From contig JAGPGB010000001.1 of NCBI GenBank assembly GCA_018056215.1, positions 1 to 41,126 on the forward strand: 41,126 nucleotides of DNA, written 5' to 3'. The stretch is from Bacteroidales bacterium (GTDB lineage Bacteria > Bacteroidota > Bacteroidia > Bacteroidales > DTU049). The notes under the pieces were generated by a model. That model had not been told where the DNA came from. It worked only from the letters and a program-made list of their open reading frames with translations, and searched no databases. This document shows positions 1 to 41,126 of the stretch, one piece after another. Every line of letters starts with the position of its first letter. Position 1 is the first letter of the stretch. The position numbers and the translations under genes were made by a program.

Positions 1-734
1 GCCATATTACCAAAGAAGGATTCATTGCAGGTCCTAAAGTATTAGAACACGTAGTAGATACTGTCATGCATTTCGAGGGCGACAAAAATTACGGTTACCG
101 TATTTTAAGAGTTTTAAAAAATCGCTTTGGTCCAGCTCCAGAATTAGCAATCTTCGAAATGGTACAGGATGGGTTAAAAGAAATAAGTAATATTAGTGAA
201 TATTTACTAGAAACATATAAACCAGATACTCCAGGTAGTAGCATAGCTGTTGTCATGGAAGGCAATAAACCTATTTTAATTGAAGTGCAAGCTTTAGTTA
301 GTTTTTCACCTTATGGTACTCCACAGCGTTCATCTATTGGTTATGATCCTCATCGATTGGGAATGCTACTTGCAGTTTTAGAAAAAAGATTAGAGTTAAG
401 GTTAAATAATAGAGATATTTTCGTAAACGTTACTGGTGGCATTCGTATTTATGATCCAGCTATAGACAGTGCCGTTGTTGCCGCAATACTTTCTTCTTAT
501 AATGATAAAACATTACCTCATCTAATGGCTTTCTCTGCTGAGATAGGCCTCAATGGCGAGTTGAGATCTGTCTCACAACTACAAAAAAGAATACAAGAAA
601 CTTCTAAATTAGGTTTTAAACATCTTATTACTGCTCCTATTAAAGAAAATTCCATTAAAGAAGATGATAACTACCATATTAAATTAAATTTCATAGCCAA
701 TGTAGCAGAGCTGGCTAATATTTTGTTCGTTTGA
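1..734 (+). CDS. radA: DNA repair protein RadA/Sms, C-terminal part (5' end lies outside the window)
   Basis: The reading frame is open from nt 3 (HITKEGFIAGPKVLEHVVDTVMHFEGD...), so the ATG at 66 is internal. It has the RadA KNRFG motif (YRILRVLKNRFGP) and a Lon-protease-like C-terminal domain. Confidence 0.9.
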   Translation, partial: HITKEGFIAGPKVLEHVVDTVMHFEGDKNYGYRILRVLKNRFGPAPELAIFEMVQDGLKEISNISEYLLETYKPDTPGSSIAVVMEGNKPILIEVQALVSFSPYGTPQRSSIGYDPHRLGMLLAVLEKRLELRLNNRDIFVNVTGGIRIYDPAIDSAVVAAILSSYNDKTLPHLMAFSAEIGLNGELRSVSQLQKRIQETSKLGFKHLITAPIKENSIKEDDNYHIKLNFIANVAELANILFV

Positions 735-737
735 TAA

Positions 738-1424
738 TTATTTTAGACTGATTAGTTTATATCCTTGTCGTGGTAAACTTATTAATTCTAAATGTGAATC
801 TTGTTTTATCCATTTTCTCACTTTAGCTATGTAAACGTCCAGAGTACGAGATTTGAAATAATCTACATCTCCATATAGGTGCATTAATAATTCATTTTTA
901 GTAGTTATATTATTTATATTTTGGAATAATATTTTCAATATTTCTAATTCTATAGGAGATAGTTTTATTTCTTCTTTATTATTTAAAATTAAAACATTCC
1001 TATTAACATCTAATATAGAATTACCTGCTTCTAATTTTGTAATGTTTGATTGAGGATAAACCCTATTGAGTAAAACTTGTATACGAGCTAATAAAATATC
1101 TACAGAGAATGGTTTAATGACATAATCATCTGCTCCTACCTCATAACCAGTTAATATATCTTCGTTTTGACTTTTTGCTGTAATAAAAATTATCGGTATT
1201 GATGGATTGATAGTTCTTATCTCTTTCACGAGAGTAATACCATCTTTTTTAGGCATCATTATATCTACGAGCATTAGGTGATAAAAAGGATTATTTTTAT
1301 ATTTTTCTAATGCAATTTCTCCATTTTCGTACCAGTCAACATCATAGCCTTTAGTTGTTAAAAAGCTTTTTAGCACATAAGCGAAATGTTTATCATCTTC
1401 TACTAATAAAATTTTATACTTCAT
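738..1424 (-). CDS. OmpR/PhoB-type two-component response regulator (CheY receiver + winged-helix DNA-binding domain)
   Basis: Receiver motifs are KILLVEDD and LMLVDIMMPKKDG (phospho-Asp), plus a conserved ITAKS segment. The C-terminal part looks like trans_reg_C (LSPIELEILKIL...RTLDVYIAKVRKW). It overlaps the upstream kinase gene by 4 nt (ATGA). Confidence 0.9.
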   Translation of the reverse strand: MKYKILLVEDDKHFAYVLKSFLTTKGYDVDWYENGEIALEKYKNNPFYHLMLVDIMMPKKDGITLVKEIRTINPSIPIIFITAKSQNEDILTGYEVGADDYVIKPFSVDILLARIQVLLNRVYPQSNITKLEAGNSILDVNRNVLILNNKEEIKLSPIELEILKILFQNINNITTKNELLMHLYGDVDYFKSRTLDVYIAKVRKWIKQDSHLELISLPRQGYKLISLK

Positions 1425-3136
1425 AAATCATCATTTTTAATAGACGGAAAGTATAAATCAAAAATTGTGCCTTTATCTATTTCGCTTATCACCTCTATTT
1501 TGCCTTTATGAGCTTCTACTATTGCTTGTACATAGCTGAGCCCTAATCCATATCCTTTAGTATTATATATATTACCCGTAGATACTCTATAAAATCTATC
1601 AAAAATATGTTTTATATCTTTCTTTTTTATTCCTATACCATTATCTGCTATTTCTACAATTAAATATTTAGTATTTTGTTGTTTTATTTTTATAGTAATT
1701 TCTGGATGATCTTTGGCATATTTGCACGCATTATCTATTAAATTATAAATTACTTGTCTCAAATGTACTTCATCACCCATGATAATTGGATTTTCTATAT
1801 CAAATTCTGTATGTACAGTAGCATTATAATCTTTTAAAAAAAGTTCTAAGTCTTTTAACAGATTTGTTAAAAAGCTATTTAAATTAATTTTAGTTAAATT
1901 TAATTGAATAGAGGTTTTATCTAATAGTGAGGTTTGGAGTATCTTCTCTATCAGAGTTTGCATCCTAGTATTTTCATCTTTAATAATTTTTATCATTCTG
2001 CTAGCCTCGTCTGGAGGTAAATTATTAATAGTTTCGCAAGCTATGTCTATAGTCGCTATTGGCGTTTTCAGCTCATGCGTTACATTATTTATGAAATCTG
2101 TTTTCATTTCAGATAAACGCTTTTGCCTAATTAAATTATATATTATGAAAGTAAATGAACCTAATACACCTAATATTAGTAATAACGATAAAAATAGAAA
2201 ATTACTCAATGTAGATAAAATATAGCTTGTTTTATTAGGGAAATATATAATCAAATATTCGGGAGGGGCAAATAAATCACTTGGATACAATCTAAACATC
2301 ATACCTTTTTGAAGCATTTCTTCAGCTGATATAGAGTCATTTTCTAGAAACATTGTTTGTCTATGAGGACTATAAATACCAAAATAGTATTTTATATTAA
2401 TATTATTTTCTGCTAAAGAGCTAGCAATTAACGAATCTAATGCTTTAGCATTTATCCTTTGTTCTACAGGAATGAAATGTTTGATATTGAAAAAATCTTC
2501 CATCACATCACCTATGATGAAGCTACGTCTGAGAAACCTATCTACTGCTTGATAGACAGAATCTACTTTGAATGGTAAAGTAATATTTGGTACTCTCACC
2601 CACCCTACTAAACTATCTAATTGGTCTTTTGCCATCTCATCTTTGCTAACTGGCAAATTAGATTTATTAGATATATCTAATAATGTCGCACTATCTGCAT
2701 GTTGCTTTTCAATGTTTATGATGTGTGTATCTACTTTTTGAACAAGTTCTCCATATTTATTTGTGTATATCTGCACTCTAATCCTTTCTCTACTTATATT
2801 AATCACACTGTCTGAGAGAGTAGTATCTAGACCAACATCTTTTAAAGATTTAAATAATTCTTTGTTCAGCGAATCTATGGTTTGCATTACCCTTGCACCT
2901 TTATATTTGCTCAATTTAGTTTCTAATAAATCTGCTATTTCTTGCTTTTCATATTGGTAAATGACTTTAGACATGCTCTCTTGTATGGTTTTGTCGAAAT
3001 TTGCTAATGCTGCATTTATTGTTGATGTTATAAAATAATACTGTATCAATAATATACCAATGAATGATATACCTGATACTATAAAAATAGTTATTGTCCA
3101 ACGTTTTTCTTTATTTTTAATTTTTTGTTTTAACAT
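1421..3136 (-). CDS. Sensor histidine kinase (two TM segments flanking a ~270-aa extracytoplasmic domain, HisKA + HATPase_c)
   Basis: H-box FINNVTHELKTPIATI, N-box NLIDNACKYA, G-boxes IADNGIGI and GYGLGLSYV. Hydrophobic segments lie near aa 13-35 and 305-335. Confidence 0.9.
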   Translation of the reverse strand: MLKQKIKNKEKRWTITIFIVSGISFIGILLIQYYFITSTINAALANFDKTIQESMSKVIYQYEKQEIADLLETKLSKYKGARVMQTIDSLNKELFKSLKDVGLDTTLSDSVINISRERIRVQIYTNKYGELVQKVDTHIINIEKQHADSATLLDISNKSNLPVSKDEMAKDQLDSLVGWVRVPNITLPFKVDSVYQAVDRFLRRSFIIGDVMEDFFNIKHFIPVEQRINAKALDSLIASSLAENNINIKYYFGIYSPHRQTMFLENDSISAEEMLQKGMMFRLYPSDLFAPPEYLIIYFPNKTSYILSTLSNFLFLSLLLILGVLGSFTFIIYNLIRQKRLSEMKTDFINNVTHELKTPIATIDIACETINNLPPDEASRMIKIIKDENTRMQTLIEKILQTSLLDKTSIQLNLTKINLNSFLTNLLKDLELFLKDYNATVHTEFDIENPIIMGDEVHLRQVIYNLIDNACKYAKDHPEITIKIKQQNTKYLIVEIADNGIGIKKKDIKHIFDRFYRVSTGNIYNTKGYGLGLSYVQAIVEAHKGKIEVISEIDKGTIFDLYFPSIKNDDL

Positions 3137-3257
3137 TTTTTAACATTATTTAACTTTTATTAACTTAATATAATAAATTTTTTGTATTATTTTGTAATAT
3201 AAATTTTTTATATCCATTTATAAAGACATAAATCAAATGTTTTTTAGGGTTTGACAT

Positions 3258-3290
3258 AGCGACTCTCATGAGAGTCGCTTTTTATTTTTG
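3258..3290 (+). terminator. Orphan intrinsic-terminator-like element: perfect 22-nt palindrome followed by a T tract
   Basis: AGCGACTCT-CATG-AGAGTCGCT (3258-3279) is followed by TTTTTATTTTTG. It lies in a divergent intergenic region with no annotated plus-strand gene upstream. Confidence 0.4.
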
Positions 3291-3327
3291 TAAAATTAAT
3301 GATTTTTAACGGATTTGCAAAATAATT

Positions 3328-3358
3328 CTTGTTATCTTAATAAACTTTTATAATTTTG
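3328..3358 (+). promoter_or_regulatory. Putative Bacteroidota sigma-A promoter for the first cassette
   Basis: The -7 box TAATTTTG (3351-3358) matches the TAnnTTTG consensus. A -33-like cTTG sits at 3328-3331 with a 19-nt spacer, and the ATG is 30 nt downstream at 3388. Confidence 0.35.
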
Positions 3359-3387
3359 TAATGTCTAATTAAAAGAAAATTAACAAA

Positions 3388-3798
3388 ATGAAAAAAATAA
3401 CATTAAGTTTATTAATTGTAATTTGTCAGTTATTTTTATTTGCTCAAGAATTTGACCCTAGGTTAGAGGATCATTTTGGCAAAGATAAATTGATTTATTG
3501 GCAAAAAAATTATCCAGATAGCCTAGGATATTATGAATTTATAATAGATAATGCTTTTCTAATAATGGATGAAAATGTAGCTATTACTAATCTCGGACAA
3601 AAAGAAGTCAATGAAATAGAAATACCGAATTTCGATGAAGCCATTAAAAATCATAAGCTAATAAATATTTTTTCTCTAGGTATAGAAATATTACCAGACA
3701 TGAACCAATATTTTAAAATCAAAAATGAACCATATTATTTGTATGTAAAATCAAGCAATTATTTATGGGAAAAATATTTAGCAGGTAAAAAAAATTAA
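3388..3798 (+). CDS. Secreted hypothetical protein (136 aa), cassette copy 1
   Basis: N-terminal signal peptide (MKKITLSLLIVICQLFLFAQ). It is a paralog of 6519..6929, with 84 of 116 mature residues identical by hand count. Only 4 nt separate it from the downstream large gene. Confidence 0.8.
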   Translation: MKKITLSLLIVICQLFLFAQEFDPRLEDHFGKDKLIYWQKNYPDSLGYYEFIIDNAFLIMDENVAITNLGQKEVNEIEIPNFDEAIKNHKLINIFSLGIEILPDMNQYFKIKNEPYYLYVKSSNYLWEKYLAGKKN

Positions 3799-3802
3799 TT
3801 CT

Positions 3803-6430
3803 ATGAAACAATTTATTTTTATAATATTTGCAATAATTATAAATATATCATTAATAGGACAAAATCAAACTATTAACCTAAATGCTAGCACACATAATAC
3901 TAATGTATCTGTTTGTGGATATTGGTTTTATGATGATGGCGGGGAAAGTGGCAATTACTCTAATAATCAAGATAGATGGATAACTTTTTATTCTTCTAAT
4001 CCTACATATTCTCACATAAAAATAGAATTCGCATCTATGAGTTTAGCTGCTGGTGATACATTGATTATTTATGATGGACCTAATACAAGCTCACCAGTAT
4101 TAATAAAGTATTCGCAAGCTAATCCATTAACACCGGCTAATTCTGCTGTACAAGCAACTGTAAATAATGCAAGCGGCAGATTAACAGTTAGATTCAAAAC
4201 TGATGCCACAGGGAATGCCGCTGGATGGAACTCTGCAATCGGATGTATCAAAATGTGTCAAAGAATTACACCAGTTCTCGATAGCATATTAACTGATCCC
4301 CTACCCACGACTGATTACTATATTAATTTATGTTCATATGATACTCTCACTTTAGCTGTTAAAACAGACAATTCTACCTTCCCAGATAATCATATCATTT
4401 ATAATCAAACACCTGCAAATACTACTTTTGCATGGAGTATGGGTGATGGCAATACATTATATGGACCAGTTGTCAGCCATCATTATAATATACCATCAGG
4501 ATATAACTTATCTCTTACTATTACAGACACTATGGGCTGCACAAATACTTTATCTTTTAGTTTTAGAGTGAGAATAAGTGATAATCCTATCACAGGTATT
4601 AATCCAGTGCCAGACATATGTGAAGGTGATTCAATAATATTAACTAGTGGAATTAATTCGGGGAATATCATTGTAGTAAATCCATTCAGTAATGTAATAA
4701 CAGCTCAAGGTATTTATGATTCTGTTACTTTTATACCAGACGGTCCTAATTGTCCTGTTCAGTGTTATGGTACACCAGTTACTTTTAATCAATTCCCTAA
4801 TGGAGCTACTGTACAACAAGCTAGTGACATAGAGTCTATATGTATTTCTATGGAGCATTCATTTGCTGGTGATTTATCTTTTAAAATTATCTGTCCTAAT
4901 GGGCAAAGTGCCATTTTAGATTCCTATGACAATAGTGGTGGTAATTTTTTAGGACAAGCTTACGATTATTCATCAGGATGTGAATCTAATAATCCTCAGA
5001 ATGCACCAGGTACACCATGGCTATATTGTTGGTCTGAGGTTTCTTCATATAGTTATCAGGGTACCTTAAATGTTGTTGATGGCTCAGGACCCTCACCTAT
5101 ACCAGCTACAGATACTATAACTCATGCAAATTATTTAACACCAGAAAATCCTCTCAGTGGATTAATAGGTTGTCCTCTAAATGGCACATGGAACATAGAG
5201 ATTTGTGATCTATGGGGTATCGATAATGGTTGGGTATTTGAGTGGATGCTCAGATTATCTAGTAATTCTGGAGTAGCTGGCTGGCAATATACAGTTAATG
5301 TCGATTCTTTAAATTGGGGAGGACCTTATTTTTATCCTATTAATGATACTACTGTTCTTTTCAAACCAGATAGTAGTGGCACATACAGTTTCTTAGTAAC
5401 AGCTTATGACGAATATGGTTGTATATATAATTCTAATATGCCTATAAATTTAAATGTAATACCAAATCCTGTTGTTGATTTAGGTGATGATACAATATTA
5501 TGTAACGGCACTATATTTACACTAACTCCAGGACCCGATTTTGATGAATATTATTGGAGCAATTATTCTACGACTCCTAGCATCACAATAGATAGTGCAG
5601 GCGTTTATTCTGTGACAGCTGTAAATTACAATAGTAGTGGGTCAGTATCTTGCTCTGGTAGTGATACTATTGAGGTAAAGTATGTACCTATTGCTTATGT
5701 AGATTTAGGACCAGATTTATGTGTTACTGAAGGGCCAGTAACATTAGATGCTTCTCAATCAGGACCTGGTTTTACCTATGCCTGGTCTACAGGAGCTAAT
5801 ACTCCTTCTATACAGGTAAATAATTTAGGACGTTATTGGGTTAAAGTATATTATGGTGATTCAAATGCCTGTGGCGATGCAGATACAATATATGTAAAAT
5901 TGCTACCTACTCCTATAATAAATCTCCCAGAAGAGATTACCGCATGTCATAATGATATTTTCGAATTATCAGCTCTACAACCTCACAATCCTAATTTATA
6001 TACCTACAAATGGTCTATAGGGTTAAAAGAACCAGTATATTATGTTTATCGTCCACCTGTAGGAATTTATCCTATAGAAGTAATGGTAATAGGTTGCGAT
6101 ACTGCTACTGCTACTGTAAATATGACAATCGAAGATTGCACTATTTATCCACTTGTTATTGTACCTACTGCCTTCACTCCATATAATTCTGATGGTGTAA
6201 ATGATTATTTCCATATTGCAGCTGATGGCATAAAAAAAGAAAACTTCTCATTTAGAATTCTTAATAAATGGGGAGAAACAATTTTCTATACAGATGATCC
6301 TGCCTTTATGTGGGATGGTAGATTTAAAGGAGAAATCTGCCCTCAAGATGTTTATACTTACAAAATTAGCTACACTACCGAAAATAATATTACAAAAGAT
6401 GAATATGGATATTTTATTTTACTACATTAA
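3803..6430 (+). CDS. Large T9SS-sorted surface protein: CUB-like + PKD + proprotein-convertase P-domain + Ig-like repeats + type-B (gliding-motility CHU_C) C-terminal sorting domain, copy 1
   Basis: It has a signal peptide and a CUB-like segment (CGYWFYDDGG...IKIEFASMSLAAGDTLIIYDGP). A PKD-like segment (FAWSMGDGNTLYGP...YNLSLTITD) and a P-domain-like segment (CISMEHSFAGDLSFKIICPNGQ) follow. The C-terminus reads FTPYNSDGVNDYFHI...NKWGETIFY...WDGRFKGE...DVYTYKI. Confidence 0.8.
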   Translation: MKQFIFIIFAIIINISLIGQNQTINLNASTHNTNVSVCGYWFYDDGGESGNYSNNQDRWITFYSSNPTYSHIKIEFASMSLAAGDTLIIYDGPNTSSPVLIKYSQANPLTPANSAVQATVNNASGRLTVRFKTDATGNAAGWNSAIGCIKMCQRITPVLDSILTDPLPTTDYYINLCSYDTLTLAVKTDNSTFPDNHIIYNQTPANTTFAWSMGDGNTLYGPVVSHHYNIPSGYNLSLTITDTMGCTNTLSFSFRVRISDNPITGINPVPDICEGDSIILTSGINSGNIIVVNPFSNVITAQGIYDSVTFIPDGPNCPVQCYGTPVTFNQFPNGATVQQASDIESICISMEHSFAGDLSFKIICPNGQSAILDSYDNSGGNFLGQAYDYSSGCESNNPQNAPGTPWLYCWSEVSSYSYQGTLNVVDGSGPSPIPATDTITHANYLTPENPLSGLIGCPLNGTWNIEICDLWGIDNGWVFEWMLRLSSNSGVAGWQYTVNVDSLNWGGPYFYPINDTTVLFKPDSSGTYSFLVTAYDEYGCIYNSNMPINLNVIPNPVVDLGDDTILCNGTIFTLTPGPDFDEYYWSNYSTTPSITIDSAGVYSVTAVNYNSSGSVSCSGSDTIEVKYVPIAYVDLGPDLCVTEGPVTLDASQSGPGFTYAWSTGANTPSIQVNNLGRYWVKVYYGDSNACGDADTIYVKLLPTPIINLPEEITACHNDIFELSALQPHNPNLYTYKWSIGLKEPVYYVYRPPVGIYPIEVMVIGCDTATATVNMTIEDCTIYPLVIVPTAFTPYNSDGVNDYFHIAADGIKKENFSFRILNKWGETIFYTDDPAFMWDGRFKGEICPQDVYTYKISYTTENNITKDEYGYFILLH

Positions 6431-6518
6431 ACTTCCATTTTATGATAATTTTTTTTAAATTTATTACATTATTTAAAAAATTATATTTAAATTTGCATTA
6501 AATATTAAATTATTAAAT

Positions 6519-6929
6519 ATGAAAAAATTATTATTATTTTTACTTATAAATATGATTACTCTTTTATCATATTCTCAACAATTTGATTCTAGATTAGAGA
6601 AACATTTTGGTAAAGATAAATTGATATTTTGGCAAAAAAATTATCCAGATAGTTTAGGATATTACCAATTTGTCCTAGATAATGCTGTATTGATAATGGA
6701 TGAGTCTGTTGTGAAACAAAGATTAGGTGGAGAGCAAGTAAGCGAGATAGAAATCACTAATTTCGATGAAGTTATTAAAAATCATAAACTTTTAGATATT
6801 TTTTCACTAGGCATAGAGATAAAACCCGATACTTATCAATATATTAAAGTAAAAAATGAACCATATTATTTATATGTAAAACCTGGCAGATATTTATGGA
6901 ATAAATATCAAGCTGGTAAACAAAATTAA
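6519..6929 (+). CDS. Secreted hypothetical protein (136 aa), cassette copy 2
   Basis: It has a signal peptide and is a paralog of 3388..3798. A TAAATTTG -7-like box lies at 6488-6495. Confidence 0.8.
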   Translation: MKKLLLFLLINMITLLSYSQQFDSRLEKHFGKDKLIFWQKNYPDSLGYYQFVLDNAVLIMDESVVKQRLGGEQVSEIEITNFDEVIKNHKLLDIFSLGIEIKPDTYQYIKVKNEPYYLYVKPGRYLWNKYQAGKQN

Positions 6930-6935
6930 TACATT

Positions 6936-9542
6936 ATGAAAAGATTAAAATTATTTATATTATTTTCATTAATAATATCAAATACAATAGTTTTTGGACA
7001 AAACCAAACTATTAATTTAGATGCTAGTACACATAATACACAAAAAGCAGCTTGTGGATTTTGGTTTTATGACGATGGAGGTTCTGGTGGCAATTATTCT
7101 AATAATCAGGATAGATGGATAACTTTTTATTCTACTGATCCCACATATACTCACATAAAAATAGAATTCGCATCTATGAGTTTAGCTGCTGGTGATACAT
7201 TGATTATTTATGATGGACCTAATACTAGCTCACCAGTGTTAATTAAATATTCACAAGCTAATCCATTAACACCTGCAAATTCTGCTGTTCAAGCTACTAT
7301 AAATAATCCTGGTGGCAGGCTAACAGTTAGATTCAAAACTGATGGAGCTGGTAATGCTGCTGGATGGAATTCTGCTATTGGTTGTATTAAAATGTGCCAA
7401 AGGATTACACCAGTTTTAGATAGTATATTAACTAATCCACTACCCACACCTGATTATTATATTAATTTATGTGCATATGATACCCTTACATTAGCTGTTA
7501 AAACAGATAATTCTACTTTCCCAGATAACCACATCATTTATAATCAAACACCAGCAAATACTACATTTGCATGGAGTATGGGTGATGGTACTACTTTATA
7601 CGGTCCTGCTGTTAGCTATCACTATAATATTCCCTCTGGATATAACTTATCTCTTACTATTACAGATTCTCTTGGGTGCTCAAATACAATAGCCTTTGGA
7701 TATAAAGTACGCATAAGTAATAATCCTATAACTGGTATAAATCCAGTACCTGATTTATGTGAAGGTGATTCAGTAATAGTAACAGGTGGTATAGGAAGTG
7801 GTAATGTGGTCGAGGTCACCCCATTTAGTAATGTCATAACAGCACAAGGAGTATATGATGTATTAACTTTTATCCCTGATGGACCTAGTTGTGCTACTCA
7901 GTGCTATGGTACACCAGTTACTTTTGATCAATTTCCTCCCGGCTCTACAGTACAGCAGACTAGTGATATTGAATCTATCTGTATATCTATAGAACATTCA
8001 TTCGCAGGGGATTTATCTTTTAAAATTATCTGTCCAAACAATCAAAGTGTTGTCTTAGATTCATACGATAATAGTGGTGGTAATTATTTAGGAGAGGCTT
8101 ATGATTATTCATCAGGATGTGATGCTAATAATCCATCAAATATTCCAGGTACACCATGGCTTTACTGTTGGTCAGAAGTTTCTAATTATACTTATCAAGG
8201 TACATTAAATTATGTCGATGGCGCAGGACCATCACCTATTCCAGCTACTGACACAATAAATCACACTAATTATTTAGATCCTGAAAATCCTTTTACTGGT
8301 CTCATAGGATGTCCTCTAAATGGTACTTGGAATATAGAAATTTGTGATTTATGGGGTGCTGATAATGGTTGGGTCTTTGAGTGGATGCTCACTTTGTCAA
8401 GTAATTCGGGGGTAGCTGGCTGGCAATATTCTGTTGCTATTGATTCTATTGATTGGGATGGACAAAGTTTCTACCCAATTAATGATAGCACTGCTTTTTT
8501 TAACCCTGACAGTAGTGGCGTTTATAATACATATATAACAGTATATGATGAATATGGGTGTACTTATACTTCTACAGATCCACTTACTATTGAAGTTATT
8601 GCTAATCCAGAAATAGATTTAGGAGAAGATACTACCCTTTGCGAAGGTATGCCTTTAATTTTAAATGCTGGTGGTGGCTATGATGAATATTTATGGAATA
8701 ATAATATGACTGATTCTTTATTATTTGTAGAAATGGATGGTATGTATTCAGTTACAGCAACAAATTATAATAGCACCCATACATTAGGATGCTCTGATAG
8801 TGATACTATGATAGTAACATTTATTCCTAATGCAATGGTAGATTTAGGACCAGATCAATGCGTAACTGAAGGTCCAGTAAATTTAGATGCTACATATTTG
8901 CCAGGATTTTCCTATCAATGGTCTACAGGTGAAAACTCACCAGTAATAGATCTGACTCAACCTGGTGTTTATGATATTAGCGTAAATGTTTTTTATGCTA
9001 CTCCAGACATGTGTTCAGCAAAAGATACAGTACATATAAAAATCATACCAGAACCAATACCACCATTACCTGATACATTATTTATGTGTGCTCACCAAGC
9101 TAGAATTTTAAATGCCGAACAACCAAATTACAATAATTTATATAATTTCATTTGGTCAACAGGTAACTCATCTACTATGCAAACACTATCTGGTATGTCT
9201 CCTGGTATATATGTTATTCAAGTAAAAATTATTGGTTGCGACACACTAACTGATAGTACAAAAGTAACTGTAGAATCTTGCGATATAACTATTCCAAATG
9301 TATTCACACCAAATGGAGATGGCATTAATGATCAATTTCAAATTACTAATTTAGAATATTACCCTAATAGTGAAATTAAGATTTATAATCGTTGGGGAAA
9401 GAAAATCTATGAAAGTGAAAACTACCAAGGAAACTGGAATGGAGATGTTACTGAAGGAACATATTTCTATATTCTAAGGCTAAATTATGGTAATGGTACC
9501 CTTAAGGAATTTCACGGAACAATTACTGTGTTGAAAAATTGA
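6936..9542 (+). CDS. Large T9SS-sorted surface protein (CUB-like + PKD + P-domain + type-B sorting domain), copy 2
   Basis: It is colinear with 3803..6430. The C-terminus FTPNGDGINDQFQI...YNRWGKKIYE...WNG...GTYFYIL is a canonical gliding-motility-associated C-terminal domain. Confidence 0.85.
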   Translation: MKRLKLFILFSLIISNTIVFGQNQTINLDASTHNTQKAACGFWFYDDGGSGGNYSNNQDRWITFYSTDPTYTHIKIEFASMSLAAGDTLIIYDGPNTSSPVLIKYSQANPLTPANSAVQATINNPGGRLTVRFKTDGAGNAAGWNSAIGCIKMCQRITPVLDSILTNPLPTPDYYINLCAYDTLTLAVKTDNSTFPDNHIIYNQTPANTTFAWSMGDGTTLYGPAVSYHYNIPSGYNLSLTITDSLGCSNTIAFGYKVRISNNPITGINPVPDLCEGDSVIVTGGIGSGNVVEVTPFSNVITAQGVYDVLTFIPDGPSCATQCYGTPVTFDQFPPGSTVQQTSDIESICISIEHSFAGDLSFKIICPNNQSVVLDSYDNSGGNYLGEAYDYSSGCDANNPSNIPGTPWLYCWSEVSNYTYQGTLNYVDGAGPSPIPATDTINHTNYLDPENPFTGLIGCPLNGTWNIEICDLWGADNGWVFEWMLTLSSNSGVAGWQYSVAIDSIDWDGQSFYPINDSTAFFNPDSSGVYNTYITVYDEYGCTYTSTDPLTIEVIANPEIDLGEDTTLCEGMPLILNAGGGYDEYLWNNNMTDSLLFVEMDGMYSVTATNYNSTHTLGCSDSDTMIVTFIPNAMVDLGPDQCVTEGPVNLDATYLPGFSYQWSTGENSPVIDLTQPGVYDISVNVFYATPDMCSAKDTVHIKIIPEPIPPLPDTLFMCAHQARILNAEQPNYNNLYNFIWSTGNSSTMQTLSGMSPGIYVIQVKIIGCDTLTDSTKVTVESCDITIPNVFTPNGDGINDQFQITNLEYYPNSEIKIYNRWGKKIYESENYQGNWNGDVTEGTYFYILRLNYGNGTLKEFHGTITVLKN

Positions 9543-9570
9543 TTTACTTTTAAAAAATAAAAATATTAAC

Positions 9571-9600
9571 AAAAGAGGCAGCAAGTTGCTGCCTCTTTTT
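9571..9600. terminator. Bidirectional rho-independent terminator between convergent genes
   Basis: AAAA-GAGGCAGC-AAGTT-GCTGCCTC-TTTTT is a GC-rich 8-bp stem flanked by an A run and a T run. It sits between the stop at 9542 (+) and the stop at 9599 (-). Confidence 0.8.
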
Positions 9601-10246
9601 ATTTCATTTTTACATCATTTTTATAATAATTTTTTTCTATAGTATCCCCATCTATAGATAAAACAATTTCTATCCCGTTTTTTTGATTGTTCTCAAAGTA
9701 AGTAATAGACTGTATATTATCAGAATATGGATAAAAAGTCGTGAGCACACCATTACCATTATCAAATTGACCGATACCTACGAGAAATCCATTTTCATTA
9801 TAATAATGCCATTTGCCATCAAACTTTCCCTTTTTATAAAATCCTTCTTTTTTCACCATATTATTAGAATAGTATTCTCTGTAAATCCCATTCAAAGTAT
9901 CATTCTCATAGGTTAATTCTTCTATTATATTACCCAGAATGTCATAATAAATAGCAGTACCATTTTTTTTATTATTTTCATATTTAATAATAGATTTTAT
10001 ACTACCATTAGGATAATATTCTTTATAATCGCCATTTAGCATGTTTTGAGAATAATTCATTTCAGCAATTTTATTTCCAGCTTTATCATATTGATATGCT
10101 GCACCATGCTTTAATCCTTTTTTTATAGAATATTCCGCTGCTAAAGATCCATCAGGATAATACAATTTTTCTACTCGCTGACAACCAGATAAAAGTATCA
10201 AACTAAAAAATAAGAGAAATAAATTTATTTTCATATTATTTTTCAT
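9599..10246 (-). CDS. MORN-repeat-variant (YwqK-like) lipoprotein
   Basis: It has repeated YYPNGxxxxxxxYxNxxxxG units and a lipobox, LLSGC. The ORF-track start at 10258 is a TTG. In-frame ATGs at 10246 and 10234 are more plausible, so the exact start is uncertain. Confidence 0.75.
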   Translation of the reverse strand: MKNNMKINLFLLFFSLILLSGCQRVEKLYYPDGSLAAEYSIKKGLKHGAAYQYDKAGNKIAEMNYSQNMLNGDYKEYYPNGSIKSIIKYENNKKNGTAIYYDILGNIIEELTYENDTLNGIYREYYSNNMVKKEGFYKKGKFDGKWHYYNENGFLVGIGQFDNGNGVLTTFYPYSDNIQSITYFENNQKNGIEIVLSIDGDTIEKNYYKNDVKMK

Positions 10247-10418
10247 ATTATTTTTCAAATTTAAGAAATTTTTCTAATAGTATACAGGGTTTTAATAACA
10301 ATTAATCAATGATAATATGAAAAGTGAAATCAATTTTCTTACAAATGTAATTTGATTTACATTAAAAAATTTACATCTATTGAAATATTAGCTTTTATCG
10401 TAGCTTTTTCTAAGGTGA

Positions 10419-11453
10419 TTAATGAATTTCACTCATTTCTCCACGCAATGGTGTTTGTAGTAATTCTTTAATTTTGTTTTTATCTTTGATATTACCTAAT
10501 AAAAACATTGATTTAGTAATAGCAGACTCAGTAGTAATATCATTACCAGAAATGACTCCGATATTTTCTAAACTAAGAGATGTTTCATATCTGCCCAGCT
10601 CTACTCTACCAGCTTTGCATTGAGTGATATTTAGAATTATTTTACCATGTTGTATTGCTGTTTTTATCGTTTGTAAAAAATCATCATATGTTGGGGCATT
10701 TCCTGATCCGAAAGTTTCTAAAATGATAATTTTTAAATCATTATCACACAATATGTCGCTCATATTTTTTATAGGCATACCTGGATAGATTTTTACTAAG
10801 CCTACAGAATTGTCTAAATTTTTATATACCTTTAGTTGTTTATTATTAGGTTTATTGATATACTCATGATAATATCTGATATGTACTCCCACTTGAGCTA
10901 ATACAGGGTAGTTGCCACTATAGAAAGCATCGAAATTTTCTGCATTAAACTTTGAGGTTCTATTACCTCTAAATAGTTTATTTTCGAAATATATCGCTAC
11001 TTCTGGAACTATGGGCTTATCATTATCGTATGCAGAAGCAATTTCTAAAGAAGCTATCAAGTTTTCTCTGCCATCAGTCCTTATCATATCCAAAGGCAAT
11101 TGAGAGCCTGTCATGATAATTGGTTTATTTAGATTTTCTAATAAAAAACTGAGAGCAGAGGCAGTGTATGCCATAGTATCTGTACCATGCAAGATAACAA
11201 AGCCATCAAATAAATTATAATTTTTTTCAATAATTTCAGCTAATTCTATCCAGTGTCTTGGCAAAATATTAGAAGAGTCTATAGGAGTCTCAAAGGAAAC
11301 ATGAGCGATATCTATGGGCATACGATCTAAATAAGAAATATAAGTATTTAACTGATCAAAATTAATAGGAACCAAGGTTTTTAGCTTTTTATCATATACC
11401 ATTCCTATAGTACCTCCTGTATATATTAACAATACTTTTCTTTTATTATTCAT
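10419..11453 (-). CDS. ansA: L-asparaginase, type I (cytoplasmic)
   Basis: The N-terminal active-site motif is VLLIYTGGTIGM, followed by HGTDTM, at the full length typical of AnsA. Confidence 0.85.
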   Translation of the reverse strand: MNNKRKVLLIYTGGTIGMVYDKKLKTLVPINFDQLNTYISYLDRMPIDIAHVSFETPIDSSNILPRHWIELAEIIEKNYNLFDGFVILHGTDTMAYTASALSFLLENLNKPIIMTGSQLPLDMIRTDGRENLIASLEIASAYDNDKPIVPEVAIYFENKLFRGNRTSKFNAENFDAFYSGNYPVLAQVGVHIRYYHEYINKPNNKQLKVYKNLDNSVGLVKIYPGMPIKNMSDILCDNDLKIIILETFGSGNAPTYDDFLQTIKTAIQHGKIILNITQCKAGRVELGRYETSLSLENIGVISGNDITTESAITKSMFLLGNIKDKNKIKELLQTPLRGEMSEIH

Positions 11454-11467
11454 GATTTAATATTTTT

Positions 11468-12250
11468 TTACAAAGAAAATAATTTTTTAGCATTTGCTGT
11501 AGTTTTAGCAGATACTATGTCTACATTCACATTTAATATATCGGCAATTTTATTAGCTATGATAGGAATATATGAGCTTTCATTCCTTTTCCCTCTATAT
11601 GGAACAGGAGTCAAATAGGGTGCATCAGTTTCTAAAACTAAATTTTCTAAACCAATTTTTTTAATAGTTTCACTCAAATTGCTATTTTTAAAAGTTACCA
11701 CACCACCTATTCCTAAATAAAAACCTCGCTCAATTATCTGCATAGCCTCATCTATAGAGCCAGTGAAGCAATGAAAAACTCCACGTAGATTATTAGCAAA
11801 ATCATTTAAAATATCTAATATCACATTTAATGAATTACGTTGATGTATACATACAGGCAAATTATAATCTATAGACCACTGTAATTGCTGGTGGAAAGCT
11901 ATTTTTTGCTCTACTAAAAAAGTATCATCCCAATATAAATCTATTCCTATTTCACCTATTCCTACATAATATTTATGATTATGTTTTAATTCATTTTCTA
12001 TAAAAATTAGCTCCTCATGATAATTTTCATTCACACTCTCTGGATGAACTCCTATCATCATACGTTGTAAGGCTGTATTCATATTATAGCATTGCCACAT
12101 AGCATCGTAGTTTTTACTATCTATAGCAGGCAAAATAATAGTATTTACACTATTTTGGATAGCTCTATCTAATACTTCTGATCTATCATTATCGAAATCT
12201 TCTAAATAAAGATGAGAATGTGTATCTATGTATACTAAAGTTTCTCCCAT
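11468..12250 (-). CDS. TatD-family metal-dependent hydrolase/DNase
   Basis: It has YIDTHSHL at the N-terminus, plus GEIGIDLYW, HCFTG and LETDAPYL motifs. It overlaps the upstream gene end by 16 nt. Confidence 0.85.
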   Translation of the reverse strand: MGETLVYIDTHSHLYLEDFDNDRSEVLDRAIQNSVNTIILPAIDSKNYDAMWQCYNMNTALQRMMIGVHPESVNENYHEELIFIENELKHNHKYYVGIGEIGIDLYWDDTFLVEQKIAFHQQLQWSIDYNLPVCIHQRNSLNVILDILNDFANNLRGVFHCFTGSIDEAMQIIERGFYLGIGGVVTFKNSNLSETIKKIGLENLVLETDAPYLTPVPYRGKRNESSYIPIIANKIADILNVNVDIVSAKTTANAKKLFSL

Positions 12251-15207
12251 AAATAATGATATACTTTATTATCTATATATAATTGTAAAATATAAATACC
12301 AGGTTGTAGTTCGCTTATTGGTATTACGATATAATCACCTACTTGAGTCATCTGAGCATTAATTTTATTACCTAATAAATCAAAAATTTCGATACTATTA
12401 ATATTATTATCAAATTTAATATTAATAAAATCGGTTGCTGGATTAGGATAAATATTTACTTGTGGGTTAAAATCATTTATATTATTTGGATTAATATAAA
12501 CAAAACCATCACTAAAAGTATTAATGGATAGACCAGCATTATTGATAGATTTGACTGTCAGATAATAATAATTGTAATTTATTAAACTAGTAGGATAAAA
12601 GGAATAGAAATTATTTATACCTACATTAGTCCATGGTAAAGTATTATCGTACCCGGGCACAGTACCTATGCACACTTTATAATTACTTATCCCACTATTA
12701 GGGTCATTAGCTTGTCCCCATTGTGCAGACATTGGTAGCATAAAAATAGTATCATAATCTTGGCCGATACCATCCCAGACAAATGAAGGAGGAAGAGGGG
12801 TGGTGTAATCTACAAAAACATCAAGCATAGCTAAATTAGATAGGTTATCTGCACTATCTTGTATTATACTTTTTATTTTACCTGCTGGTGAAGAGGGATT
12901 AATGCTTTCATATCTCAAATCTTTTGTGTTATTATTACCTACCCCAATAATATAGGCAGTATTAGGATAACGGGATCTATATATTTTTATTTGGTTAAAT
13001 TGTGCAATACAATTGCCAGTCCTAAAAGACACAAAACGACCATTAGTATTATAAGGTTGGCTATCTATCCATTTCCCTTTAAATAAATTGTTTACATAAA
13101 CCCATATGCCACCATCTATTCTATCATATATTACTTTTATATTATACCATTGGTTTAAATTTATTGTACAGGGGACCTCATAAGTTTTTGTAAAAGTATT
13201 ATTAGTTACTTTATAAAACTCTAAATTGTTAGTTTCTAACCTAAACCAAATAAAGTAACCATTACCTCTATTTTCTAATACCGAATCTGAAGAGAAAAAA
13301 TAAAGTCCAAAACGTTTATTTGTTACTGTATTTCCTAGTATTTTAGCTTCAAATTCATACAAATATCTATTTGAAAGTTCTTGATTTAAAAATGTATTTA
13401 TATGTGTATTATTAATGGTAGAATCTGTCTGCATTAAATAACCATTTTGTTGTATCCAGTTACCAGAGATTATATTCCATCGATTGTTTATAGAAGGAGC
13501 ATCAAAATTATCCGCTAAAAAGCCTCTACTCTCATTTGCTCCCCAATCTACGCCATCATATTCTATCACTTGGTAATAAGCTTTTTGTATACCACTCATG
13601 TCATCTGAATCATGAAAGGTAACTATGAAATCTTGTGTTTGCCAATGAGCAATAGAATCTATGAAAGTAATCGGCCTAACAGTATCACTAGGAGCTTGTT
13701 CACATTGATAAACTAGAGAAAAACCTTGATTATTAGTTGATGCATTAGAATGAAATTGTAATGTGAAAGCACCAGAGTTAGCTATCAAAGTACCTGGATT
13801 ATTAGATCCTGTAAAAGATCCTATCAAGGGTGCAGCAGTAGTGCTACCATTATATAATCTGAGATAATCATTACTGTTTTCTAAATTAAATTGACTAAAA
13901 TTAATTGTTATTGATTGACTATTAGGAGGTGCGATAGTATATGTATAATCTTCATTATCATAATAATTTCTAAGAGGTCCTCCCATATCGAATAAACTAT
14001 CAATGCAAGGATTCACCGAACAAGTAGTAAAATGTTCACTTATATTATCCCAATAATCTGTATATCCATCATCATTACCTAATGCCCATATGCCCATACC
14101 AGCAAGATTTCTTTGATTTATTAAATCCATTCGTCTTCCCATACTATATTTATCATCTATGAAGCATTGTCGCCATTCTGTTCCATTATTAAAAACATAA
14201 GCAGGCGTAAATGATGCTCTGTCCCAGACTTTATTTGACTGAGTATAATAACCTGTAGAGTTGTCTCTAACAAACTTGTAAGTACGTGAAACACAATTAG
14301 GCGGATTATTAACAGATGAAGGAATAGTATTAGATACTGTACCATATTCTCTACCATAATAAGGCAATGCAAGAATTAATTTATTGGCAGGACAGCCTTT
14401 ATTTAAATAATAATTAACTGATTTAGCAAGAGTATAATTATATGAAGTTACGAAGTTATATAAAGGATCTGTAGGACCTGCAGTAGTACTGCCACCATAA
14501 TAATAATCATATCCCATAATTATGAAATAATCCACTTTATCCTTCATAGCATTAATATCAAATATATCACTCCATTCTACTGCATTAATAGCTATTGTAA
14601 CCTCAGAACCTGGTATACGTGTATGAAAAGTATCTGCTAGCTCATTCATAAAATTAGTAAATGCAGTTTTGTGTGTAGAGCTCATACCTTCGAAATCTAT
14701 ATTCACACCATGCGCTCCTCTATTTATTACAAGTGTTACTATCTGATGCATAAAATTTCTCTGAGCAGTGATATTATTAAAAAAAGTAGTATGATTACTA
14801 AACAGTGTAGCACACAAGTGGACTTTAACACCTGCATTTAGTGCATCTGTAACAGACTGTATAGTGCTAAAACTGTGTGTAGACACGTAATTACCTGTAT
14901 TATAATCTACCTCATATGCGAAATAAGCAAAATGACTTAAAAGATTCCAATCATAATTTGCTTGTAAACCATTCTGCCAATAAGGATGCCATCCATAAAC
15001 TACTTTTGTTAAAGAACAATTACTTTTCGGTGTATGCTGAATATTAGCTCTATGAGTAGAATTATATTCTTGATAATCCTCTGCAGATAAGCCAGTAGAG
15101 TTATAATAATTTAACTCCTCCTCGTGAATTGATACCTGGCTGAATGATTCATTATTAATAGTAATAATCAAAATAATACCTAAAATCGAAAGAATATGTT
15201 TTTTCAT
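12235..15207 (-). CDS. Glycoside hydrolase family 18 (YaaH/chitinase-like) + CUB-like domain + type-A T9SS C-terminal sorting domain
   Basis: It has a signal peptide and the GH18 catalytic block HGVNIDFEG with the D-x-E retained. The CUB-like segment is YLRLYNGSTTAAPLIGSFTG...FSLVYQC. The C-terminus is Por_Secre_tail-like (NIYPNPATDFINIKF...GIYILQLYIDNKV). Confidence 0.8.
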   Translation of the reverse strand: MKKHILSILGIILIITINNESFSQVSIHEEELNYYNSTGLSAEDYQEYNSTHRANIQHTPKSNCSLTKVVYGWHPYWQNGLQANYDWNLLSHFAYFAYEVDYNTGNYVSTHSFSTIQSVTDALNAGVKVHLCATLFSNHTTFFNNITAQRNFMHQIVTLVINRGAHGVNIDFEGMSSTHKTAFTNFMNELADTFHTRIPGSEVTIAINAVEWSDIFDINAMKDKVDYFIIMGYDYYYGGSTTAGPTDPLYNFVTSYNYTLAKSVNYYLNKGCPANKLILALPYYGREYGTVSNTIPSSVNNPPNCVSRTYKFVRDNSTGYYTQSNKVWDRASFTPAYVFNNGTEWRQCFIDDKYSMGRRMDLINQRNLAGMGIWALGNDDGYTDYWDNISEHFTTCSVNPCIDSLFDMGGPLRNYYDNEDYTYTIAPPNSQSITINFSQFNLENSNDYLRLYNGSTTAAPLIGSFTGSNNPGTLIANSGAFTLQFHSNASTNNQGFSLVYQCEQAPSDTVRPITFIDSIAHWQTQDFIVTFHDSDDMSGIQKAYYQVIEYDGVDWGANESRGFLADNFDAPSINNRWNIISGNWIQQNGYLMQTDSTINNTHINTFLNQELSNRYLYEFEAKILGNTVTNKRFGLYFFSSDSVLENRGNGYFIWFRLETNNLEFYKVTNNTFTKTYEVPCTINLNQWYNIKVIYDRIDGGIWVYVNNLFKGKWIDSQPYNTNGRFVSFRTGNCIAQFNQIKIYRSRYPNTAYIIGVGNNNTKDLRYESINPSSPAGKIKSIIQDSADNLSNLAMLDVFVDYTTPLPPSFVWDGIGQDYDTIFMLPMSAQWGQANDPNSGISNYKVCIGTVPGYDNTLPWTNVGINNFYSFYPTSLINYNYYYLTVKSINNAGLSINTFSDGFVYINPNNINDFNPQVNIYPNPATDFINIKFDNNINSIEIFDLLGNKINAQMTQVGDYIVIPISELQPGIYILQLYIDNKVYHYLWEKL

Positions 15208-15325
15208 ACAAACAAAAAATTATTTACAAATATAAATGATAATTTTTAATTCACATTACAGATATTTAATAAAATTCATCAGTTAAGCTCAGGATATAAT
15301 AATATTATATTATATTACGATCAAT

Positions 15326-15362
15326 AAAAAAAGCGTAAATATAAATATTTACGCTTTTTTTT
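15326..15362. terminator. Rho-independent terminator downstream of rplQ (bidirectional geometry)
   Basis: AAAAAA-AGCGTAAATA-TAAA-TATTTACGCT-TTTTTTT is a 10-bp stem with a 4-nt loop. It lies 28 nt beyond the rplQ stop. Confidence 0.75.
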
Positions 15363-15389
15363 AAAAGTATAAAATGGAATAATTATAAA

Positions 15390-15935
15390 TTATTCTTTAT
15401 TTTCATTTTCTACATCAGGTGTAGAGGTAGGTTCTGCAATTATATCTGTTTGATCAGTATTGATATCTGTAGCTTTAGCTTCAGTATCTGCAGGAGTAGA
15501 TTTTTTAGGTCTACCACCACCACGTCTAGTTTTAGGTTTAGCAGCAGCTTTAGAAGTTTTAGATTGAGTATATTCCTCGTTAAAATCTACTAATTCTATC
15601 ATACACATATGAGCTGCATCTCCGACGCGATATCCAGTTTTTAGGATACGTGTATATCCACCGGGTCTATTTACTACTTTAGGAGCTATCTCATCGAATA
15701 ATATTTTCACTGCTTCTTTGTTTTGTAATTTAGCGAAAGCTAATCTTCTATTAGCAGTATTATCATTTTTAGTGAGAGTAATTATTGGTTCTATAAATTT
15801 TCGTAATTCTTTTGCTTTAGGAACGGTAGTATTTATTCTTTTATGTTTTATCAATGCGATTGATAAATTCTTTAATAATGCTTTACGATGAGCAGTGGTA
15901 CGTCCTAAATGATTAACTTTATTTCTATGTCTCAT
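15390..15935 (-). CDS. rplQ: 50S ribosomal protein L17 (with a ~60-aa low-complexity C-terminal extension)
   Basis: [24 protein letters not shown]...GGYTRILK is the L17 core. It follows rpoA, as in the alpha operon. Confidence 0.95.
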
Positions 15936-15939
15936 AACT

Positions 15940-16944
15940 TTATTCTTTATCTAAATTATACTTAGAAACATTCATACCAAAATAGAGATTTTTAGATTTT
16001 ACTAATTCTTCGACTTCGGAGAGTGATTTTTTACCAAAATTTCTAAACTTTAGTAAATCATTTTTAGTATAGCTAACTAATTGGCCTAATGTTTCAATAT
16101 CAGCTGTTTTCAAACAATTAATAGCTCGCACGCTAAGGTCTAAATCTGAAAGTTTAGTAAGCAAAAGTTTTCGCATTTGCTCGTAGTTATCATCTATATT
16201 ATCATCTTTAGTCTCTTCTACTCTTTCAATAGTGGTTTGTAGAGTATATTTTTTTGCTAGGAAAACTTCAAGATGTTGCATTAGTATATTAGCGGAGTCA
16301 TTAATTGCTGTATAAGGGCTTAAAGTACCATCAGTAACGATCTCTAGGATTAATTTTTCATAATCAGTTTTTTGACCTACGCGAAAATTTTCTATTGAGT
16401 AAGAAACATTTTTTATAGGAGTAAATACTGCATCCAGAGTGATAGTACCTAATGGAGCGTCATGATCTTTTAGTTCTTCAGCCAGCACATAACCGCGACC
16501 TTTTTGAATTTTAAGATCAATATTTAGTTTTACAGTTGGTTCAAGAGTACAAATATGTAAATCAGGATTAATAACAGTGAAATTAGTTAAATATTTATTT
16601 ATATCACCAGCTTTAAATTCTGTTTGGCCAGTAATAACAATATTTATATTTTCAGAATCTACATTTTCAAAATTTGGTTTTAGTCTTACTTGTTTTAAAT
16701 TTAAACCAATAAAAATAACATCTTCTAATACTCCATCAATAGAAGTATATTCATGAGGAACCTCATTAATACGAAATTGAGTTATTGCATAACCTTCCAA
16801 AGAGGACAAAAGTACTCTTCTAAGAGCATTACCAATAGTAATGCCATAACCAGGTTCTAATGGTTGTAATTCAAATACACCATAAGTTTCTGTATTTTCG
16901 GTTATGATAACTTGATCAGGTTTTTGGAAATCCAATAATGCCAT
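15940..16944 (-). CDS. rpoA: DNA-directed RNA polymerase subunit alpha
   Basis: N-terminal domain motif [14 protein letters not shown] and alpha-CTD motif [12 protein letters not shown]. It sits between rpsD and rplQ. Confidence 0.95.
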
Positions 16945-16953
16945 AATATTATT

Positions 16954-17559
16954 TTACTTACTATATAATTCTACGATTAACTGTTCATTAATATTTTCAG
17001 GAATTTCAGCACGAACAGGATATTGCAAAAAAGTACCTTCCATATTAGATTGATCCCATTGCAGCCATGAATATTTATCTACTCTAGCAGCTAATGATTC
17101 CTGAATAACAAATAATGATTTTGATTTTTCTCTGACGCCAACAACATCACCTGGTCTTATCATAAATGATGGTACATTAACAACCACACCATTGACAGTA
17201 ATATGTTTATGAGATACTAATTGTCTAGCTGCAGGGCGTGTTTTTGCTATTCCTAATCTATAAACAACATTATCTAGACGAGATTCTAATATTTGCATTA
17301 AATTCTCACCAGTGACGCCACCTTTAGATATAGCTATTTGATAAAATCTTCTAAATTGAGCTTCTTGAACTCCATAGGTATATTTTGCCTTTTGTTTTTC
17401 TAGTAGCTGCATTCTATATTCGCTAGGTTTTCTTCTTTTTCTAGCTAAGCCATGCAGACCAGGAGGATAATTCTTTTTTTCATAATATTTATCATATCCA
17501 TACACTGGAGATCCTAATGAACGAGCTATTTTAGTTTTTGGACCTATATATCTTGCCAT
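16954..17559 (-). CDS. rpsD: 30S ribosomal protein S4
   Basis: [17 protein letters not shown]-terminus and an S4 RNA-binding domain ([10 protein letters not shown]). Confidence 0.95.
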
Positions 17560-17594
17560 AATTTTTATTTTTAACTTTTTTTTAATTTTATATA

Positions 17595-17990
17595 TTAAAC
17601 TTTACGACGTTTAGGAGGTCTGCATCCATTATGAGGTACTGGAGTAATATCATAAATAGTAATAACCTCTATGCCAGCATTATGAATAGTACGAATTGCA
17701 CTTTCACGACCTGATCCTGGTCCTTTAACATAGACTTTTACTTTTTTAAGTCCAGCGTCTAAAGCTACTTTAGCAGCATCTTCTGCTGCTACTTGTGCTG
17801 CATAGGGTGTATTTTTTTTACTACCTCTGAAACCCATTTTCCCGGCTGATGACCATGAAATGACATCACCTTTTTCATTAGTTAAGGTAACTATCACATT
17901 ATTAAACGTTGCTTGTATATATGCACAACCGAAGGGTTCAACTTTTACAACTCTTTTTTTTGTAGTTGTTCTTGAGCGTGTTTTAGCCAT
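17595..17990 (-). CDS. rpsK: 30S ribosomal protein S11
   Basis: The conserved core is [18 protein letters not shown]...[10 protein letters not shown]. Confidence 0.95.
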
Positions 17991-18011
17991 AATAAATCAT
18001 TTTTAAATTTT

Positions 18012-18392
18012 TTAACCTTTAGGTGCTTTTTTCTTTCCTGCAACGGTCTTTTTTCTACCTTTGCGGGTACGTGCATTGGTGCGGGTACGTTGTCCACGTA
18101 CAGGTAATCCAAGACGATGACGTAAACCTCTATAACAGCCTATATCTATTAGGCGTTTGATATTCATTTGCACTTCAGAACGTAAAGCTCCTTCAGTCTT
18201 AATCTCATCATTAATGATTTGACGAATTCTGCTTATCTCATCATCAGTCCAATCTTTCACTTTTTTATCTAAGTCTACGTTTGCCTTGCTTAACACATAA
18301 CGAGCTGTACTTCTACCTATTCCATAGATATATGTAAGGCCTATCTCGCCATGTTTGTTATTAGGTAAATCTACTCCAACGATTCTTGCCAT
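18012..18392 (-). CDS. rpsM: 30S ribosomal protein S13
   Basis: [10 protein letters not shown]...[26 protein letters not shown]. Confidence 0.95.
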
Positions 18393-18436
18393 ATTTTCGT
18401 TTATCTTTTTTTAATTTTTACTTTTGAAATCTATTC

Positions 18437-18553
18437 TTATCCTTGTCTTTGTTTATATTTAGGATTTTTCTTATTTATTATATACACTCTGCCTTTTCTT
18501 CTTACTATTTTGTCATCAGGTGTACGTTTTTTCACTGAAGCTCTTACTTTCAT
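18437..18553 (-). CDS. rpmJ: 50S ribosomal protein L36 (38 aa, cysteine-free form)
   Basis: [38 protein letters not shown] starts at the internal ATG (18551-18553). The 66-aa track ORF adds a spurious 28-aa extension that overlaps infA. Confidence 0.9.
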
Positions 18554-18569
18554 AATATTTTTATTTTTT

Positions 18570-18785
18570 TTAATATCTATAAACAATTCTTCCTCTTGTA
18601 AGGTCATAAGGAGACATCTCAACTCGTACTTTATCACCTGGTAAAATACGTATATAATGCATCCTCATTTTGCCACTAATATGAGCTAAAATAACATGAC
18701 CATTATCTAATTCCACTCTAAACATCGCATTACCTAAGCTTTCCTTCACAATTCCATCTTTCTCTATTACATTTTGTTTTGGCAT
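18570..18785 (-). CDS. infA: Translation initiation factor IF-1
   Basis: S1-like fold sequence: [47 protein letters not shown]. Confidence 0.95.
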
Positions 18786-18787
18786 AA

Positions 18788-19564
18788 TTAATTAACCTTC
18801 CATTTTTCATCAATATAATTATAAGTCGACAAAATTACAGATTTTTTTTCATTTATCCAAACCATATGCTCAAAATGAGCTGCTGGTTTATGATCTTTAG
18901 TACGTACAGTCCATCCATCACTTTCATCAAAAACTACCTCTTTCTTACCCATATTTATCATTGGTTCTATACAAATAACCATGCCATCTTCTAACAAATG
19001 TCCTTTACCTTTTTTACCATAATTAGGTACTTGTGGATATTCATGCATTGCTTTACCTATACCATGTCCTACTAACTCTCGCACTACAGAAAAACCATTC
19101 CTCTCAACATAAAGCTGTATAGCAAAACCTATATCACCAGTTTTATTTCCAGCAATAGCTTGTTCTATGCCTTTATATAATGACTCTAATGTAACTTTAA
19201 CTAATTTCCTAACATTTTCATCTACAGGTTCTAGAATAAATGTATAAGCATAATCTCCACAATACCCATTTAAAAATGCACCACAATCCACAGACACTAT
19301 ATCACCTTCTTTAATTACTTGGTCTTTAGGTATTCCATGCACTACAACATCATTAATAGAAATGCAAAGAGTAGCAGGATATCCATTATAATTTTTAAAA
19401 GAGGGAGTACCACCATTATCTCTGATATATTCTTCAGCGATATGGTCTAAATCTTTGGCTAAGACACCTGGCTTTAGCACTTTAGAAACTTCTCCTAATG
19501 TTCTTCCTACCAAGTCTGCACTTTTTTTCATCAACTCCAACTCTTCTAAATCTTTAATTATCAT
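18788..19564 (-). CDS. map: Type I methionine aminopeptidase
   Basis: Metal-ligand context VHGIP, DCGA, GHGIG and EPM. It sits between secY and infA. Confidence 0.9.
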
Positions 19565-19566
19565 TA

Positions 19567-20925
19567 TTATGCTCCTCCATAAACAGATCTACCTTTTAGT
19601 TTACCTTTTTTCATAAAACCATCATAATGTCTCATCAAGAGATGGCTCTCAATTTGCTGCAATGTATCTAATACTACACCTACCAATATTAATAAAGAGG
19701 TACCACCATAAAATTGTGCAAATTGTGATGTAATACCAAAATTACTGACTATTGCAGGTAAAATAGCAACTATAGCTAAAAATATAGAACCTGGTAAAGT
19801 AATACGAGACATAATAGTATCAATATATTCCGCAGTTTTTTTACCTGGTTTAATTCCTGGAATGAAACCATTATTTTTCTTAAGTTCATCAGCGATTTGT
19901 TGTGGATTAAAAGTAATAGCAGTGTAGAAATAAGTAAATACAATAATCAACACTGAAAAAGTAAGGTTATACCAAAATCCATTAAAATTTGAAAAAGCAG
20001 TTACAAACCAACCACCACTTTGATAATTAGCAAAACCAGCTATTGTGATAGGCAGAAACATGATAGCTTGAGCAAAAATTATTGGCATTACGCCAGCAGC
20101 ATTTACCTTTAATGGTAAATATTGTCTCACGCCACCATATTGTTTATTGCCTACTACTCTTTTAGCATATTGTACAGGAATTTTTCTTGTACCTTGAATA
20201 AGCAAAATAGTAAATAATATTACAGCAATTAGCACTATAATTTCTATAATCAAAGCGAAAATACCACCACCTTTTACAGACATACGAGAACTAAATTCTG
20301 CAGCAATAGCTATAGGAAGTCTCGCAATGATACCGATCATGATTATCAGTGATATACCATTGCCGATGCCTTTATCAGTAATTTTTTCTCCTAGCCACAT
20401 TACAAATAAAGTACCAGCTGTTAGAAGTACTGTAGCAGAAAATCTAAAAATAAATGGTATACCCGCACCTGTAAAAGGATAAATAGCCTGAGCTGGTAAT
20501 TGAGCAGCTAAATAAGTTATATATCCTTGAGCTTGAGCTATTGTTACTAAAATAGTTAAATAACGTGTTATCTGGTTTAATCTACGTCTACCGCTTTCAC
20601 CTTCTTTTTGCATACGTTGAAAAGTAGGGATGACGACGGTTAATAATTGAATAATAATGGAAGCAGATATATAAGGCATAATACCTAATGCTAAGATGGA
20701 AGCATTGGAGAATGCACCACCTGCAAACATATTAATCATTCCTAATAAACCACCCTGCCCTTGGCTAGTAAAACCACTAGCTTTTATAAGACCACCATTA
20801 ATGCCAGGTAAAACTATATGAGTACCGAAACGATACACCAATAGCAATAATAATGTATAGAGGATACGTTTTCGTAGATCCTCAATTTTAAAAATATTTC
20901 TAAAAGTTTGTATAATGTTGCTCAT
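19567..20925 (-). CDS. secY: Preprotein translocase subunit SecY
   Basis: It is a 10-TM protein with LGIMPYISASII and GTSLLI motifs, located after rplO. Confidence 0.95.
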   Translation of the reverse strand: MSNIIQTFRNIFKIEDLRKRILYTLLLLLVYRFGTHIVLPGINGGLIKASGFTSQGQGGLLGMINMFAGGAFSNASILALGIMPYISASIIIQLLTVVIPTFQRMQKEGESGRRRLNQITRYLTILVTIAQAQGYITYLAAQLPAQAIYPFTGAGIPFIFRFSATVLLTAGTLFVMWLGEKITDKGIGNGISLIIMIGIIARLPIAIAAEFSSRMSVKGGGIFALIIEIIVLIAVILFTILLIQGTRKIPVQYAKRVVGNKQYGGVRQYLPLKVNAAGVMPIIFAQAIMFLPITIAGFANYQSGGWFVTAFSNFNGFWYNLTFSVLIIVFTYFYTAITFNPQQIADELKKNNGFIPGIKPGKKTAEYIDTIMSRITLPGSIFLAIVAILPAIVSNFGITSQFAQFYGGTSLLILVGVVLDTLQQIESHLLMRHYDGFMKKGKLKGRSVYGGA

Positions 20926-21374
20926 TAATCTATAATTTTAACATTACCACCTATTTTTTCTATTTCTTCAATAGCTTTTTTAGAAAAAGCATGAGCAGAA
21001 ACTTCTACAGCTTTTTTCAGCTCACCACGAGCTAAAATTTTAACTTTAGCATTTTTGCTAATAAATCCATTTTCATACAATATATCAGGATTAATAGCAT
21101 TTAGATTTAATTTGTCAACTATATATTGAATAGTATCTAAATTAATAGGTTGATATATTTCTTTAAAAATATTTTTAAAACCAAACTTAGGAGCTCTACG
21201 GTGCAGAGGCATTTGACCACCTTCGAAGCCGAATTTACGGGTATAGCCATTACGAGATTGTTGGCCTTTAGTACCACGACCTGCGGTACCGCCTTTTTTA
21301 GAGCCTTCACCACGGCCTAGCCTAGTATTTGATTTTACAGAGCCTTTTGCTGGTTTTAGATTATTTAGATCCAT
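20925..21374 (-). CDS. rplO: 50S ribosomal protein L15
   Basis: LKPAKGSVKSNTRLGRGEGSKKGGTAGRGTKGQ. Confidence 0.95.
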   Translation of the reverse strand: MDLNNLKPAKGSVKSNTRLGRGEGSKKGGTAGRGTKGQQSRNGYTRKFGFEGGQMPLHRRAPKFGFKNIFKEIYQPINLDTIQYIVDKLNLNAINPDILYENGFISKNAKVKILARGELKKAVEVSAHAFSKKAIEEIEKIGGNVKIID

Positions 21375-21386
21375 AATTAATATTTT

Positions 21387-21566
21387 TTAAATTTCTTCTA
21401 CTTTAACTAAATGTTCAATTTTTCTTATCATACCACGAATATCTGGACGATCATCAAAGATTTTACTATGATTTAATTTTTTCAATCCCAATGCAGCAGC
21501 AGTTCGTTTTTGATCTATTGGACGTCCAATAATACTTCTCACAAGGGTTACTTTGATTTGCTTCAT
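21387..21566 (-). CDS. rpmD: 50S ribosomal protein L30 (59 aa; absent from the ORF track because it is under 60 aa)
   Basis: My hand translation of the minus strand gives MKQIKVTLVRSIIGRPIDQKRTAAALGLKKLNHSKIFDDRPDIRGMIRKIEHLVKVEEI*. It fills the rpsE-rplO gap exactly as expected. Confidence 0.9.
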   Translation of the reverse strand: MKQIKVTLVRSIIGRPIDQKRTAAALGLKKLNHSKIFDDRPDIRGMIRKIEHLVKVEEI

Positions 21567-21577
21567 AATAATTGGGT

Positions 21578-22093
21578 TTATTTATTTAATAATTTTTCTA
21601 CTGGAATATTTCTAAGTTCAGCGATAGTGTATGGGTCGCGTAATTCGCTAAGAGCCTTTATAGTAGCTTTCACTACATTATGAGGATTAGAAGAACCGAT
21701 ACATTTAGCTAACACGTTTCTAACGCCAGCACTTTCTAAAACGGCACGCATAGCTCCACCAGCGATCACACCAGTACCAGGAGCAGCAGGTTTTATAATG
21801 ACCTTAGCAGCGCCATATTTAGATATTTGTTCATGAGGTAAAGTACCATTATGAATACTAACTTTAACTAAATTCTTTTTAGCATCATCAATGGCTTTTT
21901 GGATAGCCAAAGGAACTTCTCTAGCTTTACCTAGTCCATAACCAACGATACCATTTTCATTACCTACTACCACTAATGCAGCAAAGCTAAATGTTCTACC
22001 ACCTTTAGTAACTTTAGTTACTCTTTGGATAGAGACTAGCCTATCTTTTAATTCTGTATCAGTAGCTTTTACTTTTCTAACTATATTTGCCAT
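21578..22093 (-). CDS. rpsE: 30S ribosomal protein S5
   Basis: [22 protein letters not shown]...[15 protein letters not shown]. Confidence 0.95.
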
Positions 22094-22098
22094 AAAAT

Positions 22099-22467
22099 TT
22101 AAAATTTAAGCCCATTTTCTCTTGCACTATCTGCTAATGCTTTAATTCTACCATGATATAAATATCCGTTACGATCGAAAACAACTGTATCGATACCAGC
22201 ATCTAAAGCTTTTTTAGCAATCAATTTGCCTACTTCTTTAGATTTATCTGTTTTAGACAGTTTTTGATCTTTTAATTCTTTAGAAAGAGATGACACACTC
22301 ATAATGGTAACATGCTTAACATCATCAATTATTTGAGCATAAATCTCTTTATCACTTCTATAAACACATAAGCGTGGTCTATTTGCTGTACCAAAATATT
22401 TTTTACTGATACGCATTTTGATTCTACGCCTTCTTGCTTCTTTTTTGTTTTTAATCTTGGGTTCCAT
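22099..22467 (-). CDS. rplR: 50S ribosomal protein L18
   Basis: [20 protein letters not shown]...[26 protein letters not shown]. Confidence 0.95.
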
Positions 22468-22481
22468 AGATATAATATTAA

Positions 22482-23042
22482 TTATTTAACAGAAGCTGCA
22501 GCCTTGCCAGCCTTACGACGAATATATTCACCTTGATATTTGACACCCTTTCCTTTATAAGGTTCTGGTTTTCTGAGAGAACGTATTTTAGCAGCTACCT
22601 GACCTAAAAGTTGTTTGTCGAAAGATTTCAAAATTATTTTAGGATTTGCACCTCTTTCAGTGACAGTAGTAACAGTGATTTCTGGAGGTAACTCAAACAA
22701 CACATTATGAGAAAAGCCTAATGAAAGTTCTAAAATTTGTCCTTGAGCTTGAGCTTTATAACCCACACCTACTAATTCCAATGTTTTAGTAAACCCTTCA
22801 GAAACGCCAGTAACCATGTTATTTAATAAAGCTCTATAGAGGCCATGGTACATACGTGTTTGTTTTTCGTCATTTGAACGAGTGAGTGTCAAAGTATCAC
22901 CATCGATATTAATTTTTATTGATGGATGAATAAATTGAGTTAATTGTCCCAATTTTCCTTTAACTGTGACTATATTATCAGCAGATATATCAATAGATAC
23001 TCCCTGAGGTATTTTAATTGGTAAATTTCCTATTCTAGACAT
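22482..23042 (-). CDS. rplF: 50S ribosomal protein L6
   Basis: The canonical N-terminus [12 protein letters not shown] begins at the ATG at 23040-23042. The longer track ORF, which ends at 23078, would overlap rpsH. Confidence 0.9.
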
Positions 23043-23062
23043 TACTAACTCCTTATTTTTAA

Positions 23063-23461
23063 TTAAGAAACATAACAAATGACTTCGCCGCCGATATGAC
23101 GATTACGAGCATCTCTATCTGTCATGAGACCTTCTGATGTACTAATAATAGCAATACCTAGTCCATTCATGACTTTAGGTAGATCGTCAGCTTTTTTATA
23201 AATACGTCTACCTGGTTTAGAAACACGCTCTAATTTTTGTATGGGGCTAATCTTCATTGTAGGATGATACTTCAAAGCTATGATAAGTTTGCGAGGAAAA
23301 GATTCTTCATCAACTTTAAAATTTAAAATATATCCTTCATCTTTTAAAATTTGAGTCAAAGAAATAAGCAAATTACTTGCAGGCATCTCTACAATACGAT
23401 GTTTTGCGCTAATTGCATTCCTAATGCGTGTCAGGTAATCAGCAATTGGATCTGTTGTCAT
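23063..23461 (-). CDS. rpsH: 30S ribosomal protein S8
   Basis: DPIADYLTRIRNA...GGEVICYV. Confidence 0.95.
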   Translation of the reverse strand: MTTDPIADYLTRIRNAISAKHRIVEMPASNLLISLTQILKDEGYILNFKVDEESFPRKLIIALKYHPTMKISPIQKLERVSKPGRRIYKKADDLPKVMNGLGIAIISTSEGLMTDRDARNRHIGGEVICYVS

Positions 23462-23505
23462 ATTTATTTTTCTTTTTTTATTAATTTAATATTTTTTTAA
23501 AAATG

Positions 23506-23535
23506 CAAAATTACAAATTATACATTAATTACAAA
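23506..23535 (-). promoter_or_regulatory. Possible internal promoter upstream of rpsH within the spc block
   Basis: On the minus strand, TTTG (23532-23535) and TAATTTTG (23506-23513) are separated by an 18-nt spacer. They lie in an unusually long 114-nt gap between rpsN and rpsH. Confidence 0.3.
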
Positions 23536-23575
23536 TCAAAAAACAGTAAAATATATTAAAATTTTGTAACATATC

Positions 23576-23845
23576 TTACCAACTAGCTTTTTTAACTCCT
23601 GGTATCATACCTTTAGAAGCTAATTCGCGGAAATCTATACGAGAAATTCCAAAATATCTAATATAGCCTCTTGGTCTGCCAGAGAGGGCACATCTATTTC
23701 TCATTCTCACTGGAGATGCATTACGTGGTAATTTTTGCAATCCTACATAATCTCCTTTTGCTTTTAACTCTGCACGTTTACTAGCATATTTATCTACTGT
23801 CTGCCTTCTTTTTCTCTCACGTGCTTTCATTGATTCTTTTGCCAT
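23576..23845 (-). CDS. rpsN: 30S ribosomal protein S14 (long, non-zinc type, 89 aa)
   Basis: [13 protein letters not shown]...[28 protein letters not shown]...W. The track start at 23857 is a TTG four codons upstream of the canonical ATG. Confidence 0.9.
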
Positions 23846-23860
23846 ATATTCAAACAATTT

Positions 23861-24418
23861 TTATTTTCTAAAAGGAATACCCATAAATTTTAATAAAGCA
23901 TAAGCTTCTTTATCAGTTTTAGCAGTAGTTATTATATTAATGTCCATGCCAAGGATTTTATTCACCTTATCCATATTAATTTCTGGGAATATAATTTGTT
24001 CATTAATGCCAAAAGAGAAATTACCTTTGCCATCGAAGCCATTATCATTAATTCCGTGAAAATCTCGGATACGAGGTATAGCAATAGATATCAACCTATC
24101 AAGGAAATAATACATATTATCATTTCTCAAAGTAACTTTAGTGCCTATAGGCATGCCTTTTCGGATTTTAAAGTTATTAATATCTTTTTTAGCATAAGTA
24201 GCTATAGCTTTTTGTCCAGTAATCATAGTAAGTTCATTGAGAGCGGCTTCAATAAGTTTACGATCTTGGGTAGCCTCACCGATACCTTGATTAACGACGA
24301 TTTTTTCAATTTTAGGTACCTGCATAATATTTTTATAAGCAAATTCCTTCATCATAGCAGGAACTACTTCGTCGTAATATTTTTTCTTTAATCTTGGGAT
24401 ATAAGTTTTTGTTGTCAT
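23861..24418 (-). CDS. rplE: 50S ribosomal protein L5
   Basis: [19 protein letters not shown]...[15 protein letters not shown]. Confidence 0.95.
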
Positions 24419-24762
24419 TTAATTACCTCCCCTGTTTTTTTAGCAAATCTAACTAATTTACCATTTTCGTCATATTTTCTGCCAATGCGAGTAGGAGTAT
24501 TACCTACTAATAACATAACATTAGAGATATCTATAGGAGCTTCTTGTTCGATTCTTCCACCTTGAGGATGAGCAGCAGAAGGTTTAGAATGTTTAATAAC
24601 AATATTAACACCTTCTACAATAACACGATGTTCTTTAGGTAAAACCATAAGTACTCTACCCTCAGCGCCTTTATCATCACCTGCTATCACACGCACTTGA
24701 TCACCTTTTTTTATTTTTACTTTAACCCTTTTTTCGGGTTTTTTGTTTTTGGTTTTAGCCAT
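24415..24762 (-). CDS. rplX: 50S ribosomal protein L24
   Basis: It has a KOW motif ([21 protein letters not shown]) and overlaps rplE by 4 nt. Confidence 0.95.
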
Positions 24763-24796
24763 AATTAAAAATATATTTTAAAATTTAAAAACATAA

Positions 24797-25165
24797 TTAA
24801 ATAACTTCTGGAGCTAGAGAAACTATTTTCATATATTGTTTCTCTCTGAGCTCACGAGGTACAGGACCGAAGATACGAGTAGCACGGAGTTCGTCATTAG
24901 GAGTGAGCAAAACGCAAGCATTATCATCAAATCTTATATAAGACCCATCAGCTCTTTTAATTTCTTTTCTAGTGCGAACGATAACTGCTTTAGTAACAGT
25001 ACCTCTTTTAATATTACCAGAAGGGATAGCACTTTTGACAGTAACTATAATTTTATCTCCTACAGTAGCATATCTTTTACCTGTGCTACCAAGGACGCGG
25101 ATACACAAAACTTCTTTTGCACCACTATTATCCGCAACTTTTAAGCGACTTTCTTGTTGTATCAT
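24797..25165 (-). CDS. rplN: 50S ribosomal protein L14
   Basis: [26 protein letters not shown]. Confidence 0.95.
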
Positions 25166-25167
25166 AA

Positions 25168-25431
25168 CTATTTACTCTTTTCAATGATTTCTACTACTCT
25201 CCAATGCTTATTTTTGCTTAAAGGTCTAGTTTCTACTATACGCACTTTATCACCTATGCCACATTCATTATTTTCATCATGAGCCATAAATTTGTTAGCT
25301 TTTTTAACATATTTTTTATAAAGAGGGTCCATTTTCTGATAGTTTACACGTACCACAACGGATTTATTCATTTTATTACTCACGACGATGCCAATGCGTT
25401 CTTTTCTATTTTCTTTTTTAACCTTTTCCAT
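25168..25431 (-). CDS. rpsQ: 30S ribosomal protein S17
   Basis: [19 protein letters not shown]...[32 protein letters not shown]. Confidence 0.95.
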
Positions 25432-25433
25432 TA

Positions 25434-25655
25434 TTATTTGGATTTATTAATATTTGCTTGTTTTTCATTATTTTCACGTTCGGTTAGTACCGTTAGAATG
25501 CGAGCAATGTCTTTTCTAATTTCTCTAAATTTTGTAGTATTATCTACAGGAGAAATAGCGTGGCTCATTTTTAATTTAGAATATTCTAGTTTTAGCTCAT
25601 CGAGTCTTTCTTTTAACTCTTTTGATGATAACTCTCTAATTACAGATATTTCCAT
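25434..25655 (-). CDS. rpmC: 50S ribosomal protein L29
   Basis: [25 protein letters not shown], positioned between rplP and rpsQ. Confidence 0.9.
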
Positions 25656-25678
25656 AAAATCTATCTCCTCATTTTAAA

Positions 25679-26098
25679 TTATTCGACAAAATCTCTACTT
25701 ATGATAAACTTAGTTTTCACAGGTAATTTCTGAGCTGCTAGGCGCATAGCTTCTTTTGCGATATCGAGAGGTACGCCCTCGACTTCGAACAGGATTCTAC
25801 CAGGTAGCACTGGAGCGACAAAAAATTCAGGATTACCTTTACCTTTACCCATACGTACCTCGTTAGGTTTTTTAGACACAGGTTTATCGGGAAAAATTCT
25901 AATCCAAAGTTGCCCTTCACGTTTCATATAACGAGTAGCTGCTTGACGAGCAGCTTCTATTTGGCGAGCTGTAAGCCATGCAGATTCTAGGGTTTTCAAA
26001 CCAAAAGATCCAAATGCCAATTGAGTACCTCTATTAGCATTGCCTTTCATTTTACCCTTCTGGGCTTTTCTATATTTAGTTTTCTTTGGCTGTAACAT
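25679..26098 (-). CDS. rplP: 50S ribosomal protein L16
   Basis: [19 protein letters not shown]...[10 protein letters not shown]. Confidence 0.95.
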
Positions 26099-26126
26099 TT
26101 TAAAAAATTTTTAAATTAATTAACAA

Positions 26127-26840
26127 TTATTTTTTTCTACGTGGAGAACGTCTAGAATGGTTTGAAGGTTGATTTCCTTTAGTATTGGCAGTTTCTAAAC
26201 CATAAAAATCTGGTTTACGATATACCATACCTCTGCAAACCCATACTTTAATACCTAATCTACCATAAACTGTATGAGCTTCTCCTAAAGCATAATCGAT
26301 ATCTGCTCTAAAAGTGTGCAAGGGTATTTGTCCTTCTTTGAATTCTTCTTTTCTAGCCATTTCAGCACCACCAATACGTCCAGAGATAGATACCTTGATA
26401 CCATCAGCACCAGCTCTAATAGTATTTGCTACTGCTGATTTGATAGCTCTTCTATATGCTATACGACCTTCTATCTGTTTAGCAATATTTTTTGCTATAA
26501 TAGTAGCATCTAGTTCAGGTTTTTTAACTTCATGGATATAAATCTGAATATCTTTATTCGTCAATCTTTTCAGCTCTTCTTTTAGTTTATCTGCTTCGCT
26601 ACCTTTGGCACCAATAATCATACCTGGACGAGCAGCATAAATAGTGATATTAACGAATTTTATAGTTCTTTCGATGATTATATGAGATAATTGAGCTTTT
26701 TCTAATCTAGAATTCAGATAATTACGGATTTTTATATCTTCAGCAAGTTTTTCAGAATAATTTTTTCCGCCATACCATATAGAATCCCATGTGCGGGTGA
26801 TGCCTAATCTATTAGAAATTGGATTTGTTTTTTGTCCCAT
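26127..26840 (-). CDS. rpsC: 30S ribosomal protein S3
   Basis: [20 protein letters not shown], with KH and S3-C domains. Confidence 0.95.
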
Positions 26841-27295
26841 TATTCCTCCGTATTATTAGATGATTCGACTTTATTATTTGTTATCATATTCATTTCTTCT
26901 GCTTTACTTCCTAATTCCATATAAACATGGCAAGATTCCTTTCTAATAGGATTAGCACTACCACGAGGAGCAGAAATAAATCTTTTAAGAGCAGGCCCTT
27001 GATTTACCATAATCGTTTTCACGTATAACTGTGCTTCTTCTATTCTAAGACCTGATTTTGATTTTTGTTTATAGTTGTCAATATTATGAAGTAACAATTT
27101 ATATAAAAATCTAGCGCCTTTTTTAGGAGTAGTTTTTAAAATAACAAGAGCATCCTCAACAGATTTACCTCTCACTAGATTAGCTACTGGACGCATTTTT
27201 CTAGCTGATACAGGGCATTTATTGAGTTTAGCAAAATATGTTTTGCTTTTTTTCTCTTTTATAGCTTCTGCCATTAATCTTTTTCTTTTTCCCAT
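26840..27295 (-). CDS. rplV: 50S ribosomal protein L22 (with C-terminal extension)
   Basis: [31 protein letters not shown]... Confidence 0.95.
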
Positions 27296-27312
27296 AGCAA
27301 TAACTTAAAAAA

Positions 27313-27594
27313 TTATTTTCTTTTATCTTCTTTTCTATTACCTGCATGACCACGAAATATTCGTGTAGGAGCAAATTCACCTAATTTATGACCTACCATA
27401 TTTTCAGTAACATAAACTGGAATAAATGTTTTACCATTATGCACTGCAATAGTCAGACCTACAAAGTCTGGAGTAATCATTGAAGCTCTTGAGTAAGTTT
27501 TAATAACTTGCTTTTTTGATGCAGCTTGCATATTTAAAACTTTTTTTTCAAGCTTATAATGTACATAAGGTCCTTTTTTTAATGAGCGACTCAT
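27313..27594 (-). CDS. rpsS: 30S ribosomal protein S19
   Basis: [11 protein letters not shown]...[27 protein letters not shown]. Confidence 0.95.
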
Positions 27595-27603
27595 ATATTT
27601 CTT

Positions 27604-28428
27604 TTATTTTTTTCTACGTTCAATGATAAATTTATTCGTTGTTTTATTTTTCTTACGAGTTTTGTAACCTTTAGCATAAATGCCATTGCGACTACGTGGA
27701 TGACCACCAGAAGCTTTACCTTCACCACCACCCATTGGGTGATCTACTGGGTTCATAGCGACACCACGATTTCTAGGTCTACGACCCAACCAACGTCTGC
27801 GTCCTGCTTTACCATGTTTGATCAAGCTATGTTCAGTATTTGAACACATTCCAATAGTTGCCTTGCAATTAACTGGTACTAATCTAGTTTCGCCACTAGG
27901 CATTTTAATAACAGCATACTTATTATCACGTGATAATAGTTGTGCGTATGATCCTGCGCTCCTAGCTATTTTAGCACCTTGATTAGGGAACATCTCAATA
28001 TTATGTATTAAAGATCCCAGAGGGATATCACTCAGATACAAGCAATTTCCTATTTCAGGAGGTACATTTTTACCAGAAATTATAGTTTGTCCTACTTTTA
28101 ATCCTTGAGGAGCAATAATATATCTTTTTTCGCCATCTTTATATGCTAATAAAGCTATTCTAGCACTACGATTAGGGTCATACTCAATAGATTTCACTAC
28201 AGCAGGAATACCATCTTTATCTCTTTTGAAATCTATTATGCGGTACATTCTTTTATGACCACCGCCACGATATCTAATAGTCCTATGACCTTCATTATTA
28301 CGACCACCAGTTTTTTTATAAGGTACTAATAAACTTTTTTCAGGTTTATCAGTAGTGATTTCAGAGAAATCATTTATCACTTTGAAACGTAATCCTGGTG
28401 TTACTGGTTTAAATTTTTTTAATCCCAT
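27604..28428 (-). CDS. rplB: 50S ribosomal protein L2
   Basis: [18 protein letters not shown]...[13 protein letters not shown]. Confidence 0.95.
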
Positions 28429-28441
28429 TACTTACAATCTT

Positions 28442-28744
28442 TTAAATATTACTATAAAAATCTATTGAAAAACCTTCTTTCAAAAACACAGTAGCTTTTT
28501 TAAAAGCAGGTGTACGACCTTCTATCCATCCTGTACGTGTACCTCTCAGTTTCTTTTTGCCTTGGAAATTAGAAGTATTCACTTTTTCTACTTGTACATT
28601 ATAAAGCCATTCTACTGCTTTTTTAATATCATATTTAGTAGCTTTAGGATTTACTATAAAAGTATATCTATTACTAAACTTCTCTGTTTGTTGAGTAGCT
28701 TTCTCAGTAATATGTGGTTTTATTATTACATCTTTAGGTTCCAT
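28442..28744 (-). CDS. rplW: 50S ribosomal protein L23
   Basis: IKPHITEKA...YTFIVNPKATKYDIKKAVEWLYNVQVEKVNT. Confidence 0.95.
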   Translation of the reverse strand: MEPKDVIIKPHITEKATQQTEKFSNRYTFIVNPKATKYDIKKAVEWLYNVQVEKVNTSNFQGKKKLRGTRTGWIEGRTPAFKKATVFLKEGFSIDFYSNI

Positions 28745-28749
28745 AATAT

Positions 28750-29391
28750 CTATGCTTTTTGAAATCTTAATAAAATATTTTCTATTATAGGTAGGCTAGC
28801 TTCGTTAAATACTAAACAATTAGCATTTAGAACATCATAAGTATTTAATTTAGAAGCCAACATAATTTTAACTTTAGGTAAATTTTTAGCTGATAAAACA
28901 ACATATTCATCAATTTTATCGACTAAAAATAAAGTTTTTTTATCATTAATTTTCAGATTATTCAATACTTGTTTAAAATTTTTAGTTTTTATATCATCAA
29001 TAATCAGATCCTCGATAACGATGATTTGGTTATTTTTAGCTTTATAGGTCAGAGCACTTTTACGAGCAAGGACTTGTACTTTTTTATTCACTTTAATAGA
29101 ATAATCTCTAGGATGAGGGCCGAAAGCAGTAGCTCCACCATGTAATAAAGGACTTTTAATATCACCTCTACGAGCGCGCCCAGTACCTTTTTGGCGGAAT
29201 AATTTACGAGTACTTCCACTCAACTGATTACGTTCTTTAGTACTAGCTAACCCACTACGTTTATTAGCTTGAATACGCTTAATATCTAGCCAAATAGCAT
29301 GATCATTAGGCTGTATATTAAAAATCTCGTCTTTTAATTCTATAGAACGAGATGTTTCTGTACCATCTTGTTTTAATACTTTTACTTCCAT
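28750..29391 (-). CDS. rplD: 50S ribosomal protein L4
   Basis: [28 protein letters not shown]. Confidence 0.95.
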
Positions 29392-30014
29392 CTTTCAAGT
29401 TTTAAATATGAACCTACTGCACCAGGGACGGCACCTTTAACTAATACCAAATTTTTCTCTGGGATAATTTTAATAATTTGCAAATTTATCATTTTAACAC
29501 GTTTACCACCATCTCTACCTGCCATTCTAGTACCTTTCATTACTCTTGAAGGATATGAGCTAGCGCCAATAGAGCCTGGGTGACGTTGTCTATTATGCTG
29601 ACCATGAGTTTGACCACCTACACCACTAAATCCGTGACGTTTTATAACACCCTGAAAGCCTTTACCTTTAGTGATACCCACTACATCAATATATTCACCT
29701 TCAATGAATACACTATCTGGGGTCAGAATATCACCTAATTTTTTTTGATGGCCTTCCTCGAAACGTGTAAATTCTTTCAATATTCTTTTAGGTGTAGTAC
29801 CTGCATGTTTAAAATGTCCTAACAATGGCTTATTAGCTTTTTTCTCTTCGATTTCATCGAATGCTAATTGAATAGCGTCATAGCCATCAGTAGCTTTAGT
29901 TTTTACTTGAGTTACTACACAAGGTCCAGCTTCTATGACAGTAACACCGACGCGTTTACCATCTTGATCATAGACACTGGTCATTCCAATTTTTTTACCT
30001 ATCAATCCAGACAT
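29382..30014 (-). CDS. rplC: 50S ribosomal protein L3
   Basis: [15 protein letters not shown]...[14 protein letters not shown]. Confidence 0.95.
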
Positions 30015-30030
30015 ATTATCACCTCCTGGT

Positions 30031-30333
30031 TTAAACTTTAATTTCTATTTCTACTCCACGTGGTAGCTCTAATTTCATTAACTCATCTATAGTAGATTGA
30101 TTAGTAAAATAAATATCTATCAATCTCATATGAGTAGCCAGTTGAAACTGTTCACGAGACTCTTTATGCACAAAAGTAGAACGATTAACTGTAAAAATCT
30201 TTTTTTCTGTAGGCAATGGAATAGGTCCATTGATGACAGCTTTTGTCGCCTTCACAGATTTTATGATCTTCTCTGCAGACTTGTCTATCAGATAATGATC
30301 GTAAGACTTTAATTTAATTCTTATTCTATTCAC
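30031..30333 (-). CDS. rpsJ: 30S ribosomal protein S10
   Basis: [20 protein letters not shown]...GPIPLPT. Confidence 0.95.
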
Positions 30334-30346
30334 AATATTCTATTTT

Positions 30347-32452
30347 TTATAAATTCACTTTAATACCTTTAGTTTTAAAAATTACTTCTTCGGCTATAGC
30401 ATCAGGGCAAACGGCATAGCGTTTAAACTCCATATTCACAGAAGCTCTACCACTACTTAAGCTTCTAAGAATAGTTACATAACCGAACAATTCAGCTAAT
30501 GGTGCCTCAGCTCTAATCACTTGATAAACATCTTCGCCTTCTATATTTAATATTTCTCCTCTTCTGCGAGTAATATCACTAGTTATCTCTCCAATATATT
30601 CTATAGGAGATATAATTTCTAACCTCATAATAGGCTCTAGTAAAACAATTTTTAAATTTTTACAAGCCTCTTTAAAGGCAATACTTGCAGCTATCTCAAA
30701 TGATAGAGCATCACTATCTACAGGATGAGTAACTACATCTAACAATCTAACATGAGCATTTAACACAGTATATCCAGCTATGACTCCATTTTGCATAGCT
30801 GAGCGAAATCCTTTTTCTGTAGCAGAAATAATATCTTTAGATACTGCTTTACCTACTAAATTTTCGAAATTTAATCCTACATTATCAAATGGTTCACCAG
30901 ACAATTCGAACTCTAATTCAGCATATTTGCCTTTGCCGCCAAATTGTTTTTTATAAATCTCTCTATATGTTGTTTTGCCGATGATACCTTCACGATAATT
31001 AACCTGTGGTCTACCTAAATTACATTCAATATTAAACTCACGAGCTAGTCTATCAGCAACAATATCTAAATGTAGTTCACCCATACCATTAAGTATGATT
31101 TGTCCTGTTTCTTCGTCAGTTTTTATCCAAAGTGAGGGATCCTCATCAGCAATTTTTTGCAATGATTCTACCATTTTAGCAATATCTTTTTGATATTTAG
31201 CTTCAATAGCTATAGATATCACTGGGTCTGGGAAATGAATAGATTCGAAAGCAATAGGATGCGCACTATCGCATAGTGTATCACCTGTAGTAGAATCTTT
31301 TAATCCTACTATAGCAGCTATATCACCTGCAGAAAAAGAATCTATTTTAATTTGTTTATTAGCGTGTATATGAAATAGTCGAGCAGCACGTTCTTTTTTA
31401 TCTAATCTAGAATTATACAACATATCTCCTTGAGAAATGACGCCACTATATAATCTAGTAAAAGCTATACGTCCCACATATGGATCATTCATAACTTTAA
31501 AAATCAAAGCGCTCAAAGGTTCTTCATCAGATATTTTTCTAATAGTTTTCTCGCCAGTTCTAGGATTGATACCTTCTACCACGCCTATATCAGCAGGAGA
31601 TGGCAGATAATTAATAACTGCATCTATCAATGGTTGTACACCAATGTTTTGCAAAGAAGATCCGCACAAAATAGGAGTAAATTTAAGAGATAGAGTTCCT
31701 TTTCTAAGATTTTTTAATATTTCCTCGTTAGTAATAGAATTAGGATCATTAAAGAATTTTGACATTATATCATCATCTAATTCTGAAATAGTTTCTAATA
31801 AATTAGATCGATATTCATCAGCGAGTGATTTTAGATTTTCTGGAATATCTTTATAAATATAAACTGATCCATCAGGGTAGTTATCTAAATCCCAATAAAT
31901 AGCTTTCAAAGAAATCAAATCTATGATACCATCGAAAGTATCATTTTCGAAAATAGGTAATTGAATAGGTACAGGAGTAGCACCTAATTTATCTTTTATT
32001 TGACGAATAGCTTTAAAGAAATCTGCTCCGGGTCTATCTAATTTATTAATATAGCAAATACGAGGAACGCGATATTTGTCAGCTTGACGCCAAACAGTTT
32101 CTGATTGAGGTTGCACACCAGCCACACCACAAAAAATTACTATACTACCATCTAGTACACGCAGAGAACGTTCTACCTCTACAGTAAAGTCTACATGACC
32201 AGGAGTATCTATAATATTAATTTGATAATCATTATCATTAAGAGTCCAATGAACGGTAGTAGCTGCAGAAGTAATAGTAATGCCACGTTCTTGTTCTTGT
32301 GGCATCCAATCGGTAGTAGCAGTACCATTATCTACTTCACCAATAGCATAATTAACCCCTGTATAATACAGTATACGCTCAGTAGTGGTAGTTTTACCAG
32401 CATCTATGTGAGCGATTATGCCTATATTTCTTAATGGGGTTAAATCTTTCAT
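30347..32452 (-). CDS. fusA: Translation elongation factor G
   Basis: G1 motif [13 protein letters not shown]3 motif DTPGHVDF, G4 motif NKLD, plus domains II-V. Confidence 0.95.
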
Positions 32453-32468
32453 GGTGAAAAAATATTAA

Positions 32469-32936
32469 TTAAAATCTAAAATGAGCGAATGCTTTATTAG
32501 CATCAGCCATTCTATGAATTTCTTCTTTACGTTTATAAGCGCTACCTTCACCTTTACTAGCAGCGATAATTTCATTAGCTAATTTAGCAGCCATACCTTT
32601 ATCGCCACGTTTACGAGCATATAAAATAAGATTTTTCATCCCTATGCTCATTTTTCTATCAGGTCTAATCTCAGTAGGTATTTGAAAAGTAGCTCCACCG
32701 ATACGACGACTGCGAACTTCTATCTGAGGTGAAACGTTTTCGAGGGCTTTTTTGAAAGTATCTAGACCATCTTCATTAGTTCTTTTAGTTACAATATCTA
32801 TAGCATCATAAAAGATTTTATAAGCAGTTTCTTTTTTCCCTTGAAGCATTAAATTATTAACAAATTTAGCCACAACTTCGTCCTGATATTTAGGATCTGG
32901 CAATATAATTCTCTGTTTTGCTTTTGCTTTTCTCAT
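32469..32936 (-). CDS. rpsG: 30S ribosomal protein S7
   Basis: [23 protein letters not shown]...[10 protein letters not shown]. Confidence 0.95.
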
Positions 32937-32942
32937 TGTTAA

Positions 32943-33326
32943 TTACTTTTGTTTTTGTTTTGGTCGTTTAGCACCATATTTACTTCTACCTTGTTTTCTT
33001 TTTTCTACGCCAGCAGTGTCTAATGCTCCACGTATGATATGATAACGTACACCTGGTAAATCTTTTACACGACCACCTCTTACTAAAACGATGCTATGTT
33101 CTTGAAGGTTATGACCTTCTCCGGGAATATATGCTATCACTTCATATCCATTTGTTAACCTTACTTTAGCTACCTTTCTCAAAGCTGAATTAGGTTTCTT
33201 AGGTGTAGTTGTGTAAACACGAGTACAAACACCTCTTCGTTGAGGACAATTAGCAAGAGCTGGACTCTTACTAGTCCTTCTCTTTGCTTTCCTCCCTTTT
33301 CTTATCAACTGTTGTATTGTTGGCAT
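32943..33326 (-). CDS. rpsL: 30S ribosomal protein S12
   Basis: [12 protein letters not shown]...[16 protein letters not shown]. Confidence 0.95.
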
Positions 33327-33357
33327 ATTGTTTGTTATGTTTTTTTAAATTAGTTTG

Positions 33358-33388
33358 CAAAATTATATATTATTATTTAATTGACAAA
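33358..33388 (-). promoter_or_regulatory. Putative Bacteroidota sigma-A promoter of the rpsL (str) operon
   Basis: On the minus strand, the -33 TTTG (33385-33388) and the -7 TAATTTTG (33358-33365) are separated by a 19-nt spacer. It lies about 30 nt upstream of the rpsL ATG. Confidence 0.45.
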
Positions 33389-33560
33389 ATATTTTTTGAA
33401 ATTTTTTATAATTTTTTCATTTCTTTCTTTTTTTGTAGTGAATATTTGAGTTAAATAATTAATATCTAATTGATATATAATATTTTATACATTTTTATTT
33501 TTTGAATTTTTTCAGTGTTAAATCAAAAATAATTTTAATTTTATTTTTTAATAAAATTAT

Positions 33561-33593
33561 TTTCAAAATATTTAAATTTTTTATTTAATTTTG
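33561..33593 (+). promoter_or_regulatory. Candidate promoter of the plus-strand operon
   Basis: The -7 box TAATTTTG (33586-33593) is the only exact TAnnTTTG match on the plus strand in this intergenic region. The -33 element TTTc (33561-33564, 21-nt spacer) is imperfect. It lies 60 nt upstream of the ATG at 33654. Confidence 0.3.
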
Positions 33594-33653
33594 CTTTAAT
33601 ATTTATTTAAAGTTAAAAGTTTTGTTTAATTCTAAAAATCAACATTCAAATTT

Positions 33654-33818
33654 ATGAAAAAATTATTTTTAATTTCAATTTTGATTGTCATAACAATGAC
33701 AATGTATGGGCAAAAAGCAGCCCGACACACAAGCAAACGCTTCGCAAAAGTCAAAGAGCCATTTTTTCCTTCGCACGAAAAGAGTAAATTTACAAATACA
33801 AACTTTAAAATTAAATAG
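33654..33818 (+). CDS. Small ORF (54 aa): N-terminal hydrophobic signal/anchor helix plus a Lys/Arg-rich tail; not in the ORF track
   Basis: My hand translation gives MKKLFLISILIVITMTMYGQKAARHTSKRFAKVKEPFFPSHEKSKFTNTNFKIK*. The stop TAG at 33816-33818 is 2 nt before the ATG of the SPFH gene. Confidence 0.5.
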   Translation: MKKLFLISILIVITMTMYGQKAARHTSKRFAKVKEPFFPSHEKSKFTNTNFKIK

Positions 33819-33820
33819 TT

Positions 33821-35071
33821 ATGGCAATAATTGATCTAGTCCGTTGGGCACCTCAAGGAAATCAAACCATATATGCCTATAGGTTTCCTGAGACAAATCT
33901 TAGCACATACACACAGTTGATTGTGCAAGAATCACAAGAGGCAATTTTATTTTCAAAAGGTCAAATTGTAGGTAAATTTGGACCCGGTAAACATACACTT
34001 AATACGGAAAACCTGCCAATATTAAGAAGTTTATACGGACTCCCTTTTGGTGGTAAAAATCCATTTACAGCAGAAGTTTGGTTTGTAAACAAACTACAAC
34101 CTTATAATATTGATTGGTCAATTGACCGAATGGATATTCATGATGCTGATTACAATACAGGTATTCCGCTTGTTGCTAATGGTAGATATGGTTTAAAAAT
34201 TACGGACGCAGAAAGATTTTTGATAAAAATTGTTGGGACAAAAAATTCATTTGACCAAAATGATCTGACTGACCAGTTTTTTGGTGAATTTTCAACAAAA
34301 ACAAAGTCTACTGTTTTGCAATTCATGATTAATAATAGAATTGGATTAAAACAAATTTCCGCCCATTTAGACAGCATATCTGAACATTTAAAAACGGTAA
34401 TGCTGCCTTTTTGGGAAAATCTTGGTTTGGAACTTACGAAGTTCTATGTTACAAGTATAGAAGTTGATAGTTCAACCGAAGTTGGAAAACGTGTGTTAGA
34501 TGCAATTTCTCGCCAAAGTGCACAATCTATTGGTGGTTACACTTGGCAACAAGAACAAGCGTTTGGTGTAGCTAACAATGCAATAGACGGTTTTTCAAAC
34601 AGTAATTCAGGAATATTAGGAGCTGTTATTGCAACAAATATGATGGGAGGTTTAGGAGGTGCAGGCGGTGTTATGCAGCCACAATACAATCAACCAACAT
34701 TTGGCGGTACGAATCAGAATCAACAGGGCAATAATGTTCAACCAGTTAATCAAGTAAAAGAGGTTTTCTGTTCAAATTGTTCAAAGAAATTTCCTAGTAC
34801 ACATCGTTTTTGCCCTCATTGTGGAGACCCTTATGATGCTTGTCCTAAATGTGGAACGGATAACGATAAAAATGCAAAACGATGTGTAAGTTGTGGCACT
34901 CCACTTCAAACTGAAATGTCATTATGTACTAATTGTAACACACCTCTTGCTCCCGGTAGTTCATTTTGTGGAAATTGTGGTCAACAGCAAGCAGAAAATA
35001 AATGTACAAGATGTGGAACTGCATTAAATCCAACAATAAAGTTCTGTCCTAAATGTGGTCAAAAACGCTAA
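33821..35071 (+). CDS. SPFH/band-7 protein of the YdjI / COG4260 (virion-core-protein-like) type, with a G/Q/N-rich linker and four C-terminal zinc ribbons
   Basis: The N-terminal ~235 aa follow the YdjI-type pattern (IDLVRW...IVQESQEAILFSKGQIVG...AEVWFVNK...IPLVANGRYGLKITD). The linker runs aa ~240-315. Eight CxxC motifs lie at C317 to C412 (nt 34769-35056), paired with exactly 10 residues inside each ribbon. Confidence 0.75.
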   Translation: MAIIDLVRWAPQGNQTIYAYRFPETNLSTYTQLIVQESQEAILFSKGQIVGKFGPGKHTLNTENLPILRSLYGLPFGGKNPFTAEVWFVNKLQPYNIDWSIDRMDIHDADYNTGIPLVANGRYGLKITDAERFLIKIVGTKNSFDQNDLTDQFFGEFSTKTKSTVLQFMINNRIGLKQISAHLDSISEHLKTVMLPFWENLGLELTKFYVTSIEVDSSTEVGKRVLDAISRQSAQSIGGYTWQQEQAFGVANNAIDGFSNSNSGILGAVIATNMMGGLGGAGGVMQPQYNQPTFGGTNQNQQGNNVQPVNQVKEVFCSNCSKKFPSTHRFCPHCGDPYDACPKCGTDNDKNAKRCVSCGTPLQTEMSLCTNCNTPLAPGSSFCGNCGQQQAENKCTRCGTALNPTIKFCPKCGQKR

Positions 35072-35087
35072 CTAAAAAATTAAAGTT

Positions 35088-35798
35088 ATGAATGCTAAAA
35101 AAATATTTTCGTTATTGCTTGCACTCTTTGGAGAAGCACTGATTATTTTCTGTTTTTTACATTTTGGCAAAAATGTCCAGACAGAAATATTAACACTTAA
35201 TATTATTGTATCAACAATAATTTATTGTCTTGTATTTGTAGATGTAATTTTTCCATGGGTTAACCTAAAAGATAAATCACAGAAGCAAATTGGTTCTATT
35301 GGTTTAAGATGGTTTTTTACATTTTTCTATTTGATACTCGCTATAGGGGTTATGATATTTTTCAATACTGTAAAACCCATTCATTATACGAATCAAATTA
35401 TTATTCATGGTATTCTATTCTTTCTGCTATTGCTTGGTCTATTTATGGCTTTTTCATCATCCGACAAGGTAAGTGAAGTTTATTTTGAAGAAAAACAAAA
35501 CAGAGATAGGATTGATGAAATGAAGAAGGTTACAAAAGAACTTCAATTAAAATTAGATGCCATGAATAATATTCCAATAGAAATCATTAATCGTATTAAT
35601 GAACTACAGGAAAATTTACGATATCTATCGCCCAGCAATAATAGTGATGCATTGGTTCTTGAAAGCAAATTTGTTGAAGAAATTAGAATGTTAAATAATT
35701 GCTTTTCAGATAATCCATTAAACATTGAAATTGTCATCAGCAACATTAAAAATTGCGAAAGGACATACAAAGAACGCAAACAAATTTTCTCAAATTAA
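35088..35798 (+). CDS. Integral membrane protein (about four TM helices) with a ~110-aa helical/coiled-coil C-terminal domain; unknown family
   Basis: Hydrophobic segments lie near aa 6-26, 34-55, 71-92 and 104-124. The C-terminus is charged and heptad-like (NRDRIDEMKKVTKELQLKLDAMNN...). Confidence 0.7.
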   Translation: MNAKKIFSLLLALFGEALIIFCFLHFGKNVQTEILTLNIIVSTIIYCLVFVDVIFPWVNLKDKSQKQIGSIGLRWFFTFFYLILAIGVMIFFNTVKPIHYTNQIIIHGILFFLLLLGLFMAFSSSDKVSEVYFEEKQNRDRIDEMKKVTKELQLKLDAMNNIPIEIINRINELQENLRYLSPSNNSDALVLESKFVEEIRMLNNCFSDNPLNIEIVISNIKNCERTYKERKQIFSN

Positions 35799-35822
35799 TA
35801 TAAATCCAGTAAATCAAATCGT

Positions 35823-37994
35823 ATGAAAGGTAAAATTTTTCCGGAATCGAGTAATATCTACCAAGATCAGGCGAAGATATTATTCAACTATTACCAGTCA
35901 ATGGCTGAAAAAATAGTACAAGAAGAGGAACGCATTGAAAAAGAAATTGCGAAACTCGAAGAAGAAAAAAAGATGATAGAAGATATTCTTTCTTCTTTTT
36001 GGAACAGAATTAAATTATGGTTTCAAGGCAAACTAAAGAAAACGAGATTACAGGTTGAAACCCTAAACACAAGAATCGCTGAATTTCAGAAAATGCACAA
36101 AGAAATTTTCAGGGATTACAAAGTAAGTAAATTGGGCGTTGCTTATGTTCCAATTGCCGACCAAATTAAGTATGAAAATAAAAGCTTTATTGTTGATCAT
36201 ACGGGAATGGTTGAGGAATCAGAAGTTAAATTGCAATTGTCAAAACAAAACGACTTACTTATTCAAACAATTTCAGAGTTAGAAAAACTTTCGGGTGAAG
36301 CACCTATTGTTGAAAGTTCAAACGAAATTGAAGAAATTGAGACAGAACAGTATTCCAAATCAATGCAACAACTAAATCAACATGATTATTTTGGGAAACT
36401 TGAACGTTCGTTGAGAACAATTTCATATTGTATGGATGATTTAGATGTAACCTCGGTTCAATTACCACTAGTTGCGAATGAAAGTTCATATCTTAACTTT
36501 TTAAAGGAGTTTGCGACCAATGAAATTCCTGAAAATGCACCAATTTTTAAAGCATTTGACACACAAAAATACAATGAGCAGATTTCAAAATTTCAGGAAT
36601 TAAATAAACTAAAAGATTCTTTATCAAGACATACTGCACAGTTTGAAGATGTATTGAAAGGACTAATGATTACAATGGCAAATTCCGTTCAAGCAATATC
36701 CGCATTGAAAATTGCTTCAACAGATAAAATTGTTTTTGAATCAAATAAGGTACTTTATAAAATACTTAAATCTCCTTATAACCATTACTCTCCTGTTTTA
36801 GAGGCATCAGAGATTGAACGAATCAGAAATGAAAGTTTTAATTATAGTGAAGCGGTTTCTGATTATGTTCCATTCCAACTAAAAGATAGTTCAAAAGTCC
36901 GTTTCAATTTAGTTTCTGGTATGTGGACAGCCGAAGATGGTAGTACAACCAATTTCCCATTTGGCGTTCATCAAATCCATGAAGAAATTGTTGCTCCTAT
37001 CGTTCAAAACCTGATGAATGAAACAAGAATTGAACGTTTGAAAATATATAATCATATCAAAGACCAAAAAATAAGTTACCTTAACAAATGGCATCAGGAT
37101 ACGGAAGATTTTTATGGAAGAAACCGTGCAGAAAGTGCCGATTTGATAAATTTAATGAGAGCCAGTTTAAGAGATTATGTTGCAGCATACAATACATTAA
37201 CTTCTTTGAAGAAAACTGAGGATAGTATGGCACAATCTGGAGGGTCTTTAGATTCGACAGTTGTAACAGCAACTGAAAACTCAGCAGAAGTATTTGCAGC
37301 CTTTGAACTTCAATCAAAAGAATTCCAAAATGTTCTGCTTGACTTTGAGAACTACATGGAGCGTTTGAAAGAAGACATTGATATGAAAGCACAAAAGTTT
37401 GAGCACATTGATTATTACGATGCATTGCTACGGGATGGAATATCAAAAGAAATTGCTGTTGCTGCGGATGAAGTTCATGATTTTGACGCAAGAAGAAAAC
37501 CTCTTATTACAGTAAATCCATTATTTGCAAAAACTTCAGATTTACCTCCAACTCCGGATGTGGAAGATATTACCTTCGAGCACATTTCTTTGAATCTACC
37601 GAATATTGCAAAAAATACATTAAGAGAACTTGAAGATGATTTGGTAATTGAGCAACCTATTTCAGAAGAAAATGATGAAATTGAAAGCACGAATATTGAA
37701 TCTGATATTGAGAATAATGTTGAATCAGATGATAATATTATAGAAAATCAAGATGCTGACGATAATTCTGAATCAGAAGAAAAAGAAGATAACAATGATG
37801 CATCTGATGAAGATGAAGAAGATTTTTCTGATGAAGATGAAAACGATGATTCTGAAAGTGATAATGAAGATAGCGAAGATGAAGAAGATGAAGAAGATTT
37901 TTCTGATGAAGATGAAAACGATGATTCTGAAAGTGATAATGAAGATAGCGAAGATGAAGAAGATGAAGAAGATGAAGAAAATAAAAAGAATTAA
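35823..37994 (+). CDS. Large (723 aa) coiled-coil-rich hypothetical protein with a ~120-aa poly-Asp/Glu C-terminal tail; unknown family
   Basis: N-terminal coiled coil (EKIVQEEERIEKEIAKLEEEKKMIEDIL). I saw no Walker A or other catalytic motif on reading. The tail from about aa 600 is dominated by D/E/S/N and includes a perfect 25-aa duplication. Confidence 0.7.
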   Translation: MKGKIFPESSNIYQDQAKILFNYYQSMAEKIVQEEERIEKEIAKLEEEKKMIEDILSSFWNRIKLWFQGKLKKTRLQVETLNTRIAEFQKMHKEIFRDYKVSKLGVAYVPIADQIKYENKSFIVDHTGMVEESEVKLQLSKQNDLLIQTISELEKLSGEAPIVESSNEIEEIETEQYSKSMQQLNQHDYFGKLERSLRTISYCMDDLDVTSVQLPLVANESSYLNFLKEFATNEIPENAPIFKAFDTQKYNEQISKFQELNKLKDSLSRHTAQFEDVLKGLMITMANSVQAISALKIASTDKIVFESNKVLYKILKSPYNHYSPVLEASEIERIRNESFNYSEAVSDYVPFQLKDSSKVRFNLVSGMWTAEDGSTTNFPFGVHQIHEEIVAPIVQNLMNETRIERLKIYNHIKDQKISYLNKWHQDTEDFYGRNRAESADLINLMRASLRDYVAAYNTLTSLKKTEDSMAQSGGSLDSTVVTATENSAEVFAAFELQSKEFQNVLLDFENYMERLKEDIDMKAQKFEHIDYYDALLRDGISKEIAVAADEVHDFDARRKPLITVNPLFAKTSDLPPTPDVEDITFEHISLNLPNIAKNTLRELEDDLVIEQPISEENDEIESTNIESDIENNVESDDNIIENQDADDNSESEEKEDNNDASDEDEEDFSDEDENDDSESDNEDSEDEEDEEDFSDEDENDDSESDNEDSEDEEDEEDEENKKN
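37812..37973 (+). repeat. Perfect 75-bp tandem duplication (2 copies plus a 12-nt partial third) inside the acidic tail
   Basis: 37812-37886 and 37887-37961 are identical base for base (gatgaagaagatttttctgatgaagatgaaaacgatgattctgaaagtgataatgaagatagcgaagatgaagaa). 37962-37973 repeats the first 12 nt. Confidence 0.95.
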
Positions 37995-38014
37995 TCATTT
38001 AAACTGAAAGAATT

Positions 38015-38926
38015 ATGGCAACATTTAACTATACAGTAGATACAAAGCCAATGGCAGATGAAATGCGTAGTGTTTCACGACATGTGAACGCCACTACCGA
38101 TGCCGTTGTAGCTATGCAAACAGCAGTCATAATTGCTGAAGAAAAAGCAGCAGACCATGTTTGCAATAATGTAAACAAAGGATTTTATTCTTTGATTCGC
38201 TCCCAAATCTCGCAGAAAATGGCAAAATTACAAAGCGAGGTTGATTCTCATCTTATGCAATTGGTTCAGCAAAAAAATGCTTTACTAAGCATTAAAAACC
38301 GAATGCAAAAGGATTACAACATGATAGCCAGCAGGTACATCAAACTTTTTAACGGGTTAAACTCAAATTTGAAACAGAGAGTTTTTGAACTTGACAAGCC
38401 AACTATTGATTTTGCAGTTAAAGAGGTTGACAAAGTTTCTAACAGAACAAAATATTTAACAGCAACTATCCCGATAGCACAGTTGGAGTCTTTAGCAGCG
38501 AGCCAAAAAATTGTTGCATCAAATGTTAAGTATCGTGGTCTTAATGTAATCAAGTCAATGCGTAGTTTTCTTTTTGAAATGAATACGCAAAAGAAACTTA
38601 CAGACCAGATATTAATAAATGATGGCAGATATACCGAAACAGCAACAGTTTATATTCCAATTGTAATATGTGAATGCAATAGAGATAAAACTGGTACCGG
38701 AATTGAAATTTCTGTTTCTGATGTTGAGTTGGATAATATTTCAAAGTCTGCGATTAAGAATACTGCATTCGCAGAACTTAATCAAATTGAATGGCAAGCC
38801 AAAACTTCACCCAATACAGAAGTTAAAAGCGAGTTCAGTAAATTAGTATCATCTTCCTCAAAGTCGCAACGAGTAAAGGATATGGCTACGAAGTTGTTTC
38901 AGTCTAATAATTATCAAACCATTTAA
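38015..38926 (+). CDS. Hypothetical alpha-helical protein (303 aa), paralog A of an unknown family
   Basis: It shares a ~126-aa core with the next gene. The shared motifs are GF--LIRSQISQK and SRYIK-F--LN--L--R-FELDKPT. Confidence 0.7.
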   Translation: MATFNYTVDTKPMADEMRSVSRHVNATTDAVVAMQTAVIIAEEKAADHVCNNVNKGFYSLIRSQISQKMAKLQSEVDSHLMQLVQQKNALLSIKNRMQKDYNMIASRYIKLFNGLNSNLKQRVFELDKPTIDFAVKEVDKVSNRTKYLTATIPIAQLESLAASQKIVASNVKYRGLNVIKSMRSFLFEMNTQKKLTDQILINDGRYTETATVYIPIVICECNRDKTGTGIEISVSDVELDNISKSAIKNTAFAELNQIEWQAKTSPNTEVKSEFSKLVSSSSKSQRVKDMATKLFQSNNYQTI

Positions 38927-38937
38927 ATGTTAAAGAT

Positions 38938-40005
38938 ATGAGTTATTCAAGGAAATATCATGAAACAATAACAGTTAGAGGGTCAAAGACCGTAACTGTA
39001 TCATATCCAAAATCTGAAAGTGGTGGAAGTAAATCTGTTACTGTGGATTATGTTGAAAATGTACCTGTAGACGTTAATATCCATGTTGATACAGATCCAT
39101 TTGATGATAGTGTTGAAAGTTGCAATACAAATGTAAATTTGCTTACCGGTGCTGTGGTTGCAACGGAAGTAGCACAAATTGCTTCTATTGACAAAAATTC
39201 AAAGAAAGTAGCAAATACTATTATCGATGGCTTTTTTGGTTATATACGCTCAGAAATAAGCCAACAAATTGCTGAATTAACTCAGGGTATAGATTCTCAA
39301 TTGATGCACCTTAGAGAATTATCGAAAGCTGTAGTTGATAAGAAACGACAAATGGAAGGCGATTTTTTGCGAATTTCAAGCAGATACATAAAAACTTTTG
39401 ACGATCTGAATAATGAATTATCTAACCGTATTTTTGAACTCGATAAACCCACATTTGTTTTCAAAAAAGAATTAGATAATCAAAGTATCAGAACTACCAA
39501 CAATGATTTAGTTAACACTGTTGCAATTTTTGGCAAAGAGGGTAGCGAATTACATTCAAAAATAAGTGCCTCAATTGCAAAAAAACGTGCTTTAGATACA
39601 TTGAATAAAGCTAAAGTATTTTTATGGCAGCAGAAAAAGTTAAACAATACCATACAGCAAAGCATGTTGAATGAAAGCACGGAATCTCCGCAATATTCAC
39701 CTGTGTGTTTTATAGAAACAAAAGCGGATAAAAATCAAATATCTAAAGGATTACATACACCTTCATTCGTTTCTGCTTTGCAGGAAAACCAAACAAAAAA
39801 TGAGCTAATTGAGCAATTCAATGAATCAACAAATTCATGGAGTACAATAACAAAAGATTACACAGAAAATCTTAAATTGTACTTTAATTCTGAATTAAAC
39901 AAATCATACACAACTGCCGACCAACATTCGGTAAGGGTAAAGGAAATGATTCAAAAGATTGCCAATCTGGGTTCTATTCAAACAATAAGTGTTCAAAATC
40001 TTTAA
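38938..40005 (+). CDS. Hypothetical alpha-helical protein (355 aa), paralog B, with an extra beta-strand-like N-terminal ~45 aa
   Basis: Core aa 50-175 aligns without gaps to aa 8-133 of the 303-aa protein. By hand count 56 of 126 positions are identical. Confidence 0.7.
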   Translation: MSYSRKYHETITVRGSKTVTVSYPKSESGGSKSVTVDYVENVPVDVNIHVDTDPFDDSVESCNTNVNLLTGAVVATEVAQIASIDKNSKKVANTIIDGFFGYIRSEISQQIAELTQGIDSQLMHLRELSKAVVDKKRQMEGDFLRISSRYIKTFDDLNNELSNRIFELDKPTFVFKKELDNQSIRTTNNDLVNTVAIFGKEGSELHSKISASIAKKRALDTLNKAKVFLWQQKKLNNTIQQSMLNESTESPQYSPVCFIETKADKNQISKGLHTPSFVSALQENQTKNELIEQFNESTNSWSTITKDYTENLKLYFNSELNKSYTTADQHSVRVKEMIQKIANLGSIQTISVQNL

Positions 40006-40017
40006 AAAATAATAACA

Positions 40018-40992
40018 ATGAAAGAGTTAAAAGAAATTCGATTCAATGAAACCAATATCCAACTTAAGGACAATTTGGTTAAAGGCTCTATACTTCCTGA
40101 AAAAATTGCTGAGTTAAATAGAACTATCACAATACAGGGTAGTACCGTTATTGAGGGTCCTGTATATGCACATAAGTTAGAGATTCAACAAGGTGATTCA
40201 GAAATACATGGAGCAGTATTTACACAGCTTGAACTGTATGTAAATAGTGAAGCAAAAGGTAATGTTACCTTCAAAAAAAGTGTAGGTTCAGCCAATTCAA
40301 TTGTTTCAAGGGCTCAAAACTGCAATATTATGTTTCATAGTGACATAAATGCAAAGAGCGTAACTTTGTATAATGCTTTTGTTGCTGGTAGCATATATGC
40401 AGATGAAATAATACTTGAGAACAGTGTTGTAATTGGTGGCGTTTTTGCAACTCAAACAATTGATTTAACTAATTCAATTGTTGGCACATTTAACACTCCA
40501 TCTATTAAAGCGGCTCAAATGGTAAGTTTGCTTTTACCAAGTGCTTTTTCTATTGAAAAAATACTTGTTGTGCCAGGGACAAAATTCTACAATCTAAGCT
40601 TGGCTGATTTAGGCTCATTATACAAAGGGTTGCCACAGTCAATAAATTCTGGTAGAATTGAAATGAACATTGATGCTGATGAAGTTAAAACTACCTTAAC
40701 GAATGAAGAAACCCAAAAAACATTAAGAAGCTACACAGTCGTTGGAAAAGTTTTAGCAGCAGATTTGTTGGATATGGATAAATTTCAAAATCACTTTTTA
40801 TTGACTGCCGCAAGCTTAGGTACTCAATTACTGAAAACCTATGACTTGGGAGTCGATGCCAAAGGACAACCAGCAACTTTGACAATGGAGAAAATTAGAA
40901 ACTTCTTCTTTGATATTTTACATGGTAAAATTGAAGTTCAAGAAATTAACGGAAACTTTGATATTTCACAAATTACTGGAAAATTTAATTAA
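40018..40992 (+). CDS. Bactofilin-like (polymer-forming cytoskeletal, beta-helical repeat) protein with a non-repeat C-terminal domain
   Basis: aa ~35-165 show short periodic beta-helix-like repeats rich in G/V/I/A (TIQGSTVIEGPVYAHKLEIQQGDSEIHGAVFTQLELYVNSEAKGNVTFKKSVGS...VAGSIYADEIILENSVVIGGVFATQTIDLTNSIVG). The assignment is by eye only. Confidence 0.5.
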   Translation: MKELKEIRFNETNIQLKDNLVKGSILPEKIAELNRTITIQGSTVIEGPVYAHKLEIQQGDSEIHGAVFTQLELYVNSEAKGNVTFKKSVGSANSIVSRAQNCNIMFHSDINAKSVTLYNAFVAGSIYADEIILENSVVIGGVFATQTIDLTNSIVGTFNTPSIKAAQMVSLLLPSAFSIEKILVVPGTKFYNLSLADLGSLYKGLPQSINSGRIEMNIDADEVKTTLTNEETQKTLRSYTVVGKVLAADLLDMDKFQNHFLLTAASLGTQLLKTYDLGVDAKGQPATLTMEKIRNFFFDILHGKIEVQEINGNFDISQITGKFN

Positions 40993-40995
40993 GCA

Positions 40996-41126
40996 ATGCC
41001 GGACGTAAAGCAAGCACATTTGCAAACCGCAGAATGCCAACTCACAAACCAAAGTTTGCAAAAGAGCTTGCTTTGCCCACCCGGAAAAACAAAAAATCTT
41101 CCCTCTCTAAAAAATAAAACTTTGCC
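40996..41126 (+). CDS. Possible 5' end of an eighth operon gene (open frame runs off the window); could instead be non-coding structured sequence
   Basis: The ATG at 40996 is 3 nt after the preceding stop. The frame MPDVKQAHLQTAECQLTNQSLQKSLLCPPGKTKNLPSLKNKTL... has no stop up to nt 41126. The segment also contains a long imperfect inverted repeat. Confidence 0.25.
   Translation, partial: MPDVKQAHLQTAECQLTNQSLQKSLLCPPGKTKNLPSLKNKTL

What the first reader, a model, noticed from the sequence alone, without database searches (positions are those of the whole stretch)
33654..40992. Seven-gene operon of purely structural proteins (SPFH/Zn-ribbon, 4-TM, coiled-coil/poly-acidic, paralog pair, bactofilin-like): candidate undescribed membrane-associated system
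Seven same-strand ORFs are packed with gaps of 2, 16, 24, 20, 11 and 12 nt, and they diverge from the rpsL promoter. The ORFs are as follows.
- A 54-aa signal-anchor peptide with a basic tail.
- A YdjI/COG4260-type SPFH protein ending in four zinc ribbons.
- A 4-TM protein with a coiled-coil tail.
- A 723-aa coiled-coil protein with a ~120-aa Asp/Glu tail.
- Two paralogous helical proteins that I cannot assign to any family.
- A beta-helical bactofilin-like protein.
On reading all of them I found no P-loop, nuclease, protease, kinase, glycosyltransferase or other catalytic signature. The module therefore looks like scaffold plus filament plus membrane anchor.
The only precedent I know for this SPFH/Zn-ribbon type is the Bacillus subtilis pspA-ydjG-ydjH-ydjI membrane-stress operon, where YdjI helps bring PspA to the membrane. 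Here no PspA is recognisable, and novel families occupy its place.
Inferences:
- (a) It is a membrane repair or remodelling device analogous to Psp/ESCRT-III plus flotillin.
- (b) It is a membrane-acting abortive-infection or anti-phage module.
- (c) It is a cytoskeletal or compartment-organising device.
Basis: partly seen in the sequence, partly recalled or inferred. Interest (0 to 1): 0.9.

Follow-up and report, generated by a model that had tools for sequence, protein, structure and literature searches.

The report
Mobile six-gene membrane-scaffold cassette, function unknown
This is a real, strongly conserved six-gene operon of membrane-associated proteins with no recognisable enzymes, four of them matching no known family; it moves between Bacteroidota genomes as a giant integron-type gene cassette, sometimes beside restriction-modification cassettes, and probably builds a new kind of membrane-level protective machine.

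Summary
The ORFs and gaps are as described, but the unit has six genes (g2-g7, window 33821-40992), not seven. The 54-aa "g1" straddles the junction of the conserved block and its frame is not conserved. An apparent eighth ORF is a non-coding trailer containing a conserved hairpin.

g2 is a YdjI-type SPFH protein with four Zn ribbons. g3 has 4 TM segments plus a coiled coil. g4, g5/g6 and g7 match no Pfam, NCBIfam, PADLOC, PHROGs or PDB family. Only g7 gives weak sub-threshold bactofilin hits.

The AlphaFold model of g6 (pLDDT 86) shows an amphipathic β-hairpin, very long helices and an α/β domain, with no Foldseek match. No PspA is present.

The cassette is colinear in about 70 Bacteroidota loci, under strong purifying selection (dN/dS 0.02-0.17), with unrelated flanks. 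A four-gene core (g4-g7) also occurs alone.

In at least five independent loci, intact copies are bounded like integron cassettes. These sit in co-oriented arrays with NotI, type I R-M and Mrr-helicase cassettes, next to an IntI/XerA-like recombinase.

Function is unknown. My best guess is membrane-level defence (about 0.4). The main rival is membrane-stress repair.

The parts
33654..33818 (+). 'g1', a 54-aa ORF: not a gene. It is a chimera of local flank (33654-33719) and the cassette leader.
   Evidence: Homology to other cassette copies begins at about 33720-33722. The upstream sequences differ. The leader ORF frame is not conserved beyond about 40 codons, and it carries stops in L018.
33720..33820 (+). 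Conserved 5' leader of the cassette, truncated here. Intact cassettes start 285-287 nt before g2 with G|TTACAAGC. About 185 nt, including that core site, are missing in this genome. The promoter is probably here (TAAATTTA at 33785-33792 resembles the Bacteroidota -7 motif; inference only).
33821..35071 (+). g2: cytosolic SPFH (Band_7_1, YdjI/COG4260 type), a Gly/Gln-rich linker and four C-terminal zinc ribbons. Accessory subunit.
   Evidence: Pfam Band_7_1 at 126 bits (cut-off 24); DZR and Zn_Ribbon_1 in 4 stretches. No TM segment. dN/dS of the SPFH part is 0.03. Absent from the 4-gene form.
35088..35798 (+). g3: 4-TM inner-membrane protein with a cytoplasmic coiled-coil tail of about 110 aa (conserved RYLSPSNN and ERKQxFSN motifs). 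Accessory subunit, and the most variable gene.
   Evidence: Hydrophobic segments. Alignment. Only generic coiled-coil PDB matches. Identity 26-100% across loci.
35823..37994 (+). g4: 723-aa core protein. It has an N-terminal helix and a membrane-association segment at about residues 56-80. This segment is amphipathic (FWNRIKLWF) here, a 15-18 aa hydrophobic stretch in most orthologues, and a roughly 45-aa double hydrophobic stretch in L086. A highly conserved, mostly helical core of about 500 aa follows, then a 123-aa polyacidic tail.
   Evidence: No family found. More than 130 invariant columns. Membrane segment. Tail composition. AF2 gave only pLDDT 56. dN/dS of the core is 0.03.
38015..38926 (+). 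g5: 303-aa paralogue of g6 that lacks the N-terminal β-hairpin. It has a long helical part and a variable C-terminal domain.
   Evidence: 35% identity to g6, E=4e-41. No family found. Variability is concentrated at the C-terminus.
38938..40005 (+). g6: 355-aa core protein. It has an N-terminal amphipathic β-hairpin (residues 3-50, with a Gly-Gly turn), helices at 53-168, 170-188 and 192-242, and a variable C-terminal α/β domain (257-350).
   Evidence: AF2 pLDDT 86. The alternating hydrophobic pattern is conserved in 113 homologues. No Foldseek match at E<1e-3 in PDB or BFVD. 632 clusters at 50% identity.
40018..40992 (+). g7: 324-aa protein, the most conserved of the six (56-100% identity across the loci examined). 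It has an N-terminal bactofilin-like repeat region and a C-terminal domain with invariant LLLPSAF, LADLG and GKVLAxDLxDxDKFxNHFLL motifs.
   Evidence: Pfam Bactofilin hits in 22 of 32 orthologues, all below the cut-off. Alignment. No PDB sequence hit. dN/dS 0.02-0.05.
41007..41074 (.). Conserved hairpin just after the g7 stop (arms 41007-41027 and 41054-41074; 21 nt, 90% complementary, 26-nt loop). It lies inside the false 'g8' ORF that starts at 40996. It is probably a transcript-end or processing structure.
   Evidence: The arms are conserved in L001, L002, L008, L009, L011 and L014.
40993..41126 (+). Start of the non-coding 3' trailer of the cassette. In the matching contig L005 it continues to the inverse core site GCTTGTAAC (about 220 nt after the g7 stop, which would be window ~41212-41220, beyond the window end). 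A 124-nt attC-like palindrome and the next cassette (ABC-F) follow.

Best explanation
SHOWN:
- The locus is a self-contained six-gene operon, g2-g7.
- It is an accessory, horizontally mobile unit.
- In its intact form it is an integron-type gene cassette of about 7.7-7.8 kb. It begins with a G|TTAC... core site. It ends with the inverse core (...GTAAC), an imperfect palindrome of about 125-131 nt, and the next G|TT.
- It sits in co-oriented cassette arrays next to an IntI/XerA-like tyrosine recombinase.
- In this window it is a copy whose 5' core site is missing, lodged between rpsL and an ABC-F cassette.

INFERRED FROM THE ANATOMY: the six proteins build one assembly on the cytoplasmic face of the inner membrane.
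- The core is g4-g7.
- g4 is anchored by a short hydrophobic or amphipathic wedge and carries a disordered polyacidic 'tentacle' of about 120 aa. In rare variants this tail is tipped with a ribosomal bL12 C-terminal domain or with Zn ribbons.
- g5 and g6 are elongated helical paralogues with variable C-terminal domains. g6 has an amphipathic β-hairpin.
- g7 is a bactofilin-like, presumably polymerising protein.
- g2 (SPFH with Zn ribbons) docked on g3 (4 TM plus coiled coil) is an optional cage or regulator, by analogy with YdjI/SamI being recruited by the membrane proteins SamG-SamH.

MOST LIKELY FUNCTION (inference, about 0.4): a conflict or defence device that acts at the membrane without enzymes.
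- It forms a resting sub-membrane lattice.
- On a trigger such as phage infection or envelope perturbation, it either breaches the membrane through oligomerised g6 hairpins (an abortive-infection logic, as in gasdermins or RexB), or traps targets with its tails.
For: Operon and reality of the genes:
- Gaps are 11-24 nt, and no + strand terminator-like site lies inside the cassette.
- The genes are colinear in about 70 loci.
- dN/dS is 0.02-0.17.

New families:
- g4-g7 give no hits in Pfam, NCBIfam, PADLOC, PHROGs or PDB.
- The confident g6 model has no Foldseek match.

Membrane association:
- g3 has 4 TM segments.
- g4 has a hydrophobic or amphipathic segment.
- g2 is a Band_7_1 SPFH protein. 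On YdjI/SamI see PMC8581546 and bioRxiv 10.64898/2026.02.06.704340.
- g6 has an amphipathic hairpin.

Accessory and mobile:
- No conserved neighbour in 68 loci.
- Core-site pairs sit at fixed distances and covary: GTTACAAGC/GCTTGTAAC versus GTTACCAAC/GTTGGTAAC.
- Recombination sites of about 125-131 nt fold as long imperfect hairpins.
- There are chains of cassettes.
- IntI1-like recombinases lie next to the arrays.

Defence leaning:
- Array neighbours include a NotI R-M cassette, a 7.4-kb type I R-M cassette and a 6.9-kb Mrr-ResIII-helicase cassette.
- Integron cassettes are reported to be rich in anti-phage systems (bioRxiv 10.1101/2024.07.02.601686 and 10.1101/2024.07.02.601719).
- Distribution is patchy. 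The species-representative scan returned only 86 matching stretches among 185,579 species genomes.
- Variant cassettes are mosaic.
- The most variable parts are the C-terminal domains of g5 and g6.
Against: - There is no functional evidence of any kind.
- No PADLOC model matches.
- Across 91 non-redundant nearest neighbours, most are housekeeping genes and only about ten hit defence models.
- Cassette GC tracks host GC (r=0.82), which shows long residence in many lineages.
- No region shows dN/dS >1. The variable domains are merely less constrained.
- The β-hairpin is the lowest-confidence part of the g6 model, and its matches to pore stems are insignificant (E about 1).
- The array cargo also includes stress and resistance genes (AhpC/redoxin, MerB, RND efflux, β-lactamase-like). 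Array membership therefore does not single out defence.
- Hidden enzymatic activity in g4 or g7 cannot be excluded.
- The window's own copy lacks its 5' core site.
Confidence: 0.4

Rival explanations
1. It is a membrane-stress or repair module, a Psp/flotillin-like system without PspA. SPFH-ZnR (g2) and the 4-TM protein (g3) sense or mark damaged membrane. They recruit g4-g7, which stabilise or seal the bilayer from inside, protecting against detergents, antimicrobial peptides or pore-forming effectors.
For: - g2 is the same family and architecture as B. subtilis YdjI/SamI. That protein is recruited by membrane proteins and helps localise PspA (PMC8581546, bioRxiv 10.64898/2026.02.06.704340, PMC11237479).
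- All six proteins are membrane-associated or elongated scaffolds.
- Very strong purifying selection suits a structural machine.
- The same arrays carry stress cassettes such as AhpC/redoxin, MerB and efflux genes.
Against: - No PspA/ESCRT-III protein is present. hhalign of g5/g6 against E. coli PspA gives probability 0.3%, and Foldseek lists no PspA or Vipp1 match for the g6 model.
- No TPM (YdjH) or YdjG-like protein is present.
- The SPFH and 4-TM pair is dispensable.
- The module is rare and patchy rather than a lineage-wide housekeeping stress system.
Confidence: 0.25
2. It is a cytoskeletal or compartment-organising device. A bactofilin-like polymer (g7), with coiled-coil partners, organises a membrane domain or cell-shape feature. 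It has no role in conflict or stress.
For: - Weak but recurrent bactofilin similarity in 22 of 32 orthologues.
- Long helical rods.
- An SPFH microdomain scaffold.
- Extreme conservation of g7 and of the g4 core.
Against: - Morphogenetic systems are normally inherited vertically, with conserved synteny. This unit has unrelated flanks in 68 loci.
- It is bounded by recombination sites in cassette arrays.
- It is present in only a small minority of species.
- g7 does not reach the Pfam bactofilin threshold.
Confidence: 0.12
3. It is a membrane-tethered mimic of the ribosomal stalk. The long acidic tails of g4 capture translational GTPases (EF-Tu, EF-G, IF2) or other basic partners at the membrane. 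In some variants these tails end in a genuine bL12 C-terminal domain. The effect would be to silence or relocate translation, possibly as the effector step of a defence system.
For: - A complete Ribosomal_L12 C-terminal domain sits at the tip of the g4 tail in P0497 (E=9.5e-20) and P0469 (E=3.7e-15). It also sits on a C-terminal extension of g7 in P0203 (E=9e-7, above Pfam's cut-off). These are independent fusions to two different subunits.
- Established knowledge: the bL12 CTD is the docking site for translational GTPases.
- 198 of 247 unique g4 sequences have long acid-only tails.
Against: - Only 3 of roughly 370 homologues examined carry the domain.
- The window's tail has no such tip and no P-protein-like hydrophobic end.
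- Other tails end in Zn ribbons or are short.
- No interaction data exist.
Confidence: 0.1
4. It is a remnant of a prophage, conjugative element or secretion apparatus, that is, a structural module of a larger mobile element rather than an autonomous system.
For: - It is a multi-gene block of non-enzymatic proteins.
- The g6 hairpin loosely resembles ring- or barrel-forming hairpins.
- A phage-type integrase and a resolvase fragment lie upstream of the distant copy L086.
Against: - There are no meaningful PHROGs hits.
- g7 gives no tblastn match in 50,697 phage or 72,556 plasmid records, and none in IMG/VR.
- The same six genes always travel alone, with unrelated neighbours.
- No portal, terminase, tail or relaxase genes were identified among the neighbours examined.
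Confidence: 0.03

Closest known systems
Bacillus subtilis pspA-ydjGHI (pspA-samGHI) membrane-stress operon
   Same: g2 has the YdjI/SamI architecture: a cytosolic Band_7_1 SPFH domain with C-terminal zinc ribbons. It is encoded next to a multi-pass membrane protein that could recruit it, as SamG/SamH recruit SamI.
   Different: - There is no PspA/ESCRT-III protein, no TPM-domain YdjH and no YdjG-type protein.
- The SPFH and 4-TM pair is optional, and the conserved core is four unrelated proteins.
- The unit is a mobile cassette, not a chromosomal regulon member.
Bactofilins (Pfam PF04519; e.g. CcmA, BacA)
   Same: The N-terminal ~165 residues of g7 show the repetitive β-strand pattern. 22 of 32 orthologues give weak Bactofilin hits, and some sources annotate homologues as CcmA.
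   Different: - All scores are below Pfam's cut-off (best E=1.5e-4).
- g7 has an additional, very conserved C-terminal domain of about 160 aa and unknown type.
- Polymerisation is untested.
Integron gene cassettes and sedentary chromosomal integron arrays
   Same: - The unit starts at G|TT....
- An inverse core (...AAC), complementary to the cassette start, is followed by an imperfect palindrome of about 125-131 nt and the next G|TT.
- Cassettes are co-oriented and chained, and an IntI1-like tyrosine recombinase is adjacent.
- Cargo includes defence and resistance genes.
   Different: - These cassettes are very large and multi-gene (7.7 kb with six genes; 7.4 kb type I R-M). As I recall, classical cassettes are mostly about 1 kb with a single gene.
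- The core is GTTA plus a variable part, and fits GTTRRRY only partly.
- The recombinase scores just below the NCBIfam integron/XerA cut-offs, and in L009 and L004 it is on the same strand as the cassettes.
- The host phylum is one where IntegronFinder 2.0 reported hardly any complete integrons.
Membrane-anchored anti-phage complexes (Zorya ZorAB, Kiwa KwaAB, lambda RexAB)
   Same: This is an analogy only. All are multi-protein devices with a multi-pass membrane subunit plus long cytoplasmic helical parts, are horizontally mobile, and are sometimes next to R-M systems.
   Different: - No sequence relationship exists (PADLOC finds nothing).
- No motor, nuclease or DNA-binding effector is recognisable.
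- No phenotype is known.
β-hairpin pore formers acting from the cytoplasmic side (bacterial gasdermins) and β-PFT stems
   Same: g6 carries a hairpin of two strands of about 20 residues, with strictly alternating hydrophobic and Ser/Thr residues and a Gly-Gly turn. This pattern is conserved in 113 homologues.
   Different: - The rest of the protein (helices of 50-115 residues plus an α/β domain) resembles no pore former.
- Foldseek matches to pore stems have E about 1.
- The hairpin is the least confident part of the model.

Membership tests
SPFH / Band_7_1 (PF13421), YdjI-COG4260 type | Band_7_1 domain above Pfam's gathering score | tested here: met
   g2 residues 20-218 score 126.4 bits against a cut-off of 24, E=1.6e-36.
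SPFH / Band_7_1 (PF13421), YdjI-COG4260 type | C-terminal zinc ribbon(s), and no transmembrane segment (a cytosolic SPFH) | tested here: met
   DZR scores 88.8 bits, and Zn_Ribbon_1 scores 72.9 bits in 4 stretches. There is no hydrophobic segment.
pspA-ydjGHI (SamGHI) type operon | A PspA/IM30 (ESCRT-III) protein encoded in the operon | tested here: not met
   There is no PspA Pfam or NCBIfam hit in any of the six proteins. hhalign of the g5/g6 profile against E. coli PspA gives probability 0.3%. Foldseek lists no PspA or Vipp1 match for the g6 model.
pspA-ydjGHI (SamGHI) type operon | YdjH-type TPM-domain membrane protein and YdjG-type ZnR plus NTF2-like protein (as described in PMC11237479) | tested here: not met
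   No TPM_phosphatase or comparable hits occur in g3-g7. g3 is a 4-TM coiled-coil protein with no family.
Bactofilin (PF04519) | Bactofilin domain above Pfam's gathering score | tested here: not met
   The window's g7 scores 19.9 bits against a cut-off of 27.9. 22 of 32 orthologues hit weakly, best E=1.5e-4.
Bactofilin (PF04519) | Right-handed β-helical fold and polymerisation | not tested
Polymerisation needs an experiment.
Integron gene cassette | Unit bounded by G|TT core sites, with an inverse core (...AAC) complementary to the cassette start | tested here: met
   This is met for the intact copies L002, L003, L004, L008, L009, L013 and L058. The start lies 285-287 nt before g2 and the inverse core 217-225 nt after the g7 stop, and the 9-mers covary. 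In the window's own copy the 5' site is missing and the 3' site lies beyond the window end.
Integron gene cassette | attC: an imperfect palindrome of about 57-141 nt between the inverse core and the next core | tested here: met
   The sites span about 125-131 nt. They fold as terminal stems of 19-20 bp around a variable centre. No attC covariance model was available, so extrahelical bases were not checked.
Integron gene cassette | Adjacent integron integrase (IntI) | tested here: inconclusive
   IntI1-like recombinases lie next to arrays in L009, L004, L058 and L069/70/74 (tblastn E=1e-31 to 1e-14). NF040815 (XerA/integron integrase) scores 210-216 bits against a cut-off of 220. TIGR02249 scores 196-206 against 265. 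Both beat XerC and XerD. tblastn with IntI1 found no match in the 41-kb window.
Known anti-phage defence systems (PADLOC-DB 2.0) | Match to a defence-protein model | tested here: not met
   There are 0 families for all seven ORFs at E<=0.1.
Known anti-phage defence systems (PADLOC-DB 2.0) | Consistent location among defence genes | tested here: inconclusive
   R-M or helicase-nuclease cassettes are adjacent in the L002/L003 and L013 arrays. However, only about 10 of 91 nearest neighbours hit PADLOC models, and most are housekeeping genes.
Known anti-phage defence systems (PADLOC-DB 2.0) | Protection against phage | not testable with these tools
   This needs phage challenge of a host with and without the cassette.
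Prophage / phage structural module | Homology to phage protein families or presence in phage genomes | tested here: not met
   PHROGs gives only Zn-ribbon noise. g7 gives no tblastn match in the phage records and none in IMG/VR.

The most novel reading that the evidence does not exclude
This would be a previously unrecognised class of enzyme-free immune or protective machine.
- A sub-membrane lattice is built from a bactofilin-like polymer, a membrane-wedge protein with polyanionic 'stalk-mimic' tentacles, and two rod-like paralogues.
- On phage attack, it either punches β-hairpin pores from the cytoplasmic side or sequesters translational GTPases at the membrane.
- It is disseminated in Bacteroidota as giant multi-gene integron-type cassettes.
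Probability: 0.25. Interest if true: 0.9.

Novelty: categorically new. Interest (0 to 1): 0.78.

Why it matters
- Four of the six proteins define large families with no annotation. The g5/g6 family has 632 clusters at 50% identity, and g4 and g7 have thousands of 90% clusters. One of them has a confidently predicted fold with no PDB or BFVD neighbour.
- The proteins are as constrained as housekeeping genes, yet they travel as an accessory cassette. This combination usually marks a finely co-adapted machine with a strong, conditional benefit.
- If it is a defence or membrane-protection device, it would be a new mechanism with no nuclease, NTPase or signalling enzyme.
- The vehicle also matters. 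Arrays of very large multi-gene cassettes (type I R-M, Mrr-helicase and this module), with attC-like sites of about 128 nt and an IntI/XerA-like recombinase, would extend integron biology into Bacteroidota, including gut and oral genera such as Alistipes, Prevotella, Barnesiella and Capnocytophaga. They would also offer a guilt-by-association handle for finding further systems.

Tried and rejected
I recovered 14 divergent cluster representatives through exact look-ups. The model still reached only pLDDT 56, and its Foldseek hits are generic coiled coils. It is unusable.
- g5/g6 as a hidden PspA/ESCRT-III: rejected. g4 is also unrelated to g5/g6.
- Profile searches of PDB sequences with g3, g4, g5/g6 and g7 alignments found nothing beyond coiled-coil noise.
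- 'g8' (115-121 aa, called as a gene in public contigs): rejected as a gene. It is low-complexity. Homology between contexts ends inside it. It contains the hairpin and the inverse core site.
- Transposon model: I first read the GTTACAAGC/GCTTGTAAC ends as terminal inverted repeats. I rejected this because about 130 nt beyond the right repeat is shared by three unrelated contexts and ends at G|TT, and because neighbouring units show the same architecture.
- Empty-site search using the downstream ABC-F gene: it found no rpsL-ABC-F junction. Instead it showed that ABC-F is itself a mobile 1.89-kb cassette.
- Rfam: no family matches the leader or trailer.
- Plasmid, phage and IMG/VR carriage: none found.
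- Defence-island enrichment could not be quantified properly. The batch family scan reports only the 25 commonest families.
- No site-specific positive selection was detected with pairwise dN/dS.
- A link between loss of the g4 hydrophobic segment and presence of g2/g3 is suggestive, but no statistical test was run, so I make no claim.

Full report
1. THE OBSERVATION

The seven + strand ORFs and the inter-ORF gaps of 2, 16, 24, 20, 11 and 12 nt are exactly as stated. rpsL lies divergently at 32943-33326. No intrinsic-terminator-like site occurs on the + strand inside the block in the matching contig L005.

The genes are real. The same order, g2-g3-g4-g5-g6-g7, recurs in about 70 independent loci. 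Pairwise dN/dS is 0.02-0.17 for every gene region, except the g6 hairpin at 0.31.

Two corrections apply.
- 'g1' (54 aa) is not a gene. Nucleotide homology between this locus and copies in other contexts begins at window ~33720, inside that ORF. The corresponding leader ORF of intact copies shifts frame or carries stops after about 40 codons.
- The block does not stop at 40992. A further ORF opens at 40996 and runs off the window, and public contigs call it as a gene of 115-121 aa. It is a low-complexity reading of a non-coding trailer. This trailer contains a conserved hairpin with 21-nt arms (41007-41027 and 41054-41074). Homology between contexts ends inside it.

2. THE PROTEINS

g2:
- It is a Band_7_1 SPFH protein (126 bits) with four Zn-ribbon stretches and no TM segment. 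This is the YdjI/SamI architecture.

g3:
- It has four hydrophobic helices and a cytoplasmic tail of about 110 aa. The tail matches only generic coiled coils (IncA, cavin, GCN4).

g4:
- It has no family in Pfam, NCBIfam, PADLOC, PHROGs or PDB.
- It has more than 130 invariant columns across orthologues of 57-95% identity. It is therefore much more than a coiled coil.
- Between two N-terminal helices, most orthologues carry a 15-18-aa hydrophobic segment. The window variant has an amphipathic FWNRIKLWF stretch instead. A distant copy (L086) has a double hydrophobic stretch of about 45 aa. This argues for a membrane wedge or hairpin with both flanks in the cytoplasm (inference).
- The tail is 123 aa with 70 Asp/Glu. 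Tails are acid-only in 198 of 247 unique homologues.
- AlphaFold gave only pLDDT 56 for g4.

g5 and g6:
- They are paralogues (35% identity, E=4e-41).
- With a 140-sequence alignment, g6 folds at pLDDT 86. It has a long N-terminal β-hairpin (3-50), helices at 53-168, 170-188 and 192-242, and a C-terminal α/β domain.
- The hairpin has a conserved alternation of hydrophobic and Ser/Thr residues and a Gly-Gly turn in 113 homologues. g5 lacks it.
- Foldseek finds nothing at E<1e-3 in PDB or BFVD. Only the hairpin aligns, insignificantly, with β-barrel pore stems.
- hhalign against E. coli PspA gives probability 0.3%.

g7:
- It is the most conserved protein (56-100% identity).
- 22 of 32 orthologues give weak Pfam Bactofilin hits, all below the cut-off.
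- Its C-terminal half carries invariant motifs of unknown meaning.

3. DISTRIBUTION AND ARCHITECTURE

Family sizes:
- g6 has 817 clusters at 90% identity, g7 has 1651, and g4 has at least 2830.
- An exhaustive profile search finds 632 clusters at 50% identity for g5/g6.
- All carry 'hypothetical' or, occasionally, 'CcmA' names.

Taxonomy:
- All named hits among GTDB species representatives are Bacteroidota. They span Bacteroidales, Flavobacteriales, Chitinophagales, Sphingobacteriales, Cytophagales and Marinilabiliales. They include cultured Capnocytophaga sputigena and C. periodontitidis, Labilibaculum filiforme and Barnesiella.
- One distant full copy (L086) has 32-51% identity and 39% GC. 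It sits beside a choline-binding-repeat protein and downstream of a phage-type integrase and a resolvase fragment. It may lie outside the phylum, but this is unverified.

Architecture:
- Nine loci carry only g4-g7. That is the core, and g2-g3 are accessory.

Variability:
- Variability is concentrated in g3, the g4 membrane segment and tail, and the C-terminal domains of g5 and g6.

4. CONTEXT AND MOBILITY

Context:
- No flanking gene family is shared by more than 8 of 68 loci, and that one is the false g8.
- The 91 non-redundant nearest neighbours are mostly housekeeping genes. About ten hit PADLOC models.
- g7 has no match in plasmid, phage or IMG/VR collections.
- Cassette GC tracks host GC (r=0.82, range 30-60%), with a few outliers 9-15 points lower. 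Residence is therefore long, with occasional recent transfer.

Boundaries of intact copies:
- In L002, L003, L004, L008, L009, L013 and L058, the shared sequence begins exactly at G|TTACAAGC (GTTACCAAC in L013 and L058), 285-287 nt before g2.
- The reverse complement of that 9-mer lies 217-225 nt after the g7 stop.
- About 125-131 nt later, the shared sequence ends at G|TT, where a new unit starts.
- These intervening segments fold as 19-20-bp terminal stems around a variable centre.

Neighbouring units have the same construction, each with its own complementary 9-mer pair:
- a NotI R-M cassette (1.8 kb)
- a 220-aa protein
- a four-gene type I R-M cassette (7.4 kb)
- an Mrr-ResIII-helicase unit (6.9 kb)
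- β-lactamase-family and esterase genes
- in this genome, the ABC-F gene just beyond the window

These units are co-oriented and chained.

Recombinase:
- IntI1-like tyrosine recombinases lie next to the arrays. In L009 the recombinase is directly upstream of the six-gene cassette.
- They score highest on the XerA/integron-integrase and integron-integrase NCBIfam models, but just below the cut-offs.

This is the architecture of integron gene cassettes, with unusually large multi-gene cargo. IntegronFinder 2.0 reported almost no complete integrons in Bacteroidetes.

In the window itself:
- The copy has lost about 185 nt at its 5' end, including the core site.
- Its 3' inverse core and attC-like site lie just beyond the window end.
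- tblastn with IntI1 found no match in the 41-kb window.

5. HOW IT MOST LIKELY WORKS

What is shown:
- It is a mobile, self-contained six-gene operon.
- All products lack signal peptides.
- One is an integral membrane protein.
- Two have membrane-seeking elements.
- One is an SPFH scaffold.
- The rest are elongated or repeat proteins under very strong constraint.

What I infer:
- They co-assemble on the inner face of the cytoplasmic membrane.
- g7 acts as a polymer, g4 as a membrane wedge with an acidic tentacle, and g5/g6 as rods whose variable C-terminal domains could be the specificity elements.
- g2 docked on g3 is an optional SPFH cage or regulator, by analogy with SamI recruited by SamG/H.

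Function:
- I favour a conflict or defence role acting at the membrane, at about 0.4. The reasons are that the unit is an accessory cassette in arrays with R-M and helicase-nuclease cassettes, that integron cassettes are reported to be rich in anti-phage systems, that its distribution is patchy and mosaic, and that g6 carries a gasdermin- or β-PFT-like amphipathic hairpin.
- This remains inference. PADLOC finds nothing, and most neighbours are housekeeping genes. The arrays also carry stress and resistance cargo, and no positive selection is seen.
- The main rival is membrane repair or stress protection without PspA (0.25), followed by a cytoskeletal role (0.12).

A striking side observation feeds a fourth idea. 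In a few homologues the acidic g4 tail ends in a complete ribosomal bL12 C-terminal domain (E=9.5e-20 and 3.7e-15), and one g7 homologue carries the same domain (E=9e-7). Other g4 tails end in Zn ribbons like those of g2. Independent fusions of the ribosome's GTPase-recruiting domain to two subunits hint that the tails capture translation factors. However, only 3 of about 370 homologues have this domain.

6. COMPARISON WITH WHAT IS KNOWN, AND NOVELTY

- The only firm family membership is g2 in Band_7_1.
- The pspA-ydjGHI operon type fails on PspA, YdjH and YdjG.
- Bactofilin membership fails Pfam's threshold.
- No known defence system or phage module matches.
- Three full-text searches linking SPFH or bactofilin to zinc-ribbon proteins, anti-phage defence or defence islands returned no paper describing such a cassette.

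I therefore rate the system as lying outside known kinds. Its vehicle is of a known kind (integron-type cassette), in an unusual form and phylum.

7. VERDICT

- The Psp analogy is weak.
- The defence idea is plausible but unproven.
- Interest is 0.78.

Noticed in passing
L002 52-16657; L003 1378-12038; L008 4663-17129; L013 4598-20206; L009 3364-13219: There are integron-like arrays in Bacteroidota. Units are co-oriented, and each starts with G|TTAnnnnn and ends with the reverse-complementary 9-mer, an imperfect palindrome of about 125-131 nt, and the next G|TT. Cargo includes very large multi-gene cassettes (type I R-M at 7.4 kb, Mrr-ResIII-helicase at 6.9 kb, NotI R-M), plus MerB, AhpC/redoxin, Macro-domain, β-lactamase-family and esterase genes. 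An IntI1/XerA-like recombinase is adjacent and scores just below the NCBIfam cut-offs.
   Followed up: partly
Just beyond the window end; L005 8120-10007 (also L006 7914-9800; L088-L102): The 531-aa ABC-F ATPase gene downstream of the cassette is itself a discrete 1.89-kb cassette (GTTATCGGC ... GCCGATAAC plus a 130-nt site). It is 99.5-100% identical in more than 15 metagenome contigs with unrelated flanks, and is present as a tandem repeat in L088. This suggests a circular or tandem intermediate.
   Followed up: partly
Homologues P0497 (res 687-753), P0469 (737-803), P0203 (355-419); corresponds to the ends of window g4 (37994) and g7 (40992): In a few homologues a complete ribosomal protein bL12 (L7/L12) C-terminal domain is fused to the tip of the acidic g4 tail. 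In one homologue it is fused to a C-terminal extension of g7 (Pfam PF00542, E=9.5e-20, 3.7e-15 and 9e-7). Other g4 tails end in Zn ribbons like those of g2 (P0495, P0560). One g7 has a Pro-rich PPPLP tail (P0146).
   Followed up: partly
window 41007-41074: There is a hairpin directly after the g7 stop codon (21-nt arms, 90% complementary, 26-nt loop). Its arms are conserved in L001, L002, L008, L009, L011 and L014, but its loop differs. It matches no Rfam family and is not followed by a T-run.
   Followed up: partly
L086 5184-12059: This is a distant full six-gene copy (32-51% identity, 39% GC). A phage-type integrase and a resolvase fragment lie upstream, and a choline-binding-repeat protein lies downstream. 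Its g4 has a double hydrophobic segment of about 45 aa. It may lie outside Bacteroidota, but its taxonomy could not be checked.
   Followed up: partly
window 33821-40992 versus L001, L008 and L009: Identities between close cassette variants are mosaic. For example, g6 is 99% identical to L001 but 86% to L008, while g3 is 99% identical to L008 but 90% to L001. This indicates recombination between variants.
   Followed up: no
L008 4530-4671: Upstream of the L008 cassette lies a solo copy of the cassette's 3' trailer. It is joined head-to-tail to the cassette start (…GCTTGTAAC-ATGC-GTTACAAGC…), as expected for a tandem or circle junction.
   Followed up: no
window 3388-9542: Two tandem copies of a gene pair lie on the + strand: 136 aa plus 875 aa, then 136 aa plus 868 aa. 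They were not examined.
   Followed up: no
L004 2398-3237; L014 about 12450-13110; one further locus: An Exo_endo_phos (DNase I-like EEP) gene is the immediate neighbour of the cassette in three non-redundant loci. It is the only family that recurs that often among nearest neighbours.
   Followed up: no

Follow-up and report, generated by a model that had tools for sequence, protein, structure and literature searches.

Adjacent paralogs of an unrecognised family in a mobile six-gene operon of Bacteroidota: candidate subunits of a membrane-associated complex

The window analysed here, 41,126 nucleotides of a Bacteroidales genome (contig JAGPGB010000001.1), carries two neighbouring genes whose products resemble each other, and the locus raises the question of what such a pair is and what the two proteins might do together. 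Paralog A (gene 4 of the operon described below) is encoded at 38015-38926 on the + strand and has 303 aa, and paralog B (gene 5; 38938-40005, also +) has 355 aa. Both were studied by ORF call and BLASTP, A also by an AlphaFold2 model and Foldseek, and B by comparison with its homologs. A preliminary description, made before any database search, had counted 56 identities over 126 ungapped positions (A residues 8-133 against B residues 50-175). The count is exact, and shuffled alignments of the core give 7.8 +/- 2.7 identities, with a maximum of 19 in 2000 shuffles. Both of the conserved blocks quoted there, GF--IRS-ISQ--A-L and SRYIK-F--LN--L--R-FELDKPT, were found. The same description held that the proteins diverge completely outside the core, which is wrong: BLASTP aligns A and B through to their C-termini (E 4e-41, 35% identity over 312 columns, spanning A 5-303 and B 47-350), and the motifs QKKL, Y-P, RVK-M and QTI are common to both beyond the core. 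B is homologous to A along the full length of A. The N-terminal extension noted for B is real, comprising ~45 residues rich in Ser, Thr, Val and Gly with a conserved SYPxSxxGG motif, and is kept in B-type homologs; the beta-strand character ascribed to it is a reading of the sequence only.

The A/B family comprises ~630 clusters at 50% identity, with 632 representatives at E<=1e-3; among the best 150 of these 632, 59 are A-type (median 307 aa) and 91 are B-type (median 344 aa). It had been called unrecognised, and it remains so, with no above-threshold match in Pfam, NCBIfam, PADLOC or PHROGs. It had further been asked whether the core might belong to a well-known Pfam family; A and B have no Pfam match, and a scan of 138 family members returned scattered coiled-coil noise only, such as Baculo_PEP_C in 18 of them. 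Searches of PDB sequences and profiles gave nothing significant for A or B, and by hhalign the A/B profile shows no relation to gene 3 of the same operon. In short, A and B are ancient paralogs of a family that matches nothing known.

An AlphaFold2 model of A, confident by pLDDT (89.1; pTM 0.37), backs the helical nature proposed for the core. In this model, a helix of 116 residues (11-126) is followed by return helices at 128-147 and 155-199 and by a small alpha/beta C-terminal domain (216-302). As modelled, the long helix would be exposed and ~170 A in length, and a single helix of 116 residues would not be stable on its own. A hydropathy scan detects no hydrophobic segment and no signal peptide in A or B. 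Foldseek searches with the A model gave no match, the best E being 2.9 against the PDB (350,542 chains) and 0.11 against BFVD.

The preliminary description overlooked that the pair sits in a fixed, horizontally mobile six-gene operon. All six genes lie on the + strand with intergenic gaps of 11-24 nt, and no internal terminator-like site was detected on that strand. Gene 1 (33821-35071) encodes a soluble SPFH protein of 416 aa, in which a Band_7_1 domain (aa 20-218; Pfam E 1.6e-36) is joined by a Gly/Gln-rich linker to four or five C-terminal zinc ribbons (DZR E 2.6e-25), and the hydropathy scan finds no hydrophobic segment in it. Gene 2 (35088-35798) encodes a membrane protein of 236 aa with four TM helices predicted by hydropathy, at about 6-24, 37-55, 77-95 and 104-122, followed by a cytoplasmic tail of ~110 aa. 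It has no family match in Pfam, NCBIfam, PADLOC or PHROG and shows the lowest conservation in the operon (mean pairwise identity 0.40).

Gene 3 (35823-37994) encodes a protein of 723 aa, characterised by conservation, composition and hydropathy, with ~600 very highly conserved residues and then a variable poly-acidic tail. Asp and Glu total 167 in this protein, and a 75-bp tandem repeat (37805-37973) encodes part of the tail. At aa ~56-78 a hydrophobic, TM-like segment is present in most homologs; the window lineage has a short, W/F-rich amphipathic segment in its place. The gene 3 protein, which has 2,824 homologs, gives no match in Pfam, NCBIfam, PADLOC, PHROG or PDB sequence and profile searches, and its AlphaFold model, computed from a shallow alignment whose members are 69-96% identical to the protein in the window, is unusable (pLDDT 42.9). 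Downstream of A and B, gene 6 (40018-40992) encodes 324 aa with N-terminal beta-helix-like repeats and a large uncharacterised C-terminal domain. The repeats, recognised by eye, would suit a beta-helix; the Pfam Bactofilin model (PF04519) scores 19.9 bits (E 9e-4), under its cut-off of 27.9, over aa 12-59 only, and the best PDB profile match is BacA (2n3d) at E 1.3. One source labels a member of the gene 6 cluster CcmA/bactofilin. The gene 6 product is the most conserved of the six, with a mean pairwise identity of 0.75 across orders. Overall, scans of the six proteins with Pfam, NCBIfam, PADLOC and PHROG yielded only the SPFH and zinc-ribbon domains and the weak bactofilin match.

The constancy of this arrangement bears on whether A and B belong together. 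In 52 species loci, collected from 185,579 species genomes by a scan with two peptide patterns only, the A gene is present in all 52, and B and the other cassette genes keep the same order wherever the contig extends. The order, namely SPFH with zinc ribbons, 4-TM protein, ~720-aa acidic-tail protein, A, B and bactofilin-like protein, recurs in eight further contigs and in four loci for three divergent representatives. Over 100 loci of the operon were recovered in total. As had been proposed, the duplicates are kept side by side: A-type and B-type genes are adjacent in every locus that shows both, divergent loci included. Homologs occurring singly in unrelated contexts would have spoken against a dedicated pair, and the examined loci all carry A and B adjacent in one operon. 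The pairwise-identity matrices of the six genes correlate at 0.83-0.95, and the highest correlation is that between A and B (r = 0.948), which fits a physical partnership of the two. In the loci examined, A and B are a dedicated pair, always found together. No account of the six-gene operon was found in the literature on SPFH proteins with bactofilins, defence or zinc ribbons, and a preprint on serine-recombinase defence markers does not mention it.

As a whole, the operon is an accessory module that moves horizontally and, as far as sampled, is confined to Bacteroidota. Its chromosomal site varies even inside one genus, and the flanks are unrelated between most congeneric species. An identical gene 6 protein was found in 194 blocks of the sequence collection. 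The eight gene 6 places listed represent several differing contexts, among them a type I restriction-modification (R-M) system, NotI with a methylase, and an N6_N4 methylase with UvrD; R-M neighbours occur at three of the eight. The 139 nearest neighbours include four integrases, scattered R-M, PDC, Kiwa and mads matches, and many housekeeping genes, and the signal of a defence neighbourhood is modest. Searches of phage and plasmid collections by tblastn, and of viral contigs by a scan of IMG/VR, detected no member of the family. Adjacency to rpsL was considered as a functional clue and set aside, because it is confined to the window lineage.

Conserved non-coding DNA frames the operon in that lineage. 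Homology between the window and loci with other flanks starts at ~33720, and the leader remnant (33720-33820, +), recognised by DNA homology to other loci, corresponds to the 3' ~100 bp of a conserved leader. The left ~190 bp, including the terminal repeat GTTACAAGCAAGCC, is missing from the window copy, and the terminal-repeat pattern has no better-than-chance match within the window. A conserved trailer of ~215-230 bp, delimited by alignment, translations and pattern positions, starts at 40996 and is cut by the window end (40996-41126, +); in other loci it ends in GGCCAGCTTGTAAC, an inverted copy of the left terminal repeat. A 54-aa ORF at 33654-33818 and a 115-121-aa ORF called over the trailer elsewhere were not treated as genes, and probably are not, because they overlie the conserved non-coding leader and trailer. 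Rfam at gathering thresholds detects nothing in the window or in loci L003 and L054, and thus neither leader nor trailer belongs to a known RNA family.

The unit bounded by inverted repeats is seen in loci L002, L003, L054-56 and L059. The same leader and trailer also carry an operon with ZorA/ZorB-like proteins and SNase, and an Hsp70/GrpE operon. Because the frame occurs only in the lineage nearest the window, at 5 of the 52 species loci, the argument from sibling cargos is limited to that lineage. The carrier unit there often adjoins R-M genes and integron-integrase-like recombinases; the window itself contains no recombinase. The recombinases at the left ends of L002 and L076 score 196 and 221 bits against TIGR02249 ('integron integrase'; cut-off 265) and 210 and 212 bits against NF040815 (cut-off 220). 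In related loci an attC-like hairpin and its complementary cores are present, the cores being off consensus, and the right end of the unit lies outside the window. In Bacteroidetes, integrons have been described as rare (bioRxiv 10.1101/2022.02.28.482270).

From these data we infer that A pairs physically with B, that all six proteins join in a single complex, and what the operon may do. That A and B are paired subunits of one membrane-associated complex is a proposal whose chances we judge to be even. The exposed ~170-A helices would join the two into a heterodimer or hetero-oligomer, which would supply the stalk or lattice of a complex of all six proteins on the inner face of the cytoplasmic membrane. 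The anchor would be the 4-TM protein together with, in most homologs, the hydrophobic segment of the gene 3 protein; the SPFH and zinc-ribbon protein, which resembles YdjI, would provide the scaffold, and the bactofilin-like beta-helix protein may polymerise. Conflict or defence, for example the sensing or blocking of phage or other invaders at the membrane, is tentatively the most likely role of the operon. A fuller version is possible and somewhat less probable: a new membrane-associated system of Bacteroidota against phages or other mobile elements. In it, a heteromeric A/B coiled-coil lattice would combine with the SPFH scaffold and a polymer of the bactofilin-like protein into a sensing or blocking assembly beneath the membrane, and the operon would spread as one of several cargos, ZorAB-like and Hsp70-based systems among them, of an integron-like cassette platform with attC-like hairpins and IntI/Xer-like recombinases. 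Against defence, no protein of the operon matches PADLOC (zero matches at E<=1 with v2), none has a recognisable enzymatic effector domain, and the sequences are more strongly conserved than is usual in defence systems, gene 6 averaging 75% identity across orders.

The main alternative, itself unlikely, is a module for envelope stress or membrane maintenance analogous to PspA-YdjGHI, in which the SPFH and zinc-ribbon protein would recruit A and B as functional, non-homologous substitutes for PspA that coat or stabilise damaged membrane. The analogy draws on gene 1, three genes upstream of A (33821-35071), whose YdjI-like product is the sole real tie to the Bacillus psp-ydj operon. B. subtilis YdjI has the same type of Band_7_1 and zinc-ribbon architecture (PMC11237479), depends on membrane partners and recruits a helical protein that forms polymers (PMC8581546), and the present operon likewise codes for a membrane protein and long-helix proteins. 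The preliminary description had placed the pair in the slot of a PspA/ESCRT-III-like protein while seeing no direct resemblance to PspA. The latter observation agrees with the lack of any PspA_IM30 or Snf7 Pfam match in A, B or the 138 family members. The slot idea fares poorly: the family profile, compared with E. coli PspA by hhalign, gives a probability of 0.4% (E 0.16), and Foldseek of the A model against the PDB, a comparison proposed at the time, lists no PspA, Vipp1 or ESCRT-III chain. The ESCRT-III fold, an alpha1-alpha2/3 hairpin with alpha4 and alpha5, was not recovered by structure comparison for A, whose modelled topology is instead that of a 116-residue helix, shorter return helices and an alpha/beta domain. 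Neither sequence nor fold, then, relates A and B to PspA/ESCRT-III, and genes 2-6 have no match in Pfam or NCBIfam to PspA, TPM or proteins of the YdjG/YdjH type (ZnR-NTF2-TM; TPM-domain). The patchy, mobile distribution, at differing loci within genera and often near R-M genes or integrases, is also atypical of a core stress system.

Less probable still is a cytoskeletal or organelle scaffold, in which the bactofilin-like protein and the A/B coiled coils would build an intracellular filament or lattice for cell shape, gliding or a compartment. The weakly bactofilin-like repeats of gene 6, the very long helices in the A model and the very strong sequence conservation, which is typical of structural assemblies, would suit such a structure. 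Core morphogenetic systems are normally inherited vertically, whereas this operon was found at only 52 species loci among the 185,579 species genomes scanned with the two peptide patterns, varies in chromosomal position, and rides a mobile frame common to ZorAB-like and Hsp70 operons. It is very improbable that A and B are themselves effectors which the other operon products release or activate, for example the two components of an alpha-helical, membrane-inserting toxin (ClyA/Hbl type) or of a BAR-like toxin that deforms membranes. Neighbouring paralogous genes, products of 300-355 aa, long helices, a subdomain with a beta-hairpin and a phmmer match to the BIN1 BAR domain (E 0.2, not significant) recall such proteins, but the Foldseek PDB list for the A model (best E 2.9) includes no ClyA, Hbl, Nhe or BAR structure, and neither A nor B has a hydrophobic beta-tongue, a TM segment or a signal peptide.

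The preferred reading, a membrane-associated complex with a tentative role in conflict or defence, matters because, in an operon so strictly conserved and widely transferred, five of the six proteins lack any relative whose function is known, and A also lacks one of known fold. A defence or envelope-guarding machine of this kind would, if confirmed, be the first to combine an SPFH scaffold with a dedicated pair of coiled-coil proteins and a bactofilin-like polymer, and SPFH proteins would gain a new functional setting. The carrier frame, for its part, gives a hint of an integron-like cassette system whose cargos are very large, in a phylum (Bacteroidota) where integrons are considered almost absent. 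Since cultured carriers exist (Capnocytophaga granulosa ATCC 51502, Capnocytophaga sp. F0517 and Labilibaculum filiforme 59.16B), these questions are directly testable.

Several known systems resemble the operon in part. With bactofilins (PF04519), gene 6 has in common the beta-helix-like repeats and a sub-threshold match, but it scores under the Pfam cut-off and, at 324 aa, includes a large uncharacterised C-terminal domain. Like pspA-ydjGHI, the operon combines a membrane partner and helical proteins that form oligomers, or in A and B may do so, with a soluble SPFH protein of the Band_7_1 type whose C-terminus carries zinc ribbons (PMC8581546; PMC11237479). It differs in lacking a PspA/ESCRT-III homolog and YdjG/YdjH-type domains, in that four of its six proteins have no counterpart there, and in being mobile and, within the sample, found only in Bacteroidota. 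Compared with Zorya and other membrane-anchored defence systems, the six proteins match neither ZorA-D nor PADLOC models and include no nuclease or recognisable effector. The likeness lies in a multi-gene operon with a polytopic membrane protein, long coiled-coil elements and R-M neighbours and, in one lineage, in the leader and trailer frame common to this operon and the ZorA/ZorB-like operon with SNase. The units of the window lineage depart from integron cassettes in that their cores are not exactly RYYYAAC/GTTRRRY, the adjoining recombinases fall under curated cut-offs (221 against 265 bits), the units measure 7.6-12 kb with ~190-bp leaders and ~215-bp trailers common to different cargos, and the window copy lacks its left end. 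Like integron cassettes, they are one-operon units with complementary core-like repeats, GCTTGTAAC and GTTACAAGC, around an imperfect hairpin of ~125 bp, and they stand in tandem and adjoin tyrosine recombinases whose best models are 'integron integrase'.

The two neighbouring paralogs, A (38015-38926, + strand, a 303-aa ORF) and B (38938-40005, + strand, a 355-aa ORF), are separated by 11 nt. The ungapped alignment of residues 8-133 of A with residues 50-175 of B, put forward in the preliminary description, was reproduced exactly, with 56 of 126 positions identical as compared to 7.8 +/- 2.7 for shuffled sequences. The two proteins had also been said to diverge completely outside this core, which is wrong, given that BLASTP homology covers all of A (A 5-303 with B 47-350, 35% identity, E 4e-41). 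The proposed N-terminal extension of B is borne out; it comprises about 45 residues, includes an SYPxSxxGG motif and is kept among B-type homologs. A search of 1.84 billion cluster representatives with an A+B profile returned 632 proteins at E<=1e-3, 362 of them at E<=1e-30, and the best 150 of the 632 include 59 of A type (median 307 aa) and 91 of B type (median 344 aa). The Pfam curated cut-offs are reached by neither A, B nor any of 136 representatives, which give only scattered coiled-coil noise, and A and B have no match in NCBIfam, PADLOC or PHROGs, so that the family is indeed unrecognised. Database names for its members are "hypothetical" or plainly spurious. A and B are anciently diverged paralogs, and no known relatives of their family were detected.

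An AlphaFold2 model of A, built from a 138-sequence alignment, has a mean pLDDT of 89.1 and a pTM of 0.37, a combination typical of an elongated protein. In this confident model, A is predicted to be a helical stalk, with a single continuous helix at residues 11-126 (116 residues), return helices at residues 128-147 and 155-199, and a C-terminal domain that is small and of alpha/beta type. The long helix extends for 170 Å, stands alone in the model, and carries an invariant Gly-Phe as well as a stretch of small residues, LTGAVVATEAAQ, that is conserved. These features would be best explained by packing on a partner helix, and we infer that A pairs physically with B. Foldseek with the A model gave no match in the PDB or BFVD (best E 2.9 and 0.11, respectively), PDB sequence and profile searches with A and B were empty, and a direct profile comparison of E. 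coli PspA with the family gave 0.4% probability. Therefore, PspA/ESCRT-III, BAR and ClyA-type identities find no support in these comparisons, and the PspA/ESCRT-III-type role once suggested for the pair is not upheld.

A and B occupy the fourth and fifth positions of a six-gene operon on the + strand, tightly packed with intergenic gaps of 11-24 nt and with no terminator-like site found on that strand within it. Gene 1 encodes an SPFH Band_7_1 protein with four to five zinc ribbons, and gene 2 one of 236 aa in which four TM helices are predicted, followed by a cytoplasmic tail. Gene 3 (35823-37994, +) encodes 723 aa. About 600 of these residues are extremely conserved and belong to no known family, and in the poly-acidic tail a 75-bp tandem repeat (37805-37973) is present in 2.3 copies that are 98% matching. 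In the majority of gene-3 homologs, residues ~56-78 form a TM-like hydrophobic segment, replaced in the lineage of the window by a short amphipathic W/F-rich segment (aa ~55-80). The predicted model of gene 3 is of too low confidence to use (pLDDT 42.9). Some homologs have a zinc ribbon or a PF00542 match in the acidic tail. Gene 6 encodes 324 aa with beta-helix-like repeats and a below-threshold match to bactofilin.

The gene order is identical in 52 of 52 GTDB species loci, as far as the contigs reach, as well as in eight further contigs and the loci of three divergent representatives. The species are all Bacteroidota, among them Alistipes, Capnocytophaga, Prevotella, Flavobacteriales, Chitinophagales, Lentimicrobium and Labilibaculum, a range that comes from a pattern-limited genome scan and from MAG taxonomy labels that may be unreliable. 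Correlations between the six proteins' pairwise-identity matrices range from 0.83 to 0.95 and are highest for A and B (0.948), and the six genes co-diverge. Within the operon, A and B obligately co-occur with an SPFH scaffold and with two components that are predicted to be membrane-associated. In the loci examined, neither was found as a singleton in an unrelated context, consistent with the dedicated pair first proposed.

The operon lies beside rpsL in the lineage of the window alone, in the near-identical contigs L057, L058 and L060, and in no other species. It is divergent from the rpsL-rpsG-fusA ribosomal protein cluster (32943-33326 (-) and upstream, on the - strand at ~15-33 kb). Elsewhere in the window, a two-gene unit encoding a 136-aa protein and then a ~870-aa multi-domain protein, both with signal-peptide-like N-termini, is tandemly duplicated at 3388-6430 and 6519-9542 (+), the copies clearly paralogous by eye. 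Even within a genus, the flanks of the operon are unrelated between most of the species. One and the same gene-6 protein sequence occurs in 194 indexed blocks of the collection, and the eight places shown represent several differing contexts, including type I R-M, NotI with a methylase, an N6_N4 methylase with UvrD, and an ABC-type ATPase. The closest flanking genes, 139 across the species loci, are heterogeneous, with four integrases, scattered matches to R-M, PDC, KwaA and mads models, and housekeeping genes. The A/B family is absent from the phage, plasmid and IMG/VR collections.

DNA homology between differently flanked loci runs from ~33720 past the end of the window. In the stored loci L002, L003, L054-56 and L059, from other genomes or contigs, the operon, together with its leader (~290 bp) and trailer (~230 bp), forms a unit of 7.6-7.7 kb that ends in inverted copies of GTTACAAGCnnGCC, exactly where flanking DNA diverges, and contains no recombinase (L002:5486-13209, L003:5585-13211, L054:52-7746, L055/L056:3508-11202 and L059:61-7755). 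In the partial copy in the window (33720-41126), the leader is missing its left ~190 bp. The copy in L053, from a 3.28-Mb contig of GCA_900198705.1, has a run of N in the leader (3533-3632) and an unreadable left end. A 54-aa ORF before gene 1 (33654-33818) and an ORF after gene 6 (40996-41126; 115-121 aa elsewhere) lie over conserved leader and trailer DNA that is non-coding, and are probably not genes because their products are of low complexity and their frame or end shifts between loci. Only five of the 52 species loci have the inverted-repeat frame; it follows that the operon is older and the frame a recent vehicle for it.

A metagenome scan with the trailer end found 66 loci, of which about 24 have the six-gene operon. 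The others enclose different cargo between the same two flanks, a leader of ~170-190 bp with ~90% identity and a trailer of ~215 bp. One such cargo operon encodes ZorA/ZorB-like proteins together with an SNase nuclease, an aspartyl protease and a 1,562-aa protein that is tubulin-like, and another encodes Hsp70 and GrpE with a zinc-ribbon/LysM protein and a small protein that is J-domain-like by eye. Such units include L075:410-12764 as stored, L076 3298-12102 and L109 2956-11735, both re-oriented with the trailer on + and thus reversed relative to the stored loci, and those in L065, L085, L105 and L117. R-M genes often adjoin them.

Usually present beyond the trailer end (L068, L085, L092, L126 and others) is a conserved, imperfect hairpin of ~125 bp, ATGCGGTATATTTTATTGCCGAG...CGGCAACAAAAACATACCGCTGTCCGTTA, flanked by the complementary cores GCTTGTAAC and GTTACnAnCAAGC, which close the hairpin where a further unit comes next. 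A minimal junction, GCTTGTAAC-ATGC-GTTACAAGC, joins two tandem units at L003:5567-5598. Judged from sequence, this layout of hairpin and complementary cores appears similar to an integron attC site. Immediately beyond the unit's left end lies a tyrosine recombinase in L002 (4311-5393, +) and L076 (12652-14028, -), with best models TIGR02249 "integron integrase" and NF040815 XerA/integron-integrase, both below curated cut-offs. Integrons are reported to be rare in Bacteroidetes (IntegronFinder 2.0, bioRxiv 10.1101/2022.02.28.482270).

The operon is horizontally mobile and partly associated with R-M genes, integrases and a common cassette frame. Its six proteins would assemble as one sub-membrane complex, with a possible role in conflict or defence. 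Against defence are the lack of a recognisable effector or PADLOC match in the operon, the very high sequence conservation of its proteins and a neighbourhood enrichment that is only modest. A Psp-like role in envelope stress is an alternative, as is a cytoskeletal role. No description of the six-gene operon was found in the literature searched. The closest known system is PspA-YdjGHI of B. subtilis, with which the operon has a sole component in common, the YdjI-type SPFH protein.
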